Source: a virus
Direction: 5' to 3' (one strand)
UHGV virus genome: UHGV-0250353
Length of the DNA: 45,006 bases
The notes beneath the pieces were generated by a model. The model saw only the letters and a program-made list of their open reading frames with translations, had not been told where the DNA came from and made no database searches. Shown here in pieces: positions 1 through 45,006 of this stretch (within the stretch, counting starts at the first letter, position 1; every line of letters begins with the position of its first letter). The position numbers and the translations under genes were made by a program.

Positions 1-786
1 ATTTGGGGTAATAGCGAAAGATGAAGCCAAGCTCCCGTCGTAACTGGATGTTGTCCTCTGCTTGAACCACGCCGAGTTGCCGAAATTATTGCTAAAAGTA
101 AGTATGTTTTCCGCTGCGGTTTCAGGGGGGACGCGCCCGGCGGCAACACCACCGATAAACGTAAGAGGCCATTCATTGGTGGTGGACTGCACAAGATTGC
201 CGTTCCGGTTGATATAATAAACCCGCGGCCCGTCATACACAACGCGGCTATCAAGAGTCGACGCCAGAAGGTTAATCGGTGGGTATCCTGCAGGCCCTTC
301 ATTGCTCCAGATGCGCGGGAACGTCGTTTCGTAGTTAGCATATATTTTCATGAAACTGCCCAGACGATCCCCGTAACAGCCGTACAAATCCGGAAGATTC
401 TTCGTAAGGCATGTATCTTCCTGAATAGCTGTTCTCTCTGCCGTGGCGGTGAACGTAATTACCCAGTTCTTACCGTCGTCGGTGCTATCACTAATCGTCG
501 ATGTGATGAGTATCTGGTGGTCCTCGATGCCCATACCTGTATCATGCGGCATGATAAACGAGGACGCACCGCCGTCGATGTTGTTCAGGAAGCTATAAAA
601 CGCCTGGCGCCCGAGAGAAGACACTACTAGCGTTACGCTAATTGGTACCGGTTCAAAGTACGTGTCTCTCCCCTGGCGGGGTAAGCCGCCCTGAACCTCT
701 GTGCGCCAGATATTACTCCCCCTTGTCTGAGAGTACCCCTTCGACACTATAGGCTTTAAACTTGTTGGAAATCTTAAAGAAGACAT
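1..786 (-). CDS. tail protein, 5' part of a gene that runs off the left edge (262 codons present)
   Basis: ATG at 786 with AGGAG RBS 9 nt upstream; reverse frame open to position 1; directly follows tape measure in tail module; frame is continuous with open reverse frame 44407..45006 if the sequence is circular. Confidence 0.5.
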   Translation of the reverse strand, partial: MSSLRFPTSLKPIVSKGYSQTRGSNIWRTEVQGGLPRQGRDTYFEPVPISVTLVVSSLGRQAFYSFLNNIDGGASSFIMPHDTGMGIEDHQILITSTISDSTDDGKNWVITFTATAERTAIQEDTCLTKNLPDLYGCYGDRLGSFMKIYANYETTFPRIWSNEGPAGYPPINLLASTLDSRVVYDGPRVYYINRNGNLVQSTTNEWPLTFIGGVAAGRVPPETAAENILTFSNNFGNSAWFKQRTTSSYDGSLASSFAITPN

Positions 787-821
787 AGTAAGATACTCCT
801 ATTATTTTAGGAGATACTAAC

Positions 822-1472
822 ATGATACCCACAGAAAAAGTAGCTAAGAGTATGTGGCTGCGCGCGAATTATCCCGCGAACAAAAGCAGCAAAACTAGGC
901 GTGCAACTATATGCGATTTTGGCATAAATGATGCCGATTATGTGGTTAGTCCTAAGATAAACGGCAACCGTGAGCCGTGTCCTGCGTACGCTACGTGGCG
1001 AGGGATGATCCAACGTTGCATAGACGTCGAGTATAAAAACAAAAGACCTGCATACAAGGATGTAACTGTGTGGCATGGGTGGCAAAGGTTTATGTCCTTC
1101 CGTAGATGGTGGCTTTGTAATTACGTAGAAGGATGGGAACTAGATAAGGACTTATTCTCTGGTATTAATAAGATATACAGCCCCACCACTTGCATTTTTA
1201 TTCCGCAATGGTTGAATGTTTTTCTACTGGAAAGGAAAAATAGTGGGTCACCTACAGGTGTTTTTTATGAAGAATCAAGAGGTAAATTTAAAGCCTCAGT
1301 GAAATATGAGAAAAAAACTATTAATCTAGGACGTTTTGAAACTCAGGAAGAAGCGCTAGATGCCTACATCGCTGAAAAGATAAGGATAGCAGAATCAAGA
1401 AGATGCGAGATAGAGGCGATAAGAGAAGGTATGTTCGCCCGCGTTATCGCCTTGATAAAAGAGGGGCGTTAG
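822..1472 (+). CDS. AP2-domain putative homing endonuclease-like protein
   Basis: ORF track 216 aa; GGAG RBS before ATG 822; AP2-like segment GVFYEESRGKFKASV...LGRFETQEEALDAY; opposite strand to flanking tail genes. Confidence 0.5.
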   Translation: MIPTEKVAKSMWLRANYPANKSSKTRRATICDFGINDADYVVSPKINGNREPCPAYATWRGMIQRCIDVEYKNKRPAYKDVTVWHGWQRFMSFRRWWLCNYVEGWELDKDLFSGINKIYSPTTCIFIPQWLNVFLLERKNSGSPTGVFYEESRGKFKASVKYEKKTINLGRFETQEEALDAYIAEKIRIAESRRCEIEAIREGMFARVIALIKEGR

Positions 1473-1481
1473 CCCCTACCT

Positions 1482-3791
1482 TTAATACCCCGGCTGACCG
1501 CGAGTAGAGCGGCGAGCTTTAGAAATCGGTGAGTTGTTATCCTGTAACTGCGACGCTACTGTTTCACTGATTATAATACGTAAACGCCCTTCGTCATCAC
1601 GTTCTGTTACAGCAGAATCTACGCGCCCCGTAGTGTTATTAACTATAGTGACGTTATCACCGCCGGACTGGCCACCGTTTTGCCCCATAATCTCTTTCAT
1701 CTGCTGCGCAGTTCGTACGCGCGATGCGCCAGCAGGCATGATAACTTCCGGTTTGCCGCGTTCTGCGATGGTAGACATCTGCCCCGCTGATAACTGACCG
1801 CCCTGCTCACGTGCCGAGCGGATTTTGGCGATATTAGCCAGCCCCGCGGCAACGGCAGTACCTGCGGCAACCGGTGCCAGGAATGGGCCGACAACCGGTA
1901 TCGCTGCGGTAGACTTATATGCTTCGATAGCCGAGGTGTATGTTGCGATAGTGGCCTGGGCAATAGCAAACGCTTTATACGCGGTGGACGCCTCGCCAAA
2001 TGCCGTTTTAGCATTAGCTGCCATGTCACCGAAAGAACTACCTAAAGCCTCGGCGCGCTTCGTAGCATACTGCTCATTGATAGCGTTAAGCGCCGCCTGA
2101 TACTGTTCCTCGTTAATAAGCCCCTGTTCTCGATACTTATCAGCGACAGCCAGTTTCTGCTGTTCCTGGATGTCGAGGAGCTCAAGCTCAGCGGCGTTCT
2201 GCCCCATAATCTGGGCCATGAAGTCATCGCCTTTCTGCTGCTTTTCCTGCTGCTCTTTTCTTTTCTTATCCAGTTCTTCCTGTCTGGCCTGCTCGGCTGT
2301 GAGCATAATTTGAGTTTTGGCGTTTTCGTATTGCTGCTGGCTTATCGTTCCTGCGCGGTTGAACTCTTCAAGTTTTGCCAGTTTCTGCTCTTCGGCCGCC
2401 GTGATGCGAGAAATTTCATCTCCGGTTGTACGGTCAACCGTAGCAAGGAAATCTTCCGCGGCTTTCTTCTGGCGTTGTGCCGCCGTTTCTTCACGTTTGG
2501 CCTGCGCCGCCAGACGTTTCTCGTTCGATTTAGCCTCGCGGTCTGCCTTCTCTTTCTCGGTCTTGTCAATGCGGGCGATGTCTTGCTGTGCTTCCGTGTC
2601 ACGAGCAGCATTATACGCGGCGATCTGTTCTTTGGTTACAGCTTCACGTTTAGCAAACGCCTGCTTATCCAGTTCAGCTTGCGCCCGGATGCGCTCACGG
2701 TCGCTTAAGATGGCGATTTGCTGATTCTTGACGATAGCTTCGTTCTGCTCCTGGAACCTCTGCGTGGTTGAGTTAACGTTACGACCGAGATTCTTTTGGG
2801 CTTCCGCCGCTGCGTTTGCGGACTTCTCCGCGTTCTCCAGTGCTGTGGCGTTCTTGTTGGCGTTGTCTGTCAGGCGGATAAGTTCCGGATTCAACTGTTT
2901 TGTGTTACCGAGCCAGTCGGTAAACACATCGGCGATGCGGCGGGCATTCTCGGCGGTTGGCTCTTTGTTAAACGCGCTCTGCGCCGCTATCATCTCCAGC
3001 GCCTGGTCACGGTTAACCCCGAACTTACTGCTAAGCTCCGCTATATTCTGCGCCAGCATGTTGACGCCTACGATGTTACCCTCGTAAGTGCCGCCAAGTT
3101 TTTCTAACGTGTCGCCTACATCCGCACCCTTAGAGACCAATGCATCGTACTGGCTAATAGCGGATGCCGTGGAGGCTTTCCATGTCTCCCATGACTCGGC
3201 GTCCTCGCGGACAGCTTTAGCTGTTTGCTGCGCGATAAGGTCTGCGTTAGCCTTAGCCAGAGCAAGCTGAGTCTCCGCCGCTTCTCTGCTGATTTGGGTA
3301 AGCTGGATAAGGCCGTCTGTCAGTTCGAGGGAGCCAGATGCCGTTTGCTGGAAGGTGTCTTTTAACTGTTTCTGCGCGGCTTCCAGGTCTTTTGAACTGC
3401 CTTCTGCTTCGGTTAGCGATTTGTACAGGACACCGCCGATTGCCGAAGCAAGAGCAATCACAGCCCCGAGCACCGCGCCACCAGGTCCGAAAGCACCAGC
3501 AAGCTGCGAACCTTGTTGCCCGATTGCTACGAATGCAGACGTGCCGGATTGCAACTGGACTACCATGTCCTGCACCTGGAAGCCAACCTGCCCTGCAGCG
3601 TTACGGAACTTAGCGAAACCGTCGGAGGCCGCTTTAGACGTAGCGGAGTTTACTTTATTAACGTCCGGCGTTAGTTTGTTTACGGATGTGTCCGCCCGGT
3701 CTGCGGATGCCGCCATAGCGTCAAGCTGTTTAGCGGCCGCATCAGCGCCTTCTGTTTTTACTCTGGCAATTAGGGAAGCCGTATCAGCCAT
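1482..3791 (-). CDS. tail tape measure protein
   Basis: about 770 aa Ala/Gln/Glu-rich coiled-coil protein immediately downstream of chaperone pair; ATG 3791 with GAGG RBS preferred over TTG 3806 used by ORF track. Confidence 0.8.
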   Translation of the reverse strand: MADTASLIARVKTEGADAAAKQLDAMAASADRADTSVNKLTPDVNKVNSATSKAASDGFAKFRNAAGQVGFQVQDMVVQLQSGTSAFVAIGQQGSQLAGAFGPGGAVLGAVIALASAIGGVLYKSLTEAEGSSKDLEAAQKQLKDTFQQTASGSLELTDGLIQLTQISREAAETQLALAKANADLIAQQTAKAVREDAESWETWKASTASAISQYDALVSKGADVGDTLEKLGGTYEGNIVGVNMLAQNIAELSSKFGVNRDQALEMIAAQSAFNKEPTAENARRIADVFTDWLGNTKQLNPELIRLTDNANKNATALENAEKSANAAAEAQKNLGRNVNSTTQRFQEQNEAIVKNQQIAILSDRERIRAQAELDKQAFAKREAVTKEQIAAYNAARDTEAQQDIARIDKTEKEKADREAKSNEKRLAAQAKREETAAQRQKKAAEDFLATVDRTTGDEISRITAAEEQKLAKLEEFNRAGTISQQQYENAKTQIMLTAEQARQEELDKKRKEQQEKQQKGDDFMAQIMGQNAAELELLDIQEQQKLAVADKYREQGLINEEQYQAALNAINEQYATKRAEALGSSFGDMAANAKTAFGEASTAYKAFAIAQATIATYTSAIEAYKSTAAIPVVGPFLAPVAAGTAVAAGLANIAKIRSAREQGGQLSAGQMSTIAERGKPEVIMPAGASRVRTAQQMKEIMGQNGGQSGGDNVTIVNNTTGRVDSAVTERDDEGRLRIIISETVASQLQDNNSPISKARRSTRGQPGY

Positions 3792-4170
3792 CTTCTCTGC
3801 CCTCAAATATTCCGTCTAAGCCCATGATAACCTCGGCTTCGAACAAACTTATGCCGTAACCGGCGACATCACGAAACGCTACCAAATCTTGCCATTTGAG
3901 CGCATCGCGCGGGATTATAACGATAGTATCATCTGTTTCGCGCTGTAGGAATTTAATGGCACGGTATTTCTCGAACACGTCGATAAGAGAAACGGGGCAT
4001 TCTGGCCCCGTCGCTTCTTTCATCTGCGGTTCTTTAATCACACCCATTGCGATCAAAGCTGCTTGATGCCCCGCCGCGATGTCGTCGAATTGCTTACGTT
4101 TCTGGCGGTCGACAAAGCACCATTGCGCAAATTCATACAGCGCTTTTACTTTTCCGAGAGTTTCTCGCGG
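3784..4170 (-). CDS. tail assembly chaperone, -1 frame extension (GT-like fusion partner)
   Basis: reverse frame -1 relative to 4146..4562 is open from 4170 to stop 3784..3786; no ATG of its own (track start is TTG 4056); overlaps GGAAAAG at the last codons of upstream ORF. Confidence 0.4.
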   Translation of the reverse strand, partial: PRETLGKVKALYEFAQWCFVDRQKRKQFDDIAAGHQAALIAMGVIKEPQMKEATGPECPVSLIDVFEKYRAIKFLQRETDDTIVIIPRDALKWQDLVAFRDVAGYGISLFEAEVIMGLDGIFEGREDG

Positions 4171-4562
4171 CTATCGGTGTGGTGTTTAACTACGGCTTCT
4201 GCCAGTCCGCTGTACTGGTCTAACAGGTTAGCCAGCGCCTCTTTGCTGAACGGCTCGTCGAATGACCAACCGGTGACGATGTCGACAGCGAGCTGCTTGT
4301 TCAGGTCCATCACCCGCCAGCCCTTCTCATCGTTATAGCGCGCCCAGTTATTCAGCGCCTCGCACTCTTTATCTAATGGCGCAAGTTCTTCCGTAAGGCG
4401 TCGAATTGCCGTTGTGTAGGCGCGGCCTGCACGAACACCCGCATCACAATCGGGGCCAATGACCTGCAGCCATTCGCCGGAGTCTTTACCGCTCGGCAGG
4501 AGGATAGGCATTTTAGTACCAGTAGCGTGGCGGTCGGCAAAATAAAAATCAGAAAGTTTCAT
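4146..4562 (-). CDS. tail assembly chaperone (G-like)
   Basis: 138 aa ORF, ATG 4562 with AAGGA RBS; position between major tail protein region and tape measure; followed by -1 frame ORF. Confidence 0.55.
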   Translation of the reverse strand: MKLSDFYFADRHATGTKMPILLPSGKDSGEWLQVIGPDCDAGVRAGRAYTTAIRRLTEELAPLDKECEALNNWARYNDEKGWRVMDLNKQLAVDIVTGWSFDEPFSKEALANLLDQYSGLAEAVVKHHTDSREKLSEK

Positions 4563-4669
4563 TCTTTGATCCTTTGGTTAAGAGGTTACAGGTTAAGGTT
4601 GACGCGCCAGACGGGAACCACCCGCTTTTCGTGTGCGACACTAGGCGCAAACTTATTCTAGCACACTAC

Positions 4670-4698
4670 TTGCACACCCCAATATAATAGGGTACTAT
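4670..4698 (+). promoter_or_regulatory. sigma70-like promoter TTGCAC-N17-TACTAT with palindromic operator TAATAGggtaCTATTC (4685..4700)
   Basis: hexamers and spacing read directly; same architecture as minus-strand promoters at 24746..24774 and 26253..26281. Confidence 0.5.
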
Positions 4699-4728
4699 TC
4701 ACCTACACCAACAATGGAGGGATTTAAA

Positions 4729-4920
4729 ATGTCAAGTTTACCAGTTTCCTTAATTCTGTTTGCACTTCTCGCTTATTTCGCGCCTTTCCTGGTTGCGTAC
4801 TTCCGTAATCATAAAGCGAAGTTGGCAATATTCATGGCTAACCTGTTTCTTGGCTGGGTTCTGCTGCCGTGGGTATTTATTTTAATATGGGCTTGCAACT
4901 CGAACGTGAAAGAGAAGTAG
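4729..4920 (+). CDS. small two-TM membrane protein, superinfection-immunity (Imm)-like
   Basis: GGAGGG RBS then ATG 4729; two hydrophobic helices; FRNHKAKLAIFMANLFLGW...WVFILIWA resembles Imm-type small membrane proteins (from memory, not searched). Confidence 0.45.
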   Translation: MSSLPVSLILFALLAYFAPFLVAYFRNHKAKLAIFMANLFLGWVLLPWVFILIWACNSNVKEK

Positions 4921-4958
4921 GCTACTATAAGACAAATCCTAAACACGAGGAAGTAAGC

Positions 4959-6089
4959 ATGGCCCATAAGAAAATAACCGACGAACAGTTACAGGAAGAA
5001 TTGAACGCCGGAATGAAGAATGCAGACATCGCCCGTAAATACGGCATCTCAGACCGCGTAATTCGTATCCGTAAAGCGAAGCTGGCTAAGAAAGGCGTAG
5101 GCCACGGGCGTGACGTTAGTCACCTTGTCCCGGACGGCTACAAAATTAAAGGGACCTCGTCACTGGTGGACGAGTTCGGCAACACTAAACTTCAATGGGT
5201 TAAGACCGACACCGATGCCGAACGTCAGGTCGAGTTGATGAAAGCCGTAATCGAAGGCATGAAGTCGGAGATTACTCCAGTTGCACCAGTTAAAGCCGTT
5301 CGCGCCAAACGTGACGATAAACTACTCAATCTTTACACGGTATCTGATTTCCATCTCGGTATGCTGGCCTGGGCCGACGAGAGCGGCGACGACTGGGATA
5401 TGAAGATTGCGGAAGACCTGTTCTCTCGCTGGTTCGATGCTGCGTTCCAGAAAGCGCCAGATGCAGGAACAGGAGTTATTAACCTGCTTGGCGACCTTGC
5501 GCACTTCGATAGTCTGGATGCCGTTACACCTGCAAGCGGCCATGTTCTTGACGCGGACACGCGCTATCAGAAACTGGTCCGCTACATGATTCGTATGGTT
5601 CGCCGTGTTATTGATATGGCGCTGGTTAAGCATAAAAATGTTCGCTTGCTTATCGTGCAAGGGAACCACGACGAAAGTGGAATGATTTGGTTAGCTGAGA
5701 TGTTCAGTACGCTGTACGACAATGAGCCGCGTGTGTTTGTCGATACTTCACCAGATGTTTACAAGATGGTGCAACACGGCAAAACGACGCTGTTCTTTAC
5801 ACACGGGCATAAATGCCGGTTTGAGGTTGTCGAACCAATTATGATAGCTAAGTTCAGAAAAGCATTTGGAGAAAGCGAGTACAGTTACGCGCATGTAGGG
5901 CATCTCCACCATCAAAAGATTGTAGAAAGTAGGAATATGGTAGTGGAGCAACATCGCACTCTCGCGGCGAAAGATGCATATGCTTCCCGCGGCGGGTGGA
6001 TGTCTAAGAGGTCCGCTAATGTCATAACCTATAGTTCAGAGTTCGGGGAAGTAGGTAGGCTTTCAATCTCACCGGAGATGCTAAGATGA
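4959..6089 (+). CDS. HTH domain fused to calcineurin-like metallophosphoesterase
   Basis: GAGGAAG RBS then ATG 4959; motifs DFHLG, GDLAHFD, GNHDES, THGH, GHLHH in canonical order; N-terminal ADIARKYGISDRVIRIRKAK HTH-like. Confidence 0.7.
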   Translation: MAHKKITDEQLQEELNAGMKNADIARKYGISDRVIRIRKAKLAKKGVGHGRDVSHLVPDGYKIKGTSSLVDEFGNTKLQWVKTDTDAERQVELMKAVIEGMKSEITPVAPVKAVRAKRDDKLLNLYTVSDFHLGMLAWADESGDDWDMKIAEDLFSRWFDAAFQKAPDAGTGVINLLGDLAHFDSLDAVTPASGHVLDADTRYQKLVRYMIRMVRRVIDMALVKHKNVRLLIVQGNHDESGMIWLAEMFSTLYDNEPRVFVDTSPDVYKMVQHGKTTLFFTHGHKCRFEVVEPIMIAKFRKAFGESEYSYAHVGHLHHQKIVESRNMVVEQHRTLAAKDAYASRGGWMSKRSANVITYSSEFGEVGRLSISPEMLR

Positions 6090-6556
6090 AGTACCTTGAT
6101 GTTTCAAAACAATTTAAATACTGCCCTGATACGGGGCAGGTTACCAGGATATCTACTGGTGCTGAGGTTGGTACGGTTGGTGTAAGAGGATATCTGTGCT
6201 GCGGTATGGGTGGTAAAACAGTATATGTCCACCGCGTAGCATGGTGTCTTTATAATAAATGTGACTTAGACAGGAAAACACAAATAGACCACATAAACCA
6301 TAACAGGCTAGACAATAGAATAGAAAATCTACGCGCCACCGACAATACAGGGAACAGTAAAAATAAAACTATGAGAAAGATAAATAAATCCGGGGCTACA
6401 GGTGTAAGTTTCCACAAAGCCGCGGGTAAGTGGCGCGCGTTTATAAAAGTTAACTACAAACAAGTGCATTTAGGGCTTTACGACGATTTTGATGTAGCGG
6501 TTGCCGCGCGTAAAGCCGCTGAGAGTAAATACGGTTTTCATGAAAACCATGAGTAG
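6086..6556 (+). CDS. HNH homing endonuclease with AP2-like domain
   Basis: HRVAW...QIDHINHNRLDNRIENLR HNH motif; GVSFHKAAGKWRAFI AP2-like; ATGA overlap with upstream gene. Confidence 0.75.
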   Translation: MKYLDVSKQFKYCPDTGQVTRISTGAEVGTVGVRGYLCCGMGGKTVYVHRVAWCLYNKCDLDRKTQIDHINHNRLDNRIENLRATDNTGNSKNKTMRKINKSGATGVSFHKAAGKWRAFIKVNYKQVHLGLYDDFDVAVAARKAAESKYGFHENHE

Positions 6557-6567
6557 GAGAGCTATTT

Positions 6568-6798
6568 ATGACTTCAAAATATAACCGCACAATGACAAAT
6601 ACCCACGGCAGCACTATGACAGTAGACGTTTATGATGTGCTGCGGGCCTTCGACATCCGCGACCCAGCACTGCAACACGCTTTGAAGAAATTATTGTGCA
6701 TGGGCTTGCGTGGACACAAAGACACCGGGACGGACTTAGCGGAAGCAATTGAAAGTCTGGAGAAGTTACGAGAGTACCGGAGTAATATTGATGAGTGA
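6568..6798 (+). CDS. hypothetical protein
   Basis: ORF track 76 aa, RBS GGAG upstream, inside island operon. Confidence 0.5.
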   Translation: MTSKYNRTMTNTHGSTMTVDVYDVLRAFDIRDPALQHALKKLLCMGLRGHKDTGTDLAEAIESLEKLREYRSNIDE

Positions 6799-6967
6799 AA
6801 ATATTATGAAAACGATATATGTAATCCGTGTATACGACGAAGAATGGGACGAGTGGGTTGATATTTACGCTGTAGGTAGTAAGGAAGAGGCCTCTAAAGA
6901 GATGGCAGAACGGAGTGACCGAGGTCAGTTAACTAACTTCTACGAAATGCCATTCAAAAGTGAGTAA
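6791..6967 (+). CDS. hypothetical acidic small protein
   Basis: in-frame ATG 6791 overlapping stop of upstream gene; ORF track frame 6749..6967. Confidence 0.45.
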   Translation: MSENIMKTIYVIRVYDEEWDEWVDIYAVGSKEEASKEMAERSDRGQLTNFYEMPFKSE

Positions 6968-6970
6968 GAA

Positions 6971-6996
6971 AAGGCCCCGAAAGGGGCCTTAGTTTT
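6971..6996. terminator. bidirectional intrinsic terminator AAGGCCCC-GAAA-GGGGCCTT + TTTT
   Basis: 8-bp GC stem, tetraloop, T-run on plus and A-run upstream; sits between convergent genes. Confidence 0.6.
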
Positions 6997-8167
6997 ATGC
7001 GTAGGTGATACGCTGGATAACAATAGACGACTGGTACTGATTGCCGGTAGCCTGGCCTTCGATGGACTGAGTGATTGACTCTGGTCCGCCAATCTCTGGC
7101 GTAACCGCCGTAAGTTCTGCGCGTTTCAGGCTGAAAGACATAGCCCCGTTTACCCCCGCCAGAATAGAGTTAATCTCTACCTGCTGTTCGTTGATAAACT
7201 TCTGAATCATCGCCATGTCGTACAGCTTACCGGAGATAGAGAAGGTGTTAGCCGCGCGACCACGTTCCACGAACGCAACGCTACTGTTGCCGAGTTCGAA
7301 CTGCGCAGAAGCACCGTTGTCGTTTGTGATGGTCAGAGTATCGCAACGCAACGGCGTAGAACCGTCGAACACGGACACATCTACGGATGAGAACGGCTCA
7401 TCGGTAAACGTCACCTGAGAGAAATCAGAACCTGCTGGCGGTGCAGAAAGAATCTCCTGACTTAGACCGATGAACGGGAAGCTGCCTGTCACCATCGCGT
7501 TTACGGCCTGTTCAATGGTGAATCCGGAGATTTCCACGCCTTTGGTCAACATGTACGCGTCCGGGTTCCCGCACTGTCCTTTGAACCATGTCAGGATGGA
7601 GAACGTCTTACATGCGTTACTGGTTTCCAGTTTGTCGCCGGTTTTAGCGTCGGTGGTTACAGTCTCTGCTGTCAGCGTGTGCTGAATGCCCGCACCCGTA
7701 ACTACAAGAGCAGAAACCGCGGTCACGATAAACGGTTTTGCGTTGTCGCCGGTTAAGTCGGTGAACGCAATCAGGTCGCCAACTTCTACACCGTCAGTAA
7801 TGAAGCTACCGGCAGCGCGGGTGAATGTTTTACCTGCTGGGGCGACCGTAATTTCAGCACCCGTAATCTCCACCCCATCCTGCCACGTAGAAGTCATCGC
7901 GCCCGCGAGGAAATCATCCTGGCTACGCGAGCTAAGTTCGATGGCGTACTCCCCGCTAACCTGCTTATTACCAGTGCGGATGGATGTAGTTTCACGGCTG
8001 CCGTCGAGTTCGTTGGAAGTCAGCGCATCGCGGGTTACGGCTGGAACGCCGCCCGTGTTACGCAACGGCGACCAGACCGGGTTAGTCGGTGTTACGCCCG
8101 GGGTATTTTCCACCACATAGAATTGCGCGGTATTCGCGCCCTTAAAAGGAGTTGTAGCCATATTCAC
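6995..8167 (-). CDS. major tail protein (putative)
   Basis: 390 aa Thr/Ser/Gly-rich structural-type protein; last large gene before chaperones/tape measure in transcription order. Confidence 0.5.
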   Translation of the reverse strand: MNMATTPFKGANTAQFYVVENTPGVTPTNPVWSPLRNTGGVPAVTRDALTSNELDGSRETTSIRTGNKQVSGEYAIELSSRSQDDFLAGAMTSTWQDGVEITGAEITVAPAGKTFTRAAGSFITDGVEVGDLIAFTDLTGDNAKPFIVTAVSALVVTGAGIQHTLTAETVTTDAKTGDKLETSNACKTFSILTWFKGQCGNPDAYMLTKGVEISGFTIEQAVNAMVTGSFPFIGLSQEILSAPPAGSDFSQVTFTDEPFSSVDVSVFDGSTPLRCDTLTITNDNGASAQFELGNSSVAFVERGRAANTFSISGKLYDMAMIQKFINEQQVEINSILAGVNGAMSFSLKRAELTAVTPEIGGPESITQSIEGQATGNQYQSSIVIQRITYA

Positions 8168-8580
8168 AGCCTCTTGGTGAATGCAATAAAGTTAATTGAC
8201 AATGGTCGTTTGGCCCATCCGTTTTCTACAATCAGCGGCCCCAGGCTAACCGATTGAACCTCGGCGCAGATGTCGTTACGTGAAAATGACTTACCTGCCT
8301 TAAACGCCGTGTTAAGTAAGTCTGCCATTTTATTGATTGGCGCGCTACCTTTCACCGATGCGTAGTTAATGTCCACCTGATAAATACCAGAGCGTTGTTC
8401 TGTGAAGAACAAATCCGCCTGTTCTGTATCCGCAAGTAACATGTAACTCGCCAGATACGGCGTATCGGTTGATGTCGGCGCGTCGATGTTTTCAAGTGCT
8501 ACCTTGATGCCGTTGGCGGTTCCGAAGGCTACCAGCGGCACATCAAACGCTTTTGTTAAGTCCTCAAAGTAGCCCATCAT
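8164..8580 (-). CDS. tail/neck structural protein (putative tail terminator or completion protein)
   Basis: 138 aa ORF translationally coupled in structural operon. Confidence 0.5.
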   Translation of the reverse strand: MMGYFEDLTKAFDVPLVAFGTANGIKVALENIDAPTSTDTPYLASYMLLADTEQADLFFTEQRSGIYQVDINYASVKGSAPINKMADLLNTAFKAGKSFSRNDICAEVQSVSLGPLIVENGWAKRPLSINFIAFTKRL

Positions 8581-8975
8581 TTCACCTTGTTGGCTTCTTC
8601 GTTAATGAGTTGCTGGAATCGGGACACATTTATCCTGACCATGCCTTGTGGGGCCTGTTTCGACCAATGGCCGTACTCCAACCGTTGCGCATACGGCAGA
8701 TTATTTGTCAGCGTGAACTCGTGCCAGTCTGTAGCTTTCAGAACGAAACTCGTAGCGTTTCCGGTTGCCGTGTTTCCTGATTTATCCGTAGCGTCTGTAA
8801 TTCCGGAAGCGGGGGTACCGCCAGACGCCATCCAGTTCATACGAAAGCGGCCTGTATCTACCGGACTCGCCTTTATGATAGCGGAAAACAACTTGACAGA
8901 CACCTGACGCATCACCTTCTCAGGATTCTTCTTCGCCTTTTCCACGAACTTAGAGACATCAAGCGCGAAACTCAT
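8577..8975 (-). CDS. neck/tail completion protein (putative)
   Basis: 132 aa ORF, overlaps neighbours by 4 nt. Confidence 0.5.
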   Translation of the reverse strand: MSFALDVSKFVEKAKKNPEKVMRQVSVKLFSAIIKASPVDTGRFRMNWMASGGTPASGITDATDKSGNTATGNATSFVLKATDWHEFTLTNNLPYAQRLEYGHWSKQAPQGMVRINVSRFQQLINEEANKVK

Positions 8976-9331
8976 TTTCTCACCTGAATAAAATACGCCA
9001 CGACATCATCGTTAACCATCTTCTTCTCGATACCTACGACAGACCATTGCTCGCCGCCGGATTGCACCTTGTCTTCCATTTTCGGGACGACACTGCAATC
9101 CGCTTTAACAATCATGTCGCCCGCCTGAATCGTCGTACCGTTCACCAGTCCTGCGTTAACAGGAACCGGAACAGCTTTCAACGGCAGCACTTCATCCGCG
9201 GACCGGACATACTCACCGAGAACTTCATCCCACACTTTCGAGCCAGCGCGAACAAGAGATACCGTGCTACCGAATTTGGTTAGCAGGCGTGTACCGACGC
9301 CTTGCATACGTTTACTGAAAGCGGTGCTCAT
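8972..9331 (-). CDS. head-tail adaptor-like protein (putative)
   Basis: ATG 9331 with AGAGGTG RBS preferred over upstream ATG 9412 of ORF track. Confidence 0.5.
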   Translation of the reverse strand: MSTAFSKRMQGVGTRLLTKFGSTVSLVRAGSKVWDEVLGEYVRSADEVLPLKAVPVPVNAGLVNGTTIQAGDMIVKADCSVVPKMEDKVQSGGEQWSVVGIEKKMVNDDVVAYFIQVRK

Positions 9332-9425
9332 TTTAGCACCTCTTGCAGCGTCAAAAGAACACCGTAACTGTGCAAGACTGCTGCGGTAAGAAAACCAAAA
9401 ACTACACCACATGTGAACTTATTCA

Positions 9426-10040
9426 TCAGGCGGCCTCCAGTCTCGAGATAACCAGTAATGCGGATGGTGCTGTTCCCCATGCGGTTACGGTAGCCGCTTG
9501 TGGATATACGCCGCCGAAGTTGCTTCCGGCGCTATCCCGCATAATCTGAACGGCAAACGTCTGGCCTGCGGTTGTGTTAATAACGACGCGAGATTCAATC
9601 GGGATTGTAGTATCAGCACTTACCAGTTTAGTAGCTGCTGGCGAGCCGTACTGTGCGCCGTTAAGAAGAGTGCGCGATAACAGAATAGACGTCCCGCTAG
9701 CACCGGAGCGCCCTGCCTGTAACTTGATGCGAACGGCGTAGTTACCCGCAATGTTGAACGTAACCAGTCCCGCAGCATTAATCATTACCGGGTCTGAGGC
9801 GCTACCCTGCGCGGGACCGAAAGTTAACTGCAATGCCGTATCTACCGCGGTAGGCGCTTGTGTTACGGTAGACGCGGCACGGAGAACTTCAACCTCTTTA
9901 ACACCGGGAGTGGCGTAAATAGGTGAGTCCGCCATCTGTGTCATTACTTCGCGTAACTTCTCGGGTGTGATAAGCCCGGTGGTGTTATCGGGAAGGTTCG
10001 CTCCGATAAGGGCGAACATCTCTGTTTTAGTCTTCGCCAT
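9426..10040 (-). CDS. virion structural protein (function unknown)
   Basis: 204 aa ORF in head-tail joining region. Confidence 0.5.
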   Translation of the reverse strand: MAKTKTEMFALIGANLPDNTTGLITPEKLREVMTQMADSPIYATPGVKEVEVLRAASTVTQAPTAVDTALQLTFGPAQGSASDPVMINAAGLVTFNIAGNYAVRIKLQAGRSGASGTSILLSRTLLNGAQYGSPAATKLVSADTTIPIESRVVINTTAGQTFAVQIMRDSAGSNFGGVYPQAATVTAWGTAPSALLVISRLEAA

Positions 10041-10042
10041 TT

Positions 10043-10555
10043 TTAGCCCCGGTACACGTTAAAAGAGAAGCCATTGTTAAGACCACCACACAGTAACGGG
10101 CGCAAGGCGTCGTCGGCGGCAGTAATAGCGGTAGTAGCCCCACTGCTGCCGTTGTTGAAGTATGTCACGGTAACTGCACCTTCCACGCGCTCAGTCTGCA
10201 CGGAGCGACCGTCCGAGTTAGCACGCACTTCTGTGCCCGCCCCATACGTGGCGGACGCGATTACCTGCGCAAGAATTACCTGTTTCGGAATGGCATTGTT
10301 AGCTACCGGGAATCCGTTTAACGTTACCCCCGTGCGAGGGTACGCCAGAGGCTGTTCGGCGGATACGCGGCGACCGCACATCTGCGGTTCTGCAAGCCCT
10401 ACGTAAGTAGCGCCGTTGCGCAGAGCTACTTCGGCGGCGGTATCGTCTTCCGGTAGCTCAAGGCCATAATTAGCCGCTAACGCGCGGGCGTCAACCAGAC
10501 TAATGTAACTGTCGGCGTTAGGTACTATCGACCCATCTTCCACGATTAGCGGCAT
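10043..10555 (-). CDS. head-tail connector-like protein (DnaT-like N-terminus)
   Basis: N-terminus MPLIVEDGSIVPNADSYISLVDARALAANYG typical of a phage structural family (from memory). Confidence 0.45.
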   Translation of the reverse strand: MPLIVEDGSIVPNADSYISLVDARALAANYGLELPEDDTAAEVALRNGATYVGLAEPQMCGRRVSAEQPLAYPRTGVTLNGFPVANNAIPKQVILAQVIASATYGAGTEVRANSDGRSVQTERVEGAVTVTYFNNGSSGATTAITAADDALRPLLCGGLNNGFSFNVYRG

Positions 10556-10558
10556 AAA

Positions 10559-10738
10559 TTATTCCTCTGACTTACGGCGACGACGCTTAGTACCACCGCC
10601 GTTGTTGTGCGCTTCTTCGTTGTCCGGTTGGGTTGCAACCAGTTCATCAGCCTCTACCACACCGCGAACGGGCATCACCTGACCGTCAACAACGTCAACG
10701 TGGGTGTACTTTTCGCGGATTACATAATTATCTGCCAT
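10559..10738 (-). CDS. small hypothetical protein (59 aa, basic C-terminus)
   Basis: ATG 10738 with AAGGAAAGG RBS; not in ORF track (below size cut-off); hand translation. Confidence 0.4.
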   Translation of the reverse strand: MADNYVIREKYTHVDVVDGQVMPVRGVVEADELVATQPDNEEAHNNGGGTKRRRRKSEE

Positions 10739-10774
10739 GACCTTTCCTTATTACGGCCCCGAAGGGCCGTTGTA

Positions 10775-11125
10775 TTAAGACACAGTTGCTACAGTGCTGC
10801 TGGAGATAATATTACCATACACATCGTGAACAACCACTTTATACGTGCCTGAATCTGCGGTAGTAGTGGACGCCTTCGCATAGGTAGCAGCGTTTGCCCC
10901 GGCGATCGCGTTGTTGTTCTTGTACCACTGGTAGGAATATGGCTCCAGACCGCCGGTTACCGCGACGGTCAGGGTCATAGTCTGCCCCGCCGTAACTGCG
11001 GTGGTAGCCGCGAGCGCGGTAGAAAAAGATGCTGGTGAGATATTCGCCATGTCGATTTCAACCTGACCGTCGGCAGGAGAATCGTCAGAAACACCGGTAA
11101 TACGACGTTTAATTACATCAACCAT
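10775..11125 (-). CDS. Ig-like domain protein (possible capsid decoration)
   Basis: TLTVAVTGGLEPYSYQWYKNNNAI...SGTYKVVVHDVYGN Ig-like pattern; AAAGGAG RBS. Confidence 0.5.
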   Translation of the reverse strand: MVDVIKRRITGVSDDSPADGQVEIDMANISPASFSTALAATTAVTAGQTMTLTVAVTGGLEPYSYQWYKNNNAIAGANAATYAKASTTTADSGTYKVVVHDVYGNIISSSTVATVS

Positions 11126-11137
11126 TTTTAAGCTCCT

Positions 11138-11437
11138 TTAGCTTACAGTTCCTGCGTTTTTAAGCGCGGTTAACAGGTTCGCTACGGTAGTGCGCAGCGC
11201 GGTAACATCGGTTCGGAGTTTATTGTACTCCGCTACAAGCGCATCAAACTCTGCCTTAGTCGGGTCTGCGGCGGCCTGAACTCCGGCAGCGGCAGTAATG
11301 GCCGCGGGTGCAGCTACAGTAGCTGACTTTTTAACCCCACCAACTACGCTGGTAGTAGCAGGCGTCACTGGGATATCTAGGTCGCTAAAGTCAACGTTCT
11401 GAAGGCTGCGCGGTAAGCCTTTTCCGGTCTTAGCCAT
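11138..11437 (-). CDS. hypothetical structural protein
   Basis: 99 aa, AAGAGGT RBS, directly downstream of capsid gene. Confidence 0.5.
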   Translation of the reverse strand: MAKTGKGLPRSLQNVDFSDLDIPVTPATTSVVGGVKKSATVAAPAAITAAAGVQAAADPTKAEFDALVAEYNKLRTDVTALRTTVANLLTALKNAGTVS

Positions 11438-11444
11438 AATTTAC

Positions 11445-11480
11445 CTCTTAGTAAATGAAAAGAGGGACCGAAGTCCCTCT
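11445..11480 (-). terminator. hairpin AGAGGGAC-CGAA-GTCCCTCT, attenuator after capsid gene
   Basis: 8-bp stem read directly; U-rich tract on minus RNA after the stem. Confidence 0.45.
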
Positions 11481-11496
11481 CGATTATAGCTTAACC

Positions 11497-12546
11497 TTAA
11501 GCACCGACACCAGTTACCAGGAAGGCAATCGGTACATGCTTACGCTCAACAACGCGGTTCCAGTTGGAGGCGTTCGCCAGGTCCTGCCAGGAAGCAGAGC
11601 GTGCGACAGTCTCGGTGCCGTTGCCGGTGATTACCGCGCTGGTGAAGCTGTAGCCCAGTGGGTGCAGCAACCAGGTCTTACGGGTCCACAGGGTTTCAAC
11701 GCCGCCGCCGTTACCGCGAGACGCTTCACGCTCGTATTCCAGCGGGTTTGACGGATTACCTTCACCGTAACCGATAGCGCCGTTACCGAAGATGGTGGAG
11801 ATGAACTTACGGCTAGGACCAGTACCGACTACGGTCATGCTGTCGTCAACAATCACGCGGTAGCCCTGGTAGGTGGCGAACATGGTGTTGTTGTCAGCGT
11901 CTTTGATGAAGTCAATAAGCTGCTGCTTACGGGCCTGCGCATAAACGAAACTGTGCATCGCGATAGCACCCAGTACTTCACCACCGTTACCCATCAGAGC
12001 ATCGCCCATGGTCTGGGTAGCGTCGATGAATGCGCCCGCGTCGAAGCCCAGAGTCGCGGACACGTCTACTACCATGTCGTTCTGCTCGTGGTAAGCATCG
12101 GTCGCGGCAACGTTGTCGTTGTACAGGCCGAGCGCAGTGGCAATCAGACGGCGTTGTGCCTGACGCTGCCAGAAGTTATCCAGACGGGACGCTACAGATT
12201 GCAGCGGGTTCTGGCTGGTCAGTTCGACAGTCAGGTCAGCCTGGCCAAAACCTTCGTTCAGGTACGCAACGCGCGCCATCATCTCACCGGTCTGCACGTT
12301 ACGCGGGGTTGCGATGTCCTGGTATACGTCGTTCGAGTAGTTTGGCTCGATAGAGGTATCAATCGCTTTCCAGAAAGGAATATTAGCGACGTTGGACGGG
12401 CCACGAGCAATCTCGGCAGCGTACGGGGTCGGGGTAAGGATACCGGACTGGAAGAACGCGGTTTTTTCTACCGGGTCTTCTGTCATGTAAGACGCCAGGA
12501 CCGGGATGTTGCCAGTTACGATATCGCCGATAGTGGTAATTGCCAT
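11497..12546 (-). CDS. major capsid protein
   Basis: 349 aa, GAGGA RBS, preceded by scaffold-like gene and followed by attenuator hairpin. Confidence 0.75.
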   Translation of the reverse strand: MAITTIGDIVTGNIPVLASYMTEDPVEKTAFFQSGILTPTPYAAEIARGPSNVANIPFWKAIDTSIEPNYSNDVYQDIATPRNVQTGEMMARVAYLNEGFGQADLTVELTSQNPLQSVASRLDNFWQRQAQRRLIATALGLYNDNVAATDAYHEQNDMVVDVSATLGFDAGAFIDATQTMGDALMGNGGEVLGAIAMHSFVYAQARKQQLIDFIKDADNNTMFATYQGYRVIVDDSMTVVGTGPSRKFISTIFGNGAIGYGEGNPSNPLEYEREASRGNGGGVETLWTRKTWLLHPLGYSFTSAVITGNGTETVARSASWQDLANASNWNRVVERKHVPIAFLVTGVGA

Positions 12547-12548
12547 TA

Positions 12549-13250
12549 TTATTTCCTCAGGGCTTTAAGTTGCCGTTCAAATTCGGCAGGGTTCGATTTA
12601 TACAGAGCTAAACGCTCCGCTTCACTCATGTCTTTAAACGCTGGTGCGGCCCCGCCGCCTTTGCTACCGGAAGCCCCGCCGCCGGAAGCTGCATTTGCTT
12701 TAATCAAATGCGAAAACGCTTTGTGTTCACGCAGGTATTTGCGGAACTGTTCCGGGTCAGTCGTGATTACGTTGCCGTCTGCTCCGACAAACTTAGTAAC
12801 CACGTCATCGCCTTCAAACTCGGTCTTAACGAACGGAGCCAGGATGTCCACTGCTTCCGGGGTGATAAAGTCACCCGCGAAAGAGCCTAACACCGCTTTA
12901 CGTTCGCTGCCGAGGATACGCTCCGCCATTCTGGAGATGCGGCCGTCTTTCTCGGCTAACACCGGGTCATACTGGCTACGAATCGTCTTTTCAAACTCGT
13001 CCATCTTACCAGCGGCTTTTAACGCCTCCTGGTGTGCGCGCTGCCGTTCTTCTTCGGCCTCTTTTGCTTTGCGAGCGGCTTCTTTCTTCTCCGCCAGCAA
13101 TGCTTCCTGATTAGCCTTAAGCCCGGCTACTTCTTTCTCAATCAGCGCCTGAACTTCTTCAGCGGTGAACATTTTCGGCGCATCACCGCCGCCAGATTTA
13201 TCTTCTGTCCCAGCTTCTTCCTGGAACGGATAACGTAAAAAACGATTCAT
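12549..13250 (-). CDS. scaffolding protein
   Basis: ATG 13250 (MNRFLRY...) with AGGGGA RBS; charged alpha-helical composition; immediately upstream of capsid gene. Confidence 0.6.
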   Translation of the reverse strand: MNRFLRYPFQEEAGTEDKSGGGDAPKMFTAEEVQALIEKEVAGLKANQEALLAEKKEAARKAKEAEEERQRAHQEALKAAGKMDEFEKTIRSQYDPVLAEKDGRISRMAERILGSERKAVLGSFAGDFITPEAVDILAPFVKTEFEGDDVVTKFVGADGNVITTDPEQFRKYLREHKAFSHLIKANAASGGGASGSKGGGAAPAFKDMSEAERLALYKSNPAEFERQLKALRK

Positions 13251-13332
13251 AGTCAGTATGTCCCCTGGACGTTGGAATCCGGGCCACCCGGATTTACATG
13301 TCAAGAATAAATTATTCCAACATGCAAGGCAA

Positions 13333-13596
13333 CTATTCCAGAATATTCCTCACGTAATCCTGCAACATGAACACTTTCAGCCTCAGTTGCCGTACACATT
13401 CAGCGTTCTGAACGTCGATAGCCAAATCCTCGTCAGCATCACTACTTGGCGGTGCCAGCTTGCACGGCGGCTGCATCATTGTCGTATCCGGGGATGGAAT
13501 TGGCGTTTGCGACGGCGCGGGACTTGAGTTGCACGCGCTCAGGGTCAAAAGTGCACACGCTGCGGCTAGGCGTTTTAATGTACTTAACGACTTCAC
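13333..13596 (-). CDS. o-spanin (Rz1-like outer membrane lipoprotein)
   Basis: GTG start with GAGGTG RBS; signal peptide plus lipobox LTLSAC; Pro-rich mature part; overlaps 3' end of Rz-like gene in another frame. Confidence 0.6.
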   Translation of the reverse strand: MKSLSTLKRLAAACALLTLSACNSSPAPSQTPIPSPDTTMMQPPCKLAPPSSDADEDLAIDVQNAECVRQLRLKVFMLQDYVRNILE

Positions 13597-13828
13597 GGGT
13601 AATCACCTCTGATTTCGTCTTGCCTTCGTTGTCGGCGGCTGCGGCCTTTGACTCATCCTGCTGCTGCCGTTGTGTCTTCTTAGCTAACTCAGCCTTCGCT
13701 TTTTGGGTTTGTTCGGTAACGAGGTCAAGCCGTCCCGCATCCCAGCCGCGGTTGTATTGGTACCCCCCGTACAGCCATACCGTAAGCAAGCCTGCCGCCG
13801 TTAGTGTTGCTGTGTTGCTTAGATTCAT
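13442..13828 (-). CDS. i-spanin (Rz-like)
   Basis: N-terminal TM helix then charged coiled-coil region; contains overlapping lipoprotein gene. Confidence 0.65.
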   Translation of the reverse strand: MNLSNTATLTAAGLLTVWLYGGYQYNRGWDAGRLDLVTEQTQKAKAELAKKTQRQQQDESKAAAADNEGKTKSEVITREVVKYIKTPSRSVCTFDPERVQLKSRAVANANSIPGYDNDAAAVQAGTAK

Positions 13829-13852
13829 GTTTCCCCTTTCTCGATAAGTAAA

Positions 13853-13872
13853 GCCCCGCCTTAAAGCGGGGC
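13853..13872 (-). terminator. hairpin GCCCCGC-CUUAAA-GCGGGGC just upstream of Rz RBS
   Basis: 7-bp GC stem read directly; weak U tract; may be attenuator or RNA stabiliser. Confidence 0.35.
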
Positions 13873-13935
13873 GCTAGTCCTTATCATTTAAACATAGAAA
13901 CGGCGTAATCTCAGTAAACCAGTTACTCTTTACAC

Positions 13936-14071
13936 AAGCAAAAGAGTATGGCCCTTCCGAACGCGTCAGCGTAACTACACTCAGGACTTACGTCCCGCTC
14001 CGTTACCTGCCCGCGCCGCGGTCGCTCGTTCATACTTCACAAGCTCAGGTGGAGCTTATCATATTTTTAGT
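13936..14071 (-). repeat. conserved noncoding element, copy A (candidate structured RNA / leader)
   Basis: about 88 percent identical by hand alignment to 26454..26590; compensatory hairpin 13974..13985; no conserved ORF. Confidence 0.6.
14043..14071 (-). promoter_or_regulatory. candidate extended -10 promoter TTGACT-N17-TGaTAAGCT inside copy A
   Basis: hexamers read on minus strand; conserved in copy B. Confidence 0.4.
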
Positions 14072-14144
14072 GAAAAGTCAACTATTCGAATAGTTTATTC
14101 CAACATTTACAATTGATTGGAATAACTGGAATAATTACGAGCCA

Positions 14145-14165
14145 TAAAAAGCCCCTTTCGGGGCT
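14145..14165 (-). terminator. intrinsic terminator AGCCCC-UUUC-GGGGCU with U5 on minus RNA
   Basis: stem and A-run (plus) read directly, immediately after stop of 14171..14632. Confidence 0.55.
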
Positions 14166-14170
14166 TCAGT

Positions 14171-14632
14171 TTATTCTGGCTTAGTCACCTTCGCCGCTTT
14201 GCTTACACCCTCTACACCATCGGCATCGGTAACTTTAACGAAGTATTCACCGACCACATTAACCGTCAGAGACAGAGCTTCTTCTGGGGCGTTGACTACT
14301 TCCTTACCGTCTTTGTACCAGGTCAGCACATACGGCGCTTTGCCCGCCTTAACTTCGACAGTGATAGTTGCGCTGCCGTCTGCCAGTTCCGCATCCTGCG
14401 GTTGCACAGAGAAATACACGTCGCCAGCGTCCGCCAGATACGGAATCTCATAAAGCATACCCGCCGCGGGCAGCGCGATGCCTGTTTTATCCGCAAACGG
14501 CATATCGTCTACCGGTGTACCGAGTACACTTTCGTCTTCAATAAACACCACGTTCTCACCAGAGCCGGATACACGGGCGTACTGGACTACGCGGCGCGCG
14601 GGTACATCGGTTACTTTGAAAAAGCCCATCAT
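14171..14632 (-). CDS. Ig-like domain protein
   Basis: TITVEVKAGKAPYVLTWYKDGKEV...YFVKVTDADG Ig-like pattern. Confidence 0.5.
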   Translation of the reverse strand: MMGFFKVTDVPARRVVQYARVSGSGENVVFIEDESVLGTPVDDMPFADKTGIALPAAGMLYEIPYLADAGDVYFSVQPQDAELADGSATITVEVKAGKAPYVLTWYKDGKEVVNAPEEALSLTVNVVGEYFVKVTDADGVEGVSKAAKVTKPE

Positions 14633-15708
14633 TATTCCCCTTTCAGATAATCAGCAACACGTTTATCGAGTTCCGCCATCTGCTTAAGCGTGAGCGGATT
14701 CCCGAAACCATCTACAGATATTACGCGAAACTCTTCCGGCGATATACCGCTGTTACGGAAAATCTTACCGCGAACAGGGCCGAGTGCTTCATCCACGAAC
14801 CATGCCGGTTGTTGTTTAAGGAACTCGTAGTAAGTAGTGTCCGCGCTTACCTGAGTACCCCCGTCGGCACCCTTAGCTGCACGTTTTGCACCTTTATCCA
14901 AGAAGTCGAACTCAGAGCTGATTACTGGCGCAGTGGTACTCCGGCAATTCGGATGTGCTGGCGGCATCGGCCCCTTACCGATTTCCCACGTCATTCCGTC
15001 TCTGGCCCTACAAATCGTACTGGTACGGCTGTCCAGCGTCGACACCCACTCGTACTTCTCGATGATGTCGTCGTTCTGGCGGTACGTCTCGTTACGGGCT
15101 TCGTTGGATATGTGAGACAGCGCGGTGCGGATTACCGTAGCCGCGTTGCGCTCAGAGATGTCGGCCAGGCCACCAGCGCCAACAACATTCTTAACAATCT
15201 GCCGTGTTGTCTGGCCTTGTACAAAGCCCATCTTAACGCCGGTTACCAGGCGCGCGACTTCTGTTTCACCCCAGCCTGACATCAGCTTAGTGAAATCAAC
15301 AGGCTTGTCGCTTAACGATAGCGGCTGAAACTCGGCAGCGGCCCACACCTGTTCAGCAGTGGGTGTAACAAATTCCGCGTCTACGTTAGCCGTCAGCGTT
15401 TTTACATTCCACTCCGCTTCATACGCCGCCAGTTCTTTAAGGTCTTCTGTCAGCTTTGTTTGCCAGTCGCCTGTAAGTCCGCTCAGTGCTTCTTCCAGGT
15501 CGCGTAACAATTTATTCAGTCGCGCAGTGCTGCGACCGTCGTCGCCGAATAACAGCACCTGCCGTTTGATTTCGTCTCGCATTTCCTGAAGAAACGGCGC
15601 AAGGTCTTTCACTTCACCGGATGCGGTGCGTTGCAGCCATATCTGGTGGCTGATTAGGGATGTAAGTAAGCTCATAGTTAAATCCTGTGGCGCTAAAGTT
15701 AATAGCAT
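14632..15708 (-). CDS. head morphogenesis protein (Mu F / SPP1 gp7-like)
   Basis: signature TSTICRARDGMTWEIGKGPMPPAHPNCRSTT; located after portal. Confidence 0.75.
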   Translation of the reverse strand: MLLTLAPQDLTMSLLTSLISHQIWLQRTASGEVKDLAPFLQEMRDEIKRQVLLFGDDGRSTARLNKLLRDLEEALSGLTGDWQTKLTEDLKELAAYEAEWNVKTLTANVDAEFVTPTAEQVWAAAEFQPLSLSDKPVDFTKLMSGWGETEVARLVTGVKMGFVQGQTTRQIVKNVVGAGGLADISERNAATVIRTALSHISNEARNETYRQNDDIIEKYEWVSTLDSRTSTICRARDGMTWEIGKGPMPPAHPNCRSTTAPVISSEFDFLDKGAKRAAKGADGGTQVSADTTYYEFLKQQPAWFVDEALGPVRGKIFRNSGISPEEFRVISVDGFGNPLTLKQMAELDKRVADYLKGE

Positions 15709-15713
15709 ACTAT

Positions 15714-15734
15714 AAGAAAGCCCCTTTCGGGGCT
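15714..15734 (-). terminator. hairpin AGCCCC-UUUC-GGGGCU after portal gene (same 18-nt sequence as 14148..14165)
   Basis: read directly; U-rich tract follows on minus RNA. Confidence 0.4.
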
Positions 15735-15744
15735 ATATGCGAAC

Positions 15745-17226
15745 TTACTGCTGGGCGGTGTCTTGTTGCTGCGCCGACTGCGGAATCTCCCCCGCTACCG
15801 GAGTAGCAGCACCCAACGGCAGCGGCGCATCCTCAATAGCGTTCTGAATGTCCTCGTCGGTCCAGTCGGTTACCCCCGCCTTACGCAACGCAGCATAATA
15901 AGCGGTAGCTGGTAGTAGGCCTGCGTTAATATCCACCATCCACTGTGCACGGTCCTGAGCGGTCATCGGCTGCAGGAAGAACTCCATATTCAGCTTGAAC
16001 TCAATCTCTGTGCCTTCACGCAGCCCTAGCATCGCGGCTACCCAGCGCAACGCATCGGTATACGCCATGCTTACATTACGCGCGATTGTCGCCATAACAG
16101 ACGTATCAGCGCCACGTTGCAGGCGGGCCGATTCTGCAGTGATTTGCTGCGTCGGGGTAATAAGCTGCGCACCAATCTGAATGGCCTGATTCTCTTTATC
16201 CAGCATGTTCTGCTTGGCGAGATTGTTCTCTCCGGCCTGAACCAGAAACGCATTACCGCCGTAGCCAATGTTGTGGCCTGAACGCGACCCCATGCGCACG
16301 CCGTGAGGGTTGGCTTCGGTCCACTGTTCCATGCTCATATTCTCACCAGGGGCGATGAACAGAGTGGGCTGGCCCACGACGAAGCTGGATTCCTCATTAT
16401 CGGCGCTGTTGCGGAAATGCCCGATATTAAGCTCAGCTAACGGTAGCAAAGGTGCGTCGTCAATGGTGGCATCGTTGTTGCTCGCCCCGATGAACGTGAA
16501 CGGGATTTTGCCGCGTAACTGTCCGCCAAGTTCCGGGAAGATTTCTTTTACTTCACCCTGAGCGCCACCTTCGGCATCGAAGCGGTAAATACGCTGGCGG
16601 TAGCGCCCGTCAATCAAATCGAGAACGCGGTATTGCTCACCGAACTTTGTTTCGAACTCCGCGCCCGGTTCCGAGTATTCCCACACCTCGCGCAACACGA
16701 CCATCGTCACCCGGTTAACAGAACCGATGCGTGTCAGTCGCCAGTTGATGATGTTCTCTGCGGTGTAGAATGCGATGACCGGGTTTAATAATCCCGCGTT
16801 CTGTTCGGCTGCCGTTGCCGCAGCAGTCTCCGGCGCGTCCACCAGCAACCCACCACGGCCTACCGAGTCAATCTCCATTAGCGTATCCTGCGCGTGCTGC
16901 CACAGTCCGACACCGGAACCGTCGGCATTGCGTAACAGGTACTCAAGCTCAGGCGGGATAATCTGCTCAGGGTCTTTGCGCATCACTGACCCCACCATCC
17001 CAGCCAGGGTACGTTTAGTGAAGTTGTAGCAGATAGCGCCGTTCTCGTATTCTTCCTGTCGCTGTGCCGCGTAGGTCGGGTCAGGCTCGTTCTTCCCGAC
17101 GTTGCGCAGGTAGCGGATAAGGTCGCCCTCCAGCGCGTGGCGTACCTTCTGCCATTTATCGAAGTGGTGCAGCCATTCCCGGTGTTTTGTCTTAACACCC
17201 TGATTCTGACCGTTCATAGTTAACAT
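15745..17226 (-). CDS. portal protein
   Basis: 493 aa directly downstream of terminase large subunit; GAGGA RBS. Confidence 0.75.
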   Translation of the reverse strand: MLTMNGQNQGVKTKHREWLHHFDKWQKVRHALEGDLIRYLRNVGKNEPDPTYAAQRQEEYENGAICYNFTKRTLAGMVGSVMRKDPEQIIPPELEYLLRNADGSGVGLWQHAQDTLMEIDSVGRGGLLVDAPETAAATAAEQNAGLLNPVIAFYTAENIINWRLTRIGSVNRVTMVVLREVWEYSEPGAEFETKFGEQYRVLDLIDGRYRQRIYRFDAEGGAQGEVKEIFPELGGQLRGKIPFTFIGASNNDATIDDAPLLPLAELNIGHFRNSADNEESSFVVGQPTLFIAPGENMSMEQWTEANPHGVRMGSRSGHNIGYGGNAFLVQAGENNLAKQNMLDKENQAIQIGAQLITPTQQITAESARLQRGADTSVMATIARNVSMAYTDALRWVAAMLGLREGTEIEFKLNMEFFLQPMTAQDRAQWMVDINAGLLPATAYYAALRKAGVTDWTDEDIQNAIEDAPLPLGAATPVAGEIPQSAQQQDTAQQ

Positions 17227-17238
17227 TTAATAATCCTC

Positions 17239-18474
17239 TTAAAGTGCGAAACGAACTGGGGTATTGATAACAGGGCGGACAACAGGGAACAACCTATGCA
17301 TACAATAGCCTAAACTGTCATTCCAGTCGTCGATAGCTGGGTGAGTTTTAAACTTCTCCGGTTCACCATTATCGTTATACCCCTGCGTCTCTAGTGACTG
17401 CGTTAATTTAGGGCATTTTGAAGTGTTAATCCTCAAACGGCTATGTGACAAAAGCGCGTTAACCGCGTTTATTCTGTCTTTAACGAATGGGTTCTTACTT
17501 GGAGCGTTAACACGTAAGCCGGCCTTTTCGATGATACCTATGTCGGATAATGATGCATTAGTGTGGCCCGAGCGACCAGAGGCGTCAGGGTAAACCGTAA
17601 CCGTATGGCCCGGATACCGTATCCTGACATTATTGACGAAGTCGTCGGTATTATGGCTGACAAACTCATCAACAACCGTCGGGTTGCCGTCTTCAATAAC
17701 GCTCACGGTGGCGCAACAGCCGCCGATGTTAAAGTCCAACCCTATGTGCAGAGCGTCTCCATTCTGCAAGGTGCGGGTGGAGTCATGTGTGCTTCGTTTG
17801 AAATAGTGATACACCTTATTGGCCGTCAAACTGACAAATTCACCGTTGATATACATATCGGCCAAAGCCGCGTCGTAGTTCCTTCGTATCTGCTCGACGT
17901 AGCCTTCAGGTAAATATGGGTTCGACAATGTAGATGCCTTAATCAGTTCCGTAGAACTGTCGGCGTTAGTAACCCAATAGTCATACACAAATCCGGAGAA
18001 TCCCTGGTCAGGTGTAGTCACGGCGGCAATACTGTTCCCGCCCCTACACGGTTGTCGGGTACGCTCTGAAATCTTACGCCACACCAGAGACGCCTGTTCT
18101 TTAGTAAGCACGTCAAGTTCGTCTGCGACAGAATGCGCCACCTCAAAAGCGATTAGACGGTTCGGGTTGTCGTATGACCTGAAAAACATAGTACCGTAAC
18201 CTTTAACATGGATACTGTATTCTGATTTGTTGAGGTCATACTTAAGCCCCATCATATTCAGGTCATCAACCACACCGGGAATGGCACGCAGCTTCAACAG
18301 GTCATACGTGGGCATGGTGTACAGGGTGTTTATCCCTCGCTCTCGCAACATGAGATACAGGAGACGCATCGTGGCCGCGCGGGACTTGCCTGCCCCCAGT
18401 CCAGCGACAATAGCTGGATGTGTCTTTGTACTGAATACAAAGTCCTGTTGGGGTTCTGTTAATGGGATATCCAT
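17239..18474 (-). CDS. terminase large subunit
   Basis: Walker A GLGAGKS, Walker B VADELD, C-terminal nuclease-like half. Confidence 0.85.
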   Translation of the reverse strand: MDIPLTEPQQDFVFSTKTHPAIVAGLGAGKSRAATMRLLYLMLRERGINTLYTMPTYDLLKLRAIPGVVDDLNMMGLKYDLNKSEYSIHVKGYGTMFFRSYDNPNRLIAFEVAHSVADELDVLTKEQASLVWRKISERTRQPCRGGNSIAAVTTPDQGFSGFVYDYWVTNADSSTELIKASTLSNPYLPEGYVEQIRRNYDAALADMYINGEFVSLTANKVYHYFKRSTHDSTRTLQNGDALHIGLDFNIGGCCATVSVIEDGNPTVVDEFVSHNTDDFVNNVRIRYPGHTVTVYPDASGRSGHTNASLSDIGIIEKAGLRVNAPSKNPFVKDRINAVNALLSHSRLRINTSKCPKLTQSLETQGYNDNGEPEKFKTHPAIDDWNDSLGYCMHRLFPVVRPVINTPVRFAL

Positions 18475-19001
18475 TACTCGCCCCCCGGTTTAACAGCCTT
18501 AACGAAACGAATCTCGATAGGTTCAGAACCCTCGCCAGTCGATTCTTCTTTCTTATTCAGCCCCAGCTTCGCAGCGGCAAACGTAGCAGAGATGCCAGCA
18601 GCCCCTGTCTCAGTGAAATACGCCTCTTCCAGCGCCTGTGCTGTTTCATAGGCTTCTGCAAACGCGGGTATCTCACGCAGCCACAGCTTGATAATCGGGA
18701 TAGTGACGCCGATGTGTAGGGCAAAGCGGGCCAGTGACGGGGGTTTATCCTGAATAAGCGGGCGTTCGTCACCCTTAGACGTAGGTACGAGTTCCCACGA
18801 CGTGCGGTCGAAGAACTCGATTAACTCGTCGCAATAGTCCGGGTCCCACAACGCGGCGGAATTACGGGATGATTGATAAAGGCTCTGTTTACCGCGCGGT
18901 CGTTTACGGCGACGGTTTGCGCTAACAGCTTCTTCATGTGCAGCTTGCACCACCTCTGGCGATGGCTGCTTAAGTTTCAGCTTCATAGAATCCCCTTGCA
19001 T
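18474..19001 (-). CDS. terminase small subunit (putative)
   Basis: immediately upstream of and overlapping large subunit; ATG 19001 or 18986 preferred over GTG 19025 of ORF track. Confidence 0.55.
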   Translation of the reverse strand: MQGDSMKLKLKQPSPEVVQAAHEEAVSANRRRKRPRGKQSLYQSSRNSAALWDPDYCDELIEFFDRTSWELVPTSKGDERPLIQDKPPSLARFALHIGVTIPIIKLWLREIPAFAEAYETAQALEEAYFTETGAAGISATFAAAKLGLNKKEESTGEGSEPIEIRFVKAVKPGGE

Positions 19002-19205
19002 ATGCGTCTGACCATCAGAGCGCACCAGACGCGCCCTGCGCGTCTAAAGGGATTATATAAGGGGATTGGGCGGGATGTACAGAAAAGCCCTCCGTAGAGG
19101 ACTTGTATCAGTTATATAGGCCGTGTCGTGGTGCTCTTTTACCATCGCCGCCGTAATGGTCGTTAGCTACGGCGATAGCCCATGCGTTAGGCATGATTAA
19201 CAGTT

Positions 19206-19385
19206 TCATTTTAAGAATCTCAGCGCGGCGTCCGCGATACCGGACACCACTAGCCCGAAAAACATAGGCCACCAGATATATCTTGGCAGATTGGTAAATG
19301 TTTCGGGCTTAGTCCAGAAAGCCATTAAAAACGCGAGCCAAAACACCATATAACTAATGTTGCTAAGTAATTCTAAAATATTCAT
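19206..19385 (-). CDS. small membrane protein (59 aa, two hydrophobic segments)
   Basis: ATGA overlap with upstream gene; hand translation MNILELLSNISYMVFWLAFLMAFW...; below ORF-track cut-off. Confidence 0.4.
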   Translation of the reverse strand: MNILELLSNISYMVFWLAFLMAFWTKPETFTNLPRYIWWPMFFGLVVSGIADAALRFLK

Positions 19386-19618
19386 TCCCCGCTCTCCCCT
19401 TTAGCAATGCGTTGCTCAGTTTTAGTGATACCCCGGCGCGTGAATAACACCGGGCTGGTCTTAACGTGCGTCATCAGACGGTTGTTATAAATTACGTGGC
19501 GCTCGCAATCAACGTCTTTGCTGTACTTCGCAATCGTCATTTCGTTTATGCCAGTTTGCCGGCATGTCTCGGCCATCGTGCCGAATTCTTTAATCAGGTT
19601 CGGAATGCTGGTAATCAA
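19382..19618 (-). CDS. small HTH-like DNA-binding protein (putative)
   Basis: FGTMAETCRQTGINEMTIAKY HTH-like segment. Confidence 0.4.
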   Translation of the reverse strand: MITSIPNLIKEFGTMAETCRQTGINEMTIAKYSKDVDCERHVIYNNRLMTHVKTSPVLFTRRGITKTEQRIAKGESGE

Positions 19619-19896
19619 TTTGTCTCTCCTTTAGTGACAGTAATGTCTTTCTTATCCAGGTCTACAAAAATCGTATGTGCACCGCTTGTGTAAACGTGGC
19701 ACCGCGGGACTAGGCTTTCTGTGGTCCATAAAAACTCTTGCGGACGACCGGCACGCACTCTCCTAATTTCAAACTTGCCGTATTTAATGACAACCCCGTA
19801 GTTATGTGTTGCAGATGGGTTGCAGAATTTACTATAAACGGCTTCTTCTATCGCAGATTCAATATCAGTGAATCTCGAAGCAACAGTACGTGCCAT
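19615..19896 (-). CDS. hypothetical protein
   Basis: ORF track 93 aa, coupled to neighbours. Confidence 0.5.
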   Translation of the reverse strand: MARTVASRFTDIESAIEEAVYSKFCNPSATHNYGVVIKYGKFEIRRVRAGRPQEFLWTTESLVPRCHVYTSGAHTIFVDLDKKDITVTKGETN

Positions 19897-19899
19897 TAT

Positions 19900-20169
19900 T
19901 TACAACTCCACATACCCAACACCCCACATAACTAACATCCCGACCGCTACTCCAATCAGAATAGATACTGTCGTATTTGCCCATGTCCGCTGGCTACGCA
20001 AAGTCTCGGCGTTCTCCAGAATGTTGCGAACACGCGTTAAGTGTTCAATCTCCAGTTTCGCGGCTATCAGTTCCTGGGATGCTTTTGAATACTTGCCGTT
20101 AATCTTGTCCAACGCTTTTTTAAGGTCTTTGTTGTTCTTCTTGAGTTGCTCAATCTGTTCCATACTCAC
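19900..20169 (-). CDS. coiled-coil protein with C-terminal TM anchor
   Basis: ORF track 89 aa; hydrophobic C-terminus TTVSILIGVAVGMLVMWGVGY. Confidence 0.5.
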   Translation of the reverse strand: MSMEQIEQLKKNNKDLKKALDKINGKYSKASQELIAAKLEIEHLTRVRNILENAETLRSQRTWANTTVSILIGVAVGMLVMWGVGYVEL

Positions 20170-20372
20170 CCCACTATCTCATCGCCAAGCCACGCCGTTT
20201 CTCGTATATCGTCGACCACACACGCGGCGTGCTCACGGCTAATTGCAAAAATGTAGAAGCTGAACTTCTTCCCGTCGGCGTCGATGTGGTTAACCGCGTA
20301 AGGTTTCCACAGGACGCCATCAATCACTACTGGCTCAGGCGCTTTCATCTTCTTGCCCGACAAAATTGTCAT
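20166..20372 (-). CDS. hypothetical protein
   Basis: ORF track 68 aa. Confidence 0.45.
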   Translation of the reverse strand: MTILSGKKMKAPEPVVIDGVLWKPYAVNHIDADGKKFSFYIFAISREHAACVVDDIRETAWLGDEIVG

Positions 20373-20634
20373 ACAGCGGGATTATTACGTCAGCCCCGTC
20401 CTTTGAAGCTGCGGTTGCCGTGTTGTAATAAGCCAGAGAAGAACTGTCGTCACCGACGAACAACCCAGCATACACGTTCGGTTCTTGCGTCTTAATAGCC
20501 AGTAGCTCTTTAAACGCCTTCAGCTGAAACTCACCGTTAATTGACAGTTGCCCGCCTAACGTCTGTTTCTCCGACTCTAGCACCAGAATACGGCGCTCAA
20601 GTGATGCGATTGTAATTTTAGGCATTGGTGTCAC
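20335..20634 (-). CDS. hypothetical protein
   Basis: ORF track 99 aa. Confidence 0.45.
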   Translation of the reverse strand: MTPMPKITIASLERRILVLESEKQTLGGQLSINGEFQLKAFKELLAIKTQEPNVYAGLFVGDDSSSLAYYNTATAASKDGADVIIPLYDNFVGQEDESA

Positions 20635-20803
20635 CTTTGTTCAGATTGAAGCGGTTAATCAGTTCACGGCGTGTCTCGTAAAGCGACTCAACCATTTGCT
20701 CGGCTACAGCGATTTTGGTATTCAGGACGTGCATCACGTGGCCGATGTCTACGCCGCCGTTAACAGCCTCTACCATCATCTTTTCGTATTCACGGTCGGT
20801 CAT
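20618..20803 (-). CDS. hypothetical protein
   Basis: ORF track 61 aa. Confidence 0.45.
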   Translation of the reverse strand: MTDREYEKMMVEAVNGGVDIGHVMHVLNTKIAVAEQMVESLYETRRELINRFNLNKGDTNA

Positions 20804-20958
20804 TCTTTACGCTCTCCCCACATGCGATTGAGATACTTGTTCTTGTCCGGCCCAGGGAAACTGTTACGTTTCATCAGTTCCTCGCGTGTAGGGAACGGGG
20901 TGTTACTTACTTTACTGCCTACTCGTAATGGTTGGCTTACTTGACCTTGTTCGCTCAT
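20800..20958 (-). CDS. small hypothetical protein (52 aa)
   Basis: ATG 20958 with GGAGAGAAG RBS; ATGA overlaps at both ends; hand translation. Confidence 0.4.
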   Translation of the reverse strand: MSEQGQVSQPLRVGSKVSNTPFPTREELMKRNSFPGPDKNKYLNRMWGERKE

Positions 20959-21104
20959 TTCTTCTCTCCTGCGTAAGCTGCTTTCAGTGTTTGCATCGCA
21001 GCGAACCAGAACGCGTCAGCGGGGATACTGCTACTAAGGTTACTAACGGCGATACGTGCCATCAGTTGTGCGTCTTTGAATGCTTCGATATCTGTGATTT
21101 TCAT
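20955..21104 (-). CDS. small hypothetical protein (49 aa)
   Basis: ATG 21104 with GGAGTAGAGAAG RBS; first gene after promoter 21134..21162. Confidence 0.4.
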   Translation of the reverse strand: MKITDIEAFKDAQLMARIAVSNLSSSIPADAFWFAAMQTLKAAYAGEKK

Positions 21105-21133
21105 CTTCTCTACTCCGTTCTCGTTCTCGTTGT

Positions 21134-21162
21134 CGATGAAGTAAATATAATAGGGTCTACGG
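21134..21162 (-). promoter_or_regulatory. sigma70-like promoter TTGACT-N17-TATATT
   Basis: hexamers read on minus strand, just downstream of tandem terminators. Confidence 0.45.
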
Positions 21163-21184
21163 TAATAGTCAACTAGTCATTACA

Positions 21185-21215
21185 GAAAATAGATAAAAAA
21201 AATCCCGGCTGGGTC
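21185..21215 (-). terminator. intrinsic terminator TCCCGGC...GCCGGGA with U8 on minus RNA
   Basis: 7-bp stem plus A8 run on plus strand. Confidence 0.6.
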
Positions 21216-21289
21216 AGGGCCGGGATAAAACTGGAGAGTAGAGGGATGAAGCAGGAGGTGATTTAAGTATCGTCGGATTAGTCTTAGGT

Positions 21290-21319
21290 GTCAATTGGTA
21301 AAATAAAACCCGGATTCGC
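21290..21319 (-). terminator. intrinsic terminator AACCCGGA...TCCGGGTT
   Basis: 8-bp stem, A/T-rich flank; tandem with 21185..21215 after endolysin. Confidence 0.5.
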
Positions 21320-21457
21320 GGTCCGGGTTTCGGTCATAAGCCCCTGAACCCTACGCAGTCTCCACCGCTTGGGCTGCTGCTTCAGGTTTACCAGGGCTTA
21401 GTATGCAAGCACAAGCAGCGTGGAAGTAATTTTACTAAATGCCTTCGTATTCGTCCA

Positions 21458-21943
21458 TCATTTAACGGCTCTCCCAATAGCCTCAGCCTCTTGCCACGGT
21501 TTACCGTCGAACAGCGCCAGACGCCCGGCTGCACGGCGACGCAGGCCGAGTAATGGTTTGCCGTTCTGGTTGATGAACAGCGCCAGCTTGGCACGCAGTG
21601 TTGCAATATCACCTGAGCGCAGCGCCTTACCCGTGCCAGTAGTAGCCGCAATCACACCAGCACCCGCGTTGTAGACCAGGTCACACACAGCGTCGAACTG
21701 CGCCTGTGTCAGTGAATGGTGCGCCACCGAATCCACCGCAGCTACGGCCTTAGCCATATCGCGATTAAGTAACAGGAGGCCTTGTCCCGGTGTGATGGTC
21801 TTGCCTGGAGTCACGTCCGGCCCGTAGTGGCCGTAGCCAATAGTAAGGTACTTCTCATTCGGCGTAGCACGATACGCAGTTCCGCGGAATCCCTCGAACG
21901 CAGCACAGAAATGCAATCCATTATCTGAAATATTTCGAGACAC
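21458..21943 (-). CDS. endolysin, T4/P22-type lysozyme (GH24-like)
   Basis: ISDNGLHFCAAFEGFRG...YLTIGYGHYG matches phage lysozyme N-terminal catalytic region; GTG 21943 with GGAGGA RBS preferred over TTG 21994. Confidence 0.75.
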   Translation of the reverse strand: MSRNISDNGLHFCAAFEGFRGTAYRATPNEKYLTIGYGHYGPDVTPGKTITPGQGLLLLNRDMAKAVAAVDSVAHHSLTQAQFDAVCDLVYNAGAGVIAATTGTGKALRSGDIATLRAKLALFINQNGKPLLGLRRRAAGRLALFDGKPWQEAEAIGRAVK

Positions 21944-22193
21944 GCTTATGTCCTCCGTATGACAGCCACGCCTGACGAATCTGGCGCAGCGCAACTAATG
22001 TGATTAATGTCTCAGGCAGCGTAGGTGACATGCTGCCCTGTAACAGGTGGATGCATCCGGCGGCGCAGACGATAGCAGTCAGGATATAGAGCACCCGGCC
22101 AAATAATCCGTCGTCCACGCTGGGGTGATACACATTAAACAGCGATGCGCCCCCGATGGCCAGCATACCGCCGAACCAGAATAACTCATTCAT
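21921..22193 (-). CDS. holin/antiholin-like membrane protein
   Basis: 90 aa with two hydrophobic helices, between holin and endolysin. Confidence 0.5.
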   Translation of the reverse strand: MNELFWFGGMLAIGGASLFNVYHPSVDDGLFGRVLYILTAIVCAAGCIHLLQGSMSPTLPETLITLVALRQIRQAWLSYGGHKRVSKYFR

Positions 22194-22494
22194 CCGGGCC
22201 TCCTCGACGTGAGATGTATTCCCCGGCGACGATACCGGAGAGGCGGGAATAGATGGGCATCCAGAGAATGGCGATGATGAATCCGAGGCCAGCTATCTCT
22301 CGCTCCCCAGTAATGCCAAACCATTGCGCGGCAAGAGGTGCACCAAACACGGCACAGGTGAAGCCGGTTGCAATAAAGCAGAAGCCGTCAATGGGGCCAG
22401 AAATAACGGACTTATGTTGTCGTAGTCCGATTACCCCTCCGGCTAGCGCGGCAGCGAGAAGCCAGCCCGTCACTGTTTCAGTAAATTTATCCAA
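22186..22494 (-). CDS. holin (putative, three TM segments)
   Basis: 102 aa, three hydrophobic segments, TTG start with GGAGGA RBS, heads lysis cassette. Confidence 0.55.
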   Translation of the reverse strand: MDKFTETVTGWLLAAALAGGVIGLRQHKSVISGPIDGFCFIATGFTCAVFGAPLAAQWFGITGEREIAGLGFIIAILWMPIYSRLSGIVAGEYISRRGGPDE

Positions 22495-22553
22495 GATGAA
22501 TCCTCCAGGTGCGTATTAAGTATGCAGTAACTGGAGGATACCACGGGTAGGAA

Positions 22554-22994
22554 TTATCCTAATAGTTGTTTGGTAATAATCTTGCCGCCGGTGTTGGTGT
22601 CGAACTTCGATGCAACAGCTACGCCGCCATGTGCTGAATAACCACATTCCATAGCCGCCAGTGCATAAGGAGAGCCGGACCCAACGGCGGCAAAACCGTC
22701 TGCAATAGGGATAACAGAGCTTAGTGCACAATCCCATGATTTATAGAACGCGACTTTATACACCTTTTCTGTGTCTTTCACGAACACAAGGGCTTCGAAA
22801 TCGAAGTCGTATGATTTTGGATTAAGTACGCCATTATCACGGATTAGCATAACCCCAACTCCTGCGTCCCCGGCTACCCCAATTATGAAATGGTCATTCT
22901 CGTATATCTTTGTGTCTGTGTTGTAACAGTTACTCCCGCACACAACACAGGTGTCACAGGCCATTGTCTTTCCGTCAAACGCGATAGTCGTCAT
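22554..22994 (-). CDS. HslV/proteasome-like Ntn-hydrolase peptidase
   Basis: MTTIAFDGK N-terminus (Thr after Met), K...IIGVAGD, GSGSPYALAAM aligning by eye to HslV motifs; GGAG RBS. Confidence 0.6.
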   Translation of the reverse strand: MTTIAFDGKTMACDTCVVCGSNCYNTDTKIYENDHFIIGVAGDAGVGVMLIRDNGVLNPKSYDFDFEALVFVKDTEKVYKVAFYKSWDCALSSVIPIADGFAAVGSGSPYALAAMECGYSAHGGVAVASKFDTNTGGKIITKQLLG

Positions 22995-23284
22995 TTATGT
23001 CTCCAGATGTATTGTCGTCTCTGTGGTTTCGTCGGGATATCTTCATACCCCAGCGATTTCCAGTAATTAAATAACCGGTTAGCGATTGCTGCGCGTTCCT
23101 GTGTTTTAAACTCACCCAGGTTAACTGCCTTCCCGTTCTGGAACCCACAGGCGCGGATAGCTTTGCGCCTGGCCTGAATCTCCGGGTACAGCGCGTTACG
23201 GCGGCGCTTGTGTATTCGGGCGGTTGCTCTCGGTGACAGCGGCACGAGGCCGCTTCGTTTCAGGATGTCAGTTGCCCGGCTCAT
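22991..23284 (-). CDS. hypothetical basic protein with AP2-like segment
   Basis: ATG 23284 (ATGA overlap) preferred; GKAVNLGEFKTQERAAIA resembles AP2-type DNA-binding pattern. Confidence 0.4.
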   Translation of the reverse strand: MSRATDILKRSGLVPLSPRATARIHKRRRNALYPEIQARRKAIRACGFQNGKAVNLGEFKTQERAAIANRLFNYWKSLGYEDIPTKPQRRQYIWRHK

Positions 23285-23580
23285 GCCATCCTCCCACATT
23301 TCGAGCATGTCTGGAAGTCGTCCACATCGTGCATAACCCACTCATGCTTGCATACCTGCGCATCCTCTTTACGGCAACCGGACTGCCCCGTAACATCTTC
23401 AACCCCTTCCACGTGTGTAACGGCCCCACAGTTCACGCACTCGACATAATCCGGGAACTGGTCTTTGTATTTCTGTAACTCGGCTTCGAGCGCCATTAAA
23501 TCAGAGTACCGCACGCGCACATACTCGCCGCTATATTGGGCCTCCGGCGACAGTGTACGCCAGTCGAATAGTTTAATCAT
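23281..23580 (-). CDS. zinc-ribbon protein (paralogous C-terminal module)
   Basis: ATG 23580 with GGAGG RBS; C-terminus CRKEDAQVCKHEWV...CSKCG shared with 24020..24589. Confidence 0.5.
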   Translation of the reverse strand: MIKLFDWRTLSPEAQYSGEYVRVRYSDLMALEAELQKYKDQFPDYVECVNCGAVTHVEGVEDVTGQSGCRKEDAQVCKHEWVMHDVDDFQTCSKCGRMA

Positions 23581-23818
23581 CACCGCGCCTCCGTAAATCG
23601 CGAAGCGCAATAATCCCGTCTAACATTCCGATGGCGTGGTCGACTGTGAAATCCTCATCCTCACAAAGATTCCGCAGATGTAATACGGCCTTGACCAATT
23701 TATGGTAATCCTCTGTGTAACAAAGCTCGCCCTCTTCCGCGCGCTGTTCGTTTAACTGAAATAGCGTTGCGCCAGGTACAGTACCAAGCGGAACAGCATT
23801 AAAAGTACGAATAGTCAT
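23573..23818 (-). CDS. hypothetical protein
   Basis: ATG 23818 with AGGAG RBS preferred over upstream start of ORF track. Confidence 0.45.
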   Translation of the reverse strand: MTIRTFNAVPLGTVPGATLFQLNEQRAEEGELCYTEDYHKLVKAVLHLRNLCEDEDFTVDHAIGMLDGIIALRDLRRRGDD

Positions 23819-23819
23819 G

Positions 23820-24023
23820 TTATTTCTCCTGTTTACCAAGTCGCTTAGGTGAGCAAATAGCGCGTACCTCTGAATCGTTGGGCTTGTCACCCTGGAACAG
23901 GAAGTGCGCGTTCTCTGCGGCGCGTGCCGCTGACTGGCACGCCTCCATCGAGTAAAACGTTTCCGATGTCGCCAGGTGCATCTGGCCTGCGGACAGTACC
24001 CATATAAATAAGATGCTGGTCAT
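23820..24023 (-). CDS. small protein with N-terminal hydrophobic/signal-like segment
   Basis: ORF track 67 aa; MTSILFIWVLSAGQMHLA. Confidence 0.45.
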   Translation of the reverse strand: MTSILFIWVLSAGQMHLATSETFYSMEACQSAARAAENAHFLFQGDKPNDSEVRAICSPKRLGKQEK

Positions 24024-24589
24024 TTCAGTTTAGCCCCGCAATCAAGACACTTTTTAGTAAAACCCGGCGCAAAGCCTTTGCGCAAACCGACGGTATTAGC
24101 GTGTTGGCAATCGCTCGATTCCGATTCTTGCTTACCGCATTTAGCGCAAATGAAGTAGTCCCCTTTTTCATCTAGCACCCAATCATGCTCGCATTCCTGA
24201 GTATCTTCCTTACGGCAATCAGATTGCTCAGGTTCATGCGGAAACTTATTAGCTAGAACGGATACCTGCCTACCGAGTAAATTAAGCGCTTTCTGCAGCT
24301 CTGTCTCCCGCGCCGACGCATCGCGTAACTGATTCTTAAGTGACTGCAACTCATGCGCCAGGTCTTCGCACTGGTTGTTATTTACCTGCTGACGTAAACT
24401 GTCTTTCAGCGCTCGTATTTCGTCGTCCTTACCGGCGATATGCTGCTGTAGGTTGTGAATTACCTGCTTGACCTCATCAAGGTCGGATATCCGCACAGAC
24501 ACATCGAAAGATGTGACATCTTTCTTATTTACCTGCTGCCGTAGCTGGTCAATCAGGTACTCGAATACTACATCATTTGCGTTCTGCAT
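24020..24589 (-). CDS. coiled-coil protein with C-terminal zinc-ribbon module
   Basis: 189 aa; CRKEDTQECEHDWV...CAKCG and CLDCG motifs. Confidence 0.55.
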   Translation of the reverse strand: MQNANDVVFEYLIDQLRQQVNKKDVTSFDVSVRISDLDEVKQVIHNLQQHIAGKDDEIRALKDSLRQQVNNNQCEDLAHELQSLKNQLRDASARETELQKALNLLGRQVSVLANKFPHEPEQSDCRKEDTQECEHDWVLDEKGDYFICAKCGKQESESSDCQHANTVGLRKGFAPGFTKKCLDCGAKLK

Positions 24590-24745
24590 TTTTAGCCTCT
24601 CTGTTCATAAGTTCCAGTAATAACCTAGCTGTTTGGCGCTCACGGGTGTTTCTCGGTGACGAGGCGTAGAACTCTAGCACCTCGCGTGATGGTTCTTGTG
24701 CGGTTTTACTGTTCACTCTGTCTCTCCACTCGTTGGTGTAAATGA

Positions 24746-24774
24746 ATAGTAGCCTATTCTATCTCAGTGTGCAA
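24746..24774 (-). promoter_or_regulatory. sigma70-like promoter TTGCAC-N17-TACTAT with operator GAATAGtagcCTATTC (24744..24759)
   Basis: read on minus strand; identical architecture to 26253..26281 and 4670..4698. Confidence 0.45.
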
Positions 24775-24781
24775 GTAAATT

Positions 24782-24955
24782 TTATTGGCGTGTTATAGAA
24801 TCTATGAACGACAGTAACGCGCGCTCCGCTTCTGCTTCTCTTTCTTCAAGCGACCAGGTAGCGGATTCCTCTGTTGCCGTTGCTATATCTGTTTTCACAT
24901 CAATCATCGTGTTGATTAACGCGATTAGTCGTTCGGCCTGTTCTTTAGTAATCAT
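24782..24955 (-). CDS. small hypothetical protein (57 aa)
   Basis: ATG 24955 with GGAG RBS; hand translation MITKEQAERLIALINTMIDV...; antisense to ORF-track ORF 24804..25016. Confidence 0.4.
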   Translation of the reverse strand: MITKEQAERLIALINTMIDVKTDIATATEESATWSLEEREAEAERALLSFIDSITRQ

Positions 24956-25080
24956 TGTTGCATCTCCTGCAATAGTCGCTTCTATTGTTGCGTTTGGTGA
25001 AATAGAACAAAAATGAGAAAAATGATACGCTGCTGTGTAGCAGCGTAAGTCACAAAGCCAAATAGTAACCTATTGACCTG

Positions 25081-25290
25081 TTACACCAGCGATGGTGGCT
25101 CGGGTAACGGCATCCGGTGAGTTACATTAGCTTCATCGTAATAGGATGAGTCATACGAATGAATCTCCCAACTAACATAATCTCCATATCGGAGATAGTA
25201 CCCCTCGTGGACTTGTCTTAAGTCGTCGTAAACAAGTACGTCCTCGCCTTCTTCCGGCATCCGCTCACTACACTTAATCCACTCACCCAT
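25081..25290 (-). CDS. hypothetical acidic protein
   Basis: ORF track 69 aa. Confidence 0.45.
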   Translation of the reverse strand: MGEWIKCSERMPEEGEDVLVYDDLRQVHEGYYLRYGDYVSWEIHSYDSSYYDEANVTHRMPLPEPPSLV

Positions 25291-25293
25291 ATC

Positions 25294-25437
25294 TCACCTC
25301 GGATTTGCAACAGACAACACACCAGCTTTCCACGCCCGCCACGCGAGACGAGTCTTAACGTTCAGGTACTCTTTCTTCGAACCCTTATTAACCGGCAGAC
25401 CCTCGACGACGGCCCACCGTTCGAATGCTTCTCTCAT
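25294..25437 (-). CDS. small hypothetical protein (47 aa)
   Basis: ATG 25437 two codons after upstream stop; hand translation MREAFERWAVVEGLPVNKGSKKEY... Confidence 0.35.
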   Translation of the reverse strand: MREAFERWAVVEGLPVNKGSKKEYLNVKTRLAWRAWKAGVLSVANPR

Positions 25438-25440
25438 AAC

Positions 25441-25686
25441 TTAGTCCTCATCATCTTCTAAGTCGGGGTACACTATGAAATCGCCAAGCCTTTGCAACTC
25501 TGCACCTGCCATAAAATAACCAAGTGCTTCGGCTCTTTCGGAATCTGTTTTAAACTCAGACAGAGGATATCTTTCGTAGAACTTGTTAATTAATAGCGCA
25601 TGGTCAAACTTAGTTGCATCATAATTTTTCATAACTAATAACTCCGATAACTTTAGATTTCTCGCGCCGGGTGCAACCATGCTCAA
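25441..25686 (-). CDS. hypothetical protein
   Basis: ORF track 81 aa. Confidence 0.5.
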   Translation of the reverse strand: MSMVAPGARNLKLSELLVMKNYDATKFDHALLINKFYERYPLSEFKTDSERAEALGYFMAGAELQRLGDFIVYPDLEDDED

Positions 25687-25870
25687 TGTAGTAGCGCGCC
25701 TGCTTGACGCTTTCGCAACGCGTCAACGTAACCCACCAGAACAACCCGACCCTCACCTGCACGGCGGGTGTAATTCGTTTCTCACCGAAGGCGGTAACCC
25801 ACTCTTCGCTAACTATGCGGTATTTACTTAACACGGCAACCTCCCTCAGAGTCGTCGGCACGAGCATCAT
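25619..25870 (-). CDS. hypothetical protein (true start uncertain)
   Basis: ORF track 83 aa; overlaps both neighbours substantially. Confidence 0.35.
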   Translation of the reverse strand: MMLVPTTLREVAVLSKYRIVSEEWVTAFGEKRITPAVQVRVGLFWWVTLTRCESVKQARYYIEHGCTRREKSKVIGVISYEKL

Positions 25871-26033
25871 GATTCGATGCCGTTCGGATAGAACGCAAAC
25901 TATGTAGCATTCTCCCGGCGGAAGCTGTGATAATCGTTACCCCATCTAAAATAACAACCTCGTACCTGTTTACCCGGAAATGCACTTTCTCCAGTTTATG
26001 ATGTTTCAGCTCTTCAAATAATTCTTCCATCAC
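25824..26033 (-). CDS. hypothetical protein (true start uncertain)
   Basis: ORF track 69 aa. Confidence 0.35.
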   Translation of the reverse strand: MMEELFEELKHHKLEKVHFRVNRYEVVILDGVTIITASAGRMLHSLRSIRTASNHDARADDSEGGCRVK

Positions 26034-26227
26034 TTCACCCCTTTGAATTTAAAATTGTTGCCGATGAGTTCTAAATACTCCGCGCTTACAGTTGCATGGC
26101 CGCCAGTAAATACATTGCGAAGTTTACAAATGGCAGCACTGCCTCTGTTGTTGGTGGAAAATACGGAGTACAAACATCCCGACTTTTTACTACGGACCAA
26201 CTGACCCTTCTTAAACATAACCCTCAC
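26030..26227 (-). CDS. hypothetical protein, first gene of leftward early operon
   Basis: ATG 26227 with GAGGGG RBS about 19 nt downstream of promoter 26253..26281. Confidence 0.5.
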   Translation of the reverse strand: MRVMFKKGQLVRSKKSGCLYSVFSTNNRGSAAICKLRNVFTGGHATVSAEYLELIGNNFKFKGVK

Positions 26228-26252
26228 CCCTCTGTCTCGTTTCGATAAGTGA

Positions 26253-26281
26253 ATAGTATCCTATTATGTTTGGGTGTGCAA
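26253..26281 (-). promoter_or_regulatory. sigma70-like promoter TTGCAC-N17-TACTAT with operator GAATAGtatcCTATTA (26251..26266)
   Basis: hexamers, spacing and palindrome read directly. Confidence 0.5.
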
Positions 26282-26323
26282 GAGAATAGTTACGTTGCCG
26301 TTGTGATTCTTTCGTTTCTTAAA

Positions 26324-26379
26324 AGAGTACGCAACGCAGGGGGTGGGCATTAGCCCACCCCAGCGGAGTGAAGTACTCT
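26324..26379. other. nested inverted repeat AGAGTAC...GGGTGGGC-atta-GCCCACCC...GTACTCT (structured element in control region)
   Basis: outer 7-bp and inner 8-bp complementary arms read directly; no adjacent U-run. Confidence 0.4.
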
Positions 26380-26453
26380 CTACCTTGCTCACGGCAACTA
26401 TAGAAACTTTTAATTATCAGTGACTTGGGTATTTAGGCGGGATTAACAATAGA

Positions 26454-26590
26454 CTATGGCCCTTCCGAATGCGGGCAGCGACACTACACTCAGTGCTAAC
26501 GCACCGCTCCGTTCTCCTGCCGCACCGCGGTCGCTTGTTCATACTTCACAAGCTCAGGTGGAGCTTAGCATATTTTTAGTGAAAAGTCAA
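26454..26590 (-). repeat. conserved noncoding element, copy B
   Basis: paralogue of 13936..14071; compensatory hairpin 26493..26504. Confidence 0.6.
26562..26590 (-). promoter_or_regulatory. candidate extended -10 promoter TTGACT-N17-TGcTAAGCT inside copy B
   Basis: same motif and position as in copy A. Confidence 0.4.
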
Positions 26591-26685
26591 TATCAGTAGC
26601 ATCTTTTGTATCTTAGTAACTTTGTTGTTGCTTTTTGCTTGAAGTACCATTATCTTAGGTACTTCAACAACTGAGGGGTATTTAG

Positions 26686-26829
26686 ATGAAGATTTGCCAG
26701 ATGTGTAGGAAAGAAAAAGAAGAAGGTGCATTCCTTAAACGTTATGACAGAAAAGGAACGCGTAGTTATTGCCGTGAATGTTTCAATGCATACCGCAAAC
26801 AATTAAGAGAGGCTAAGAAGAATGCATAA
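26686..26829 (+). CDS. small zinc-ribbon protein (47 aa, CxxC...CxxC)
   Basis: GAGGGG RBS then ATG 26686; hand translation MKICQMCRKEKEE...YCRECFNAY; first gene of rightward arm. Confidence 0.45.
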   Translation: MKICQMCRKEKEEGAFLKRYDRKGTRSYCRECFNAYRKQLREAKKNA

Positions 26830-27271
26830 ATACTTAGATGAGTTTCTGAAATCGTTAAACCTGATATTAGCCGAGAACCCGGGAGCGTCACTGCATGACA
26901 TTAAATCGGCAATAGAACTCGACGGGCCAATTAGTGCCGTGATTTCATTGCTTGGGTATTTCGGGGAGATAGACCGTGTTTATGATGGTAGTAAATATCT
27001 GTATTGGGTTAAAGGCGGTAAGCCATCCAATGTTATATCAGTTCCTTTTCCCGAGAAGGGCCAACTTACGGAGTTACAAAAACTAGTCTATGGAAAATGT
27101 CTTGAACAGCAAGGCCGACGCATCACCCCTAGTGCGGTATACGCCCTGGTAAAAGATGACGTCACCAATCTTGGTGCTGTCTGTACCGCTATGCGCGGAC
27201 TTTCTAAAAAAGGTTTGTTGATTAAGGTGTGTGATGGCGTGTATGCTCTTGCAGTACCAAACGCCAAATAA
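26822..27271 (+). CDS. hypothetical protein
   Basis: ORF track 149 aa. Confidence 0.55.
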   Translation: MHKYLDEFLKSLNLILAENPGASLHDIKSAIELDGPISAVISLLGYFGEIDRVYDGSKYLYWVKGGKPSNVISVPFPEKGQLTELQKLVYGKCLEQQGRRITPSAVYALVKDDVTNLGAVCTAMRGLSKKGLLIKVCDGVYALAVPNAK

Positions 27272-27329
27272 AAGAAAGCCCCGACGCGGTGAACGCCGAG
27301 GCCAAATTACTTGCTGAAGGAAATACAAC

Positions 27330-29597
27330 ATGTCCGATGTAATTTTATCCTACTCGTGGTCCCGTCGCAACGCGCGGGCAGAGAAAAAGGATATAAACGT
27401 CAGAACTACACACACGGCAACACTGGACGACCTGAAAGAGTTAATCCAGCCGCTCGATGCTGTTCGTGACGGAATTAACCCTAAGACAGCACCTGGCTAT
27501 ATTACTGCCGCGTGCGACTCAACGCACAGCACCGTAAAAGACCCGGAAACCGGTGACTTTAAGCAAGCGCGTAAGGGTTTTTTCTATCGTTGCGACGCAT
27601 CTGTAAGCAAATCGTCACTGGCGTATCTGGACTTCGACAGCGCAACACCGGAAGAGTATCAGGAAGCGGTGCGCCTGGTTAAGCGCAGCCGCCAGGCTAT
27701 GTGCCTCTACACCACGGCATCGCATACCGATGAGTCTCCTCGCTTTCGCGTCGTCATGCCGCTGGGACGCCCGGTCGAAGGTGGCGACATCATCCGCGTT
27801 CGTCATGGATTGCTCGGGCACTTCTTCAAAGGCATGGGTGCTGACCGCAGCGGGTTCACTCTGTCACAGCCGATGTACCTGCCGCCGGTTGGCGCTACCG
27901 TTATCTGGTCACGCCGCAATGACCTGATTGACCCGGACGAGTTACTGGAGGGTATCCCCGCCGTTGACGTCAGCAGCGCATCGGATTACCAGATTCCGGA
28001 AGAACTGCGCACCGCGTTTACTGATGCGTTCGAGGTACTGGCGTTTGAGTACGGCGGCATCATGACGCCACGCGGCCTTAAGATGCCAGCTACACCGGAA
28101 CACGCAGAAAACTACAGCGATCCAACACCGCGCCTGGACGACTTCCTATTGTGCTTTCCGCGCGAAGGGTACGAAGCGCCTAACGTAACCATGATTCACG
28201 ACACCGACATTACCGCAACCGAAGGCATGTCGCCGAAGGAGGTGTGGAAGTATGCGTGTGATGCGACCGGGTTGCCGTTCAGTGAAGTCGCTGAGGCAAT
28301 CGGCTGGGGTGCGCGTGAATCAGTTTCATGCAGCCTGGACGACCTGGAAGACGATGAGGACTCAGAGGAGGACGAGTTACCAGAACCGGTAAAGGCTGAT
28401 TTCGTCGTTGAAGGGTACATGCCGTCAGATTGTATCTGGGATATTGTCGGGGAATCTGGCACGTACAAATCATTCTATACGCTGGGTATGATGTATCTCA
28501 GCGCCGCTGGTTACCGGTTTGCGGGGGCGGATACCCAGCGTTGTCACCATTTCTATATCGATGGTGAGGGTGGTGCAGCCACACGTACACGTATCGATGC
28601 CCTCGCGGCTAAATATGGCGAGGAAGGTAAAGATTACGTACATGTCATCGATATGGGCGAAGTCGGCAAACTGAAAAGCCTGATTAAGTTAATGCGCGAA
28701 ACCGCTGGCGATGAGCCAATAGGCATGGTTGCATTCGACACCCTTAACCAGACGCTGGCCCTGACAATCGATAAGTTCGACGAGAACAGTTCATCGACGG
28801 CAATCGGCATGGGTAAAGTTATCGCCATCCTGAAAGAAGTACGCGACGCAACTAAAGCCGCAGTAGGCGTTGTTCACCATACGCCGAAAGGCGGGAAGAA
28901 AGCACGTGGTAGCGGGGCACTGTATGCGGGTGTTGACGTGGAACTGACAATTGAGCGTGCAACCGACCGTCAGATAAACGTATATCACTCGAAATTTAAG
29001 CACGGGCCTCAACAGAAGACTGTTGGCATGGTTCTGGAGTCCGTACAGTTCCGTGAAGCCCCGCCGCCGAAACAGTACCGCGCGGTTGAGTTCCTGGGTA
29101 GCACAGAGGAATACGGCACAATCGTTAACCTCGACCTGCCGGAGCCGCACAAGGCGCTTGTGTTGATGCCGTGGGGCTTTGAACCGTTCAAGACCGACGA
29201 GGAGAAAGAGCGGGAAGAAGGGCTGACAAAGGAAGGTAAAGAAAACGTACGTAAAACCGTAGAGAACGCCGTCAACAGCTCAGAAGCCACAATACTGGCA
29301 GCGTTTGAACTGGCGGAAGGAACCTACAACGGAAACGAAGGTATCACAGTAGCCGCAGCGAATAAGCTGGCACAGTCCGACCCCAACGCAAAGGCGTTTA
29401 ACTCCAAAGAAGCCATAGAACGCGGGAAGATTAAGAAAATGGTTGAGGCCGGGTATCTTGTACCGGGGACTGACGAAAACAATCAGATAATACCGGGCCG
29501 TTACAGACTTAACACCAGGATAACAGATAACAAGATTCCGAAGACAATATACGAACCGAATGAAATGCTGACAGTGACCGAGGAGGATTTGGAATAG
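27330..29597 (+). CDS. primase/helicase-like replication protein (N-terminal primase-like region + RecA-like ATPase)
   Basis: Walker A GESGTYKS, Walker B-like region and VVHHTPKGG motif typical of RepA/DnaB-type ATPases; GAAGGA RBS. Confidence 0.65.
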   Translation: MSDVILSYSWSRRNARAEKKDINVRTTHTATLDDLKELIQPLDAVRDGINPKTAPGYITAACDSTHSTVKDPETGDFKQARKGFFYRCDASVSKSSLAYLDFDSATPEEYQEAVRLVKRSRQAMCLYTTASHTDESPRFRVVMPLGRPVEGGDIIRVRHGLLGHFFKGMGADRSGFTLSQPMYLPPVGATVIWSRRNDLIDPDELLEGIPAVDVSSASDYQIPEELRTAFTDAFEVLAFEYGGIMTPRGLKMPATPEHAENYSDPTPRLDDFLLCFPREGYEAPNVTMIHDTDITATEGMSPKEVWKYACDATGLPFSEVAEAIGWGARESVSCSLDDLEDDEDSEEDELPEPVKADFVVEGYMPSDCIWDIVGESGTYKSFYTLGMMYLSAAGYRFAGADTQRCHHFYIDGEGGAATRTRIDALAAKYGEEGKDYVHVIDMGEVGKLKSLIKLMRETAGDEPIGMVAFDTLNQTLALTIDKFDENSSSTAIGMGKVIAILKEVRDATKAAVGVVHHTPKGGKKARGSGALYAGVDVELTIERATDRQINVYHSKFKHGPQQKTVGMVLESVQFREAPPPKQYRAVEFLGSTEEYGTIVNLDLPEPHKALVLMPWGFEPFKTDEEKEREEGLTKEGKENVRKTVENAVNSSEATILAAFELAEGTYNGNEGITVAAANKLAQSDPNAKAFNSKEAIERGKIKKMVEAGYLVPGTDENNQIIPGRYRLNTRITDNKIPKTIYEPNEMLTVTEEDLE

Positions 29598-29606
29598 GTA
29601 AAAAGA

Positions 29607-29625
29607 AAGGGGCGTTAAGCCCCTT
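29607..29625 (-). terminator. hairpin AAGGGGC-guuaa-GCCCCUU at 3' end of HTH gene
   Basis: 7-bp stem read directly; U-rich tract on minus RNA; between convergent genes. Confidence 0.45.
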
Positions 29626-29830
29626 CACCCAACGCCAGCCACTTGGCGTCTACTTGCAGCACTTCCGCCAGTTTAAACAGCGTTGCCGGGCGGACGTCCT
29701 GAGTTACCCCGAGTGCAAGCTGGTTAATCGCGCCCTGGGAAACGCCCGCAAGGACCGCCAGACGGCGCTGGGAGATACCGAGTTCTTTACGGCGTTGCTC
29801 TACACGGATGCCTAGTTCAGATGGTTGCAT
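29615..29830 (-). CDS. XRE-family HTH transcriptional regulator (Cro/CI-like, 71 aa)
   Basis: LGISQRRLAVLAGVSQGAINQLALG HTH; AAGGAG RBS; divergent from operator-bearing promoters. Confidence 0.7.
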   Translation of the reverse strand: MQPSELGIRVEQRRKELGISQRRLAVLAGVSQGAINQLALGVTQDVRPATLFKLAEVLQVDAKWLALGEGA

Positions 29831-29894
29831 GTCAATTACTCCTTAGTCAGTTGATATGTGAATAGTACCATATTAATTATTTTAGAAAAGCCCA

Positions 29895-29923
29895 TTGACA
29901 CGTGAATAGTTCGCTATTATAGT
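29895..29923 (+). promoter_or_regulatory. sigma70-like promoter TTGACA-N17-TATAGT with operator GAATAGttcgCTATTA (29904..29919); degenerate tandem copy at 29851..29879
   Basis: consensus -35, 17-nt spacer, good -10 read directly. Confidence 0.55.
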
Positions 29924-29955
29924 TAGCCTATACCAAACGAGAGGAGAGAAACAAA

Positions 29956-30105
29956 ATGATTAACAACCGCAAAGCAAAGGTTCTGTTGGGCCTTGATATC
30001 GCATTTGGAACTAAAGAAACCGCACGCTATCGCGTAAGCAACAATCGTGTTGGCTTCTTCGACAAAGCTACAGGCCAGTTAGTTAAAACCGTTAAATATA
30101 AATAA
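29956..30105 (+). CDS. small hypothetical protein (49 aa)
   Basis: GGAGAGAAACAAA-ATG initiation region nearly identical to that of next gene; hand translation. Confidence 0.4.
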   Translation: MINNRKAKVLLGLDIAFGTKETARYRVSNNRVGFFDKATGQLVKTVKYK

Positions 30106-30120
30106 ACAGGAGAGAAACAA

Positions 30121-30621
30121 ATGTTAGACCAATTCTTAAAATTACTGGAACGTTTCGTAGTTGCACATGAACTGATTGCTGCGAACAGCGCGAAAGAACC
30201 TGTGATTGGCTCCCCGGAACATTTTGCTGAGTTTTGTAAGTTGCAGGGTGTAAGTGTAAAAGAGGCTTTAACTAAACCTTCAAAAGAAATCCCGGTCGAA
30301 GGTGAAGACATCGTCGACACTAAACCGGCAGAAGAAGAGAAGCCAAAACGTAAGACGCGTAAAGCTAAAGTAGAGGAACCAACGCCAGAACCGGAAGAAG
30401 AGAAAGAAGAAGTCGATTACCAGTCTCTTCGTGACCAGATTCAGGCTATCGATGATGCAATTAACGAAGGTCCGAGTGATGCTGCGTGTGACGATTCTGA
30501 TGAACTGCTGGAAGAGTTCACCGGTAAGAAGATGAAGATTGCCGCGATTAAAGACGAAGACCTGGCCGAGTACCTGGAACGCCTCACGGCAATCAAGAAC
30601 AAGTATTTCGAAGAAGAATAA
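30121..30621 (+). CDS. hypothetical acidic protein
   Basis: ORF track 166 aa; Glu/Asp-rich C-terminal half. Confidence 0.55.
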   Translation: MLDQFLKLLERFVVAHELIAANSAKEPVIGSPEHFAEFCKLQGVSVKEALTKPSKEIPVEGEDIVDTKPAEEEKPKRKTRKAKVEEPTPEPEEEKEEVDYQSLRDQIQAIDDAINEGPSDAACDDSDELLEEFTGKKMKIAAIKDEDLAEYLERLTAIKNKYFEEE

Positions 30622-30676
30622 CTACTTAACTTATGGTGCCATCATACGTGAGGGCACCAAACTGAGGGTCGGAATT

Positions 30677-31165
30677 ATGGATTGGCATGAGATATTCGAC
30701 TATGACCGCGCCACAGGAAAATTGTATTGGAAAATACAGCCATCTCATGCGGTTAAGCCGGGTGAAGAGGCTGGAAGTGTGGGAACTGAGGGTTATGTAG
30801 ATGTTGGTTTTGCAGGCCGTTTATATAAGGCGCATCGCATTATATGGGATATGATGAACACTGACGATAAACTAACGCCGAACCACCAAATAGACCACAT
30901 AAACCATATCAGAACGGATAATAGGATAGAAAATTTAAGGAAGGTACACCACTGTGACAACGCCAAAAATCAAAGCATGCGCGTAGACAATACCTCAGGT
31001 GTCGCGGGAGTATACTTCGACCGAACTAATAGAAAATGGAGGGCCCGCATTAGGGCGAGTGGCACGACCATTTGTTTGGGGAGATACGATAGTTTAGAAG
31101 AAGCCGCATGCGCACGCCAGAAAGCAGAAGAGATTTACGGGTTTCACAAAAATCATGGGGGGTAA
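30677..31165 (+). CDS. HNH homing endonuclease with AP2-like domain
   Basis: QIDHINHIRTDNRIENLR HNH motif, paralogue of 6086..6556; ATG 30677 with GAGGG RBS preferred over ORF-track start. Confidence 0.75.
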   Translation: MDWHEIFDYDRATGKLYWKIQPSHAVKPGEEAGSVGTEGYVDVGFAGRLYKAHRIIWDMMNTDDKLTPNHQIDHINHIRTDNRIENLRKVHHCDNAKNQSMRVDNTSGVAGVYFDRTNRKWRARIRASGTTICLGRYDSLEEAACARQKAEEIYGFHKNHGG

Positions 31166-31168
31166 AAG

Positions 31169-32410
31169 ATGATTTTAAAAGAACGCGGCGGCAATAACGA
31201 CGTACATGCCTTACTGTCGCCGTCAGGGGCTAAAAAGTGGCTAAGTTGCGCTGCATCACTGGCATGTGAAAAAGATATTCCCAACACGTCTGGTAAAGCT
31301 GCCGTTACAGGGACCGCGTGTCACACCATAGCGGAGATGCACCTTAACCAGTACATCAAAGGCCCTGCGTTGCCGTTAGAGCGTGAAGTTGGTGCTTATG
31401 TTCTGGACGAGGGTAAGGGCCAGATTAAGGCGCTAATCAGCCCGATGAAAGGCGCGGTACTGATTACGGCGGACATGATTGAGCAGGTGCGCAAGTACAC
31501 CGACTACTGCAAAGCGATTATCGACGTTGCCACTTACGCCAAGCTGGAGATGCGCGTCAATCTTACTGAGGTATTGCATCCGGGATATGAAGGCGTTGAG
31601 ACGTTCGGAACCGCCGACCTTGTTGCCGTGCAGGAACTGGCAAACACTGACGAGCACATGTTAATTATCGGCGACCTGAAAACAGGACGGCATCGTGTCG
31701 AAGCGAAAGAAAACAAGCAGCTTATGCTTTACGCTCTAGGCGTTTATCGCCGACTCAAGAGACGCTATAACATCACAGTTGTGCGCCTGGTCATCTTCCA
31801 GCCGTACGCTGGCGGGGCGTCGGAGTGGGACATCTTGGTTGAAGGTCTGGAACTGTTCGCTAAGTTTGCACAGAAACGTGCGCTGTTAGCCCTTGATGCG
31901 TATTTCCGTGGCAAGAAGAATCTGAAAGCGTCGGACTTCAGGCCGTCGGTCGATGGTTGTCAGTGGTGCCGGTTCTCTGAACAATGCGCCGCTCGTACAA
32001 AGACGGTTAATTCTGTACTGGCGGAAGAACTGGAAGACGACTTTGCGCTGGAACTTACGCCGGAGCAACTCGTCGCCGAGTATGAGAAGTTGCCGCTGTT
32101 GCGCCAGCACATCGACAAGGTTGAGAAAGCGATGGTCGCCGCATTGCATTCTGGTAAGAAAGTTCCTGGGTACAAGCTGGTTGAAGGTAAGATGGGCAAT
32201 CGTGCGTGGAAAGACGCGGAGAAAGTAACAGAACTCTACGGCGACAAGCTGACTAAAGAAGTGCTCATGACGCCAACCGAAGCTGTTAAAGTGCTACCGG
32301 AAGAAGAACTGAAAGACTTCATCACACGTAAGCCCGGTGCCCCATGCGTCACAACGGCAGACGACAAACGTCCTGAGTGGAATCAGGTAACAGAGGAGGA
32401 TTTAGAATGA
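31169..32410 (+). CDS. PD-(D/E)XK nuclease, Cas4/RecB-like with Cys cluster
   Basis: SPSGAKKWLSC N-terminus, GTADLVAV...IIGDLKTG nuclease motifs, C-terminal CQWCRFSEQC. Confidence 0.65.
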   Translation: MILKERGGNNDVHALLSPSGAKKWLSCAASLACEKDIPNTSGKAAVTGTACHTIAEMHLNQYIKGPALPLEREVGAYVLDEGKGQIKALISPMKGAVLITADMIEQVRKYTDYCKAIIDVATYAKLEMRVNLTEVLHPGYEGVETFGTADLVAVQELANTDEHMLIIGDLKTGRHRVEAKENKQLMLYALGVYRRLKRRYNITVVRLVIFQPYAGGASEWDILVEGLELFAKFAQKRALLALDAYFRGKKNLKASDFRPSVDGCQWCRFSEQCAARTKTVNSVLAEELEDDFALELTPEQLVAEYEKLPLLRQHIDKVEKAMVAALHSGKKVPGYKLVEGKMGNRAWKDAEKVTELYGDKLTKEVLMTPTEAVKVLPEEELKDFITRKPGAPCVTTADDKRPEWNQVTEEDLE

Positions 32411-32643
32411 TTCGTAAAATGTTCGGAGTAATTGGCGGTTTTGTAGCGTTTTTAACCTATCACGCTCTAATACTGCCGCTGGTTATAATGCTTCTTCCGT
32501 TTTTCGTGTATACCGCCTTTAAGTGCAGGAAAATAGAACTAGAGGATTTGGTGTACGCCAAAGAAGTTGAGTGGGTGCGTAATTTGAAGTGGCCCAACGT
32601 ATACCTAACTATAGTTGAGAAAATAACTGGCTGGAAGGGTTGA
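32407..32643 (+). CDS. small membrane protein
   Basis: ATG 32407 overlapping upstream stop; hydrophobic helices. Confidence 0.45.
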   Translation: MIRKMFGVIGGFVAFLTYHALILPLVIMLLPFFVYTAFKCRKIELEDLVYAKEVEWVRNLKWPNVYLTIVEKITGWKG

Positions 32644-32668
32644 CACCTGAATAGCAAGCTATTATAGT
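32640..32668 (+). promoter_or_regulatory. sigma70-like promoter TTGACA-N17-TATAGT with operator GAATAGcaagCTATTA (32649..32664)
   Basis: read directly; -35 overlaps stop codon of upstream gene. Confidence 0.55.
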
Positions 32669-32722
32669 TCTAATCACTGGCCGGGCAGCTTCCCGGAGTA
32701 AACTGAAAAGCGAGAAATCAAG

Positions 32723-33349
32723 ATGGGCATTAAACTGAATCTGCGTAAAGTAAACACTGCATGGGTTAACGTATTCGAACGCGAAAAAGACCGTGAAAAC
32801 GATGATGGCTCAATCACTAAAGGCCAGTACAGCGCGACTATTATCCTGCCGTCTGACCATGCTCAAATCGACGCACTCTACGACACTGTTTACGCGGTAG
32901 TTGAGGAAGCGTTAGGTGCAGCGGCTGCCGAGAAGTGGATGAAGTCCAACTACGGCGAGGGTAAGCACATGGATAAATGCGCGATTAAAGACATTGCTGA
33001 GCGTGACAATCCGTTTGAAGACTTCCCGGAAGGCTTCTACTTCAAAGCGAAGGCACAGAAACAGCCGCTGATTGTGACCTCTAAAAAAGGTGAGACTCAG
33101 GTAGAGCAGGACTTCAACGTAGACGGCGAACAGATTGAAGGCGAACAGGTTTACAGCGGCTGCGTTGCTAACGTAAGCGTTGAAATCTGGTTCAGCCAGA
33201 AATATAAAGTCCTCGGCGTTAACCTGCTGGCAATTAAATACGTCGGTGAAGGTAAAGCGTTCGGTGGTTCTAAAGTCGCCGCGAGCGTCGATGACCTGGA
33301 AGACGACGATGAAGATGAAGCACCACGCCGCGAACGTCGTCGTCGCTAA
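32723..33349 (+). CDS. ssDNA-binding protein-like (DUF2815-type), acidic C-terminal tail
   Basis: N-terminus MGIKLNLRKVNTAWVNVFE pattern and DDLEDDDEDE tail; position before DNA polymerase. Confidence 0.55.
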   Translation: MGIKLNLRKVNTAWVNVFEREKDRENDDGSITKGQYSATIILPSDHAQIDALYDTVYAVVEEALGAAAAEKWMKSNYGEGKHMDKCAIKDIAERDNPFEDFPEGFYFKAKAQKQPLIVTSKKGETQVEQDFNVDGEQIEGEQVYSGCVANVSVEIWFSQKYKVLGVNLLAIKYVGEGKAFGGSKVAASVDDLEDDDEDEAPRRERRRR

Positions 33350-33368
33350 TATCTGAATCAATTTAACT

Positions 33369-33394
33369 AAGGCCCTTCATTGGGCCTTTTTATT
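33369..33394 (+). terminator. intrinsic terminator AAGGCCC-uucauu-GGGCCUU + UUUAUU
   Basis: stem and T-run read directly after 32723..33349. Confidence 0.55.
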
Positions 33395-33408
33395 AAGGGT
33401 ACAAAATA

Positions 33409-33564
33409 ATGTTTTTCTGTAAGCACGTTTATCGCTATATGAAACCACTTCCGTGGTATGCAGATGAGTACCGGGCCGGGTACAGACATGTGTGGATTTG
33501 CCGTGATTGTATGAAAATAAGATTAAGCGAAACGAAGGCACTGGATTTAAGGAAAAAGAAATGA
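33409..33564 (+). CDS. small Cys/His-rich protein (51 aa)
   Basis: AAGGG RBS, ATG 33409, stop overlaps polymerase ATG (ATGA); hand translation. Confidence 0.3.
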   Translation: MFFCKHVYRYMKPLPWYADEYRAGYRHVWICRDCMKIRLSETKALDLRKKK

Positions 33565-35810
33565 GTTACCTGTTCTTAGACTTTGAAACATTCTCCGAAG
33601 CCGATTTGAAGAAAGTCGGTTCCTACGCTTACGCCGAACATCCGTCAACCGAAGTGCTTATCTGTACATACGCTTTTGACGACGCGCCGGTGCAGGTATG
33701 GGATTGCACAGACGGCAGCGACATGCCTGGGGATTTGCATCGCGCGTTACGCCGTCTGGTGAAGCCAAACAGTCGCATCAAGATGGTGTGGCATAACGGT
33801 GGACTTTTCGATAGGCTCATCATGAAGCACTGCTGGGGCTTTGATATTCCGGTAAGCAACACCATTGATACGATGATTTGGGCGTTTCGTCACGCGTTGC
33901 CGGGTTCTCTTGATGCACTGTGCGAAGTGTTGGGCGTATCTGCGGACAACGCAAAAGACAAACGCGGCAAGGCGCTGATTCAGCGTTTCTCTAAACCGAC
34001 GCCGAAGAACTACAAAATCCGCCGTTACACCGCAGAAACACACCCGGACGAGTGGGCACTGTTCATCAAGTACGCCGTTAGCGACATCACTGCGATGCGT
34101 GAAGTATTCCATAAGCTGCCGCGGTGGGGTAACTCCGAGTTCGAGGACCGCGTACTGGAACTGGACCAGTTAATCAATGACCGGGGGTTTAAGGTTGACG
34201 TAGCGCTGGCGGAAGCCGCGATTGCAGCCGTGGAGAAACACAAAGCGCAGTTACAAGAAGAAGCCCAACGCAAATACGGCGGCTCGCTTACGGGTAAAGA
34301 CTTTCTGCCTATTCTGCGCGAACTAGCTCCTGCGCACCGCATCCACAACGCACAGAAGTCTACGCTTAACGACCTGCTGGCGGACGATGATTTACCGGAC
34401 GACGCACGCACGATTATCGAAATGCGCCTCGGGGCCGCGTCCACAGCGTCAACGAAATATAACCCGCTACTGTTGGGCCGCTCTTCTGACGACCGACGTC
34501 GCGGTTGTATCCAGTACGGCGGGGCCAAGCGTACGTTACGGTTTGCGGGTAAAGGCTTCCAGCCGCAGAACCTGGCGCGCGGGTACTATCACGACGACCC
34601 GAAGAATAAAAAGAAGAAAGTACGTTATGACTGGATGTCAGAGAAGGACTGGTGGAGAGTAACACACCCATTGTCCTACGGAATCGACCTGTTGTTTAAA
34701 GGCCGTGCACACCGCCGTTTTGATGTAGCCAAACTAACGGCATCGACGGTGCGTAGCTGCATCATACCGGAAGCAGGACATAAGTTTGTCGTCGCCGATT
34801 ACTCTAACGTTGAAGGCCGTGGTTTGGCGTGGCTGGCTGGAGAAGAAACCGCGCTCGATACGTTCCGCGCCGGGCTGGATATTTACTGCGTAACCGCGGG
34901 TAAGATGTTCGGAATGGACCCTGATTACATTCTCGAAAGCCGTAGTGACCTACGCCAGATTGGTAAAGCCTGCGAACTGGGTCTCGGCTACGCAGGCGGC
35001 GTAGGTGCTTTCGTTCAGTTTGCTAAGAACCTCGGCTTAAACCTTGTTGATATGGCAAAAACAATGGACGGGACATTCCCCGACCATATATGGGCCGCTA
35101 CTGCACGCGGCTATGAATGGGCACGTATTCAGGAAGCCAAGCGACCTCCGCGGCCAGGTGAAAAGGATGACCGACCATCGTATATTCTTGATAAGAAAGT
35201 GTGGCGTACCTGCGACGCTATCAAGCGCATGTGGCGTGAGTCACACCCGGAAACAGTAGCTTTCTGGCGTGATATTGAAGACGCGGCTATGGCGGCTATC
35301 CGCAACCCTGGCAAAGAGTTCACCGCAGGCCCGCGCGGCGTTAAGTTTTCGCGTAACGTGGAGACAGACAACAACGGCAACAAAGTCGCTGGTTGGTGGT
35401 TGCGCATGACGTTGCCGTCAGGTCGCGTTATGTCCTACCCGGGCGTCGGGTTAAGCGTGTCGAAAGAAACAGACGAAGATGGAAAAGTGTCTACTAACGT
35501 GCGCATCAAGTACCAGGGCGAGAACCAGCTAACCCGTCAGTGGGGTTTCCAATACACCTACTCTGGTAAACTGGTGGAAAACTGCACTCAGGCGCTATGC
35601 CGTGATTTGCTGGCTAATGCGCTGCTGAACGTCGAAGCAAACGGCTATCCAATTGTACTTCATGTCCACGATGAGATTATCTGCGAGACACCAGACACTC
35701 CCGAGTACACGGTGGCTGAACTTGAGCGGTTGATGTGCGAATTACCGGAATGGGCCGAGGGGTTCCCTCTTGTAGCGGAAGGTCAGGAGTTAAAACGTTA
35801 TGCTAAGTAA
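33561..35810 (+). CDS. family A DNA polymerase with 3'-5' exonuclease domain
   Basis: LFLDFETFS exo motif at N-terminus, HVHDEII motif C near C-terminus; ATG 33561 with AAGGAAAAAG RBS. Confidence 0.85.
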   Translation: MSYLFLDFETFSEADLKKVGSYAYAEHPSTEVLICTYAFDDAPVQVWDCTDGSDMPGDLHRALRRLVKPNSRIKMVWHNGGLFDRLIMKHCWGFDIPVSNTIDTMIWAFRHALPGSLDALCEVLGVSADNAKDKRGKALIQRFSKPTPKNYKIRRYTAETHPDEWALFIKYAVSDITAMREVFHKLPRWGNSEFEDRVLELDQLINDRGFKVDVALAEAAIAAVEKHKAQLQEEAQRKYGGSLTGKDFLPILRELAPAHRIHNAQKSTLNDLLADDDLPDDARTIIEMRLGAASTASTKYNPLLLGRSSDDRRRGCIQYGGAKRTLRFAGKGFQPQNLARGYYHDDPKNKKKKVRYDWMSEKDWWRVTHPLSYGIDLLFKGRAHRRFDVAKLTASTVRSCIIPEAGHKFVVADYSNVEGRGLAWLAGEETALDTFRAGLDIYCVTAGKMFGMDPDYILESRSDLRQIGKACELGLGYAGGVGAFVQFAKNLGLNLVDMAKTMDGTFPDHIWAATARGYEWARIQEAKRPPRPGEKDDRPSYILDKKVWRTCDAIKRMWRESHPETVAFWRDIEDAAMAAIRNPGKEFTAGPRGVKFSRNVETDNNGNKVAGWWLRMTLPSGRVMSYPGVGLSVSKETDEDGKVSTNVRIKYQGENQLTRQWGFQYTYSGKLVENCTQALCRDLLANALLNVEANGYPIVLHVHDEIICETPDTPEYTVAELERLMCELPEWAEGFPLVAEGQELKRYAK

Positions 35811-35931
35811 ACTGATTATCGCGGTACTGGCGGGATTTGCCGCCGGTGTCTACTGTCACGAGGGCCAATACGGCATGATTGTCGCCGTAGTGGGCATGTT
35901 CATCGCAATTTATCTGTGGGTGCTGGAATGA
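35800..35931 (+). CDS. small membrane peptide (43 aa)
   Basis: hydrophobic; part of ATGA-coupled chain 35800-36166 (includes a 29-aa Cys-rich micro-ORF 35928..36017); hand translation. Confidence 0.3.
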   Translation: MLSKLIIAVLAGFAAGVYCHEGQYGMIVAVVGMFIAIYLWVLE

Positions 35932-36013
35932 AAATTTACTGGTTCTATGAAGAAGACCGTCGAATCTGCCCGCGCTGCGGTATTGAGCATACAAAACGCG
36001 AGGGGTGCGTATT

Positions 36014-36166
36014 ATGACAATGTTTGTATTTTGGACGATGGTAACCCTGCTCGCACTGCTACTCGGCGCAGGAATAGCCGCGATGTTCTGTTATAGCCTG
36101 TTCTTTAAGTTTGTTGGCGTTGCCGTCCTCGGTGGAGCTTTCCTTACATGGGTTCTGCGCGCATGA
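36014..36166 (+). CDS. small membrane peptide (50 aa)
   Basis: hydrophobic; ATGA overlaps both sides; hand translation. Confidence 0.3.
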   Translation: MTMFVFWTMVTLLALLLGAGIAAMFCYSLFFKFVGVAVLGGAFLTWVLRA

Positions 36167-36447
36167 CCCCGGAAGGCAAGATTCAGAAATACGCAAAAGA
36201 GAGGTTCGAGGCCCTGGGCGGCCTCGTTAGAAAATTGTCGTACGAAAATAGAGTAGGCGCTCCTGACCTGCTGGTGATTCTCCCCTGGAGCATCGTCTGG
36301 TTCGTCGAGGTGAAGAAAGACGAAAACACGAAGCCAGACCCGCACCAGCTACGTGAGCACGAGCGGATGCGCAAACGCGGTGCAAATGTTTTTGTCGTTG
36401 GTTCGTTTAAACAGGTTGACGACCTAATAGCGAACTATTATAGTTAG
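36163..36447 (+). CDS. VRR-NUC domain nuclease
   Basis: GAPDLLVI...WFVEVKK PD-(D/E)XK signature; ATG 36163. Confidence 0.65.
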   Translation: MTPEGKIQKYAKERFEALGGLVRKLSYENRVGAPDLLVILPWSIVWFVEVKKDENTKPDPHQLREHERMRKRGANVFVVGSFKQVDDLIANYYS

Positions 36448-36477
36448 GCACACACCAACAATATAAGGAATTGAGAA

Positions 36478-36669
36478 ATGAAACACGAATATGACCGCAA
36501 ACCCGCACGTGACATCGTACCTGGTGACATGATTTTCAACGTTAAGACCCGTCGTCCTGTTGCCGTTGATACGGTGTACGTCGAGTCGAATGGTAAACTG
36601 GTTATCGAAGATGTAACTGGTAACGTTACGGCGTTCGGGCGTAAAGAGTTAGTTCTGGTGGCGAAATGA
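36478..36669 (+). CDS. hypothetical protein
   Basis: ORF track 63 aa. Confidence 0.5.
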   Translation: MKHEYDRKPARDIVPGDMIFNVKTRRPVAVDTVYVESNGKLVIEDVTGNVTAFGRKELVLVAK

Positions 36670-37349
36670 TTGTCTGGTCATTGTTTGACGGTTCGGGCCT
36701 TATGGCCCAACCGTGGGCAGAAGCAGGCCATACTTGCTATTGTTTCAACTACGACGGTGCCGACCACGGCGACTACGCACGATTGGGCGCAAAAGTTGAA
36801 CACGAGAACATCCACTATATAAACGCGTGGATTGATAATAAGTTCGACTTCGAGGTTGCGCCAGATATTATTTTTTCGTTCCCTCCGTGCACAGATTTAG
36901 CCGTTAGTGGCGCTGCGCATTTCGAAACCAAGCGGAAGAAGAACCCAACGTTTCAGGTAGGGGCCGTTATCACATGTAAAGTGGCTGCGCGTCTGGCTAA
37001 AAAGTACAACGTACCCTATATGATTGAGAACCCGGTTAGCGTTCTTTCGTCTTTATGGCGTAAACCCGATTACGTGTTCAATCCTTACGACTACGGAGGT
37101 TATCTACCGGAAAACGACACACATCCAATGTTCCCAGAGTACATAAAACCGAGGGACGCGTACCCTAAAAAGACATGTCTTTGGGTGGGTAATGGTTTCG
37201 TAATGCCGGTTAAGTCGGGTGTTGCCGTGGGTGATGGGTATTCTGACCAGCACAACAAACTTGGCGGTAAATCAGTGCGGACAAAAACAATCCGCAGCCT
37301 CACCCCGCGGGGTTTTGCAAAAGCAGTTTACGAGGCTAATCATGTCTAA
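36666..37349 (+). CDS. C5-cytosine methyltransferase-like protein (short, no obvious target-recognition domain)
   Basis: motif I-like SLFDGSGL, motif IV-like FPPCTDLAVSG, motif VI-like MIENPV in canonical order. Confidence 0.45.
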   Translation: MIVWSLFDGSGLMAQPWAEAGHTCYCFNYDGADHGDYARLGAKVEHENIHYINAWIDNKFDFEVAPDIIFSFPPCTDLAVSGAAHFETKRKKNPTFQVGAVITCKVAARLAKKYNVPYMIENPVSVLSSLWRKPDYVFNPYDYGGYLPENDTHPMFPEYIKPRDAYPKKTCLWVGNGFVMPVKSGVAVGDGYSDQHNKLGGKSVRTKTIRSLTPRGFAKAVYEANHV

Positions 37350-38766
37350 GTTTCAAAGGCGCGAGTACCAGAAACTCATGACTTCGTTCATGTTGCGGCA
37401 CCATCGCTGTAACATATGGGCGAGCATGGGCGCCGGGAAGACTGGCAGCGTACTGTGGGCATTAAACCGACTGTTCCGCAACGGTCAAATTAACGATGAC
37501 GACCGCGTGTTAATCCTTGCCCCGTTGCGCGTTGCGTCCGGCACATGGCCAGCAGAACAAGAAAAATGGCAATTCCCGTGTCTACGTGTCGTCGATGCAA
37601 CTGGTTCGGAGAAGCGCCGCATCGCGGCGCTGGAGTCTGACGCTAACGTGGTGTGCACGAACTACGAAGTTATCGAGTGGCTGATTGACTACTACGGCAA
37701 AGACGACTGGCCTTTTACGGTTATCGTTGCCGATGAGAGCACGAAACTGAAGTCATTCCGCAGCCGTTCTGGAGGTAGCAAGCGGGCAAAGGCGCTCAGC
37801 AAAGTGGCGTTCGGTAAAGTTAAGCGTTTTATCAACCTGACTGGTACGCCGTCGCCGAACGGCCTCAAAGACTTGTGGGGTCAGAACTGGTTTATCGACG
37901 CTGGCGAGCGCCTGGGGTCGTCGTACACGGCATTCACCGACCGATGGTTTAACTCTGTACAGAAAGGCAAATCCGCGATGGCGCGTGAGTATCATGCGCG
38001 CCCTGGCGCGGATAATGAAATTCACCAGAAGATGAAGGACATCAGTCTTACGATTGATGCCGCTGAGTGGTTCGGTTGTGAAGCGCCGATTATTGTTCCA
38101 GTTGAAATCGACCTGCCGAAGAAAGCACGTCAGGCGTACATCGATATGGAGGAAAAGTTATTCGCGGAACTGGAGAGCGGGGAAGTTGAAGCGGCTAACG
38201 CGGCGGCGAAGACGTCGAAGTGTTTGCAGATTGCATCCGGTGCCGTATATGTATCCGGGCCAGACGGCGACGCAACCAAAGACTGGGAGAAAGTGCACGA
38301 CACGAAACTTGATGCTCTTGAGTCAATTGTTGAGGAGTTACAGGGTTCGCCGCTATTGGTGGCCTATCAGTTCAAGCACGAACTGGAGCGTATCCTTAAG
38401 CGATTCCCGCAGGCGCAGGCGTTTTCTAAAGGTGCGAAGGGTAATAAGCAGATGGAAGCGTGGAACCGAGGAGAGATACCTATGCTATTGATACACCCAG
38501 CCTCCGCAGGCCACGGGCTGTCGCTACAACACGGCGGGCATCACATGGCTTTTATGAGTCAGGGATGGAACCTGGAACACTATTTGCAGGTTATCGAGCG
38601 AATAGGTCCGGTAAGGCAGATGCAGTCTGGGTACAAACGGTCGGTATTCATTTATCAAATAATAGCCCGAGATACTCTTGATGAAGTTGTCTCCGCTCGT
38701 ACAGACGAGAAAAGGTCTGTACAGGACGAACTACTTAACTATATGAAGAGAAGGAGTAAGAAATGA
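37342..38766 (+). CDS. SNF2-like superfamily 2 helicase
   Basis: Walker A GAGKTG, motif II VIVADESTK, motif V-like LLIHPASAGHGLSL; ATG 37342 (ATGA overlap). Confidence 0.7.
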   Translation: MSKFQRREYQKLMTSFMLRHHRCNIWASMGAGKTGSVLWALNRLFRNGQINDDDRVLILAPLRVASGTWPAEQEKWQFPCLRVVDATGSEKRRIAALESDANVVCTNYEVIEWLIDYYGKDDWPFTVIVADESTKLKSFRSRSGGSKRAKALSKVAFGKVKRFINLTGTPSPNGLKDLWGQNWFIDAGERLGSSYTAFTDRWFNSVQKGKSAMAREYHARPGADNEIHQKMKDISLTIDAAEWFGCEAPIIVPVEIDLPKKARQAYIDMEEKLFAELESGEVEAANAAAKTSKCLQIASGAVYVSGPDGDATKDWEKVHDTKLDALESIVEELQGSPLLVAYQFKHELERILKRFPQAQAFSKGAKGNKQMEAWNRGEIPMLLIHPASAGHGLSLQHGGHHMAFMSQGWNLEHYLQVIERIGPVRQMQSGYKRSVFIYQIIARDTLDEVVSARTDEKRSVQDELLNYMKRRSKK

Positions 38767-38951
38767 AATTGTTTTGTGTTAGCTCAAACGTACCTGAGTT
38801 CAAAGAGGGTGAAGAATATCTGGCCTACTATAACGGCATTGAGTACCGCGTAATTTATGATGACTCGGGCTACATAATCGCCGATTACGATGATGACTCG
38901 GGCTACATAATCGCCGAGTTCTTTAACGACGGTTTGGTGGAGTTCGAATGA
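38763..38951 (+). CDS. hypothetical protein with internal duplication
   Basis: ORF track 62 aa; contains perfect 27-nt direct repeat 38858..38884 / 38891..38917. Confidence 0.5.
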   Translation: MKLFCVSSNVPEFKEGEEYLAYYNGIEYRVIYDDSGYIIADYDDDSGYIIAEFFNDGLVEFE

Positions 38952-39088
38952 TGAACATCATAGCCCCGATTCCGGCATTGCAAAAACGTATCAAGGAACT
39001 TGAGGAGGAGGTTCTACGACTACGGCAGCAAAGAGATGCCGCTAATGCGCAACTGGCGTTTGTACTGGAGAAGTTATCAGAAGAGTAG
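38948..39088 (+). CDS. small coiled-coil protein (46 aa)
   Basis: ATGA overlap with upstream gene; hand translation MMNIIAPIPALQKRIKELEEEVLRLRQQ... Confidence 0.35.
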   Translation: MMNIIAPIPALQKRIKELEEEVLRLRQQRDAANAQLAFVLEKLSEE

Positions 39089-39092
39089 AGAA

Positions 39093-39119
39093 AAGGCCCC
39101 AAACGGGGCCTTAGTTTTA
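39093..39119. terminator. bidirectional intrinsic terminator AAGGCCCC-AAAC-GGGGCCTT + TTTT
   Basis: near-identical to terminator 6971..6996; between convergent replication arm and tailspike. Confidence 0.6.
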
Positions 39120-40955
39120 GATAGATACATTACCAGCAACCTTCCACACACCAGAGCCAACATGAACCCATTTATAAGGTTGCCCTGCAATCGGCGTAAT
39201 AAGCTCCCATCGTGCCCCGTTTCCGAATTGTGTAACCGACACGTCAGGCGGAACGCTCCCGTATACGTGTGCAATGCCATTAATGAGGTACCCGGTAGCA
39301 GTCCAGGATGAAGTACCCCAAACGGTGTAATTACCATTATAGTGTGAGTAGTTTAGCCATGATGTTGAAGCCCCCCACAGGACTCTGGAAGCCTCCGGTG
39401 CAACAGTGTTATCAATGTTAAGAGTAGTGTCATTAACTTGCCAGTATTTGCTAGTATGTGAGCCAGAGAACTCTGGTAAGTAACTTGCTGTAATCGTCAC
39501 ACCGCATTGTGTAAATATGCATGCAACCACACCTGTATCCACAAGGTTAACACCACGGAACCCATTAATAACCATTCTTGACTGATTACACTCAAAGAAA
39601 CTTCCGTGTATTTCTTCGGCCCCACAGCCATCCATCACTACACTAGTACACCCTAAGAATACATAAGCGGAACCAGTTACATAATCCGCGGCACAACCTT
39701 TAAGATTGGAATAAGTAATGTTAGTAAACTTATATGCCCAACGGGATACATTCCTGACATAAACATTATTTAAGTTAAAGGTCGTACCACCAGTATCTAC
39801 AGAAATACCATCTTGAACATCTTTAATGAGAAGTGAATCAAACACCTGAAGCCAGCTATTACTTGTTCGGTACCCTGTCATCACGTTTTCTATATACAGG
39901 TCTTCTAATCGAACCATGTAACTAATCGCGCTATAGATGCCATAGGCATTTTTGGCGGGAGCAGCTCCAATTAAGCTCATCCCAGTTATTCCTCCGGAAC
40001 GACTAAAGTTACCGGTTAAATCACCAGCCTCACTGGAATCCATATCTATAGCGGCGATAAAATCAAGCGAAAAGCTATGCGGCGCACCCTGCCATATACG
40101 ATCAGGAACTGTTTTAATATCGTTGCCTGTTTTGCGTAGGCCGCAGGAGTCTCTGCCAATCCCCTCCCACATGACGCGGGGAGGGCGTATAGCTCCATAC
40201 TTAATATCATAAAAATCTGAGAATCTTAACTTACCTCCAGTCTGTGGAAGGCAAGAATGAATACGCTCAAGAGCTTCACTGTTTTGCTCAGCTGTACGAG
40301 ATGCCATCATGCCGCCGTTCTCTACCGGAATATCGATGTGGCTTCCTGCTCTCTTCCAGCGCTTACCTCCGGGGGTAACAAAAATATTCACACCATCATC
40401 AGCTTCAGAACTGGAAAAGGCTATAAATGTTCCTCCCCCAAGCCCGGGTGTGTCAGAGTAGTAGCCGCGTACCGTGATAACTTGGTTAGATACGGTTGGT
40501 TCTATCGTCCGCAGAGTAGCCACATCGGGGCAAGTTCCTACTAATTTTTCTCCGTCGATTTCGGATAATTCTTCGCGTAAATTCGGGTCGGTCTGCGGCT
40601 TCCAGTTAAAGTTACCAACCGGGTTAAATGATGCGGGGACAACAACCGGCAACGTACCCGCATACGAGTACCACGTCTTGCTTACAGGGTCATACACCAC
40701 TTTGTCGCGGTCATTAACTGTTAACGTACCGCCGGTGGAAAAGTCCCACGATACAGGAGAAAAACCTGCATCGCGCAACACGGCCGGAAGCGTCTTCTGT
40801 GTCTGCCCGGTAACCTGATTTGTCGCGTAATCGATATCAGCGCCACCAGCAACACCACCGGATTTACCGGTGATAACTTCGGCTTCGAAAATCTGGTGCT
40901 TCTTGGCGGTTTGCAAATCCGCCAGGCTTAGAACGTCACCGCATCCGCTTGACAT
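39117..40955 (-). CDS. tailspike / tail fibre with beta-helix-like repeats (putative depolymerase)
   Basis: 612 aa, last gene of tail module; repetitive Gly/Asn/Val-rich middle typical of parallel beta-helix; GAGGA RBS. Confidence 0.6.
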   Translation of the reverse strand: MSSGCGDVLSLADLQTAKKHQIFEAEVITGKSGGVAGGADIDYATNQVTGQTQKTLPAVLRDAGFSPVSWDFSTGGTLTVNDRDKVVYDPVSKTWYSYAGTLPVVVPASFNPVGNFNWKPQTDPNLREELSEIDGEKLVGTCPDVATLRTIEPTVSNQVITVRGYYSDTPGLGGGTFIAFSSSEADDGVNIFVTPGGKRWKRAGSHIDIPVENGGMMASRTAEQNSEALERIHSCLPQTGGKLRFSDFYDIKYGAIRPPRVMWEGIGRDSCGLRKTGNDIKTVPDRIWQGAPHSFSLDFIAAIDMDSSEAGDLTGNFSRSGGITGMSLIGAAPAKNAYGIYSAISYMVRLEDLYIENVMTGYRTSNSWLQVFDSLLIKDVQDGISVDTGGTTFNLNNVYVRNVSRWAYKFTNITYSNLKGCAADYVTGSAYVFLGCTSVVMDGCGAEEIHGSFFECNQSRMVINGFRGVNLVDTGVVACIFTQCGVTITASYLPEFSGSHTSKYWQVNDTTLNIDNTVAPEASRVLWGASTSWLNYSHYNGNYTVWGTSSWTATGYLINGIAHVYGSVPPDVSVTQFGNGARWELITPIAGQPYKWVHVGSGVWKVAGNVSI

Positions 40956-40967
40956 ATAGAGTCCTCT

Positions 40968-43535
40968 TTAACTAAAACCGTTGCTGAATCCGTCGGAGAA
41001 ACCGCGACCGAAAGGCGCGACGCCGTCGTATTTGTAGAAGTCCGCTTCGTAGTTAATCCCGGTAATCTTAACTGTTCTGTCGTCTCCCGGGTCAACTGTA
41101 GAAACAAGAATCATCTGAGCATTATGCCTTGCTTCGTTGCCGAATGAAAACTCAGTTTTTAGCGCACTATTACCCGCGTAAATTGCTTCTTGAGGTGCGG
41201 ATAACATAATCACCTCGCGATCGTGACTTCCAGGAACCACCGCGACGCTCTGAACTCCGCCATCTCGCCTCTTAAGAATCAATGAGTGGTCGTCTCCGGG
41301 GGTAAACGTAACAGGTTGTGATAGCGTCAGCGCAAGCCCATTAATGGCAACAACATAGCCATCTTGCGGGGCCATACGCGAACCTTTTACCACACTTACC
41401 GCACGCCCAGGCATTGCAAAAACCCCTTCTTCTGTCGCCGTGAATGATACTGTTACCTTCTTCAACAGGTTTTTCTGGTATCGACGATATGCGGACCAGT
41501 ACGCCTGTCGATAATTACGGATACCTTTAGAGTCATACGTTTCTGTGTTGACTCCACCTTCCGCTGGAATACTAATAGTCTCTTTGACGTTAGTATCTGG
41601 GTCGATGTAGGAGAATTTGAGACTATCGTATACCTGAGCGTCGTTAAACGTGCGTGTCCACTTCTCCGTAGCGGTAGTTTTGCTGCGGTGGGTGAACACC
41701 ATTTCAGGCCCCATTCGAGGGCGTTCGAAATCCAGAAGAATATCGGCACCTCTACGGTATGGGGTGCAGAAAATTGCTTCCGCTATCGTAGTTACTATGT
41801 CCTGCATAGTAGTTTTGTAATCATCGAATGTGTAGCAGAATTGCCCTGCCTCGGCGTTCCCGAAATAACTTTCAATCTCAGCCTGCGTGGCCAGCAACTT
41901 ATCCATGTTAGCCGTGGTGAGATTGAGGTTTCCTACAACTGGGTCGCGAGCAAGCCGTATCAGGGACTGCACTGCCTGTGTGTTAGGTGTCATAACTGTA
42001 TCAAAAACACCGTTGCCCAGGTACTTGTACACCATCTCGGTAGCTACCATGCGCAATTGAGGCTGTTTAACCTCTGCGGCGCGGGGTGTCTGCTTACGCG
42101 CAGAATGTACCGTTGTACGGTTGCCATAGTGAGGGGTGCGGTCTATTGACTGCCCGTAGAGGTTTACATAAGTAACTTCGTCGACAACTGTACCTTCGAA
42201 ATCAAGGTCCAGATTGGTAACACGGCGCATACGAACCCGAACTTTAGACGGCGAGGGGAGGTCGGCGTATATTGTAACGCCAGTGTAATCCTGGCTACGG
42301 CCTGTAACTGTTCCTTGTTTTGTGTACACCGGGCCATACGGTTGCCCGTCAACATCCAGTAACTGGTACTGCATTTCAACGACAACAGATGCCCGTGTTT
42401 TATTCTCACCGTTGTCCTTGTACATGCCGTTTGCCGCAGCAACGTTAGTTACCACTCGTTCTACGTTTATGCGGTTGATATAAGCCCAGTCTGTAAGGCT
42501 GGCGGTATAGGTATCCTGCGGCCCGATCAGATGTTTACCCTGAACGTTATCTATGGGGTACGCCGTTGTCCCTATTAAATTCCATTGTGACTGGTTGTTA
42601 GAAATATCAACTACCAGGGTAGTGTCACTAACAGAAATAACTGGGTAATAACCGGAAAGATTTACCTCACCGCCAAGGCCGCCAGGAGTAGTATCTGCAA
42701 ACACTCCATCAAAGAATGCTATTTGACCAACAGAAAGAACATCATAGAATCCTGCGTCCGGTCCGGTAACTGTGCCAGTTGAGCCAGAGCGCTGTACGGT
42801 GAACAACCCAACATTAACCTGTACGTCATTCTGGGCTTTAAGTACTACGCCATCTACTTCGTTTGACGCTACGGTGATGTAAAGCCCCTGATCGATAGGG
42901 TCTCCGATGCGTAATTGTGGTGTGCTAGTGTTATTTGGCGACGTGAACGGTGTGTATATTTCTACCGAAGTGCCCGTGATTTCTTGTACTCGCGTATCAC
43001 CGTCTGTTACATCTTCCGGTTTAATATCCAGATACCCACGCCCGGCGTCATAGTAGCCGTATTCAACGACCGTACCAGATGCATTGAACACCTTGTAAGT
43101 GGTCATAAGGTCGTTAGGGATGGTCTGAACCCTGCCGCAGATGTCATAAGTTCGCTCGTATGGGCGAGCTTTGTTGTTGCGGTCGGTCAGACTATTGTTA
43201 GGGGAGTCGGCTTGCTGGTTAGCAAGATTGTTAGACACGCCCTTCGTTGACGGTGTGAGTAATTTAGCTAGCGGTTTAAGGATGATGCTGAATACTTTCA
43301 TCACGCCTTTGACTACCCCGCCGCCAGCACCTTCCAGGACGTGAAAAACGGCATCCTGTTTTAATGCGTCAAAATCTTCTGTTACGTCGTTATCCTCTCC
43401 TATTTCTTCGAGGAAAACGCGAAACGGCACACCATCAGGGATATGGTTTACGACGAAATTCAGCGGCGAGTCGTTATGCCGTTTTTGCGTAAACGTCCCG
43501 TCTTCGTTACGGGTGTAGTGGATGACTATCGCCAA
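40968..43535 (-). CDS. tail tip / central fibre protein (J-like host specificity protein, putative)
   Basis: 855 aa directly after NlpC/P60 K-like gene; TTG start with AGGAG RBS. Confidence 0.55.
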   Translation of the reverse strand: MAIVIHYTRNEDGTFTQKRHNDSPLNFVVNHIPDGVPFRVFLEEIGEDNDVTEDFDALKQDAVFHVLEGAGGGVVKGVMKVFSIILKPLAKLLTPSTKGVSNNLANQQADSPNNSLTDRNNKARPYERTYDICGRVQTIPNDLMTTYKVFNASGTVVEYGYYDAGRGYLDIKPEDVTDGDTRVQEITGTSVEIYTPFTSPNNTSTPQLRIGDPIDQGLYITVASNEVDGVVLKAQNDVQVNVGLFTVQRSGSTGTVTGPDAGFYDVLSVGQIAFFDGVFADTTPGGLGGEVNLSGYYPVISVSDTTLVVDISNNQSQWNLIGTTAYPIDNVQGKHLIGPQDTYTASLTDWAYINRINVERVVTNVAAANGMYKDNGENKTRASVVVEMQYQLLDVDGQPYGPVYTKQGTVTGRSQDYTGVTIYADLPSPSKVRVRMRRVTNLDLDFEGTVVDEVTYVNLYGQSIDRTPHYGNRTTVHSARKQTPRAAEVKQPQLRMVATEMVYKYLGNGVFDTVMTPNTQAVQSLIRLARDPVVGNLNLTTANMDKLLATQAEIESYFGNAEAGQFCYTFDDYKTTMQDIVTTIAEAIFCTPYRRGADILLDFERPRMGPEMVFTHRSKTTATEKWTRTFNDAQVYDSLKFSYIDPDTNVKETISIPAEGGVNTETYDSKGIRNYRQAYWSAYRRYQKNLLKKVTVSFTATEEGVFAMPGRAVSVVKGSRMAPQDGYVVAINGLALTLSQPVTFTPGDDHSLILKRRDGGVQSVAVVPGSHDREVIMLSAPQEAIYAGNSALKTEFSFGNEARHNAQMILVSTVDPGDDRTVKITGINYEADFYKYDGVAPFGRGFSDGFSNGFS

Positions 43536-43891
43536 AATTCAATCTCCTGATATGTGTCGCGTAAATCGTCCAGACGGTCGAGACGCACTTGTCTGGACGC
43601 TAACTCGCAGTGGCTTACCATTCCATCATAATACACGCCCGCATGCCACACTACACGCCCTCGGTGATAAGTACCAAGCAACACGGCGTCATAATTCTGC
43701 GGACTGGCAGCGCGTTCCAGACCTTTCGGGTCGGAGTGCCCTGCATCAAACGCCGAGTCTATCGCAGTTGGTGATGTTACGTCGAAAGCTGGCGTAGATA
43801 GCCCAGCATCACCGCGCACCCTGCGTACGTGATGCCAACAATTGTAGCGACGAAAGTCATAAGGGAGGCCCGTATAGGCAGTGATACTCAT
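43526..43891 (-). CDS. tail assembly protein with NlpC/P60-like motifs (K-like)
   Basis: YNCWHHV and WHAGVYYDG Cys/His motifs; ATG 43891 (ATGA overlap) preferred over upstream start. Confidence 0.55.
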   Translation of the reverse strand: MSITAYTGLPYDFRRYNCWHHVRRVRGDAGLSTPAFDVTSPTAIDSAFDAGHSDPKGLERAASPQNYDAVLLGTYHRGRVVWHAGVYYDGMVSHCELASRQVRLDRLDDLRDTYQEIEFWR

Positions 43892-44403
43892 GACAAAAGT
43901 ACCCCACGCAACAGCGGTATTTCTTCCGGTGTCATCAGGATTCCTGTCTGCCGTTGGTTGAGCATAGGCGTTCCGGTCTCTGCGGTGAACACGCCTTTTT
44001 CTTGCGTCAACGTCTGCAACTCGTACACTACAGGGCCGTCGCACGGGTACGACAGGTCTGTGCTTACGTATCTTCGAAATATGAATTTAGGTAACTCTGT
44101 ATTGCTATACGGGATGCGGTCCATCTCTTCATCGAGAATGTTAAGAACATCTGGCAGTGAGAACGAGGCCGTCTGGTCCATATCATTATTGTTCGCGGCG
44201 TTCTTGGCGTCCATCGGCGTGGCCTCGAACGTAACAGTTTCGCCAGTTTCAAGAGTGGCGGTAAGGTCAGACGTCCCGCGCACAAGCAACCACCGCTTCG
44301 AGAGAAGCGGGTGCGTTATTTCAAGAGTAATGTAATCCAGTTCGCCGTCTGGGTTTGATGCCAGCTTACGGCGATAGGCTGCTTCTACTGATTCCTGACT
44401 CAT
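43888..44403 (-). CDS. minor tail protein (L-like, putative)
   Basis: 171 aa between boundary-spanning tail gene and K-like gene. Confidence 0.5.
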   Translation of the reverse strand: MSQESVEAAYRRKLASNPDGELDYITLEITHPLLSKRWLLVRGTSDLTATLETGETVTFEATPMDAKNAANNNDMDQTASFSLPDVLNILDEEMDRIPYSNTELPKFIFRRYVSTDLSYPCDGPVVYELQTLTQEKGVFTAETGTPMLNQRQTGILMTPEEIPLLRGVLLS

Positions 44404-44406
44404 AAG

Positions 44407-45006
44407 TTAACCGTCCACATTAAAATCAATACGGGTTATATATTTACTACCCCACGCAGAATCCGCTTGGGGGATGGTGGCGTAGTTATCTACTGCGGGC
44501 ACGTTTACGGTAGAACCATCAGAGTATGTAATGTCGATGCTTGTCGCACCATTCATGGCTACTTTTGCCGATGCCATAGGTCTTGCTACCGGTGATGCAT
44601 CGGTTACTATTGGCGATGTGGAGAACTCGCCTTTTTCTATTTGAGGCGAGGACACGATGATGCCACTGACACCATCGCCAGCAAACGATGATACGGTCGC
44701 TGTTTGGTAAACCCATACCGCCAGATTTAAGCCGCTGAACCCACCCGACGGACCAGTTACTGTTTCAGTAGCCCGATACCATCCGCCTCCTATAGATGTT
44801 ATTGTGGAGTATGCTTCGCCATCTACAATGGCCCCGGATGTAAGGTTTACTATCGCGGAAGAGATGTGCGTAGTGTCCTGATTTGCCGCGCGGAGTCTGG
44901 CGAAATCATACCCATTCGCCTTAAAAAATACACTGAATGTGTATTTTTCACCTTCTAAAATCTGTGCGGAAACGGTCTGGTTAACTGTGTGAACACCTGT
45001 GTCCCC
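44407..45006 (-). CDS. tail protein, 3' part of a gene entering from beyond the right edge (200 codons present)
   Basis: reverse frame open from 45006 to stop at 44407..44409 with no in-frame start except GTG 44655; same frame modulo 3 as ORF 1..786. Confidence 0.5.
   Translation of the reverse strand, partial: GDTGVHTVNQTVSAQILEGEKYTFSVFFKANGYDFARLRAANQDTTHISSAIVNLTSGAIVDGEAYSTITSIGGGWYRATETVTGPSGGFSGLNLAVWVYQTATVSSFAGDGVSGIIVSSPQIEKGEFSTSPIVTDASPVARPMASAKVAMNGATSIDITYSDGSTVNVPAVDNYATIPQADSAWGSKYITRIDFNVDG

Follow-up and report, generated by a model that had tools for sequence, protein, structure and literature searches.

In the genome of a virulent E. coli phage of the genus Kagunavirus we find that a DNA element occurring twice specifies a non-coding structured leader RNA of about 108 nt, which is conserved across several hundred related phages. 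Each copy is fused to a promoter on the minus strand, and from the sequence comparisons described here the leader most likely acts in cis on the long late-gene operon transcripts. The window, i.e. the whole stretch of DNA that was analysed, comprises 45,006 nt (UHGV virus genome UHGV-0250353). The two copies and the hairpins in their surroundings are composed as follows:

14053..14081, minus strand: copy A promoter, with the -35 hexamer TTGACT (14081..14076), a 17-nt spacer, TG (14061..14060) and the -10 hexamer TAAGCT (14058..14053).
13939..14046, minus strand: copy A leader RNA, from +1 (inferred G 14046) to +108, comprising P1, SL-II and tail, as given by covariance model, fold and covariation.
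14024..14044, minus strand: copy A P1 hairpin, GCUUGU, loop GAAGUAUGA, ACGAGC.
13957..14021, minus strand: copy A SL-II, with a tandem-G.U basal helix, CAG/CUG, GUAAC/GUUAC, internal loop and apical helix.
Within copy A SL-II, minus strand: internal loop, 5' side GGAG, 3' side GAGUGUA.
13982..13997, minus strand: copy A SL-II apical helix, GGGAC-GUAA-GUCCU.
13939..13956, minus strand: copy A single-stranded tail, AAGGGCCAUACUCUUUUG, after the closing CGG of SL-II.
26562..26590, minus strand: copy B promoter, TTGACT (26590..26585), TG (26570..26569) and TAAGCT (26567..26562), an exact match to the pattern.
26447..26555, minus strand: copy B leader RNA, from +1 (26555) to +109, as given by the covariance model (126 bits) and the fold.
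Within the copy B leader, minus strand: P1 at 26533..26553, SL-II at 26465..26530 and tail at 26447..26464.
26492..26505, minus strand: copy B apical helix, GGUGC-GUUA-GCACU.
14141..14166, minus strand: intrinsic terminator of the Hoc-like gene, AAGCCCCGAAAGGGGCUUUUUAUGG, directly before the copy A promoter region; its equivalent is annotated in phage Schulenburg.
13853..13872, minus strand: copy A downstream hairpin, GCCCCGC-UUUAA-GGCGGGGC followed by UUUACUUAUC, just 5' of the i-spanin ribosome-binding site (ATG at 13828); flagged as terminator-like.
26324..26379, minus strand: copy B composite hairpin, outer stem AGAGUAC/GUACUCU, inner stem GGGGUGGGC-UAAU-GCCCACCCC, then UUUUAAG; not flagged as terminator-like.

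We aligned the minus strands of both copies in register, starting with the -35 hexamer and including the whole common tail (about 14081..13939 for copy A and 26590..26447 for copy B). The alignment contains 127 identical positions in 145 columns (87.6%), far more than chance would give, and three one-base indels, in agreement with the value of about 88% that the initial annotation of this DNA had obtained by hand. The promoter-side half is indeed nearly invariant, with two differences between the copies from the -35 to about +57, i.e. over the first ~90 nt. The paired substitutions reported for the apical hairpin are also real, the transcribed strand reading GGAC-GUAA-GUCC in copy A and GUGC-GUUA-GCAC in copy B. 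While the coordinates first assigned to copy B were right, those of the copy A hairpin were about 10 nt too low (GGACTTACGTCC occupies 13984..13995 and not 13974..13985). The range 13936..14071 given for copy A moreover omits the -35 hexamer (14076..14081); the homologous block extends over about 13939..14081. With a covariance model derived from relatives, exactly two sites are detected in the window, copy A with 138 bits and copy B with 126 bits, the next match having 7 bits. Similarity between the copies stops at about +108, and the downstream sequences are unrelated. The function of the element is therefore self-contained and does not depend on pairing with a particular terminator.

The promoter is of the sigma-70 type, has the extended -10 element that had been proposed and is fused to each leader copy. 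The pattern TTGACT-N14-TGnTAAGCT, corresponding to a 17-nt spacer, has two exact matches in the window and no others when three mismatches are allowed. A comparison of about 40 distinct relatives shows that the -35 hexamer, the -10 hexamer (TAAGCT) and the TG are kept. The relatives differ from one another in the spacer, in the nucleotide that separates the TG from the -10 (A, C or G) and in the discriminator, for which CCACCT, CGTCCT, CAGCCT, CGACCT and TCACT were seen; this is the pattern that would be expected of a working extended -10 promoter. A simple consensus promoter scan misses the site, because TAAGCT agrees with TATAAT at three of six positions only. From the usual distance of 7 nt after the -10, transcription would start at G 14046 and G 26555. 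The coupling holds both ways: neither the promoter nor the leader is found without the other. A palindrome, AAGCTC-N5-GAGCTT, extends across -11 to +6. The -10 is repeated just downstream as a -10-like hexamer near +1 in the Kagunavirus (K) type (GAGCTT) and in the Jerseyvirus (J) type (TACGCT) of the element.

The 281 nt surrounding copy A matched 181 phage records at 80–99% identity, 180 of them at 90% or more. These records are from siphophages that infect E. coli and Salmonella and belong to Kagunavirus or related Guernseyvirinae, among them K1G/K1H, Golestan and Schulenburg. As reference for the gene order we used the curated annotation of phage Schulenburg, the plus strand of which corresponds to the minus strand of the window. 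According to this annotation, copy A is preceded by the terminator of the Hoc-like head-decoration gene and followed by the i-spanin, o-spanin, scaffold, major-capsid and tail genes. Copy B is located in a divergent intergenic region. Its unit contains small genes, holin and endolysin, more small genes, terminase, portal and the decoration gene, while the replication genes run the opposite way. The earlier description of all flanking genes as lying on the minus strand is thus incorrect for the upstream neighbour of copy B (26686..), which is divergent and on the plus strand. Upstream of copy A we also noted GGAATAA/TTATTCC repeats. The untranslated leaders are 218–330 nt long. The leader is the most conserved non-coding feature that we found heading the Guernseyvirinae morphogenesis operon; in the inspected records it is either unannotated or mis-annotated as a tiny protein.

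Homologues were gathered from IMG/VR and metagenomes using exact and degenerate patterns as well as the capsid-protein neighbourhood, and were extracted with a covariance model (R1). A loose gapped pattern scan of viral contigs provided almost exclusively chance matches. Of the stretches retrieved by the metagenome pattern scan about half were fortuitous, and the model gave scores for phages of this group alone. The K family consists of one main copy-A type, a divergent type A2 and six copy-B subtypes (B1–B6), in which the inner helices are extensively rewritten with the pairing kept. When folded singly, all K subtypes give one common shape: a 6-bp P1 hairpin starting from +3, a GA linker, SL-II and an 18-nt tail. 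The basal helix of SL-II is formed by CCG, a bulged C and GGYGC and includes two conserved G.U pairs. Above it follow a 3-bp helix, a 1-nt bulge, a 4–5-bp helix, an asymmetric internal loop and a 5–6-bp apical helix, which carries a variable apical loop of 4 nt.

Covariation was evaluated for 32 distinct sequences of relatives and a structure of 28 pairs. In this alignment, which was itself fitted by the covariance model and in which the register of the middle helices is shifted by two for subtypes B2 and B3, 94.2% of the pair cells were paired, compared to 31–41% when the 3' partners were slid. The covariation score was 0.182 versus 0.074 in shuffles, and none of 500 shuffles reached the observed value. 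Single positions carried pair types such as CG/UA/AU, UA/AU/GC, GC/CG/UA, GC/GU/UA and AU/UG/GC/CG; three pairs had three pair types each, and three apical pairs of SL-II were changed on both sides. An independent run with a MAFFT alignment and RNAalifold resulted in 24 pairs, six of them with compensatory changes. For the two copies together with their homologues, compensatory changes thus reach well beyond the 4-bp hairpin in which they had originally been described. P1 was paired in 32 of 32 distinct relatives, with changes from U-A to U.G as the only substitutions; its loop differs in subtypes B6 and A2. The folding energy of single sequences was ordinary (z of -0.9 and -0.7), such that the structural evidence comes from comparison and not from thermodynamics.

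Conservation also extends to bases that remain unpaired. The linker, the internal loop (GRAGC and AGYGUA) and the tail are kept between the K and J types despite rebuilt helices. The tail is first purine-rich and then U-rich and is kept throughout the Kagunavirus subtypes as well as in the J type. Its family consensus reads GGAAGGGCCAUAsUCUAUUG, where the first two G are the end of the closing CGG of SL-II. This conservation of unpaired bases argues for a specific ligand, such as the polymerase or a protein, beyond the mere presence of a stable hairpin. The conserved G.U pairs and the U.G variants indicate that the minus-strand transcript is the functional strand. Purifying selection acts on the structure in both genomic contexts.

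Several more specific structural assignments were considered and rejected. Pairing of the P1 loop (GUAUG) with the tail (CAUAC) into a pseudoknot is, as judged by eye, restricted to copy A and lost in B3, B4, B6, A2 and J. Inspection of the internal loop by eye gave no clean match to a kink-turn or a sarcin-ricin loop. The P1-loop sequence AAGTAT, considered as a -10-like element for sigma-dependent pausing, is not conserved in B6 and A2. For an antiterminator/terminator switch between the tail and the downstream hairpin no complementarity was found, and the downstream sequences differ between the copies.

An AUG in the P1 loop opens a reading frame for a small basic protein (MNKRPRRGQ...), which is open in both window copies (36 and 41 codons) and annotated in phage Schulenburg. 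That it constitutes a gene is barely credible. Its length and frame vary by subtype (19, 22, 35, 36 and 41 codons), the AUG is missing in B6, A2 and the whole J type, the indels are not multiples of three, the substitutions keep base pairs and not codons, and there is no usable ribosome-binding site. With start, frame and length all unconserved among the subtypes, the original statement that the element contains no conserved reading frame stands. Some records place a 'hypothetical protein' on the element; this annotation is therefore spurious, and judged by these comparisons a coding function appears to be effectively refuted.

Salmonella phages of the Jerseyvirus type carry the J type, a divergent version of the element, at the same site upstream of the i-spanin gene. 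It was found by BLAST in 268 phage records, one per genome. Model R1 detects the J type at 27–32 bits (E about 1e-6), and a J-only model in turn recovers K1H and the window copies (E of 5e-5, 5e-4 and 0.015). The J promoter, TAGACT-N17-TGtTACGCT, follows the same plan as that of K. Common to both types are the basal part of SL-II (CCGCGGUGCGG...CGCAUUCGG), the bases of the internal loop (GRAGC on its 5' side and AGYGUA on its 3' side) and the tail (GGAAGGGCC...UAUUGCUU). J has a different middle helix (4-bp CGCG/CGCG), and in the apical helix a C-G pair is changed to U-A between K and J. At the copy A site, the M type (Cornellvirus-like, 13 records) and the N lineage possess other structured leaders. 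Neither covariance model detected homology of these leaders to K or J, with which they share only a tail-like motif. BLAST of the element provided no match in 5,426 E. coli genomes, and an origin from the host or a prophage was rejected on these grounds.

Copy B is an add-on that is present in some Kagunaviruses only. Most relatives have a single copy, located at the late operon, and the second place is occupied in only about a quarter to a third of the K-type records. Phage K1H lacks copy B and has at the same spot a consensus promoter, TTGACA-N17-TAAAAT, followed by an unrelated leader of ~230 nt. From about 26421 onwards its sequence again corresponds to that of the window, and this part comprises the composite hairpin and the downstream operon. 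Since the K1H operon, including the terminator region at 25047..25026, is run from a plain promoter, copy B is dispensable for that unit. Two loci of the collection combine both copies: in one of them a B1 core is found within copy-A flanks, and in the other a B3 core is joined to the copy-A upstream flank and a different downstream sequence. These arrangements may result from recombination or gene conversion across the repeat, or they may be assembly chimeras.

The initial annotation had described a terminator-like hairpin after each copy and had argued that polymerases must read through it to reach the genes. Both hairpins (13853..13872 and 26324..26379) exist; in the terminator scan the one of copy A is terminator-like while that of copy B is not. 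In the J and M homologues of the copy A hairpin the stem is kept with compensatory changes, but the U-tract is lost and the hairpin is not flagged. The composite hairpin is conserved in K1H although this phage lacks copy B. The argument of obligatory read-through is weakened by the loss of the U-tract in Jerseyvirus and Cornellvirus, by the copy B hairpin not being terminator-like and by K1H doing without the element. As the terminator-like hairpin is found only at Kagunavirus copy A, an obligatory leader terminator is not a conserved feature. On the transcribed strand, terminator-like hairpins occur within both units, at 25047..25026, 15734..15719, 14166..14141 and 11481..11460, and no consensus promoter directly following the terminator-like hairpin of the capsid gene was found in the scan.

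Comparison with known RNAs started from Rfam 15, which provided no match for the whole window at the gathering threshold and only chance-level matches (E > 0.9) in an E-value scan around copy A. Rfam gave no match on the HK022 put region either, such that it holds no put model. In HK022, nascent put RNA binds to the zinc-binding domain of beta' and needs no protein factors to suppress pausing and termination. For a direct comparison we read the putL and putR sequences from the HK022 genome and checked them against the residue numbering of the put RNA cryo-EM study (PMC9378689). Local alignment scores of K and J with putL and putR were within those of shuffles (fraction at or above the observed score 0.08–0.94), whereas putL versus putR as positive control scored 35 at a shuffle maximum of 26. 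The models R1 and R2 provided nothing significant on the HK022 PL-PR region. The proposed membership in the put family thus fails on sequence and on covariance models, and the architecture also differs. The two systems have the following in common: the element is promoter-proximal and in cis, compensatory changes relate two paralogous copies, these head two long units, and no antiterminator protein has been identified. As for put, the promoter comes first and terminator-like hairpins lie within both units, but most relatives of the phage have a single copy. At the 5' end two stem-loops follow from +3, with a GA linker and an 18-nt tail that looks essential, P1 being doubtful in J. Unlike put, which consists of two adjacent stems in ~72 nt, the element has ~108 nt with a 6-bp hairpin, an irregular hairpin of ~65 nt and a tail, and in contrast to the lambdoid HK022 the phage carrying it is a virulent siphophage. 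Judged by its context the element may be put-like in logic, not in ancestry, and could act by RNA-mediated processive antitermination.

Other leaders offer partial parallels. The lambda pR' leader likewise combines a late promoter having a -10-like hexamer near +1 with an untranslated leader of ~200 nt, a hairpin, lysis genes (here the spanins) and head and tail genes. In contrast to Q systems, which depend on DNA sites, the element conserves RNA structure, and the leader hairpin of the J and M relatives is not a terminator. No Q homologue is present in the Schulenburg or K1H annotation, and neither the Schulenburg annotation nor a PHROG scan of ten early proteins provided an N- or Q-type antiterminator. 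The ORFs that follow copy B include no evident N-like protein rich in arginine. The RNase III sites of T7 and T3, too, are irregular hairpins that occur as paralogues, span about two helical turns and have a conserved internal loop. The T7 site R0.3, located between the early promoters and gene 0.3, moreover resembles the element in being a leader hairpin just after strong host-polymerase promoters. Unlike the element, T7 sites lie between many genes and are not tied to a promoter +1, and the flanking single-stranded sequence of the element is more strongly conserved. The ompA 5' UTR shares a 5'-terminal hairpin with a very short overhang and a second hairpin near the ribosome-binding site. 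A hairpin of this kind, lying within about 2–4 nt of the 5' end, would be present in K if the inferred start at 14046/26555 holds, and is not clear in J. In contrast to the structure-dependent ompA type, internal loops and tail of the element are conserved in sequence across genera. In nut and rrn regions (boxB-boxA-boxC), too, a long operon carries close to its promoter a hairpin and, after it, a U-rich motif that is single-stranded and conserved. A boxA in the tail was nonetheless rejected: compared with rrn and lambda boxA core sequences (PMC3177189), the tail sequences ACUCUAUU, AGUCUAUU, GCUAUAUU and GGUCUGUU match the core GCUCUUUA at 4–6 of 8 positions, and the leading GC is unconserved.

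The coupling to the promoter, the self-containment, the conservation of structure and unpaired bases and the position at the head of operons favour a cis-acting leader with a specific macromolecular partner. The leading, if tentative, reading is that the leader modifies elongation over the multi-terminator late operons. Transcription by host sigma-70 polymerase at the extended -10 promoter would begin at the G of GAGCUU, and the first ~108 nt would fold while being made, first P1, then SL-II and then the single-stranded tail. The leader RNA, alone or with a factor, would stay with the RNA polymerase in cis and render elongation more processive, with less pausing and less intrinsic and Rho-dependent termination. 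Copy B would serve the small genes, the lysis genes, terminase, portal and decoration protein, and copy A the spanins, scaffold, capsid and tail. Such a role is consistent with a strictly coupled and self-contained module, with a structure conserved in both contexts and unpaired bases conserved across genera, with terminator-like hairpins in both units and with the lack of an N- or Q-type antiterminator in the relative's annotation and the PHROG scan. Long untranslated RNA is exposed to Rho, as the leaders of 218–330 nt otherwise would be. Against it count the lack of homology to put or any Rfam family, the ordinary single-sequence folding energies given above, the same early operon being driven from a plain promoter in K1H and the spanin leader hairpin not being terminator-like in J and M. 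Partial terminators after capsid genes are furthermore common in phages without an antitermination system. Because of the ordinary K1H promoter and the non-terminator hairpins in J and M we keep our confidence in antitermination low. We regard it as rather unlikely that the leader represents a new structural class of factor-independent, polymerase-riding antiterminator RNA, unrelated to put, with which virulent Guernseyvirinae siphophages would take unmodified host RNA polymerase through the terminators of their late operons. Somewhat doubtful, but to be taken seriously, is a role in processing or stability, in which SL-II would be an RNase III site, or the tail an RNase E site with P1 being protective, and the leader would set the half-life and the 5' end of the late mRNA. 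SL-II stacks about 21–26 bp in K and J despite rebuilt helices, and RNase III substrates have a size of about two helical turns. The irregular hairpin with its conserved asymmetric internal loop and its paralogous copies resembles T7 R sites, P1 of the K type starts 2 nt from the predicted 5' end, and the second conserved hairpin by the ribosome-binding site, which has no U-tract in J and M, looks structural and not terminating. K1H further demonstrates that the module is exchangeable for an ordinary promoter. However, the conservation of linker, tail and internal loop exceeds what RNase III sites or protective hairpins usually need, and the element never occurs away from its promoter. The predicted start in J would leave a P1 of about 3 bp, and by eye the K tail does not fit the RNase E motif RN|WUU.

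Binding of a phage or host protein that co-regulates both units, either an unrecognised antiterminator at a nut-like site or a regulator of translation or timing such as a CsrA-type GGA binder, would equally make use of the conserved unpaired nucleotides, and a GGA-containing purine tract is present in every type including M and N. Most early proteins belong to families of unknown function, and the repeats upstream of copy A suggest regulated late expression. We nevertheless consider such a site unlikely, given that no candidate protein was identified, that the ORFs downstream of copy B include no N-like protein and that the boxA core is matched so incompletely, with its GC unconserved. Still less probable are two sRNAs that act in trans on host or phage mRNAs, their 3' ends lying at the downstream hairpins (about 200 nt for A and about 235 nt for B) or at a cut in the tail. 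Copy A does provide a strong promoter-like site followed by a terminator-like hairpin, and prematurely terminated late-promoter transcripts that act as sRNAs have a precedent (PMC7547250); lambda 6S RNA or the StxS sRNA from pR' would be comparable. The 3' hairpins are, however, not common to the copies and not terminator-like in J, M and copy B. No complementary target was identified. The BLAST comparison of the element with the 5,426 E. coli genomes was empty, at a sensitivity that short seed matches would escape. Very improbable, finally, is an element acting at the DNA level, as operator or protein-binding DNA, or a passive hitch-hiker of a promoter duplication. The palindrome and the repeated -10 hexamer near +1 would fit with it. 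The compensatory changes and the strand-specific G.U pairs (C.A if the opposite strand were transcribed) point to selection on the minus-strand RNA, and the apical helices of copy B have strongly diverged with their pairing kept.

Among phages isolated for therapeutic use against E. coli and Salmonella, the Guernseyvirinae (Kagunavirus, Jerseyvirus) rank with the most frequent, and more than 450 sequenced genomes of this subfamily are concerned. In the literature searched we found neither a transcriptome or promoter study of Kaguna- or Jerseyviruses nor a paper describing the leader of these phages, which rely on host polymerase alone for late transcription. If the leader modifies RNA polymerase, Guernseyvirinae would be only the second phage lineage known with RNA-only processive antitermination, based on an unrelated fold. 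Should it serve as a signal for processing or stability instead, it would still provide a compact and portable promoter-plus-leader cassette for strong enterobacterial expression.

The -10 hexamer of the promoter is repeated near the predicted start of the leader transcript. In both copies of promoter and leader in the window, i.e. copy A, which heads the spanin-scaffold-capsid-tail unit, and copy B, which heads the unit of small genes, lysis, terminase, portal and decoration, a second -10-like hexamer lies just downstream of the first. The same holds for the Jerseyvirus locus L299.

14041..14058 and 26550..26567: repeated -10 hexamer in copies A and B
L299, around 2510..2530: repeated -10 hexamer

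The arrangement is TAAGCT-CCACC-TGAGCT(T) in the Kagunavirus (K) type and TACGCT-ACC-TACGCT in the Jerseyvirus (J) type. The third base co-varies: both hexamers have A at this position in K and C in J. In the K type the repeat amounts to a palindrome, AAGCTC-N5-GAGCTT, part of which coincides with the 5' arm of P1, the 6-bp 5' hairpin of the leader. Our terminator scan of the plus strand reports this palindrome as a weak terminator-like hairpin with a T-run behind it. Sigma-70 pausing, antisense termination or a past local duplication could each account for the repeat.

Further promoter-like sites were found on the opposite strand.

14036..14065 and 26545..26574 (+): antisense site within both copies, TTCACA-18-CATATT (9/12)
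14106..14135 (+): divergent site TTTACA-18-AATAAT with TG (10/12)

The antisense site of copy B would face the divergent replication operon (start 26686); both antisense sites may be due to chance. The divergent site faces away from copy A, directly into the bidirectional terminator 14149..14166. It is kept in the Jerseyvirus locus (2465..2436), and phage Schulenburg has an insertion at exactly this position, a gene that runs in the reverse direction and bears the annotation sliding clamp.

Hairpins occur downstream of the leaders as well as within the late units.

26324..26379 (-), and 35130..35195 in the K1H locus L164: large composite hairpin
13849..13876, counterpart at L164 34969..34996: GC-rich hairpin upstream of the spanin gene
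15719..15734 (-): terminator-like hairpin between the portal and head-morphogenesis genes
11460..11481 (-): strong terminator-like hairpin with UUCG loop, 3' of the major capsid gene

The composite hairpin, described as terminator-like in the initial annotation, is not a canonical terminator; it consists of an outer stem AGAGUAC/GUACUCU and an inner stem GGGGUGGGC/GCCCACCCC, and is kept downstream of the early promoter both with and without copy B. An inverted version of the spanin-gene hairpin, 96% identical over 28 nt, lies in the early leader of K1H, which points to a small hairpin module that is mobile or works in both directions. Scanning for promoters revealed no consensus promoter immediately downstream of the capsid-gene hairpin.

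Public annotations draw small "hypothetical protein" genes over both leader copies, on either strand. A separate gene stands out within the unit that copy B heads.

L002 6098..6208: Schulenberg_008
L046 25870..26145: Schulenberg_057/058
22554..22994 (-): gene for a 146-aa protein in the copy-B-headed unit, slightly upstream of the lysis genes

Comparison of the related sequences indicates that Schulenberg_008 and Schulenberg_057/058 are not real genes. Among PHROG families, the 146-aa product matches one that carries the annotation HslV-family peptidase (E = 5e-34), an unusual cargo for this position.

Among the relatives, chimeric arrangements and different leaders occur.

L013 2160..2340, L175 2127..2305 and L203: chimeras
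L321 2090..2390, L315, and L329 and L331 (about 1900..2250): different leaders

The chimeras combine a copy-B-type core with copy-A flanks, or a copy-A upstream flank with copy-B-like downstream sequence; either the ~145-bp repeat was a site of gene conversion or recombination, or it misled the assembly. Cornellvirus-like and other relatives place different structured leaders of 110-140 nt, with GNRA-capped hairpins, at the copy A site, between promoter and spanin gene. The only feature that these share with the K and J types is the motif of the single-stranded 3' tail, GGAAGGGUCGAGGUCUGUUAC or GGGGAUAGUCUAUUC.

Upstream of the copy A -35 lies a region rich in repeats.

14080..14135 (plus coordinates): perfect palindrome AACTATTCGAATAGTT and repeats

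The palindrome directly adjoins the -35 hexamer, and several GGAATAA/TTATTCC repeats lie farther upstream. Similar repeats precede the J-type and the Cornellvirus-like (M-type) promoters, and none are present ahead of the copy B promoter. For phage fBC-Eco01 a PHIRE motif, tgAATAGTa-ccTATTat-T, was published in seven copies (PMC9825357), which looks related. The palindrome and repeats probably form an operator through which a DNA-binding protein of the phage would regulate the late promoter.

Follow-up and report, generated by a model that had tools for sequence, protein, structure and literature searches.

A probable PPH-type proteasome/HslV homolog encoded upstream of the holins in a Guernseyvirinae-like phage genome

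The PPH family was described and named in 2021 as proteins of about 140 residues from Caudovirales phages and prophages (Fuchs et al. 2021; PMC8665760). It was placed in group I together with HslV and BPH, its second helix H2 being missing, and its reference sequence is WP_042125023.1 (PMC8665760). In HslV from E. coli, the pocket for the C-terminal tail of HslU comprises F54, F57, Q114 and A79/K80 (PMC6429459). Proteasome homologs encoded by phages are recognised as a family; literature searches yielded no experimental study of any PPH.

The window analyzed here is the whole 45,006-nucleotide stretch of the viral genome UHGV-0250353. A 3.3-kb region of it matches 358 phage records, nearly all from Salmonella and Escherichia siphophages of the subfamily Guernseyvirinae (Kagunavirus, Jerseyvirus), while ten further ORFs of 349-755 aa encode helicase-primase, helicase, exonucleases, terminase, portal, head and tail proteins; the window is thus essentially a whole phage genome of the Guernseyvirinae type. 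The product of the gene in question reads MTTIAFDGKTMACDTCVVCGSNCYNTDTK..., and re-reading the DNA returned the same 146-aa frame with the N-terminus MTTIAFDGK as the sequence-only reading, which had given no strand; the frame is on the minus one (Table 1). Between the preceding in-frame stop and the ATG at 22994 there is no other start codon, and hence no further N-terminal extension of the 146-aa protein is possible. With the stop of the upstream ORF this ATG shares the sequence ATGA, the true start of that ORF probably being internal, near residue 20. The probable start of the endolysin was placed by analogy, since the annotation of relatives has a 23-nt overlap with the holin.

Table 1. 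Features of the PPH gene and its surroundings in the window (conservation is given for 132 distant representatives unless stated otherwise)
Feature	Coordinates	Strand	Remarks
PPH-type proteasome/HslV homolog (probable), CDS, 146 aa	22554..22994	-	stop codon included
Thr2 codon, predicted N-terminal nucleophile (Thr1)	22989..22991	-	T 130, S 2 of 132; T in 118/120 close clusters
Asp14 codon	22953..22955	-	D 130, E 2 of 132; aligned with catalytic Asp17 of E. coli HslV
Lys29 codon	22908..22910	-	K 132/132; aligned with catalytic Lys33 of E. coli HslV
Gly42 codon, second Gly of G-x-A-G	22869..22871	-	G 131/132; aligned with the second Gly of HslV GFAG
Gly105-Ser106-Gly107 codons	22674..22682	-	G 132/132; S 122 + T 6 of 132; G 132/132
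D132-T-N-T135-G136 codons	22587..22601	-	D 126/132; T/S/C 88/26/18; G 116/132
Residues 13-23 (CDTCVVCGSNC), beta hairpin with four Cys around catalytic Asp14	22926..22958	-	gap-free alignment to HslV
Shine-Dalgarno GGAG	23001..23004	-	6 nt 5' of the PPH ATG, read directly from the sequence
Upstream ORF, phrog_9632	22991..23341	-	stop overlaps PPH start; upstream of PPH in 10/10 Guernseyvirinae loci
Holin, phrog_2359	22186..22494	-	59 bp downstream of PPH; relatives annotated holin
Second holin, phrog_2508	21921..22193	-	holin in the annotation of relatives
Endolysin, lysozyme family	21458..21943	-	GTG start at 21943 probable

In the records of related phages the gene is annotated as "peptidase HslV family", "ATP-dependent protease" or "NTN-hydrolase superfamily protein". 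Relatives are present in 349 phage records and in prophages, the bacterial family members residing in the latter. The closest protein, 96% identical, comes from the Salmonella phage VT223 and carries the GenBank label "peptidase HslV family"; since this label is already attached to relatives, the finding is not new, and the protein, belonging to a family named in 2021 and annotated in databases, is already known. The models of defence systems in PADLOC gave no match. Variable presence of the gene in Kagunavirus records from E. coli was suspected at one point, but both records checked, Escherichia phage NTEC3 (L089) and phage G AB-2017 (L090), carry it under the bare label "hypothetical protein". 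In NTEC3 (Kagunavirus) the region of small ORFs upstream of PPH contains an inserted homing endonuclease gene (3230-3703 of that locus).

As a single sequence, the protein stays below the thresholds of the established models. PF00227 scores 18.8 bits against a Pfam gathering threshold of 22.4 bits, the HslV equivalogs TIGR03692 and NF003964 score 15.7 and 14.8 bits against cut-offs of 157.75 and 137, the HslV and proteasome models of NCBIfam give E of about 0.002-0.02, and phmmer against PDB gives E of at least 0.014. The matches became significant only when profiles were used, and it is these that decide the assignment: PHROG 1040 ("peptidase HslV family") is matched with E=5e-34. A search of 1.84 billion representatives yielded 3,849 relatives at E<=1e-3, mostly of 135-160 aa and matched from residue 1; among the best 150 of these 3,849, 120 start with MTT. 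The profile of 123 family sequences matches HslV in PDB (1m4y) with E=3.3e-12, proteasome beta5 with about 7e-11 and BPH with 1e-9, and PF00227 is found at E<=0.01 in 75 of the 126 sequences of the family alignment, the window protein included (best 1.3e-8).

The comparison of the family profile with HslV from E. coli by hhalign (97.2% probability, E=4.6e-11) pairs M1-T2 with M1-T2 of HslV, Lys29 with the catalytic Lys33, IIGVAGD with VIAGFAGG, and GSGSPYALAA with GSGGPYAQAA, reproducing the matches at K29 / IIGVAGD and GSGSPYALAAM that had been seen by eye. A proteasome-type four-layer alpha-beta-beta-alpha Ntn sandwich is predicted for the window protein, the model being built on the 126-sequence alignment that includes distant relatives (26 close homologs alone gave pLDDT 34). 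The sequence-only reading had proposed an HslV/proteasome-like Ntn-hydrolase with Thr directly after Met, to be given up if profile searches yielded no significant match or the predicted fold lacked the sandwich; it holds, as the profile matches are significant and the fold of the model is that of the proteasome. The protein is also shorter than HslV, as had been noticed, mainly due to the loss of the HslV region around positions 64-86, corresponding to helix H2, the alignment gap spanning about 60-85 of HslV. The best viral structure match is BFVD entry A0A1W6DWU9 (263 aa), with 54% identity over 131 aligned columns; this protein either contains PPH as one domain of a longer chain or has a mis-called start.

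Judged by the described features of the family, the gene probably encodes a PPH-type protein, that is, a member of the phage branch, about 140 residues long, of proteasome/HslV Ntn threonine peptidases. In particular, the protein has 146 aa, and in the model its last strand ends at residue 143, with no C-terminal extension. It is encoded in a Guernseyvirinae-like phage genome. The model has a single helix at residues 46-53, followed by a loop to the strand 66-72, where relatives have a helix pair. Residues 82-87 (nt 22734-22751) form a six-residue insertion, AFYKSW, followed by the conserved Cys89; the block is specific to PPH proteins of Guernseyvirinae, corresponds to a gap in about 126 of 132 distant relatives and is modelled with lower confidence (pLDDT about 80).

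Conservation of the active site was counted in a MAFFT alignment of the window protein, 132 distant representatives and HslV from E. coli (Table 1). The nucleophile and the equivalents of Asp17/Lys33/Gly47 and Ser129/Asp166/Ser169 are all present, as T2, D14, K29, G39/G42, S106, D132 and T135. Gly42 is matched by alignment to the putative oxyanion-hole region, Gly47 of the proteasome, and G-S-G at 105-107 is equivalent to G-S-G of HslV and to the proteasome motif with Ser129. The D132-x-x-T135-G136 motif, in whose D-x-x-T columns HslV from E. coli has C..T, we take to be the D166-x-x-S169-G170 motif of proteasome beta subunits. In the 120 closest clusters, too, the catalytic positions show little or no variation. 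Such near-invariance means that the protein is very probably catalytically competent, with the chemistry expected from the family.

The likely course of catalysis can be outlined by analogy with characterised relatives. Methionine aminopeptidase is expected to remove Met in front of small second residues, and by this rule the host enzyme would remove Met1 and expose Thr as residue 1, so that a propeptide would not be needed. The Thr hydroxyl would attack the peptide bond, with Lys29 and Asp14 completing the triad, the backbone of G-x-A-G (Gly39/Gly42) forming the oxyanion hole, and Ser106, Asp132 and Thr135 holding Thr1 in place. Assembly into a ring is probable, as in HslV, BPH and 20S.

The genomic context depends on the lineage. 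In ten of ten Guernseyvirinae loci, from both Kagunavirus and Jerseyvirus and with PPH identities of 58-96%, the order is phrog_9632 ORF, PPH, holin, holin, endolysin. All ORFs were clustered from 80 viral loci with a family member, these ten and 70 others, and a related endolysin is found within 4 kb in three of the 70. No neighbour conserved beyond single lineages emerged from the clustering of the 80 loci or from pairwise comparison of neighbours in six contexts (the two largest "neighbour" clusters of the survey were discarded as antisense shadows of the PPH gene itself). In other phages PPH is located next to terminase or portal genes (about 24 loci), between the head-tail adaptor Ad1 and the head closure Hc1 (10 loci, one lineage of uncultured viral contigs), in the RNA ligase and NAD-salvage region of a roseophage, and at the early-late boundary of Variovorax and Undibacterium prophages. 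PPH behaves as a stand-alone accessory gene, and its adjacency to lysis genes is a lineage trait. The place just upstream of the holins, which had been pointed out as unusual, is real in this phage, with two holins and the endolysin directly downstream, and co-occurrence with lysis genes extends to the ten Guernseyvirinae loci, but it is not a property of the family.

Several of these contexts have features of their own. In the Ad1/Hc1 loci (L033, L036, L044, L053, L058, L062, L064, L065, L075 and L078; PPH at about 4001-4430 in most) the gene is inside the morphogenesis module, where it closely follows the scaffold and major head genes. In the Klebsiella myophage vB_KpnM_15-38_KLPPOU148 (L002, 3502-4816) PPH is one of four genes that form a moron-like cassette, which runs on the opposite strand and separates tail genes, the tail sheath being on one side and the tape measure on the other. 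In the prophage of Variovorax sp. PMC12 (L005, 8459-10086) the gene after PPH encodes a hydrophobic protein of 245 aa, in which membrane-spanning segments are apparent by eye, and a CAP12-PCTIR_TIR domain protein follows on the opposite strand; the region is a possible islet of defence or counter-defence genes at the early-late boundary.

In the window, PPH would be an accessory gene translationally coupled to the small upstream ORF and transcribed as part of a long leftward unit running into the lysis and packaging genes. Given this position, PPH of Guernseyvirinae could act on a holin, an antiholin or a host envelope-biogenesis protein and thus help to set the timing of lysis. The gene order kept across Kagunavirus and Jerseyvirus is in line with such a role, as is the scan of 21300-25000 for promoters and terminators, in which nothing convincing appeared between PPH and the holin (promoter-like sites in this region were fewer than in shuffles). 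Moreover, a lapB deletion is reportedly rescued by overproduced HslV from E. coli, through turnover of LpxC (PMC7730581). On the other hand, conserved order in one subfamily can result from simple inheritance, and outside Guernseyvirinae the gene resides among head-tail connector, terminase/portal, nucleotide-metabolism or tail genes, a related endolysin being nearby in only the three loci mentioned above. A role linked to lysis is improbable, though rated marginally above the other alternatives.

The preferred reading, a peptidase that acts alone, was compared with a hybrid protease, in which the phage protein would dock to the host HslU (ClpY) and the resulting ATP-dependent enzyme would redirect host proteolysis. 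HslV is among the closest solved relatives of the protein, and both E. coli and Salmonella, the hosts, have HslU. No unfoldase is encoded by the ten window ORFs of 349-755 aa (three larger ORFs were outside this screen), and no linked ATPase or unfoldase gene was found across the 80 viral loci, which leaves the host as the source of any ATPase. No hslU accompanies the gene as an operon partner, the neighbours being small ORFs, holins and the endolysin. In the columns of the tail pocket of HslV, the window protein has V48 (for F54), I51 (for F57) and P96 (for Q114), while the segment with A79/K80 is deleted, so that the tail-pocket residues differ and the H2 segment is absent. The pocket alignment argues, indirectly, against canonical docking of HslU and leaves the hijack of HslU suggested by the sequence-only reading unsupported; the hybrid protease is accordingly improbable, somewhat more so than the link to lysis. 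With no linked ATPase gene, no helix H2 and no HslU tail pocket, PPH most likely acts alone, as an ATP-independent peptidase whose substrates would be peptides, unfolded proteins or one specific target.

Departing from hydrolysis altogether, the fold could catalyse peptide ligation or transpeptidation, as in connectase, or the protein could be catalytically silent and structural. We consider this about as improbable as the hybrid protease.

The N-terminal hairpin was considered separately, as its four cysteines had been taken for a metal-binding insertion. The cysteines are indeed present (C13, C16, C19, C23), but the segment is not an insertion: in the MAFFT alignment it matches, without gaps, positions 17-28 of HslV counted with Met (16-27 of the mature protein), the window protein being four residues shorter than HslV upstream of it. 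The strands of the hairpin in the model are 10-14, 16-19 and 23-26. Across the 132 distant relatives, position 13 is A/S/G, position 16 is R/Q/L (the arginine of the proteasome "D-T-R"), position 19 is G/D/S, and position 23 is L/V/K.

Of the 120 close clusters, 119 have C13, 28 lack C19, 45 lack C23, and none has C16. Kagunavirus-type proteins mostly have C13, R16, C19 and C23, Jerseyvirus-type ones C13 and C16 only, and the protein of phage NTEC3 C13 only. All four cysteines occur together only in the window protein, as compared with the 120 close clusters, the ten Guernseyvirinae loci and four named phages; codon 16 reads TGT in the window, as against CGT in phage VT223. Cys16 had for a time been regarded as unique to the window phage, which was dropped in view of the Jerseyvirus-type proteins. 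Relatives carry one, two or three of the cysteines, and none of the four positions is kept in the family, which leaves a conserved tetra-Cys metal site unsupported.

In proteasome beta subunits the equivalent hairpin lines the substrate channel. By analogy, the Cys-bearing hairpin (residues 13-26) would be the substrate-channel strand, and the variation of its lineage-specific residues more likely serves to tune specificity than to bind a metal. A more far-reaching proposal, based on the gene order in one subfamily, is that PPH of Guernseyvirinae has been recruited to the lysis programme, with the Cys hairpin as a redox- or metal-sensitive timing switch; if so, the substrate could be a holin or antiholin, which PPH would process, or a protein of host envelope biogenesis, which it would degrade. 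We regard it as a long shot, slightly behind the hybrid protease. Least probable is an enzyme regulated by metal or redox state, in which the cysteines of CDTCVVCGSNC would form a functionally important zinc or redox site: four Cys within 11 residues on adjacent strands of one modelled hairpin, around the catalytic Asp, and the nearly constant C13 of close relatives point that way, while the variable Cys set in Guernseyvirinae, the wider family without any conserved Cys position and the gap-free alignment of the segment point away from it.

Two small ORFs further upstream, 23281-23610 and 24020-24589, both on the minus strand, encode proteins of 109 and 189 aa, which match phrog_6094 and have a common Cys-rich C-terminal motif, ..CRKEDxQxCxHxWV...C[SA]KCG.. 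Their sequences resemble those of zinc-ribbon proteins, and the two are apparently tandem paralogs; as Cys4 candidates they outrank the hairpin of PPH.

For the catalogue of the family the window gene adds nothing new, and the Cys "insertion" and the lysis position fail as family properties. Still, a well-behaved member from an easily grown phage of E. coli or Salmonella would be a convenient system for studying the action of a minimal, partner-less threonine peptidase during infection.

The protein was also compared with the closest known systems. HslV (ClpQ) is about 30 residues longer and has helix H2 and the residues of the HslU tail pocket; the window protein, lacking these, has the proteasome-type D-x-x-T-G where HslV from E. 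coli has C..T, is far below the HslV equivalog cut-offs, and has no adjoining hslU. Beta-proteobacterial BPH (PDB 5ovs) has about 185-200 residues and both helices of the first pair, and its gene is chromosomal, unlike the phage-borne one considered here. With 20S proteasome beta subunits (PF00227, MEROPS T1) the protein shares the fold and the full set of catalytic residues, including the Asp166/Ser169-type motif, but it is about 60 residues shorter, has no propeptide and no alpha-subunit partner, and as a single sequence is sub-threshold for Pfam. As in the PPH family (Fuchs et al. 2021), it has about 140 residues, an origin in tailed phages and prophages, Thr after Met, the Thr/Asp/Lys/Gly core, no H2 and no C-terminal extension, and none of the tested features differs. 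Within PPH, Guernseyvirinae proteins stand out by the variability of the Cys hairpin and by short insertions specific to their lineage, at residues 53-54, 82-87 and 91-92.

Follow-up and report, generated by a model that had tools for sequence, protein, structure and literature searches.

A candidate compound control region between the divergent gene arms of a Kagunavirus genome, with a structured leader RNA, a nested hairpin and a putative operator

In the late transcription unit of phage lambda, the promoter PR' is followed by the 194-nt 6S leader, the terminator tR' and then the lysis and structural genes, which are reached by read-through after Q has modified RNA polymerase. Antitermination by RNA alone is, to our knowledge, known in very few systems, i.e., HK022 put and Bacillus EAR. 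Lambda Q is discussed in PMC7171158. The putL and putR elements of HK022 are cis-acting antiterminator RNAs of ~70 nt with two stems (PMC9378689). They work protein-independently through the β' zinc-binding domain.

We compared these systems with a locus of UHGV-0250353, a near-complete Kagunavirus (Guernseyvirinae) coliphage genome of 45,006 nt, which we call the window in the following. The locus spans positions 26228-26685, separates the early-left arm from the replication arm where the genes diverge, and is kept in Kagunavirus relatives according to a comparison with them. We read this 458-bp stretch as a compound control region with three sigma70 promoters, a leftward leader hairpin and a rightward operator, and assign this reading a probability of roughly 0.5. 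The three sigma70-type promoters (P_L1, P_B, P_R) are predicted from sequence and homology. P_R and P_B stand back to back, and P_L1 lies 280 bp further left, adjoining the first leftward gene. Phage therapy makes much use of this subfamily, whose transcription programme is essentially unmapped: we found mapped transcription starts or ends in the literature for no subfamily member (the published transcriptome is at gene level only), nor any Term-seq or in vitro termination data for the nested stem-loop described below. The map of predicted promoters, operators and terminators that our analysis yields should help in the engineering of these phages.

Two inverted repeats had been listed for this region in the initial annotation, and both were found again, non-random by shuffling and folding. 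Among 2000 dinucleotide-preserving shuffles of the 458 nt (loop 3-12), a perfect inverted repeat of at least 10 bp was found in 7 and one of at least 9 bp in 19, so two such repeats in one region are very unlikely to arise by chance. Taken alone, they would be ordinary regulatory hardware (an operator and a leader hairpin). Their significance lies in the layout, a promoter-RNA-hairpin module that is duplicated before the early-left and the late operons.

The distal leftward promoter P_B (26562..26590, minus strand) is predicted with the -35 hexamer TTGACT (26590..26585), a 17-nt spacer and the -10 hexamer TAAGCT (26567..26562). Both hexamers are invariant in 7 aligned copies as well as in further Kagunavirus B regions, and the predicted promoter is kept in both paralogues and in every relative examined. 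A larger set of copies was retrieved by a pattern that fixes both hexamers and thus lends the invariance no independent support. The element shared by copies A and B stops exactly at the -35 of P_B. At the homologous site, the annotation of fBC-Eco01 places a predicted host promoter, and the Jerseyvirus equivalent is TTGACA-17-TAAGTT in the same place.

A structured RNA of ~105 nt with helices P1-P4 (copy B, 26450..26555, minus strand) begins at the predicted +1 of P_B. We computed its covariation and its strand directly, and its helices covary across 37 distinct sequences. Since a plain MAFFT alignment misplaced the variable helices, the structural alignment was fitted by hand. This biases the pair counts toward the structure, i.e., the 698/709 pair cells that are paired (30-46% with the 3' partner slid) and the overall 98.0% paired given by count_structure_pairs (85.3% in shuffles; 0/500). 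The covariation score is 0.327 compared to 0.106 in shuffles (0/500), with 8 pairs altered on both sides, and the helices hold 36 G.U cells vs. 1 A.C cell. On the plain MAFFT alignment with its misaligned variable helices, RNAalifold recovers P1 and fragments only. A covariance-model search of the window returns exactly two hits, namely copy B (88 bits) and copy A (94 bits). This comparative evidence shows the ~105-nt RNA to be real and to belong to the minus strand.

Other readings of the element were rejected. The plus-strand reading of element and hairpin has the weaker RNAalifold energy (-17.6 vs. -25.6), and the 36-to-1 ratio of G.U to A.C cells also speaks for the minus strand. With regard to coding (a 41-aa ORF on the minus strand, a 47-aa one on the plus strand, and the CDSs that the annotations of fBC-Eco01 and Snoke place there), phiEc4-type B copies and the A copy of L037 have lost the ATG of the ORF, 1-nt indels occur between close relatives, and the helix substitutions are compensatory. 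This corrects published annotations in which small 'hypothetical protein' ORFs are called inside the RNA. No match to Rfam was found at gathering score in the whole window, searches around both copies at E up to 10 gave chance-level matches only, and ARAGORN reported nothing credible as a tRNA. For a spread of the element beyond the subfamily, a pattern scan of 185,579 bacterial and archaeal genomes yielded 22 matches, about the chance number estimated by hand (roughly 39). The single genuine match among these 22 comes from a kagunavirus contig that was binned wrongly, and such a spread was rejected. The structured RNA is previously undescribed.

Downstream of the predicted P_B (26590..26562) and on the same strand lies the nested stem-loop (26324..26379, minus strand). 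Its outer stem joins AGAGTAC (26324-26330) and GTACTCT (26373-26379); its inner stem joins GGGGTGGGC (26340-26348) and GCCCACCCC (26353-26361), i.e., 9 perfect, G/C-rich base pairs around the loop ATTA that are stable on the transcribed minus strand. The nested hairpin folds with -36 kcal/mol, corresponding to z = -6.1 on the minus strand and z = -7.6 on the plus strand (0/200 shuffles as good). The statement in the initial annotation that no U-run is adjacent holds for the plus strand only, since the outer stem continues into GUACUCUUUUAAG on the minus strand. Likewise, its proposal of a UTR structure was apt in kind and wrong in direction: the stem-loop would belong to a leftward leader that starts from P_B, a promoter not recognised there and located inside what was labeled element copy B, and it would be no part of the rightward arm.

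In the RNA, CUGCGUUG comes after the inner stem of the window-type hairpin and UUU(U)AAG after the outer one, with further U's within the stem. That is, its U-tract is poor, with none after the inner stem and UUU(U) after the outer stem only, and in two relatives the tail is shortened to UUUA. At least 5 U in 8 nt are present in copy A and in the ST20/Jerseyvirus type (UUUACUUA and UUUAGUUA).

We also computed directly whether the position of the hairpin is conserved. The same slot holds three unrelated GC hairpins in three lineages (window type, ST20/Jerseyvirus, Golestan) and a fourth one in copy A. Nesting with an AU-rich outer stem is seen in 3/4 of them, while the Golestan type is a simple hairpin of 6-7 bp with a UUCG loop and a U-rich tail. 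Compensatory changes among the slot hairpins comprise GGC/GCC to GGU/ACC, GCCCCGC to GCCCUGC, and a G.U pair in L078. Within the window-type lineage, we observe conservation only and no covariation, and the variation of stems and loops is not significantly different given only 13 variable columns. The hairpin is enclosed by a predicted long-range helix on the minus strand, whose 5' strand is GUUGCCGU (26391..26398) and whose 3' strand is ACGGCAAC (26294..26301; inverted repeat I20, an invariant block upstream of P_L1). Such a helix, (U)UGCCGU/ACGGCA(A), is predicted around all three hairpin types. The UGCCGU motif is retained in all three lineages with differing flanks, and the pairs of the helix never vary.

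Judged from these sequence comparisons, the leftward strand is the one on which selection keeps the nested hairpin as a structure. Because unrelated GC hairpins fill the same position in relatives and in the paralogue, the nested stem-loop is most likely a terminator or attenuator in the leftward P_B leader. The slot hairpins resemble intrinsic terminators in being GC-rich and trailed by a U-rich tract on the strand that would be transcribed, most clearly in copy A and the ST20/Jerseyvirus type. Unlike them, the window type has its U-run only after the weaker outer stem, and one or two further helices enclose the hairpin. In a terminator scan (5 U in 8), the copy A and Jerseyvirus-type hairpins pass, and the A hairpin is top-ranked within 1-14200. 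Both leftward operons hold more terminator-like sites than expected (33 vs. 15.7 and 28 vs. 11.8).

The second copy of the promoter-RNA-hairpin module, module A (13843..14093, minus strand), precedes the late genes. It includes a palindrome CTATTCGAATAG (14082-93), a predicted promoter P_A of the same type as P_B (14053-14081, minus strand), the RNA detected with 94 bits (14046..13942, minus strand; predicted start about 14046) and a nested hairpin (13885..13843, minus strand) of the form GAUAAG-[GCCCCGC..GGCGGGGC]-UUUA-CUUAUC. In L005, copy A carries the compensatory hairpin variant GCCCUGC/GGCAGGGC. The A hairpin is located 5 nt before the RBS of the first late gene, which encodes the spanin, and the upstream operon is closed off by a strong terminator. 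Late transcription must therefore pass the A hairpin.

For the leftward side, we propose the following mechanism. P_B would fire left, and its transcripts would start with the ~105-nt folded RNA and meet the nested stem-loop about 175 nt further on. The stem-loop would end or gate P_B transcription before P_L1 and the early-left genes, while read-through would be required at the duplicated module before the late genes. Most economically, the conserved RNA, alone or with a phage factor, would make RNA polymerase pass the hairpin. A direct pairing of the RNA core with the hairpin is disfavoured because the core is constant while the hairpin sequences differ. Searches with Pfam and PHROGs found no known antiterminator family among 14 early-left proteins and the proteins adjoining the region. 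That the ~105-nt RNA represents a new class of cis-acting processive antiterminator, with put-like logic and unrelated sequence and fold, and that the nested stem-loop is the terminator it overrides, is a tentative proposal to which we give a limited chance. If the RNA does promote read-through, it would be a further, unrelated example of RNA antitermination, and one RNA device would govern both long leftward operons of Kagunavirus, whose members are in wide use as therapeutic coliphages.

With lambda PR'-6S-tR', the locus shares a constitutive-looking, predicted sigma70 promoter, an untranslated leader of ~200 nt and a hairpin directly before the first late gene (copy A), followed by a long operon with further terminators. 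In addition, a -10-like TGAGCT at the start site is reminiscent of a sigma-dependent pause element. It differs from lambda in that its leader RNA is strongly structure-conserved, a requirement that qut does not have, in that the module also stands before the early-left arm, and in that neither a Q-like protein, among 14 proteins tested, nor an element for Q binding was recognised. With HK022 put, the likeness lies in two paralogous structured RNAs at or just after promoters that head long, terminator-containing operons. Here, too, the copies differ by compensatory changes, the fold begins near +3 of the transcript like that of putL, and the mechanism would be independent of the terminator sequence. 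Differences to put are the size and shape of the RNA (about 105 nt, four helices), the promoter being part of the duplicated unit, and the host phage, i.e., a virulent siphophage here and a lambdoid phage in the case of HK022. Homology to put was rejected, as the covariance model finds nothing at E<=10 in the HK022 genome.

The same module might instead be a free-standing two-copy sRNA gene, whose RNA of ~200-230 nt acts in trans and whose hairpin is a plain terminator without gating. Each copy indeed has its own predicted promoter, a covarying core and a hairpin at its end, the sequence of this hairpin can change freely, as it would in a terminator, and lambda PR' yields an analogous short transcript with its 6S RNA. 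Since late transcription must cross the copy A hairpin, however, the latter cannot be an efficient unconditional terminator, and we regard the sRNA gene as unlikely.

The nesting of the hairpins raises a further alternative. T7 early RNA is processed at RNase III sites that consist of two stems with an internal loop between them. Cleavage of the leftward leader at such a site would leave a stabilising 3' hairpin and give the message downstream a defined 5' end. The shape of the nested stem-loop fits (an outer stem of 7-9 bp, an asymmetric internal loop, a 9-bp inner stem), the nested architecture recurs in copy A and in the ST20/Jerseyvirus type, and the extra enclosing helix would extend it to a long interrupted duplex. 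The simple UUCG hairpin with U-rich tail of the Golestan type, on the other hand, suits a terminator better. We therefore consider an RNase III site improbable, noting that such a site and a terminator are compatible with each other.

On the rightward side, the initial annotation had described a 9-bp inverted repeat 5 nt upstream of the RBS. The repeat and its distance stand, but it comprises 10 bp and a 9-nt spacer (TTGAAGTACC-N9-GGTACTTCAA; 26639-26648 and 26658-26667). It ends 5 nt before the RBS GAGGGG (26673-26678), which is followed by the ATG at 26686, and it is the sole full copy in the window. Also, the initial annotation had seen no convincing sigma70 promoter for the rightward arm, but a candidate promoter P_R (26628..26656, plus strand) with -35 TTGCTT (26628-33), a 17-nt spacer and -10 TATCTT (26651-56) is placed as in relatives. 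P_R matches the consensus at 7/12 positions and is not reported by a generic promoter scan. The pattern TTG(C/A)TT-17-TAT(A/C)(C/T)T is found 54-60 nt before the ATG in 4 different cassettes, that is, relatives with different first genes carry TTG(C/A)TT-17-TATACT in P_R's place relative to the start codon. L046 and L051 show the -10 variant TATATT, and a second TTGCTT is destroyed in L051.

The centre of the repeat (26653) falls inside the predicted -10 of P_R, with its arms at about -25..-16 and -6..+4. The co-inheritance of repeat and cassette was again computed directly. The 10-bp repeat is found in 7/7 sequences that bear the two-gene cassette directly to its right, and phages with other cassettes lack it. 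No arm position changes in any of the 7, in contrast to the spacer, which varies at 26654 and 26657, and to the flanks. Because the repeat is inherited only with this rare cassette, it is probably an operator on P_R. The initial annotation had offered the operator of a second regulator among its candidates, and this is the best-supported of them, given the position on the -10, the invariant arms and the shared inheritance with a winged-helix-like gene. P_R would fire right into the replication arm, and the repeat would act as a DNA operator over its -10 and start site that throttles the replication operon. It may have been acquired together with its probable binding protein, encoded by one of the two cassette genes. 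For the region as a whole, it is inferred that the promoters are active, that transcripts end at the hairpin or pass it, and that a protein binds the repeat.

Repressor operators on sigma70 promoters (lambdoid immunity, LexA/LacI type) likewise place a perfect palindrome on the -10 and the start, here inherited with a putative DNA-binding gene. A recombination boundary at about 26640, inside P_R, is as in regulator-plus-operator modules. The locus is unlike lambdoid operators in having a single operator and no tripartite array, in that the phage is virulent, and in that the fold assignment of the putative binder is weak. Half-sites TGAAGTAC are over-represented (7 vs. 1.16 expected). Extra half-sites were rejected as operators, as the copies outside the region fall in coding sequence or gene starts.

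The first cassette gene (26686-26829, plus strand) encodes a 47-aa CxxC...CxxC protein, which matches Zn-ribbon entries of PHROG at E 1e-5. The second one (26822-27271, plus strand) encodes a 149-aa protein with a predicted winged-helix-like C-terminal domain. Only 2/50,697 GenBank phage records contain the cassette, and the 149-aa family is small, with members at least 77% identical. Its AF2 model has a mean pLDDT of 59, with 70-90 in the C-terminal part. Foldseek relates the model to parts of the winged-helix domains of Fur, MarR, BlaI and LexA, none with E<=1e-3, and a sequence search of the PDB gave no match; the winged-helix-like assignment is accordingly of low confidence. In phages with an alternative HTH cassette, the HTH proteins are 89% identical, yet the promoter spacers differ. 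A co-variation of regulator and operator was therefore rejected for that cassette, and it is no general rule at P_R. Among these phages, phiEc4 alone has an inverted repeat flanking the -35.

The 10-bp repeat could also act in RNA, as a hairpin at the 5' end of the rightward mRNA that serves message protection or translation control, with the promoter further upstream. It folds with -13.3 kcal/mol (z = -5.5, 0/200 shuffles as good) and ends just before the RBS, and a promoter-like TTCACA-18-CATATT at 26545-26574 would put the whole repeat into the transcript. This sequence scores 9/12 with an 18-nt spacer, falls within the shared A/B element and has its CATATT weakened to CACATT in ST20-type sequences. 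The homology-supported P_R, in contrast, would start inside the repeat such that only the right arm is transcribed. Furthermore, the arms are strictly conserved without compensatory change, which suits protein recognition better, if only among 7 close relatives. We thus hold an mRNA hairpin to be a doubtful reading and retain the operator as the probable one. A replication origin, which the initial annotation had also listed, is very improbable. On this reading, the winged-helix protein would bind the region, particularly the 10-bp repeat, and recruit the adjacent helicase-primase, and the AT-rich 26565-26640 would melt. In its favour, the cumulative GC skew reaches its minimum near 26 kb, the repeat is co-inherited with the gene of a putative DNA-binding protein directly upstream of the helicase-primase gene, and the neighbouring sequence is AT-rich. 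However, the genes change orientation just where the skew has its minimum, which is therefore no independent information. The region has no DnaA boxes, one full palindrome and no family of at least 3 iterons (just two-copy short direct repeats), and the repeat sits exactly on the predicted promoter -10 and start site, the classic operator position. Moreover, an origin must also exist in the relatives, most of which are without the repeat.

The proximal leftward promoter P_L1 (26252..26281, minus strand) is predicted with -35 TTGCAC (26281..26276) and -10 TACTAT (26258..26253) and hardly varies among 7 aligned relatives. The palindrome AATAG-N4-CTATT (26252-26265) overlaps it, such that P_L1 may be under a palindromic operator that recurs across the genome. 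In published genomes, this palindrome is annotated as a phage-RNA-polymerase promoter, a call that is corrected here; the relative fFiEco03 lists no RNA polymerase gene. The window contains 7 exact copies of AATAG-N4-CTATT, and a copy of P_L1 at 4669-4705 is directed toward downstream genes.

The nested stem-loop and the 10-bp repeat of the divergent region (26228-26685) are known kinds of element. What is new is a duplicated promoter-RNA-hairpin module and its covariation-supported RNA, for which no matching family is found in Rfam, in an experimentally tractable context.

The window (45 kb) represents the nearly complete genome of a virulent E. coli siphophage, i.e., a Kagunavirus (Guernseyvirinae), with vB_EcoS_GZMU_E2010 as closest record (~95% identity). 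Read against the annotated relative fFiEco03, its minus strand carries two leftward blocks: ~25 small early genes from ~26.2 kb lead into lysis, terminase, portal and head genes, followed by a second block with spanin, scaffold, capsid and tail genes. The replication arm (plus strand) starts at 26.7 kb with two small genes and a 755-aa helicase-primase (PHROG 3228, E 1e-286) and continues to nuclease, DNA polymerase and helicase. The stem-loop and the repeats occupy the intergenic region separating the two arms, where homology points to ATG 26218 and not GTG 26227 as the probable start of the first leftward gene. Over 26229-26640, dozens of Kagunavirus records match the window at 75-96%, and this similarity ends at ~26640, the exact start of the 10-bp repeat. 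In an alignment of seven lineages, near-invariant blocks lie around the leftward promoter adjoining the left gene, a 30-nt block (26596-26624) is invariant and a ~140-nt element is well conserved. The segment between the conserved blocks, into which the nested stem-loop falls, is swapped wholesale among lineages. For Guernseyvirinae, we found no start-site or terminator mapping in the literature; the only transcriptome study we came across has gene-level resolution.

Both arm pairs of the nested inverted repeat described in the initial annotation are present, namely inner GGGGTGGGC/GCCCACCCC (26340-48 and 26353-61, loop ATTA) and outer AGAGTAC/GTACTCT (26324-30 and 26373-79), and the fold (-36 kcal/mol, z about -6 to -7.6) beats all of 200 shuffles. 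The further repeat, reported there as 9 bp, is real and extends to 10 bp: TTGAAGTACC/GGTACTTCAA at 26639-48 and 26658-67 with a 9-nt spacer (-13.3 kcal/mol, z -5.5; 0/200 shuffles as stable). Among 2000 dinucleotide shuffles of the region, perfect inverted repeats with a loop of 3-12 nt were found 7 times for at least 10 bp and 19 times for at least 9 bp.

The ~140-nt element (26447-26590), i.e., copy B, is, as read from its sequence, a predicted leftward promoter (P_B) fused to a structured RNA. It has a direct copy at 13939-14081 (module A with promoter P_A; 88% identical), and on the minus strand the sequence common to both starts exactly at TTGACT, followed by 17 nt and TAAGCT. Both hexamers are invariant in 7 aligned copies and in further Kagunavirus B regions; the larger copy set was retrieved with a pattern fixing both hexamers and is no independent support for this invariance. 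The homologous site in fBC-Eco01 carries the annotation 'predicted host promoter'.

For the transcribed part, we gathered 37 distinct versions from GenBank relatives and IMG/VR contigs. Helix P1 (GCUUG/CAAGC) shows no variation except U.G wobbles, while P2 (CCGC-NNN-GCGG) shows a C-G to U-A swap, an extra G-C pair in one lineage and seven loop variants. One pair of P3 (GUAAC/GUUAC) is seen as AU, UA and GC, and P4 (6 bp) has two or three Watson-Crick types at 5/6 pairs. We built the structural alignment manually, as the variable helices came out misaligned with MAFFT plus RNAalifold. Here, 698/709 cells are paired, compared to 30-46% with the 3' partner shifted by 1-3 columns. The helices hold 36 G.U cells versus one A.C cell, and the structure therefore belongs to the minus-strand transcript. 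For 16 representatives, count_structure_pairs gave 98.0% pairing versus 85.3 +/- 1.2% in shuffles (0/500), with a covariation of 0.327 versus 0.106 (0/500) and two-sided changes at 8 pairs. Small hypothetical ORFs are annotated within the two RNA copies in several GenBank records; these ORFs are unconserved (ATG lost, 1-nt indels) and were rejected.

A covariance model finds exactly two RNA copies in the window, 26555..26450 (-) and 14046..13942 (-), each at +1 of a predicted TTGACT-17-TAAGCT promoter, and none in HK022 or in the Jerseyvirus divergent region. The RNA is restricted to Kagunavirus-type contigs. Across 185,579 genomes of bacteria and archaea, the sole genuine match is the 6.2-kb contig JAEWLW010000073.1, labelled as a Bacillota MAG. 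This contig is collinear with window 26640-22388 and therefore a mis-binned kagunavirus fragment. In IMGVR_UViG_3300045988_039442, the A position holds the window's B-type RNA core, which indicates recombination or gene conversion between module copies across phages.

The nested stem-loop starts ~175 nt past the predicted P_B start on the leftward transcript. At the same position, ST20 and Jerseyviruses carry GUAAC-[GGGCAGGC..GCCUGCCC]-UUUA-GUUAC within a further GUGCC/GGCAC stem, Golestan-type phages GGUGCC-UUCG-GGCACC followed by ACGUUCGUUUCGUUUCG, and the paralogous module A GAUAAG-[GCCCCGC..GGCGGGGC]-UUUA-CUUAUC. The four hairpin sequences are unrelated, position and strand logic are common to all, and in 3/4 types a GC inner stem is enclosed by an AU-rich outer stem. 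Within types, we see compensatory changes (GGC/GCC to GGU/ACC; GCCCCGC/GCGGGGC to GCCCUGC/GCAGGGC), and one relative (L078) has a G.U pair, for which the opposite strand would have a C.A mismatch. All types lie within a conserved helix, (U)UGCCGU...ACGGCA(A), located at 26398..26391 and 26301..26294 in the window. The copy-A and Jerseyvirus-type hairpins pass a terminator scan, the former as top-ranked terminator-like site in 1-14200; the window type has a U-run (GUACUCUUUUAAG) after its outer stem only, and within its lineage the hairpin is conserved without covariation. The nested stem-loop is thus most likely an RNA element of the leftward leader, terminator or attenuator. The roles proposed initially are partly right: RNA structure probably applies to this hairpin, on the opposite strand, i.e., for the leftward instead of the rightward arm, and operator probably to the 10-bp repeat.

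With regard to the surroundings of the hairpin, GTTGCCGT/ACGGCAAC (26294-26301, 26391-26398) form an 8-bp inverted repeat bracketing the replaceable segment, whose core TGCCGT/ACGGCA is shared by all lineages; this repeat may form a closing helix in the RNA or mark an exchange boundary of hairpin cassettes. Golestan, RP180, Snoke and KMB36 carry a (CTCA)n microsatellite of variable length (~4-7 units) just upstream of the hairpin in place of the window's sequence, and one relative (L011) has a GTGA repeat at this spot. Salmonella Jerseyvirus VSt10 retains both promoters back to back (leftward TTGACA-17-TAAGTT and rightward TTGATT-17-TATACT, separated by 15 bp) as well as the triple-nested hairpin; its leftward leader differs, with own hairpins replacing the Kagunavirus RNA.

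The leftward transcript would meet a hairpin that may act as a gate instead of simply ending transcription. Only 5 nt separate the module A hairpin from the downstream spanin RBS, with scaffold and capsid genes next, and a strong bidirectional terminator-like hairpin (14148-14166, GAAGCCCCGAAAGGGGCUUUUU, minus strand) closes the upstream leftward operon just before the module; late transcription would therefore need to begin at P_A and read through the hairpin. The promoter-RNA-hairpin layout corresponds to that of PR'-6S RNA-tR' in lambda. Terminator-like sites have ~2x the expected frequency in both leftward operons, and no Q/N-like protein was recognised among 14 early-left proteins scanned. 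Given the rest, we put the probability of a gate at roughly 0.3-0.4. For such a read-through, a terminator-independent mechanism would be favoured. A riboswitch-like direct pairing between core and hairpin is argued against, since the core is constant across both modules and all lineages while hairpin sequences differ. The two paralogous promoter-linked RNAs match the logic of putL and putR of HK022, i.e., a pair of ~70-nt paralogues located directly downstream of PL and PR, whose structure begins at +3 and for which protein is not required (PMC9378689). They are not put homologues; the covariance model has no match in HK022.

For the rightward arm, no convincing sigma70 promoter had been seen initially. 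This does not hold: a candidate, P_R (TTGCTT-17-TATCTT, plus strand), has its -35 58 nt before the start codon, a position shared with relatives. Those with three other first-gene cassettes all carry TTG(C/A)TT-17-TATACT there (-35 at 54-60 nt before the start codon). Two relatives bearing the window's cassette (repeat, 47-aa gene, 149-aa gene) have TATATT as -10, and in the most divergent one an alternative downstream TTGCTT is destroyed. P_R and P_B stand back to back, with 37 bp spanning the invariant block between their -35 hexamers. The 10-bp repeat is centred at 26653 inside the P_R -10; its arms lie at ~-25..-16 and ~-6..+4, such that the right arm alone would be transcribed. Both arms are invariant in 7/7 sequences examined, with a spacer varying at two positions and flanks at several. 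The best reading is a candidate operator. The cassette occurs in 2/50,697 GenBank phage records and a small family of metagenomic relatives. The shorter product (47 aa) is a predicted zinc ribbon with a CxxC...CxxC pattern (PHROG E 1e-5). No family was matched by the 149-aa protein. For the C-terminal half of the latter, a helix-helix-helix-strand-strand arrangement is predicted (pLDDT 70-90), and the protein partially matches the winged-helix domains of Fur, Zur, MarR, BlaI and LexA, in no case with strong statistics. Which protein would bind the candidate operator is only a guess. The octamer TGAAGTAC occurs 7 times in the window (1.16 expected), i.e., at 26640 and 26659 (candidate operator arms), 26369 (3' part of the nested hairpin), 6087, 11973, 35655 and 39309; both RNA copies have the related TGAAGTAT in their P1 loop.

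Nothing specific supports the region as a replication origin. An origin may lie here, given that transcription-activated origins adjoining helicase-primase genes exist. The cumulative GC-skew minimum is at ~26 kb, but the coding strand also switches there, the region has neither DnaA boxes nor a repeat family of three or more members, and the full palindrome of the 10-bp repeat is single-copy.

The leftward promoter named in the initial annotation, P_L1, matches TTGCAC-17-TACTAT at 26281..26253 (-), with its -10 within AATAG-N4-CTATT (26252-65), and has a 37-nt copy at 4669-4705 directed toward downstream genes. Seven exact occurrences of this 14-bp palindrome are spread over the window, all at promoter-like sites (4686, 24745, 25061, 26252, 29905, 32650, 36426). 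The motif was reported for fBC-Eco01 as 'phage RNA polymerase promoter' (PMC9825357). Since no RNA polymerase gene is listed in the annotation of the relative fFiEco03, the motif probably serves a phage regulator as operator instead. The divergent region of an XRE-type repressor gene (29615..29830) has two of the copies. At 14082-14093, a perfect palindrome CTATTCGAATAG abuts the P_A -35, with its centre at ~-41.5, a class II activator position; it reuses the half-site words of the genome-wide palindrome in opposite arrangement.

Follow-up and report, generated by a model that had tools for sequence, protein, structure and literature searches.

A single gene on the minus strand (29615..29830) was identified within the rightward arm of the window, by which we mean the whole 45,006-nt stretch of viral DNA that was analysed. 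It encodes a protein of 71 amino acids from an ATG start codon, and a ribosome-binding site, AAGGAG (29839..29844, minus strand), was read from the sequence 8 nt 5' of this codon; the same AAGGAG is kept at every Kagunavirus and Jerseyvirus locus compared. The predicted intrinsic terminator of the transcript (29606..29626, minus strand) is a hairpin (29626..29606) followed 3' of the stop codon by TTTCTTTTT; the GGGGC/GCCCC hairpin, after which the sequence reads UUUCUUUUU, overlaps the last codons, and the plus-strand reading has no U tract. A terminator is annotated at the equivalent place in phage Schulenburg. An Rfam scan of 29300..30300 returned nothing above noise. The gene was described in the earlier note as the only one on the minus strand in this arm, and relatives are annotated likewise, with the regulator as the sole minus-strand gene; the pair of operators O1 and O2 described below also recurs in three genera. 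Orthologues are kept in approximately 546 phage records belonging to Kagunavirus, Jerseyvirus and Cornellvirus, and pN/pS calculated from 34 Kagunavirus alleles was 0.057, a value indicative of strong purifying selection.

Based on profile match and a predicted five-helix fold, the product was assigned to the XRE/lambda-repressor-like HTH superfamily. Pfam HTH_3 (PF01381) matched residues 11-65 with an E-value of 1.2e-12 (48.1 bits; cut-off 23), and the HTH_19 and HTH_31 profiles matched as well. The best match in a phmmer search of the PDB was 434 Cro (E 1.8e-6, approximately 40% identity), residues 6-68 of the regulator being aligned with residues 4-64 of 434 Cro. A single-sequence AF2 model (pLDDT 85) predicted five helices in a compact fold including helix 2-turn-helix 3, and the top Foldseek match to this model was again 434 Cro (2cro; TM 0.70/0.76, 39% identity), the top matches of the predicted fold comprising 434 Cro, HipB, the 434 cI N-terminal domain, SinR and C.AhdI. 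The regulator is an ordinary protein of the Cro/XRE type, which bears out its earlier description as a 71-aa, Cro/CI-like member of the XRE family. The reading frame stops at residue 71, directly after helix 5 of the model, and the C-terminal oligomerisation/S24 autocleavage domain of CI is absent; the product appears to be a single-domain, 434-Cro-like HTH protein equivalent to the CI N-terminal domain. It was the only HTH-family match among the 67 scanned ORF products of the window, and none of the scanned products was assigned partition, telomere or integrase functions. That the phage has no recognisable integrase had been noted before and holds; it is a member of the genus Kagunavirus, which is called strictly lytic in the papers found.

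The regulator gene is divergent from a rightward promoter, P_R (29895..29923, plus strand; TTGACA-17-TATAGT), and so occupies the position of cI. P_R matches 11 of 12 consensus positions, in agreement with its earlier designation as strong, and faces the rightward replication and recombination arm. The first gene behind it is a variable non-HTH ORF in an accessory slot and not a cro. Two putative operators overlap the divergent promoters. O2 (29905..29918; AATAGTTCGCTATT) has all ten half-site bases and lies in the spacer of P_R, centred at approximately -18.5, while O1 (29861..29874; AATAGTACCATATT) has nine of ten, one half-site reading ATATT, and lies over the -10 of the promoter that serves the regulator gene itself, with its centre at approximately -12.5. 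The two operator copies reported previously are thus real as sequence repeats, one being a perfect palindrome and the other having a single mismatch. They are 44 bp apart and sit in a 25-nt direct repeat (29851-29875 and 29895-29919, 80% identical); there is no third tandem site.

The predicted promoter of the regulator, P_L (29862..29870, minus strand), is an extended -10, TGgTACTAT, without a -35 element, the TG at -15/-14 (TGGTACTAT) standing 5' of TACTAT (29867..29862). The TGn extended -10 is kept in all 34 Kagunavirus loci. The position of the -10 is kept in phages Jersey and Shemara, where the orthologous promoters read TTGCGT-17-TACTAT and TTGTTA-18-TATACT, respectively, and do have -35 elements. 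The TACTAT of P_L recurs at three other palindrome sites, there 17 bp from TTGCAC. An alternative or second leftward promoter, TTCACG-16-TAAAAT (29906..29879, minus strand; nine of 12 positions), is a candidate at 29879..29906; its -35 abuts O2, and O1 would fall at approximately +1 to +12. It is kept in Kagunavirus and is less favoured as P_L because it is absent from Jersey. The earlier account of a leftward TACTAT with no -35 was correct on both points and had missed the TG of the extended -10 and this second candidate.

The repeat unit is a 14-bp palindrome, AATAG-N4-CTATT, and its symmetric half-sites lie one helical turn apart around a free centre, as in the operator of a dimeric HTH repressor. 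Seven exact copies were observed in the window against 0.04 expected, and 11 copies with no more than one mismatch against 1.2 expected, a number reached in none of 100 shuffles; it is the most enriched 5-N-5 palindrome of the window. The seven exact copies, O1 and a site at 21164 are all intergenic or located within promoters. Of these nine, all but the copy at 25061 overlap core elements of a predicted promoter, the palindrome falling either in the spacer or on the -10 or -35 hexamer.

The three strongest rightward promoters have a common build, TTGAC(A/G)-N4-AATAG-N4-CTAT followed directly by TATAGT. Besides P_R, these are the promoter at 32640..32668 (plus strand; TTGACA-17-TATAGT, with AATAGCAAGCTATT at 32650..32663 in the spacer), upstream of the genes for ssDNA-binding protein and DNA polymerase, and that at 36416..36444 (plus strand; TTGACG-17-TATAGT, with AATAGCGAACTATT at 36426..36439 in the spacer). 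At 26240..26281 one operator (AATAGTATCCTATT, 26252..26265) is common to a back-to-back promoter pair, the leftward TTGCAC-17-TACTAT (26281..26253) and a predicted rightward TTTCGA-16-TATTAT (26240..26267), which faces the helicase-primase operon. At 24733..24774, AATAGTAGCCTATT (24745..24758) lies over the -10 of the leftward TTGCAC-17-TACTAT (24774..24746), a weaker rightward promoter, TTGGTG-16-TATTCT, being predicted as well; at 4670..4711, AATAGGGTACTATT (4686..4699) lies over the -10 of the rightward TTGCAC-17-TACTAT (4670..4698), and a leftward promoter diverging from it, TTGGTG-16-TATTAT, is predicted to face the tail genes. A strong leftward promoter at 21144..21177 (TTGACT-17-TATATT, 21172..21144) has its -35 inside a palindrome with one mismatch (ACTAGTTGACTATT, 21164..21177). 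At the remaining exact palindrome, AATAGTAACCTATT (25061..25074), no convincing promoter was found; it adjoins a terminator-like hairpin (25030..25046) and possibly acts as a roadblock. Present in at least eight promoters, in three different registers, the palindrome outlines what is probably a regulon, and this map is the new part of the analysis. Operators are present in the local divergent region, as had been claimed, but they are not confined to it: the same palindrome is found on at least seven other promoters, which points to a global regulon and not a local switch.

The conservation of the sites was compared across the Guernseyvirinae. Among 35 Kagunavirus sequences, O2 had no minor alleles in its ten half-site columns against 17 in the four centre columns; the variable parts of P_R were the N4 centre and 4-5 nt beside the -35, including an indel, and the half-sites were invariant. 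O1 was near-invariant at 34 Kagunavirus loci, with one centre variant, and the 26252 site was present in 30 of 34. At the 32640 promoter (P32640) the phages share no related sequence 5' of the -35, yet the half-sites are kept. Seven sites have positional orthologues in phage Jersey, the regulator of which is only about 50% identical. Those of the 32650, 36426, 26252 and 4686 sites are located at Jersey positions 32930, 29243, 39910 and 16957, respectively, that of the 25061 site at 39668 (one mismatch), and that of the 21164 site at 42338 (one mismatch, in the other half-site than here). Salmonella Jerseyvirus keeps AATAG..CTATT, as does E. coli Kagunavirus, and the Salmonella Cornellvirus Shemara has ATTAG-N4-GTAT(T/A) at orthologous promoters, a motif that is a poor palindrome. 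The spacing of O1 and O2 is 44, 55 and 64 bp in the three genera, with a roughly constant helical phase. Half of the palindrome coincides with a -10-like sequence, TACTAT on one strand and TATTAT on the other, so that at the back-to-back promoters promoter function alone could explain some of the conservation.

Unrelated viral contigs provided evidence on the factor that binds the palindrome. They encode CI-type repressors that share the recognition helix, GV(S/T)QG(A/L)I, and that have palindromes of the form A[AT]TA[GC]-N4-[GC]TA[AT]T directly upstream (three tandem sites 24 bp apart in L059 and L060, two sites in L057 and one in L061), whereas homologues with other recognition helices have other repeats. 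Within the subfamily the covariation of helix and operator is not clean, since the helices of Kagunavirus (SQGAINQ) and Jerseyvirus (SQSLITH) differ and the operator is the same; it is informative only once the distant CI-type homologues are included. Judged by these comparisons, the protein family and the operator family are linked in other, unrelated phages.

Other explanations of the palindrome were considered. An HTH_17/Cox-like protein (Jersey gp53, Schulenburg_056) was rejected as the binder because tblastn found no copy of its gene in the window, where the palindromes are present. A host transcription factor is disfavoured: two Salmonella phage genera differ in the motif and phages of E. 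coli and Salmonella share one, so that the motif tracks phage lineage and not host, which argues for a phage factor. Nor does the palindrome represent a generic promoter consensus, for the strong promoter at 21294 (minus strand) is without it and the promoter at 21172 (P21172) has it in another register. The plus-strand ORF 24804..25016, located between two sites, was dismissed as a second regulator; its product is low-complexity and hydrophobic, without a Pfam match, and its conservation with Jersey gp56 is limited to the C-terminus. In the literature searched, neither binding, footprint or transcription start data for any Guernseyvirinae regulator nor a paper analysing the present protein was found.

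The operator of phage 434 is ACAA-N6-TTGT. The putative operators described here are likewise 14 bp long with conserved outer bases and a variable centre, and 434 Cro (P03036; PDB 2cro, 3cro, 1zug) shares with the regulator a length of 71 aa and the five-helix lambda-repressor-like fold, predicted in our case. Here, however, the half-site is AATAG, operators occur throughout the genome, and the phage counts as virulent. Moreover, the gene is divergent from P_R, whereas a 434-type Cro gene is the first of the P_R operon, and instead of a CI partner and an OR1-OR2-OR3 triplet there are two operators 44 bp apart. CI-type (LexA-like, S24) repressors, such as 434 cI, P22 c2 and those of the IMG/VR contigs L059 and L060, have a homologous DNA-binding domain, the same recognition helix (GVSQGAI) and operator family, the same gene orientation, a divergent rightward promoter and operators over both promoters. 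In contrast to these, the regulator is without the entire C-terminal dimerisation/autocleavage domain (one of the GDSM type is present in homologues L039, L051, L053, L055, L059, L060 and L068), there is no small Cro-like gene opposite, and each promoter has a single operator rather than three tandem sites 24 bp apart.

Many dispersed operators are known for P1 C1, mycobacteriophage L5 gp71 ("stoperators") and the phiC31 repressor (conserved inverted repeats), where about a dozen sites, placed at promoters or shortly downstream of them, give genome-wide control. The phages concerned are temperate, their repressors are larger, unrelated or multi-domain, and the sites of P1 and L5 are asymmetric. 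Scattered sites exerting genome-wide control rather than a single switch are likewise proposed here, but with a 71-aa XRE domain, symmetric palindromes and a subfamily described as lytic. The controller (C) proteins of restriction-modification systems (C.AhdI, C.BclI) and prophage regulators of the DicA/RacR type, which appear among the fold and tblastn matches of the regulator, are also small XRE-fold dimers with autoregulation from palindromic boxes over their own promoters. The C proteins control one operon from two adjacent boxes, activation being followed by repression, whereas here no second box stands next to the first where it could serve activation, and remote targets are numerous.

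We consider it probable that the regulator is an autoregulated global repressor of early and middle transcription acting through AATAG-N4-CTATT. The protein family, the predicted fold, the statistics and positions of the motif, its conservation and the link between repressor and operator families are observed; from them we infer binding and dimerisation, repression rather than activation, an order of operator filling and a physiological role. The regulator would be a repressor that binds as a dimer and has no domain other than the DNA-binding one, which is of the type of 434 Cro or the CI N-terminal domain. Nearly all sigma-70 promoters of the phage would have one operator for it in their core. 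At P_R, P32640 and P36416 this operator occupies the spacer; at the promoters of sites 4686, 24745 and 26252 and at P_L it covers the -10, and at P21172 the -35. With the operator in the promoter core, a bound dimer would exclude RNA polymerase. Expressed from the predicted P_L, which is weak, of the extended -10 type and faces away from P_R, the rising protein may fill the perfect operators first, turning down early and middle transcription (replication, recombination and the leftward small-gene units), and then the imperfect O1, giving negative autoregulation. Its part in lytic growth would be that of a Cro-like global turn-down factor and not of one half of a lysis/lysogeny switch. In RNA-seq data for Kagunavirus K1B4, a "specific DNA binding" gene adjoining the AAA helicase gene is a middle gene (PMC12645636), which may well be the orthologue of the regulator; these data are coarse and give no clear early shut-off (PMC12645636). 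Sites are found on nearly all promoters, including that of the unit which leads to the lysis genes and one for tail genes, with no obvious early-to-late programme, a distribution that tells against the proposed turn-down, and what drives the late genes at a high level of regulator has no explanation in this model.

The locus had previously been read as a compact genetic switch with an activator-dependent leftward promoter like lambda PRM. In that case protein bound at O2 would repress P_R and activate its own promoter, as CI does at PRM, and O1 would provide negative autoregulation at a high level. Divergent promoters with two operators 44 bp apart, the missing -35 of P_L and the steady helical phase of O1 and O2 in three genera are in keeping with this, but the centre of O2 is approximately 56.5 bp upstream of the predicted P_L start (about -56.5, versus about -42 for CI), the Jersey and Shemara orthologues have -35 elements, and with its conserved TGn extended -10 P_L should not need an activator. 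A second regulator that could confer bistability is missing and most of the operators are elsewhere in the genome; lacking a Cro partner, a CI C-terminal domain and an integrase, the system is not a bistable switch. Neither the comparison with PRM nor the switch is upheld, and we regard a local lambda-like circuit as quite improbable. There is also little to recommend the view that the palindrome is not the operator of this protein and represents instead a duplicated promoter module of overlapping divergent -10s, or the binding site of some other factor from phage or host, with the HTH protein acting elsewhere, for example on host genes. The -10-like halves of the palindrome, the several sites that are back-to-back promoter pairs and the fact that most small phage proteins have no known function would agree with it. 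Against this, at P_R, P32640 and P36416 the palindrome occupies the spacer, a region in which sigma-70 has no sequence requirement, and no leftward gene is served; half-sites are invariant while centres drift; the same operator family stands beside homologous repressors in unrelated phages; and the motif follows phage lineage, with the HTH_17/Cox-like candidate absent from the window.

A further alternative is that the protein is chiefly CI-like rather than Cro-like, silencing the whole genome in an integrase-independent episomal or pseudolysogenic state and conferring superinfection immunity. With an operator on essentially every promoter one repressor could silence the whole genome, the gene is in the cI position, and its more remote homologues are CI repressors of full length that include an S24 peptidase domain. 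The Jerseyvirus SGP-C was reported to form turbid plaques and to yield "lysogens" that kept the phage genome as an episome and were immune to superinfection, and its authors name the orthologous ORF49 as the repressor (PMC8790156), although the evidence, PCR and read coverage only, is weak (PMC8790156). One PLSDB record is a circular, 44,086-bp Kagunavirus-like "plasmid" from an E. coli blood isolate (CP088689.1). On the other side, the regulator is without a C-terminal oligomerisation/autocleavage domain and hence without cooperativity or SOS induction, and no partition, telomere or integrase functions were found in the window. No Kagunavirus DNA was found in 5,426 complete E. coli genomes including plasmids, and 185,579 representative genomes yielded no close relative, only distant XRE proteins and one likely phage contaminant. 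In most papers the plaques are clear and growth is described as strictly lytic. A carrier state seems unlikely as the main role, and the global turn-down factor is preferred.

Guernseyvirinae are widely used and approved as "strictly lytic" phages for biocontrol and therapy. It is doubtful that a single protein, the DNA-binding domain left over from a CI repressor, provides Kagunavirus, Jerseyvirus and Cornellvirus with a full silencing circuit able to support an integrase-independent episomal carrier state and superinfection immunity. The regulator also bears on the safety claim that therapy phages are free of "lysogeny genes". In many GenBank records its orthologues are labelled "Cro", "repressor" or "HTH protein"; some papers deny the presence of any repressor, whereas one classes a subfamily member as temperate on account of the regulator gene. 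The regulator and the map of its probable regulon provide a testable model of transcription scheduling in a small siphophage without its own RNA polymerase or sigma factor, and the compact repressor/operator pair with its graded natural promoters could be of use in engineering Kagunavirus chassis phages. The putative operator system is conserved between Kagunavirus of E. coli and Jerseyvirus of Salmonella, and unrelated CI repressors are accompanied by operators of the same family.

Based on homology searches, 446 phage records matched the region 29300..30700 of the window with identities of 80-95%. These included Kagunavirus (LM08P2, fFiEco02, K1G and Schulenburg) and, more distantly, Salmonella Jerseyvirus, from which the window was assigned to the subfamily Guernseyvirinae as a Kagunavirus-like genome. 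The minus-strand ORF 29615..29830 encodes a regulator of 71 aa which matched the Pfam family HTH_3 (E 1.2e-12), and also HTH_19 and HTH_31, bearing out the HTH gene described in an earlier note. A ribosome-binding site (AAGGAG) lies 8 nt 5' of its ATG, and on the minus strand its stop codon leads into a GC hairpin and then UUUCUUUUU. Since the plus-strand reading of this hairpin is without a U tract, it should be a far more efficient terminator for the regulator transcript than for the helicase-primase transcript that converges on it. The helicase-primase gene converges on the regulator in Kagunavirus and Jerseyvirus, unlike the Cornellvirus Shemara, in which it lies 3' of the regulator on the same strand (locus L003, 35330..38169) and is probably co-transcribed with it.

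The solved structure closest to the regulator was 434 Cro (E 1.8e-6), which is of equal length (71 aa), with the 434 cI N-terminal domain and P22 c2 as close runners-up. A single-sequence AlphaFold model (pLDDT 85) contained five helices, and its top Foldseek match was 2cro (TM 0.70/0.76). The gene differs from cro in position, being divergent from the rightward promoter P_R (29895..29923), which is the position of cI. The regulator is most aptly viewed as a DNA-binding domain of the CI/Cro type that lacks both a C-terminal domain and a partner. A pN/pS of 0.057, denoting strong purifying selection, and its presence in about 546 phage records indicate that it is not a decaying remnant.

Every element listed in the earlier note was found in place, including two operator copies upstream of the regulator, which lie within a 25-nt direct repeat (29851-29875 and 29895-29919, 80% identical). 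The meaningful unit of this repeat is a 14-bp palindrome, AATAG-N4-CTATT, which is perfect at O2 (29905..29918) and has one mismatch at O1 (29861..29874). These putative operators, taken earlier to be local, recur genome-wide, with seven exact copies (4686, 24745, 25061, 26252, 29905, 32650 and 36426) against 0.04 expected from base composition, all of them intergenic or within the last codons of a gene. Allowing one mismatch, 11 copies were present against 1.2 expected, a number reached in none of 100 shuffles. Among the 5-N-5 palindromes of the genome this was the most enriched, terminator hairpins being next. The copy at 25061..25074, which has a Jersey orthologue at 39668, adjoins a terminator-like hairpin (25030..25046) where the leftward small-gene operon ends; no convincing promoter was found at this site, which may serve as a roadblock or in regulated termination. 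A lone small opposite-strand ORF of the leftward arm, 24804..25016 (+) or 24782..24955 (-), has a palindrome on each side, and its plus-frame product would be a low-complexity hydrophobic peptide with a C-terminus conserved with Jersey gp56. A one-mismatch copy (15701..15714) lies beside a terminator between the portal and head-morphogenesis genes, and at 14080..14095 the order of the half-sites is reversed and 2 bp separate them (AACTATT-CG-AATAGTT).

The palindrome was found in three registers relative to predicted promoters. In type A, TTGAC(A/G)-N4-AATAG-N4-CTAT-TATAGT, it fills the spacer with its centre near -18.5; the three promoters of this type, at 29895 (P_R), 32640 and 36416, are the strongest that read rightward in the replication arm. 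P_R, already proposed as a strong promoter, was upheld as TTGACA-17-TATAGT with a score of 11/12. In type B, TTGCAC-17-TACTAT, the half-site AATAGTA read on the opposite strand supplies the -10, so that the palindrome centre falls near -12.5; this type occurs at 4686 (rightward), 24745 and 26252 (both leftward). Weaker TATTAT/TATTCT promoters are predicted on the opposite strand of these sites, so that one palindrome could serve a back-to-back pair. The strong leftward promoter at 21172 (type C, TTGACT-17-TATATT) has its -35 within the one-mismatch palindrome ACTAGTTGACTATT. That the palindrome is a mere part of the promoter consensus was ruled out by the strong leftward promoter at 21294, which carries no site. 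The 228-bp divergent region 26228..26455 contains a GC-rich hairpin at about 26340..26362, and an HTH_17/Cox-like gene of the rightward early operon (Jersey gp53, Schulenburg 056) is missing from the window.

The leftward -10 of the regulator gene, TACTAT (29867..29862), is identical to that of type B, in support of its earlier assignment. A local switch with an activator-dependent, PRM-like leftward promoter had been suggested, and the missing -35 was confirmed, but a TG at -15/-14 (TGGTACTAT) makes this an extended -10 promoter. The extended -10, including the O1 centre, was kept in 34/34 Kagunavirus loci examined. CI activates PRM from a position near -42, whereas from the predicted start near 29855 the centres of O1 and O2 lie at about -12.5 and -56.5. 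This unfit geometry, together with the TGn element and the lack of a second regulator, disfavours the PRM-like switch. The corresponding promoters are TTGCGT-17-TACTAT in Jersey and TTGTTA-18-TATACT in Shemara. A second candidate leftward promoter (TTCACG-16-TAAAAT, 29906..29879) is retained in Kagunavirus and not in Jersey; whichever of the two is used, O1 and O2 predict negative autoregulation. The O1-O2 centre-to-centre distance measures 44 bp (window), 55 bp (Jersey, locus L002, 35776..35908) and 64 bp (Shemara, L003, 35184..35329), equivalent to about 4.2, 5.2 and 6.1 turns of the helix, which puts both sites on roughly the same helix face; from these three points, contact between bound dimers may be hinted at, or the phase may be chance.

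Among 67 ORF products of the window scanned against Pfam, the regulator was the sole match to HTH families, the other DNA-binding matches being NinH and three HNH/AP2 endonucleases. An HTH_17/Cox-like protein was rejected as the binder, being absent from the window while the palindromes are present. IMG/VR was scanned with an alignment of three genus representatives, returning 62 loci. The more distant homologues were CI-type repressors of full length (150-262 aa), several of them with a GDSM S24-peptidase C-terminus, and most had a small divergent upstream ORF (about 70-110 aa), in several cases clearly HTH/Cro-like. Homologues sharing the recognition helix GV(S/T)QG(A/L)I had the same operator family directly upstream: ATTACATACGTATT, AATACCTTTGTATT and ATTACAATCGTAAT, 24 bp apart, in L059 and L060, ATTAGACACCTAAT and AATAGCACACTAAT in L057, and AATAGCATCCTAAT in L061. 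Those with the helices RVAISK and QSLIAG had different repeats. This association links the two families, of protein and of operator, without reliance on the Guernseyvirinae backbone, and is the strongest argument for the regulator as the predicted palindrome binder.

An alternative in which the palindrome serves as a promoter module or as the site of another factor is disfavoured by this association in unrelated phages, and also by the spacer-located sites, which keep invariant half-sites while their centres drift. At P_R, 35 Kagunavirus sequences had 0 minor alleles in the ten half-site columns and 17 in the four centre columns (TTCG, CTAG, TTTG, CTCG, TTCA, TTAG), and the 4-5 nt beside the -35 were variable, including a 1-nt indel. 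At the 32640 promoter different phages have unrelated DNA 5' of the -35 and nevertheless keep the half-sites, with centres CAAG, TTAG, TTGG, TAAG and CGAG. In Jersey, whose regulator is about 50% identical, AATAG-N4-CTATT was again the top-ranked palindrome with 4 exact copies, and positional counterparts exist for seven sites of the window (16957, 29243, 32930, 35812, 39668, 39910, 42338). In Shemara, whose regulator is 39% identical, no AATAG..CTATT site was found; the orthologous promoters carry ATTAG-N4-GTAT(T/A) instead, with four exact copies where an estimate from motif length gives about 0.3. The motif thus tracks phage lineage (Kagunavirus, Jerseyvirus, Cornellvirus) and not host, which counts against a host factor as binder.

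The regulator and its operators belong to a well-known kind, the phage XRE-type repressor with palindromic operators; this part of the earlier interpretation stands, while the compact switch gives way to genome-wide wiring. A regulator dimer would occupy each 14-bp palindrome and, the sites lying over the -35, spacer or -10, would exclude RNA polymerase. Control through perfect sites would extend to the replication/recombination units (P_R, 32640, 36416), to the 26252 divergent early region and to two further units, at 24745 and 4686. The imperfect sites, at its own promoter and at the 21172 promoter leading into the small-gene/packaging/structural arm, would be repressed last. The probable outcome is a Cro-like turn-down of early and middle transcription with negative autoregulation. 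A Kagunavirus RNA-seq study of poor time resolution classes as middle a gene labelled 'specific DNA binding' that neighbours the AAA helicase gene (PMC12645636); this may be the regulator orthologue, whose expression would then answer the earlier note's refuting condition of a gene silent during infection. No description of the regulon was found in the searchable literature.

The Kagunavirus group is called strictly lytic, without integrase or repressor genes (PMC13216507, PMC12919940). Several Guernseyvirinae papers state that there is no repressor gene, yet the regulator gene is universal. The lifestyle is disputed, one paper holding a Jerseyvirus to be temperate, largely on the regulator gene (PMC8790156). 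A carrier-state or immunity repressor would fit the cI-like position and ancestry of the regulator, the predicted operators at nearly all promoters, and the turbid plaques, immune 'lysogens' and episomal genome of that Jerseyvirus, for which the orthologous ORF49 was named (PMC8790156). A circular Kagunavirus-like 'plasmid' of 44,086 bp from an E. coli blood isolate points the same way. This deposited record, pC16EC0033-2 of strain C16EC0033 (CP088689.1; locus L094 at 1191-6096), shares the helicase / HTH / DUF2800 gene arrangement and could reflect a carrier state or a culture contaminated by phage. The regulator has no C-terminal domain, however, partition or integration functions are missing, and a search of 5,426 complete E. 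coli genomes gave 0 copies, so that a carrier state appears unlikely. If true it would be the weightier reading, because Guernseyvirinae phages are put forward for use in therapy and food safety as being strictly lytic.

The first-gene slot of the operon transcribed from P_R is hypervariable (29956..30105 in the window and the matching place in loci L004-L037). Past the conserved promoter and ribosome-binding site, Kagunaviruses have unrelated small ORFs or the 166-aa gene directly; in the window the first gene is a 49-aa ORF with no Pfam match. AP2 was matched by three window ORF products, two of which also matched HNH_3. One ORF with both domains (30539..31165) lies within the P_R operon, where it overlaps the 3' end of the 166-aa gene, and its product looks like a homing endonuclease.
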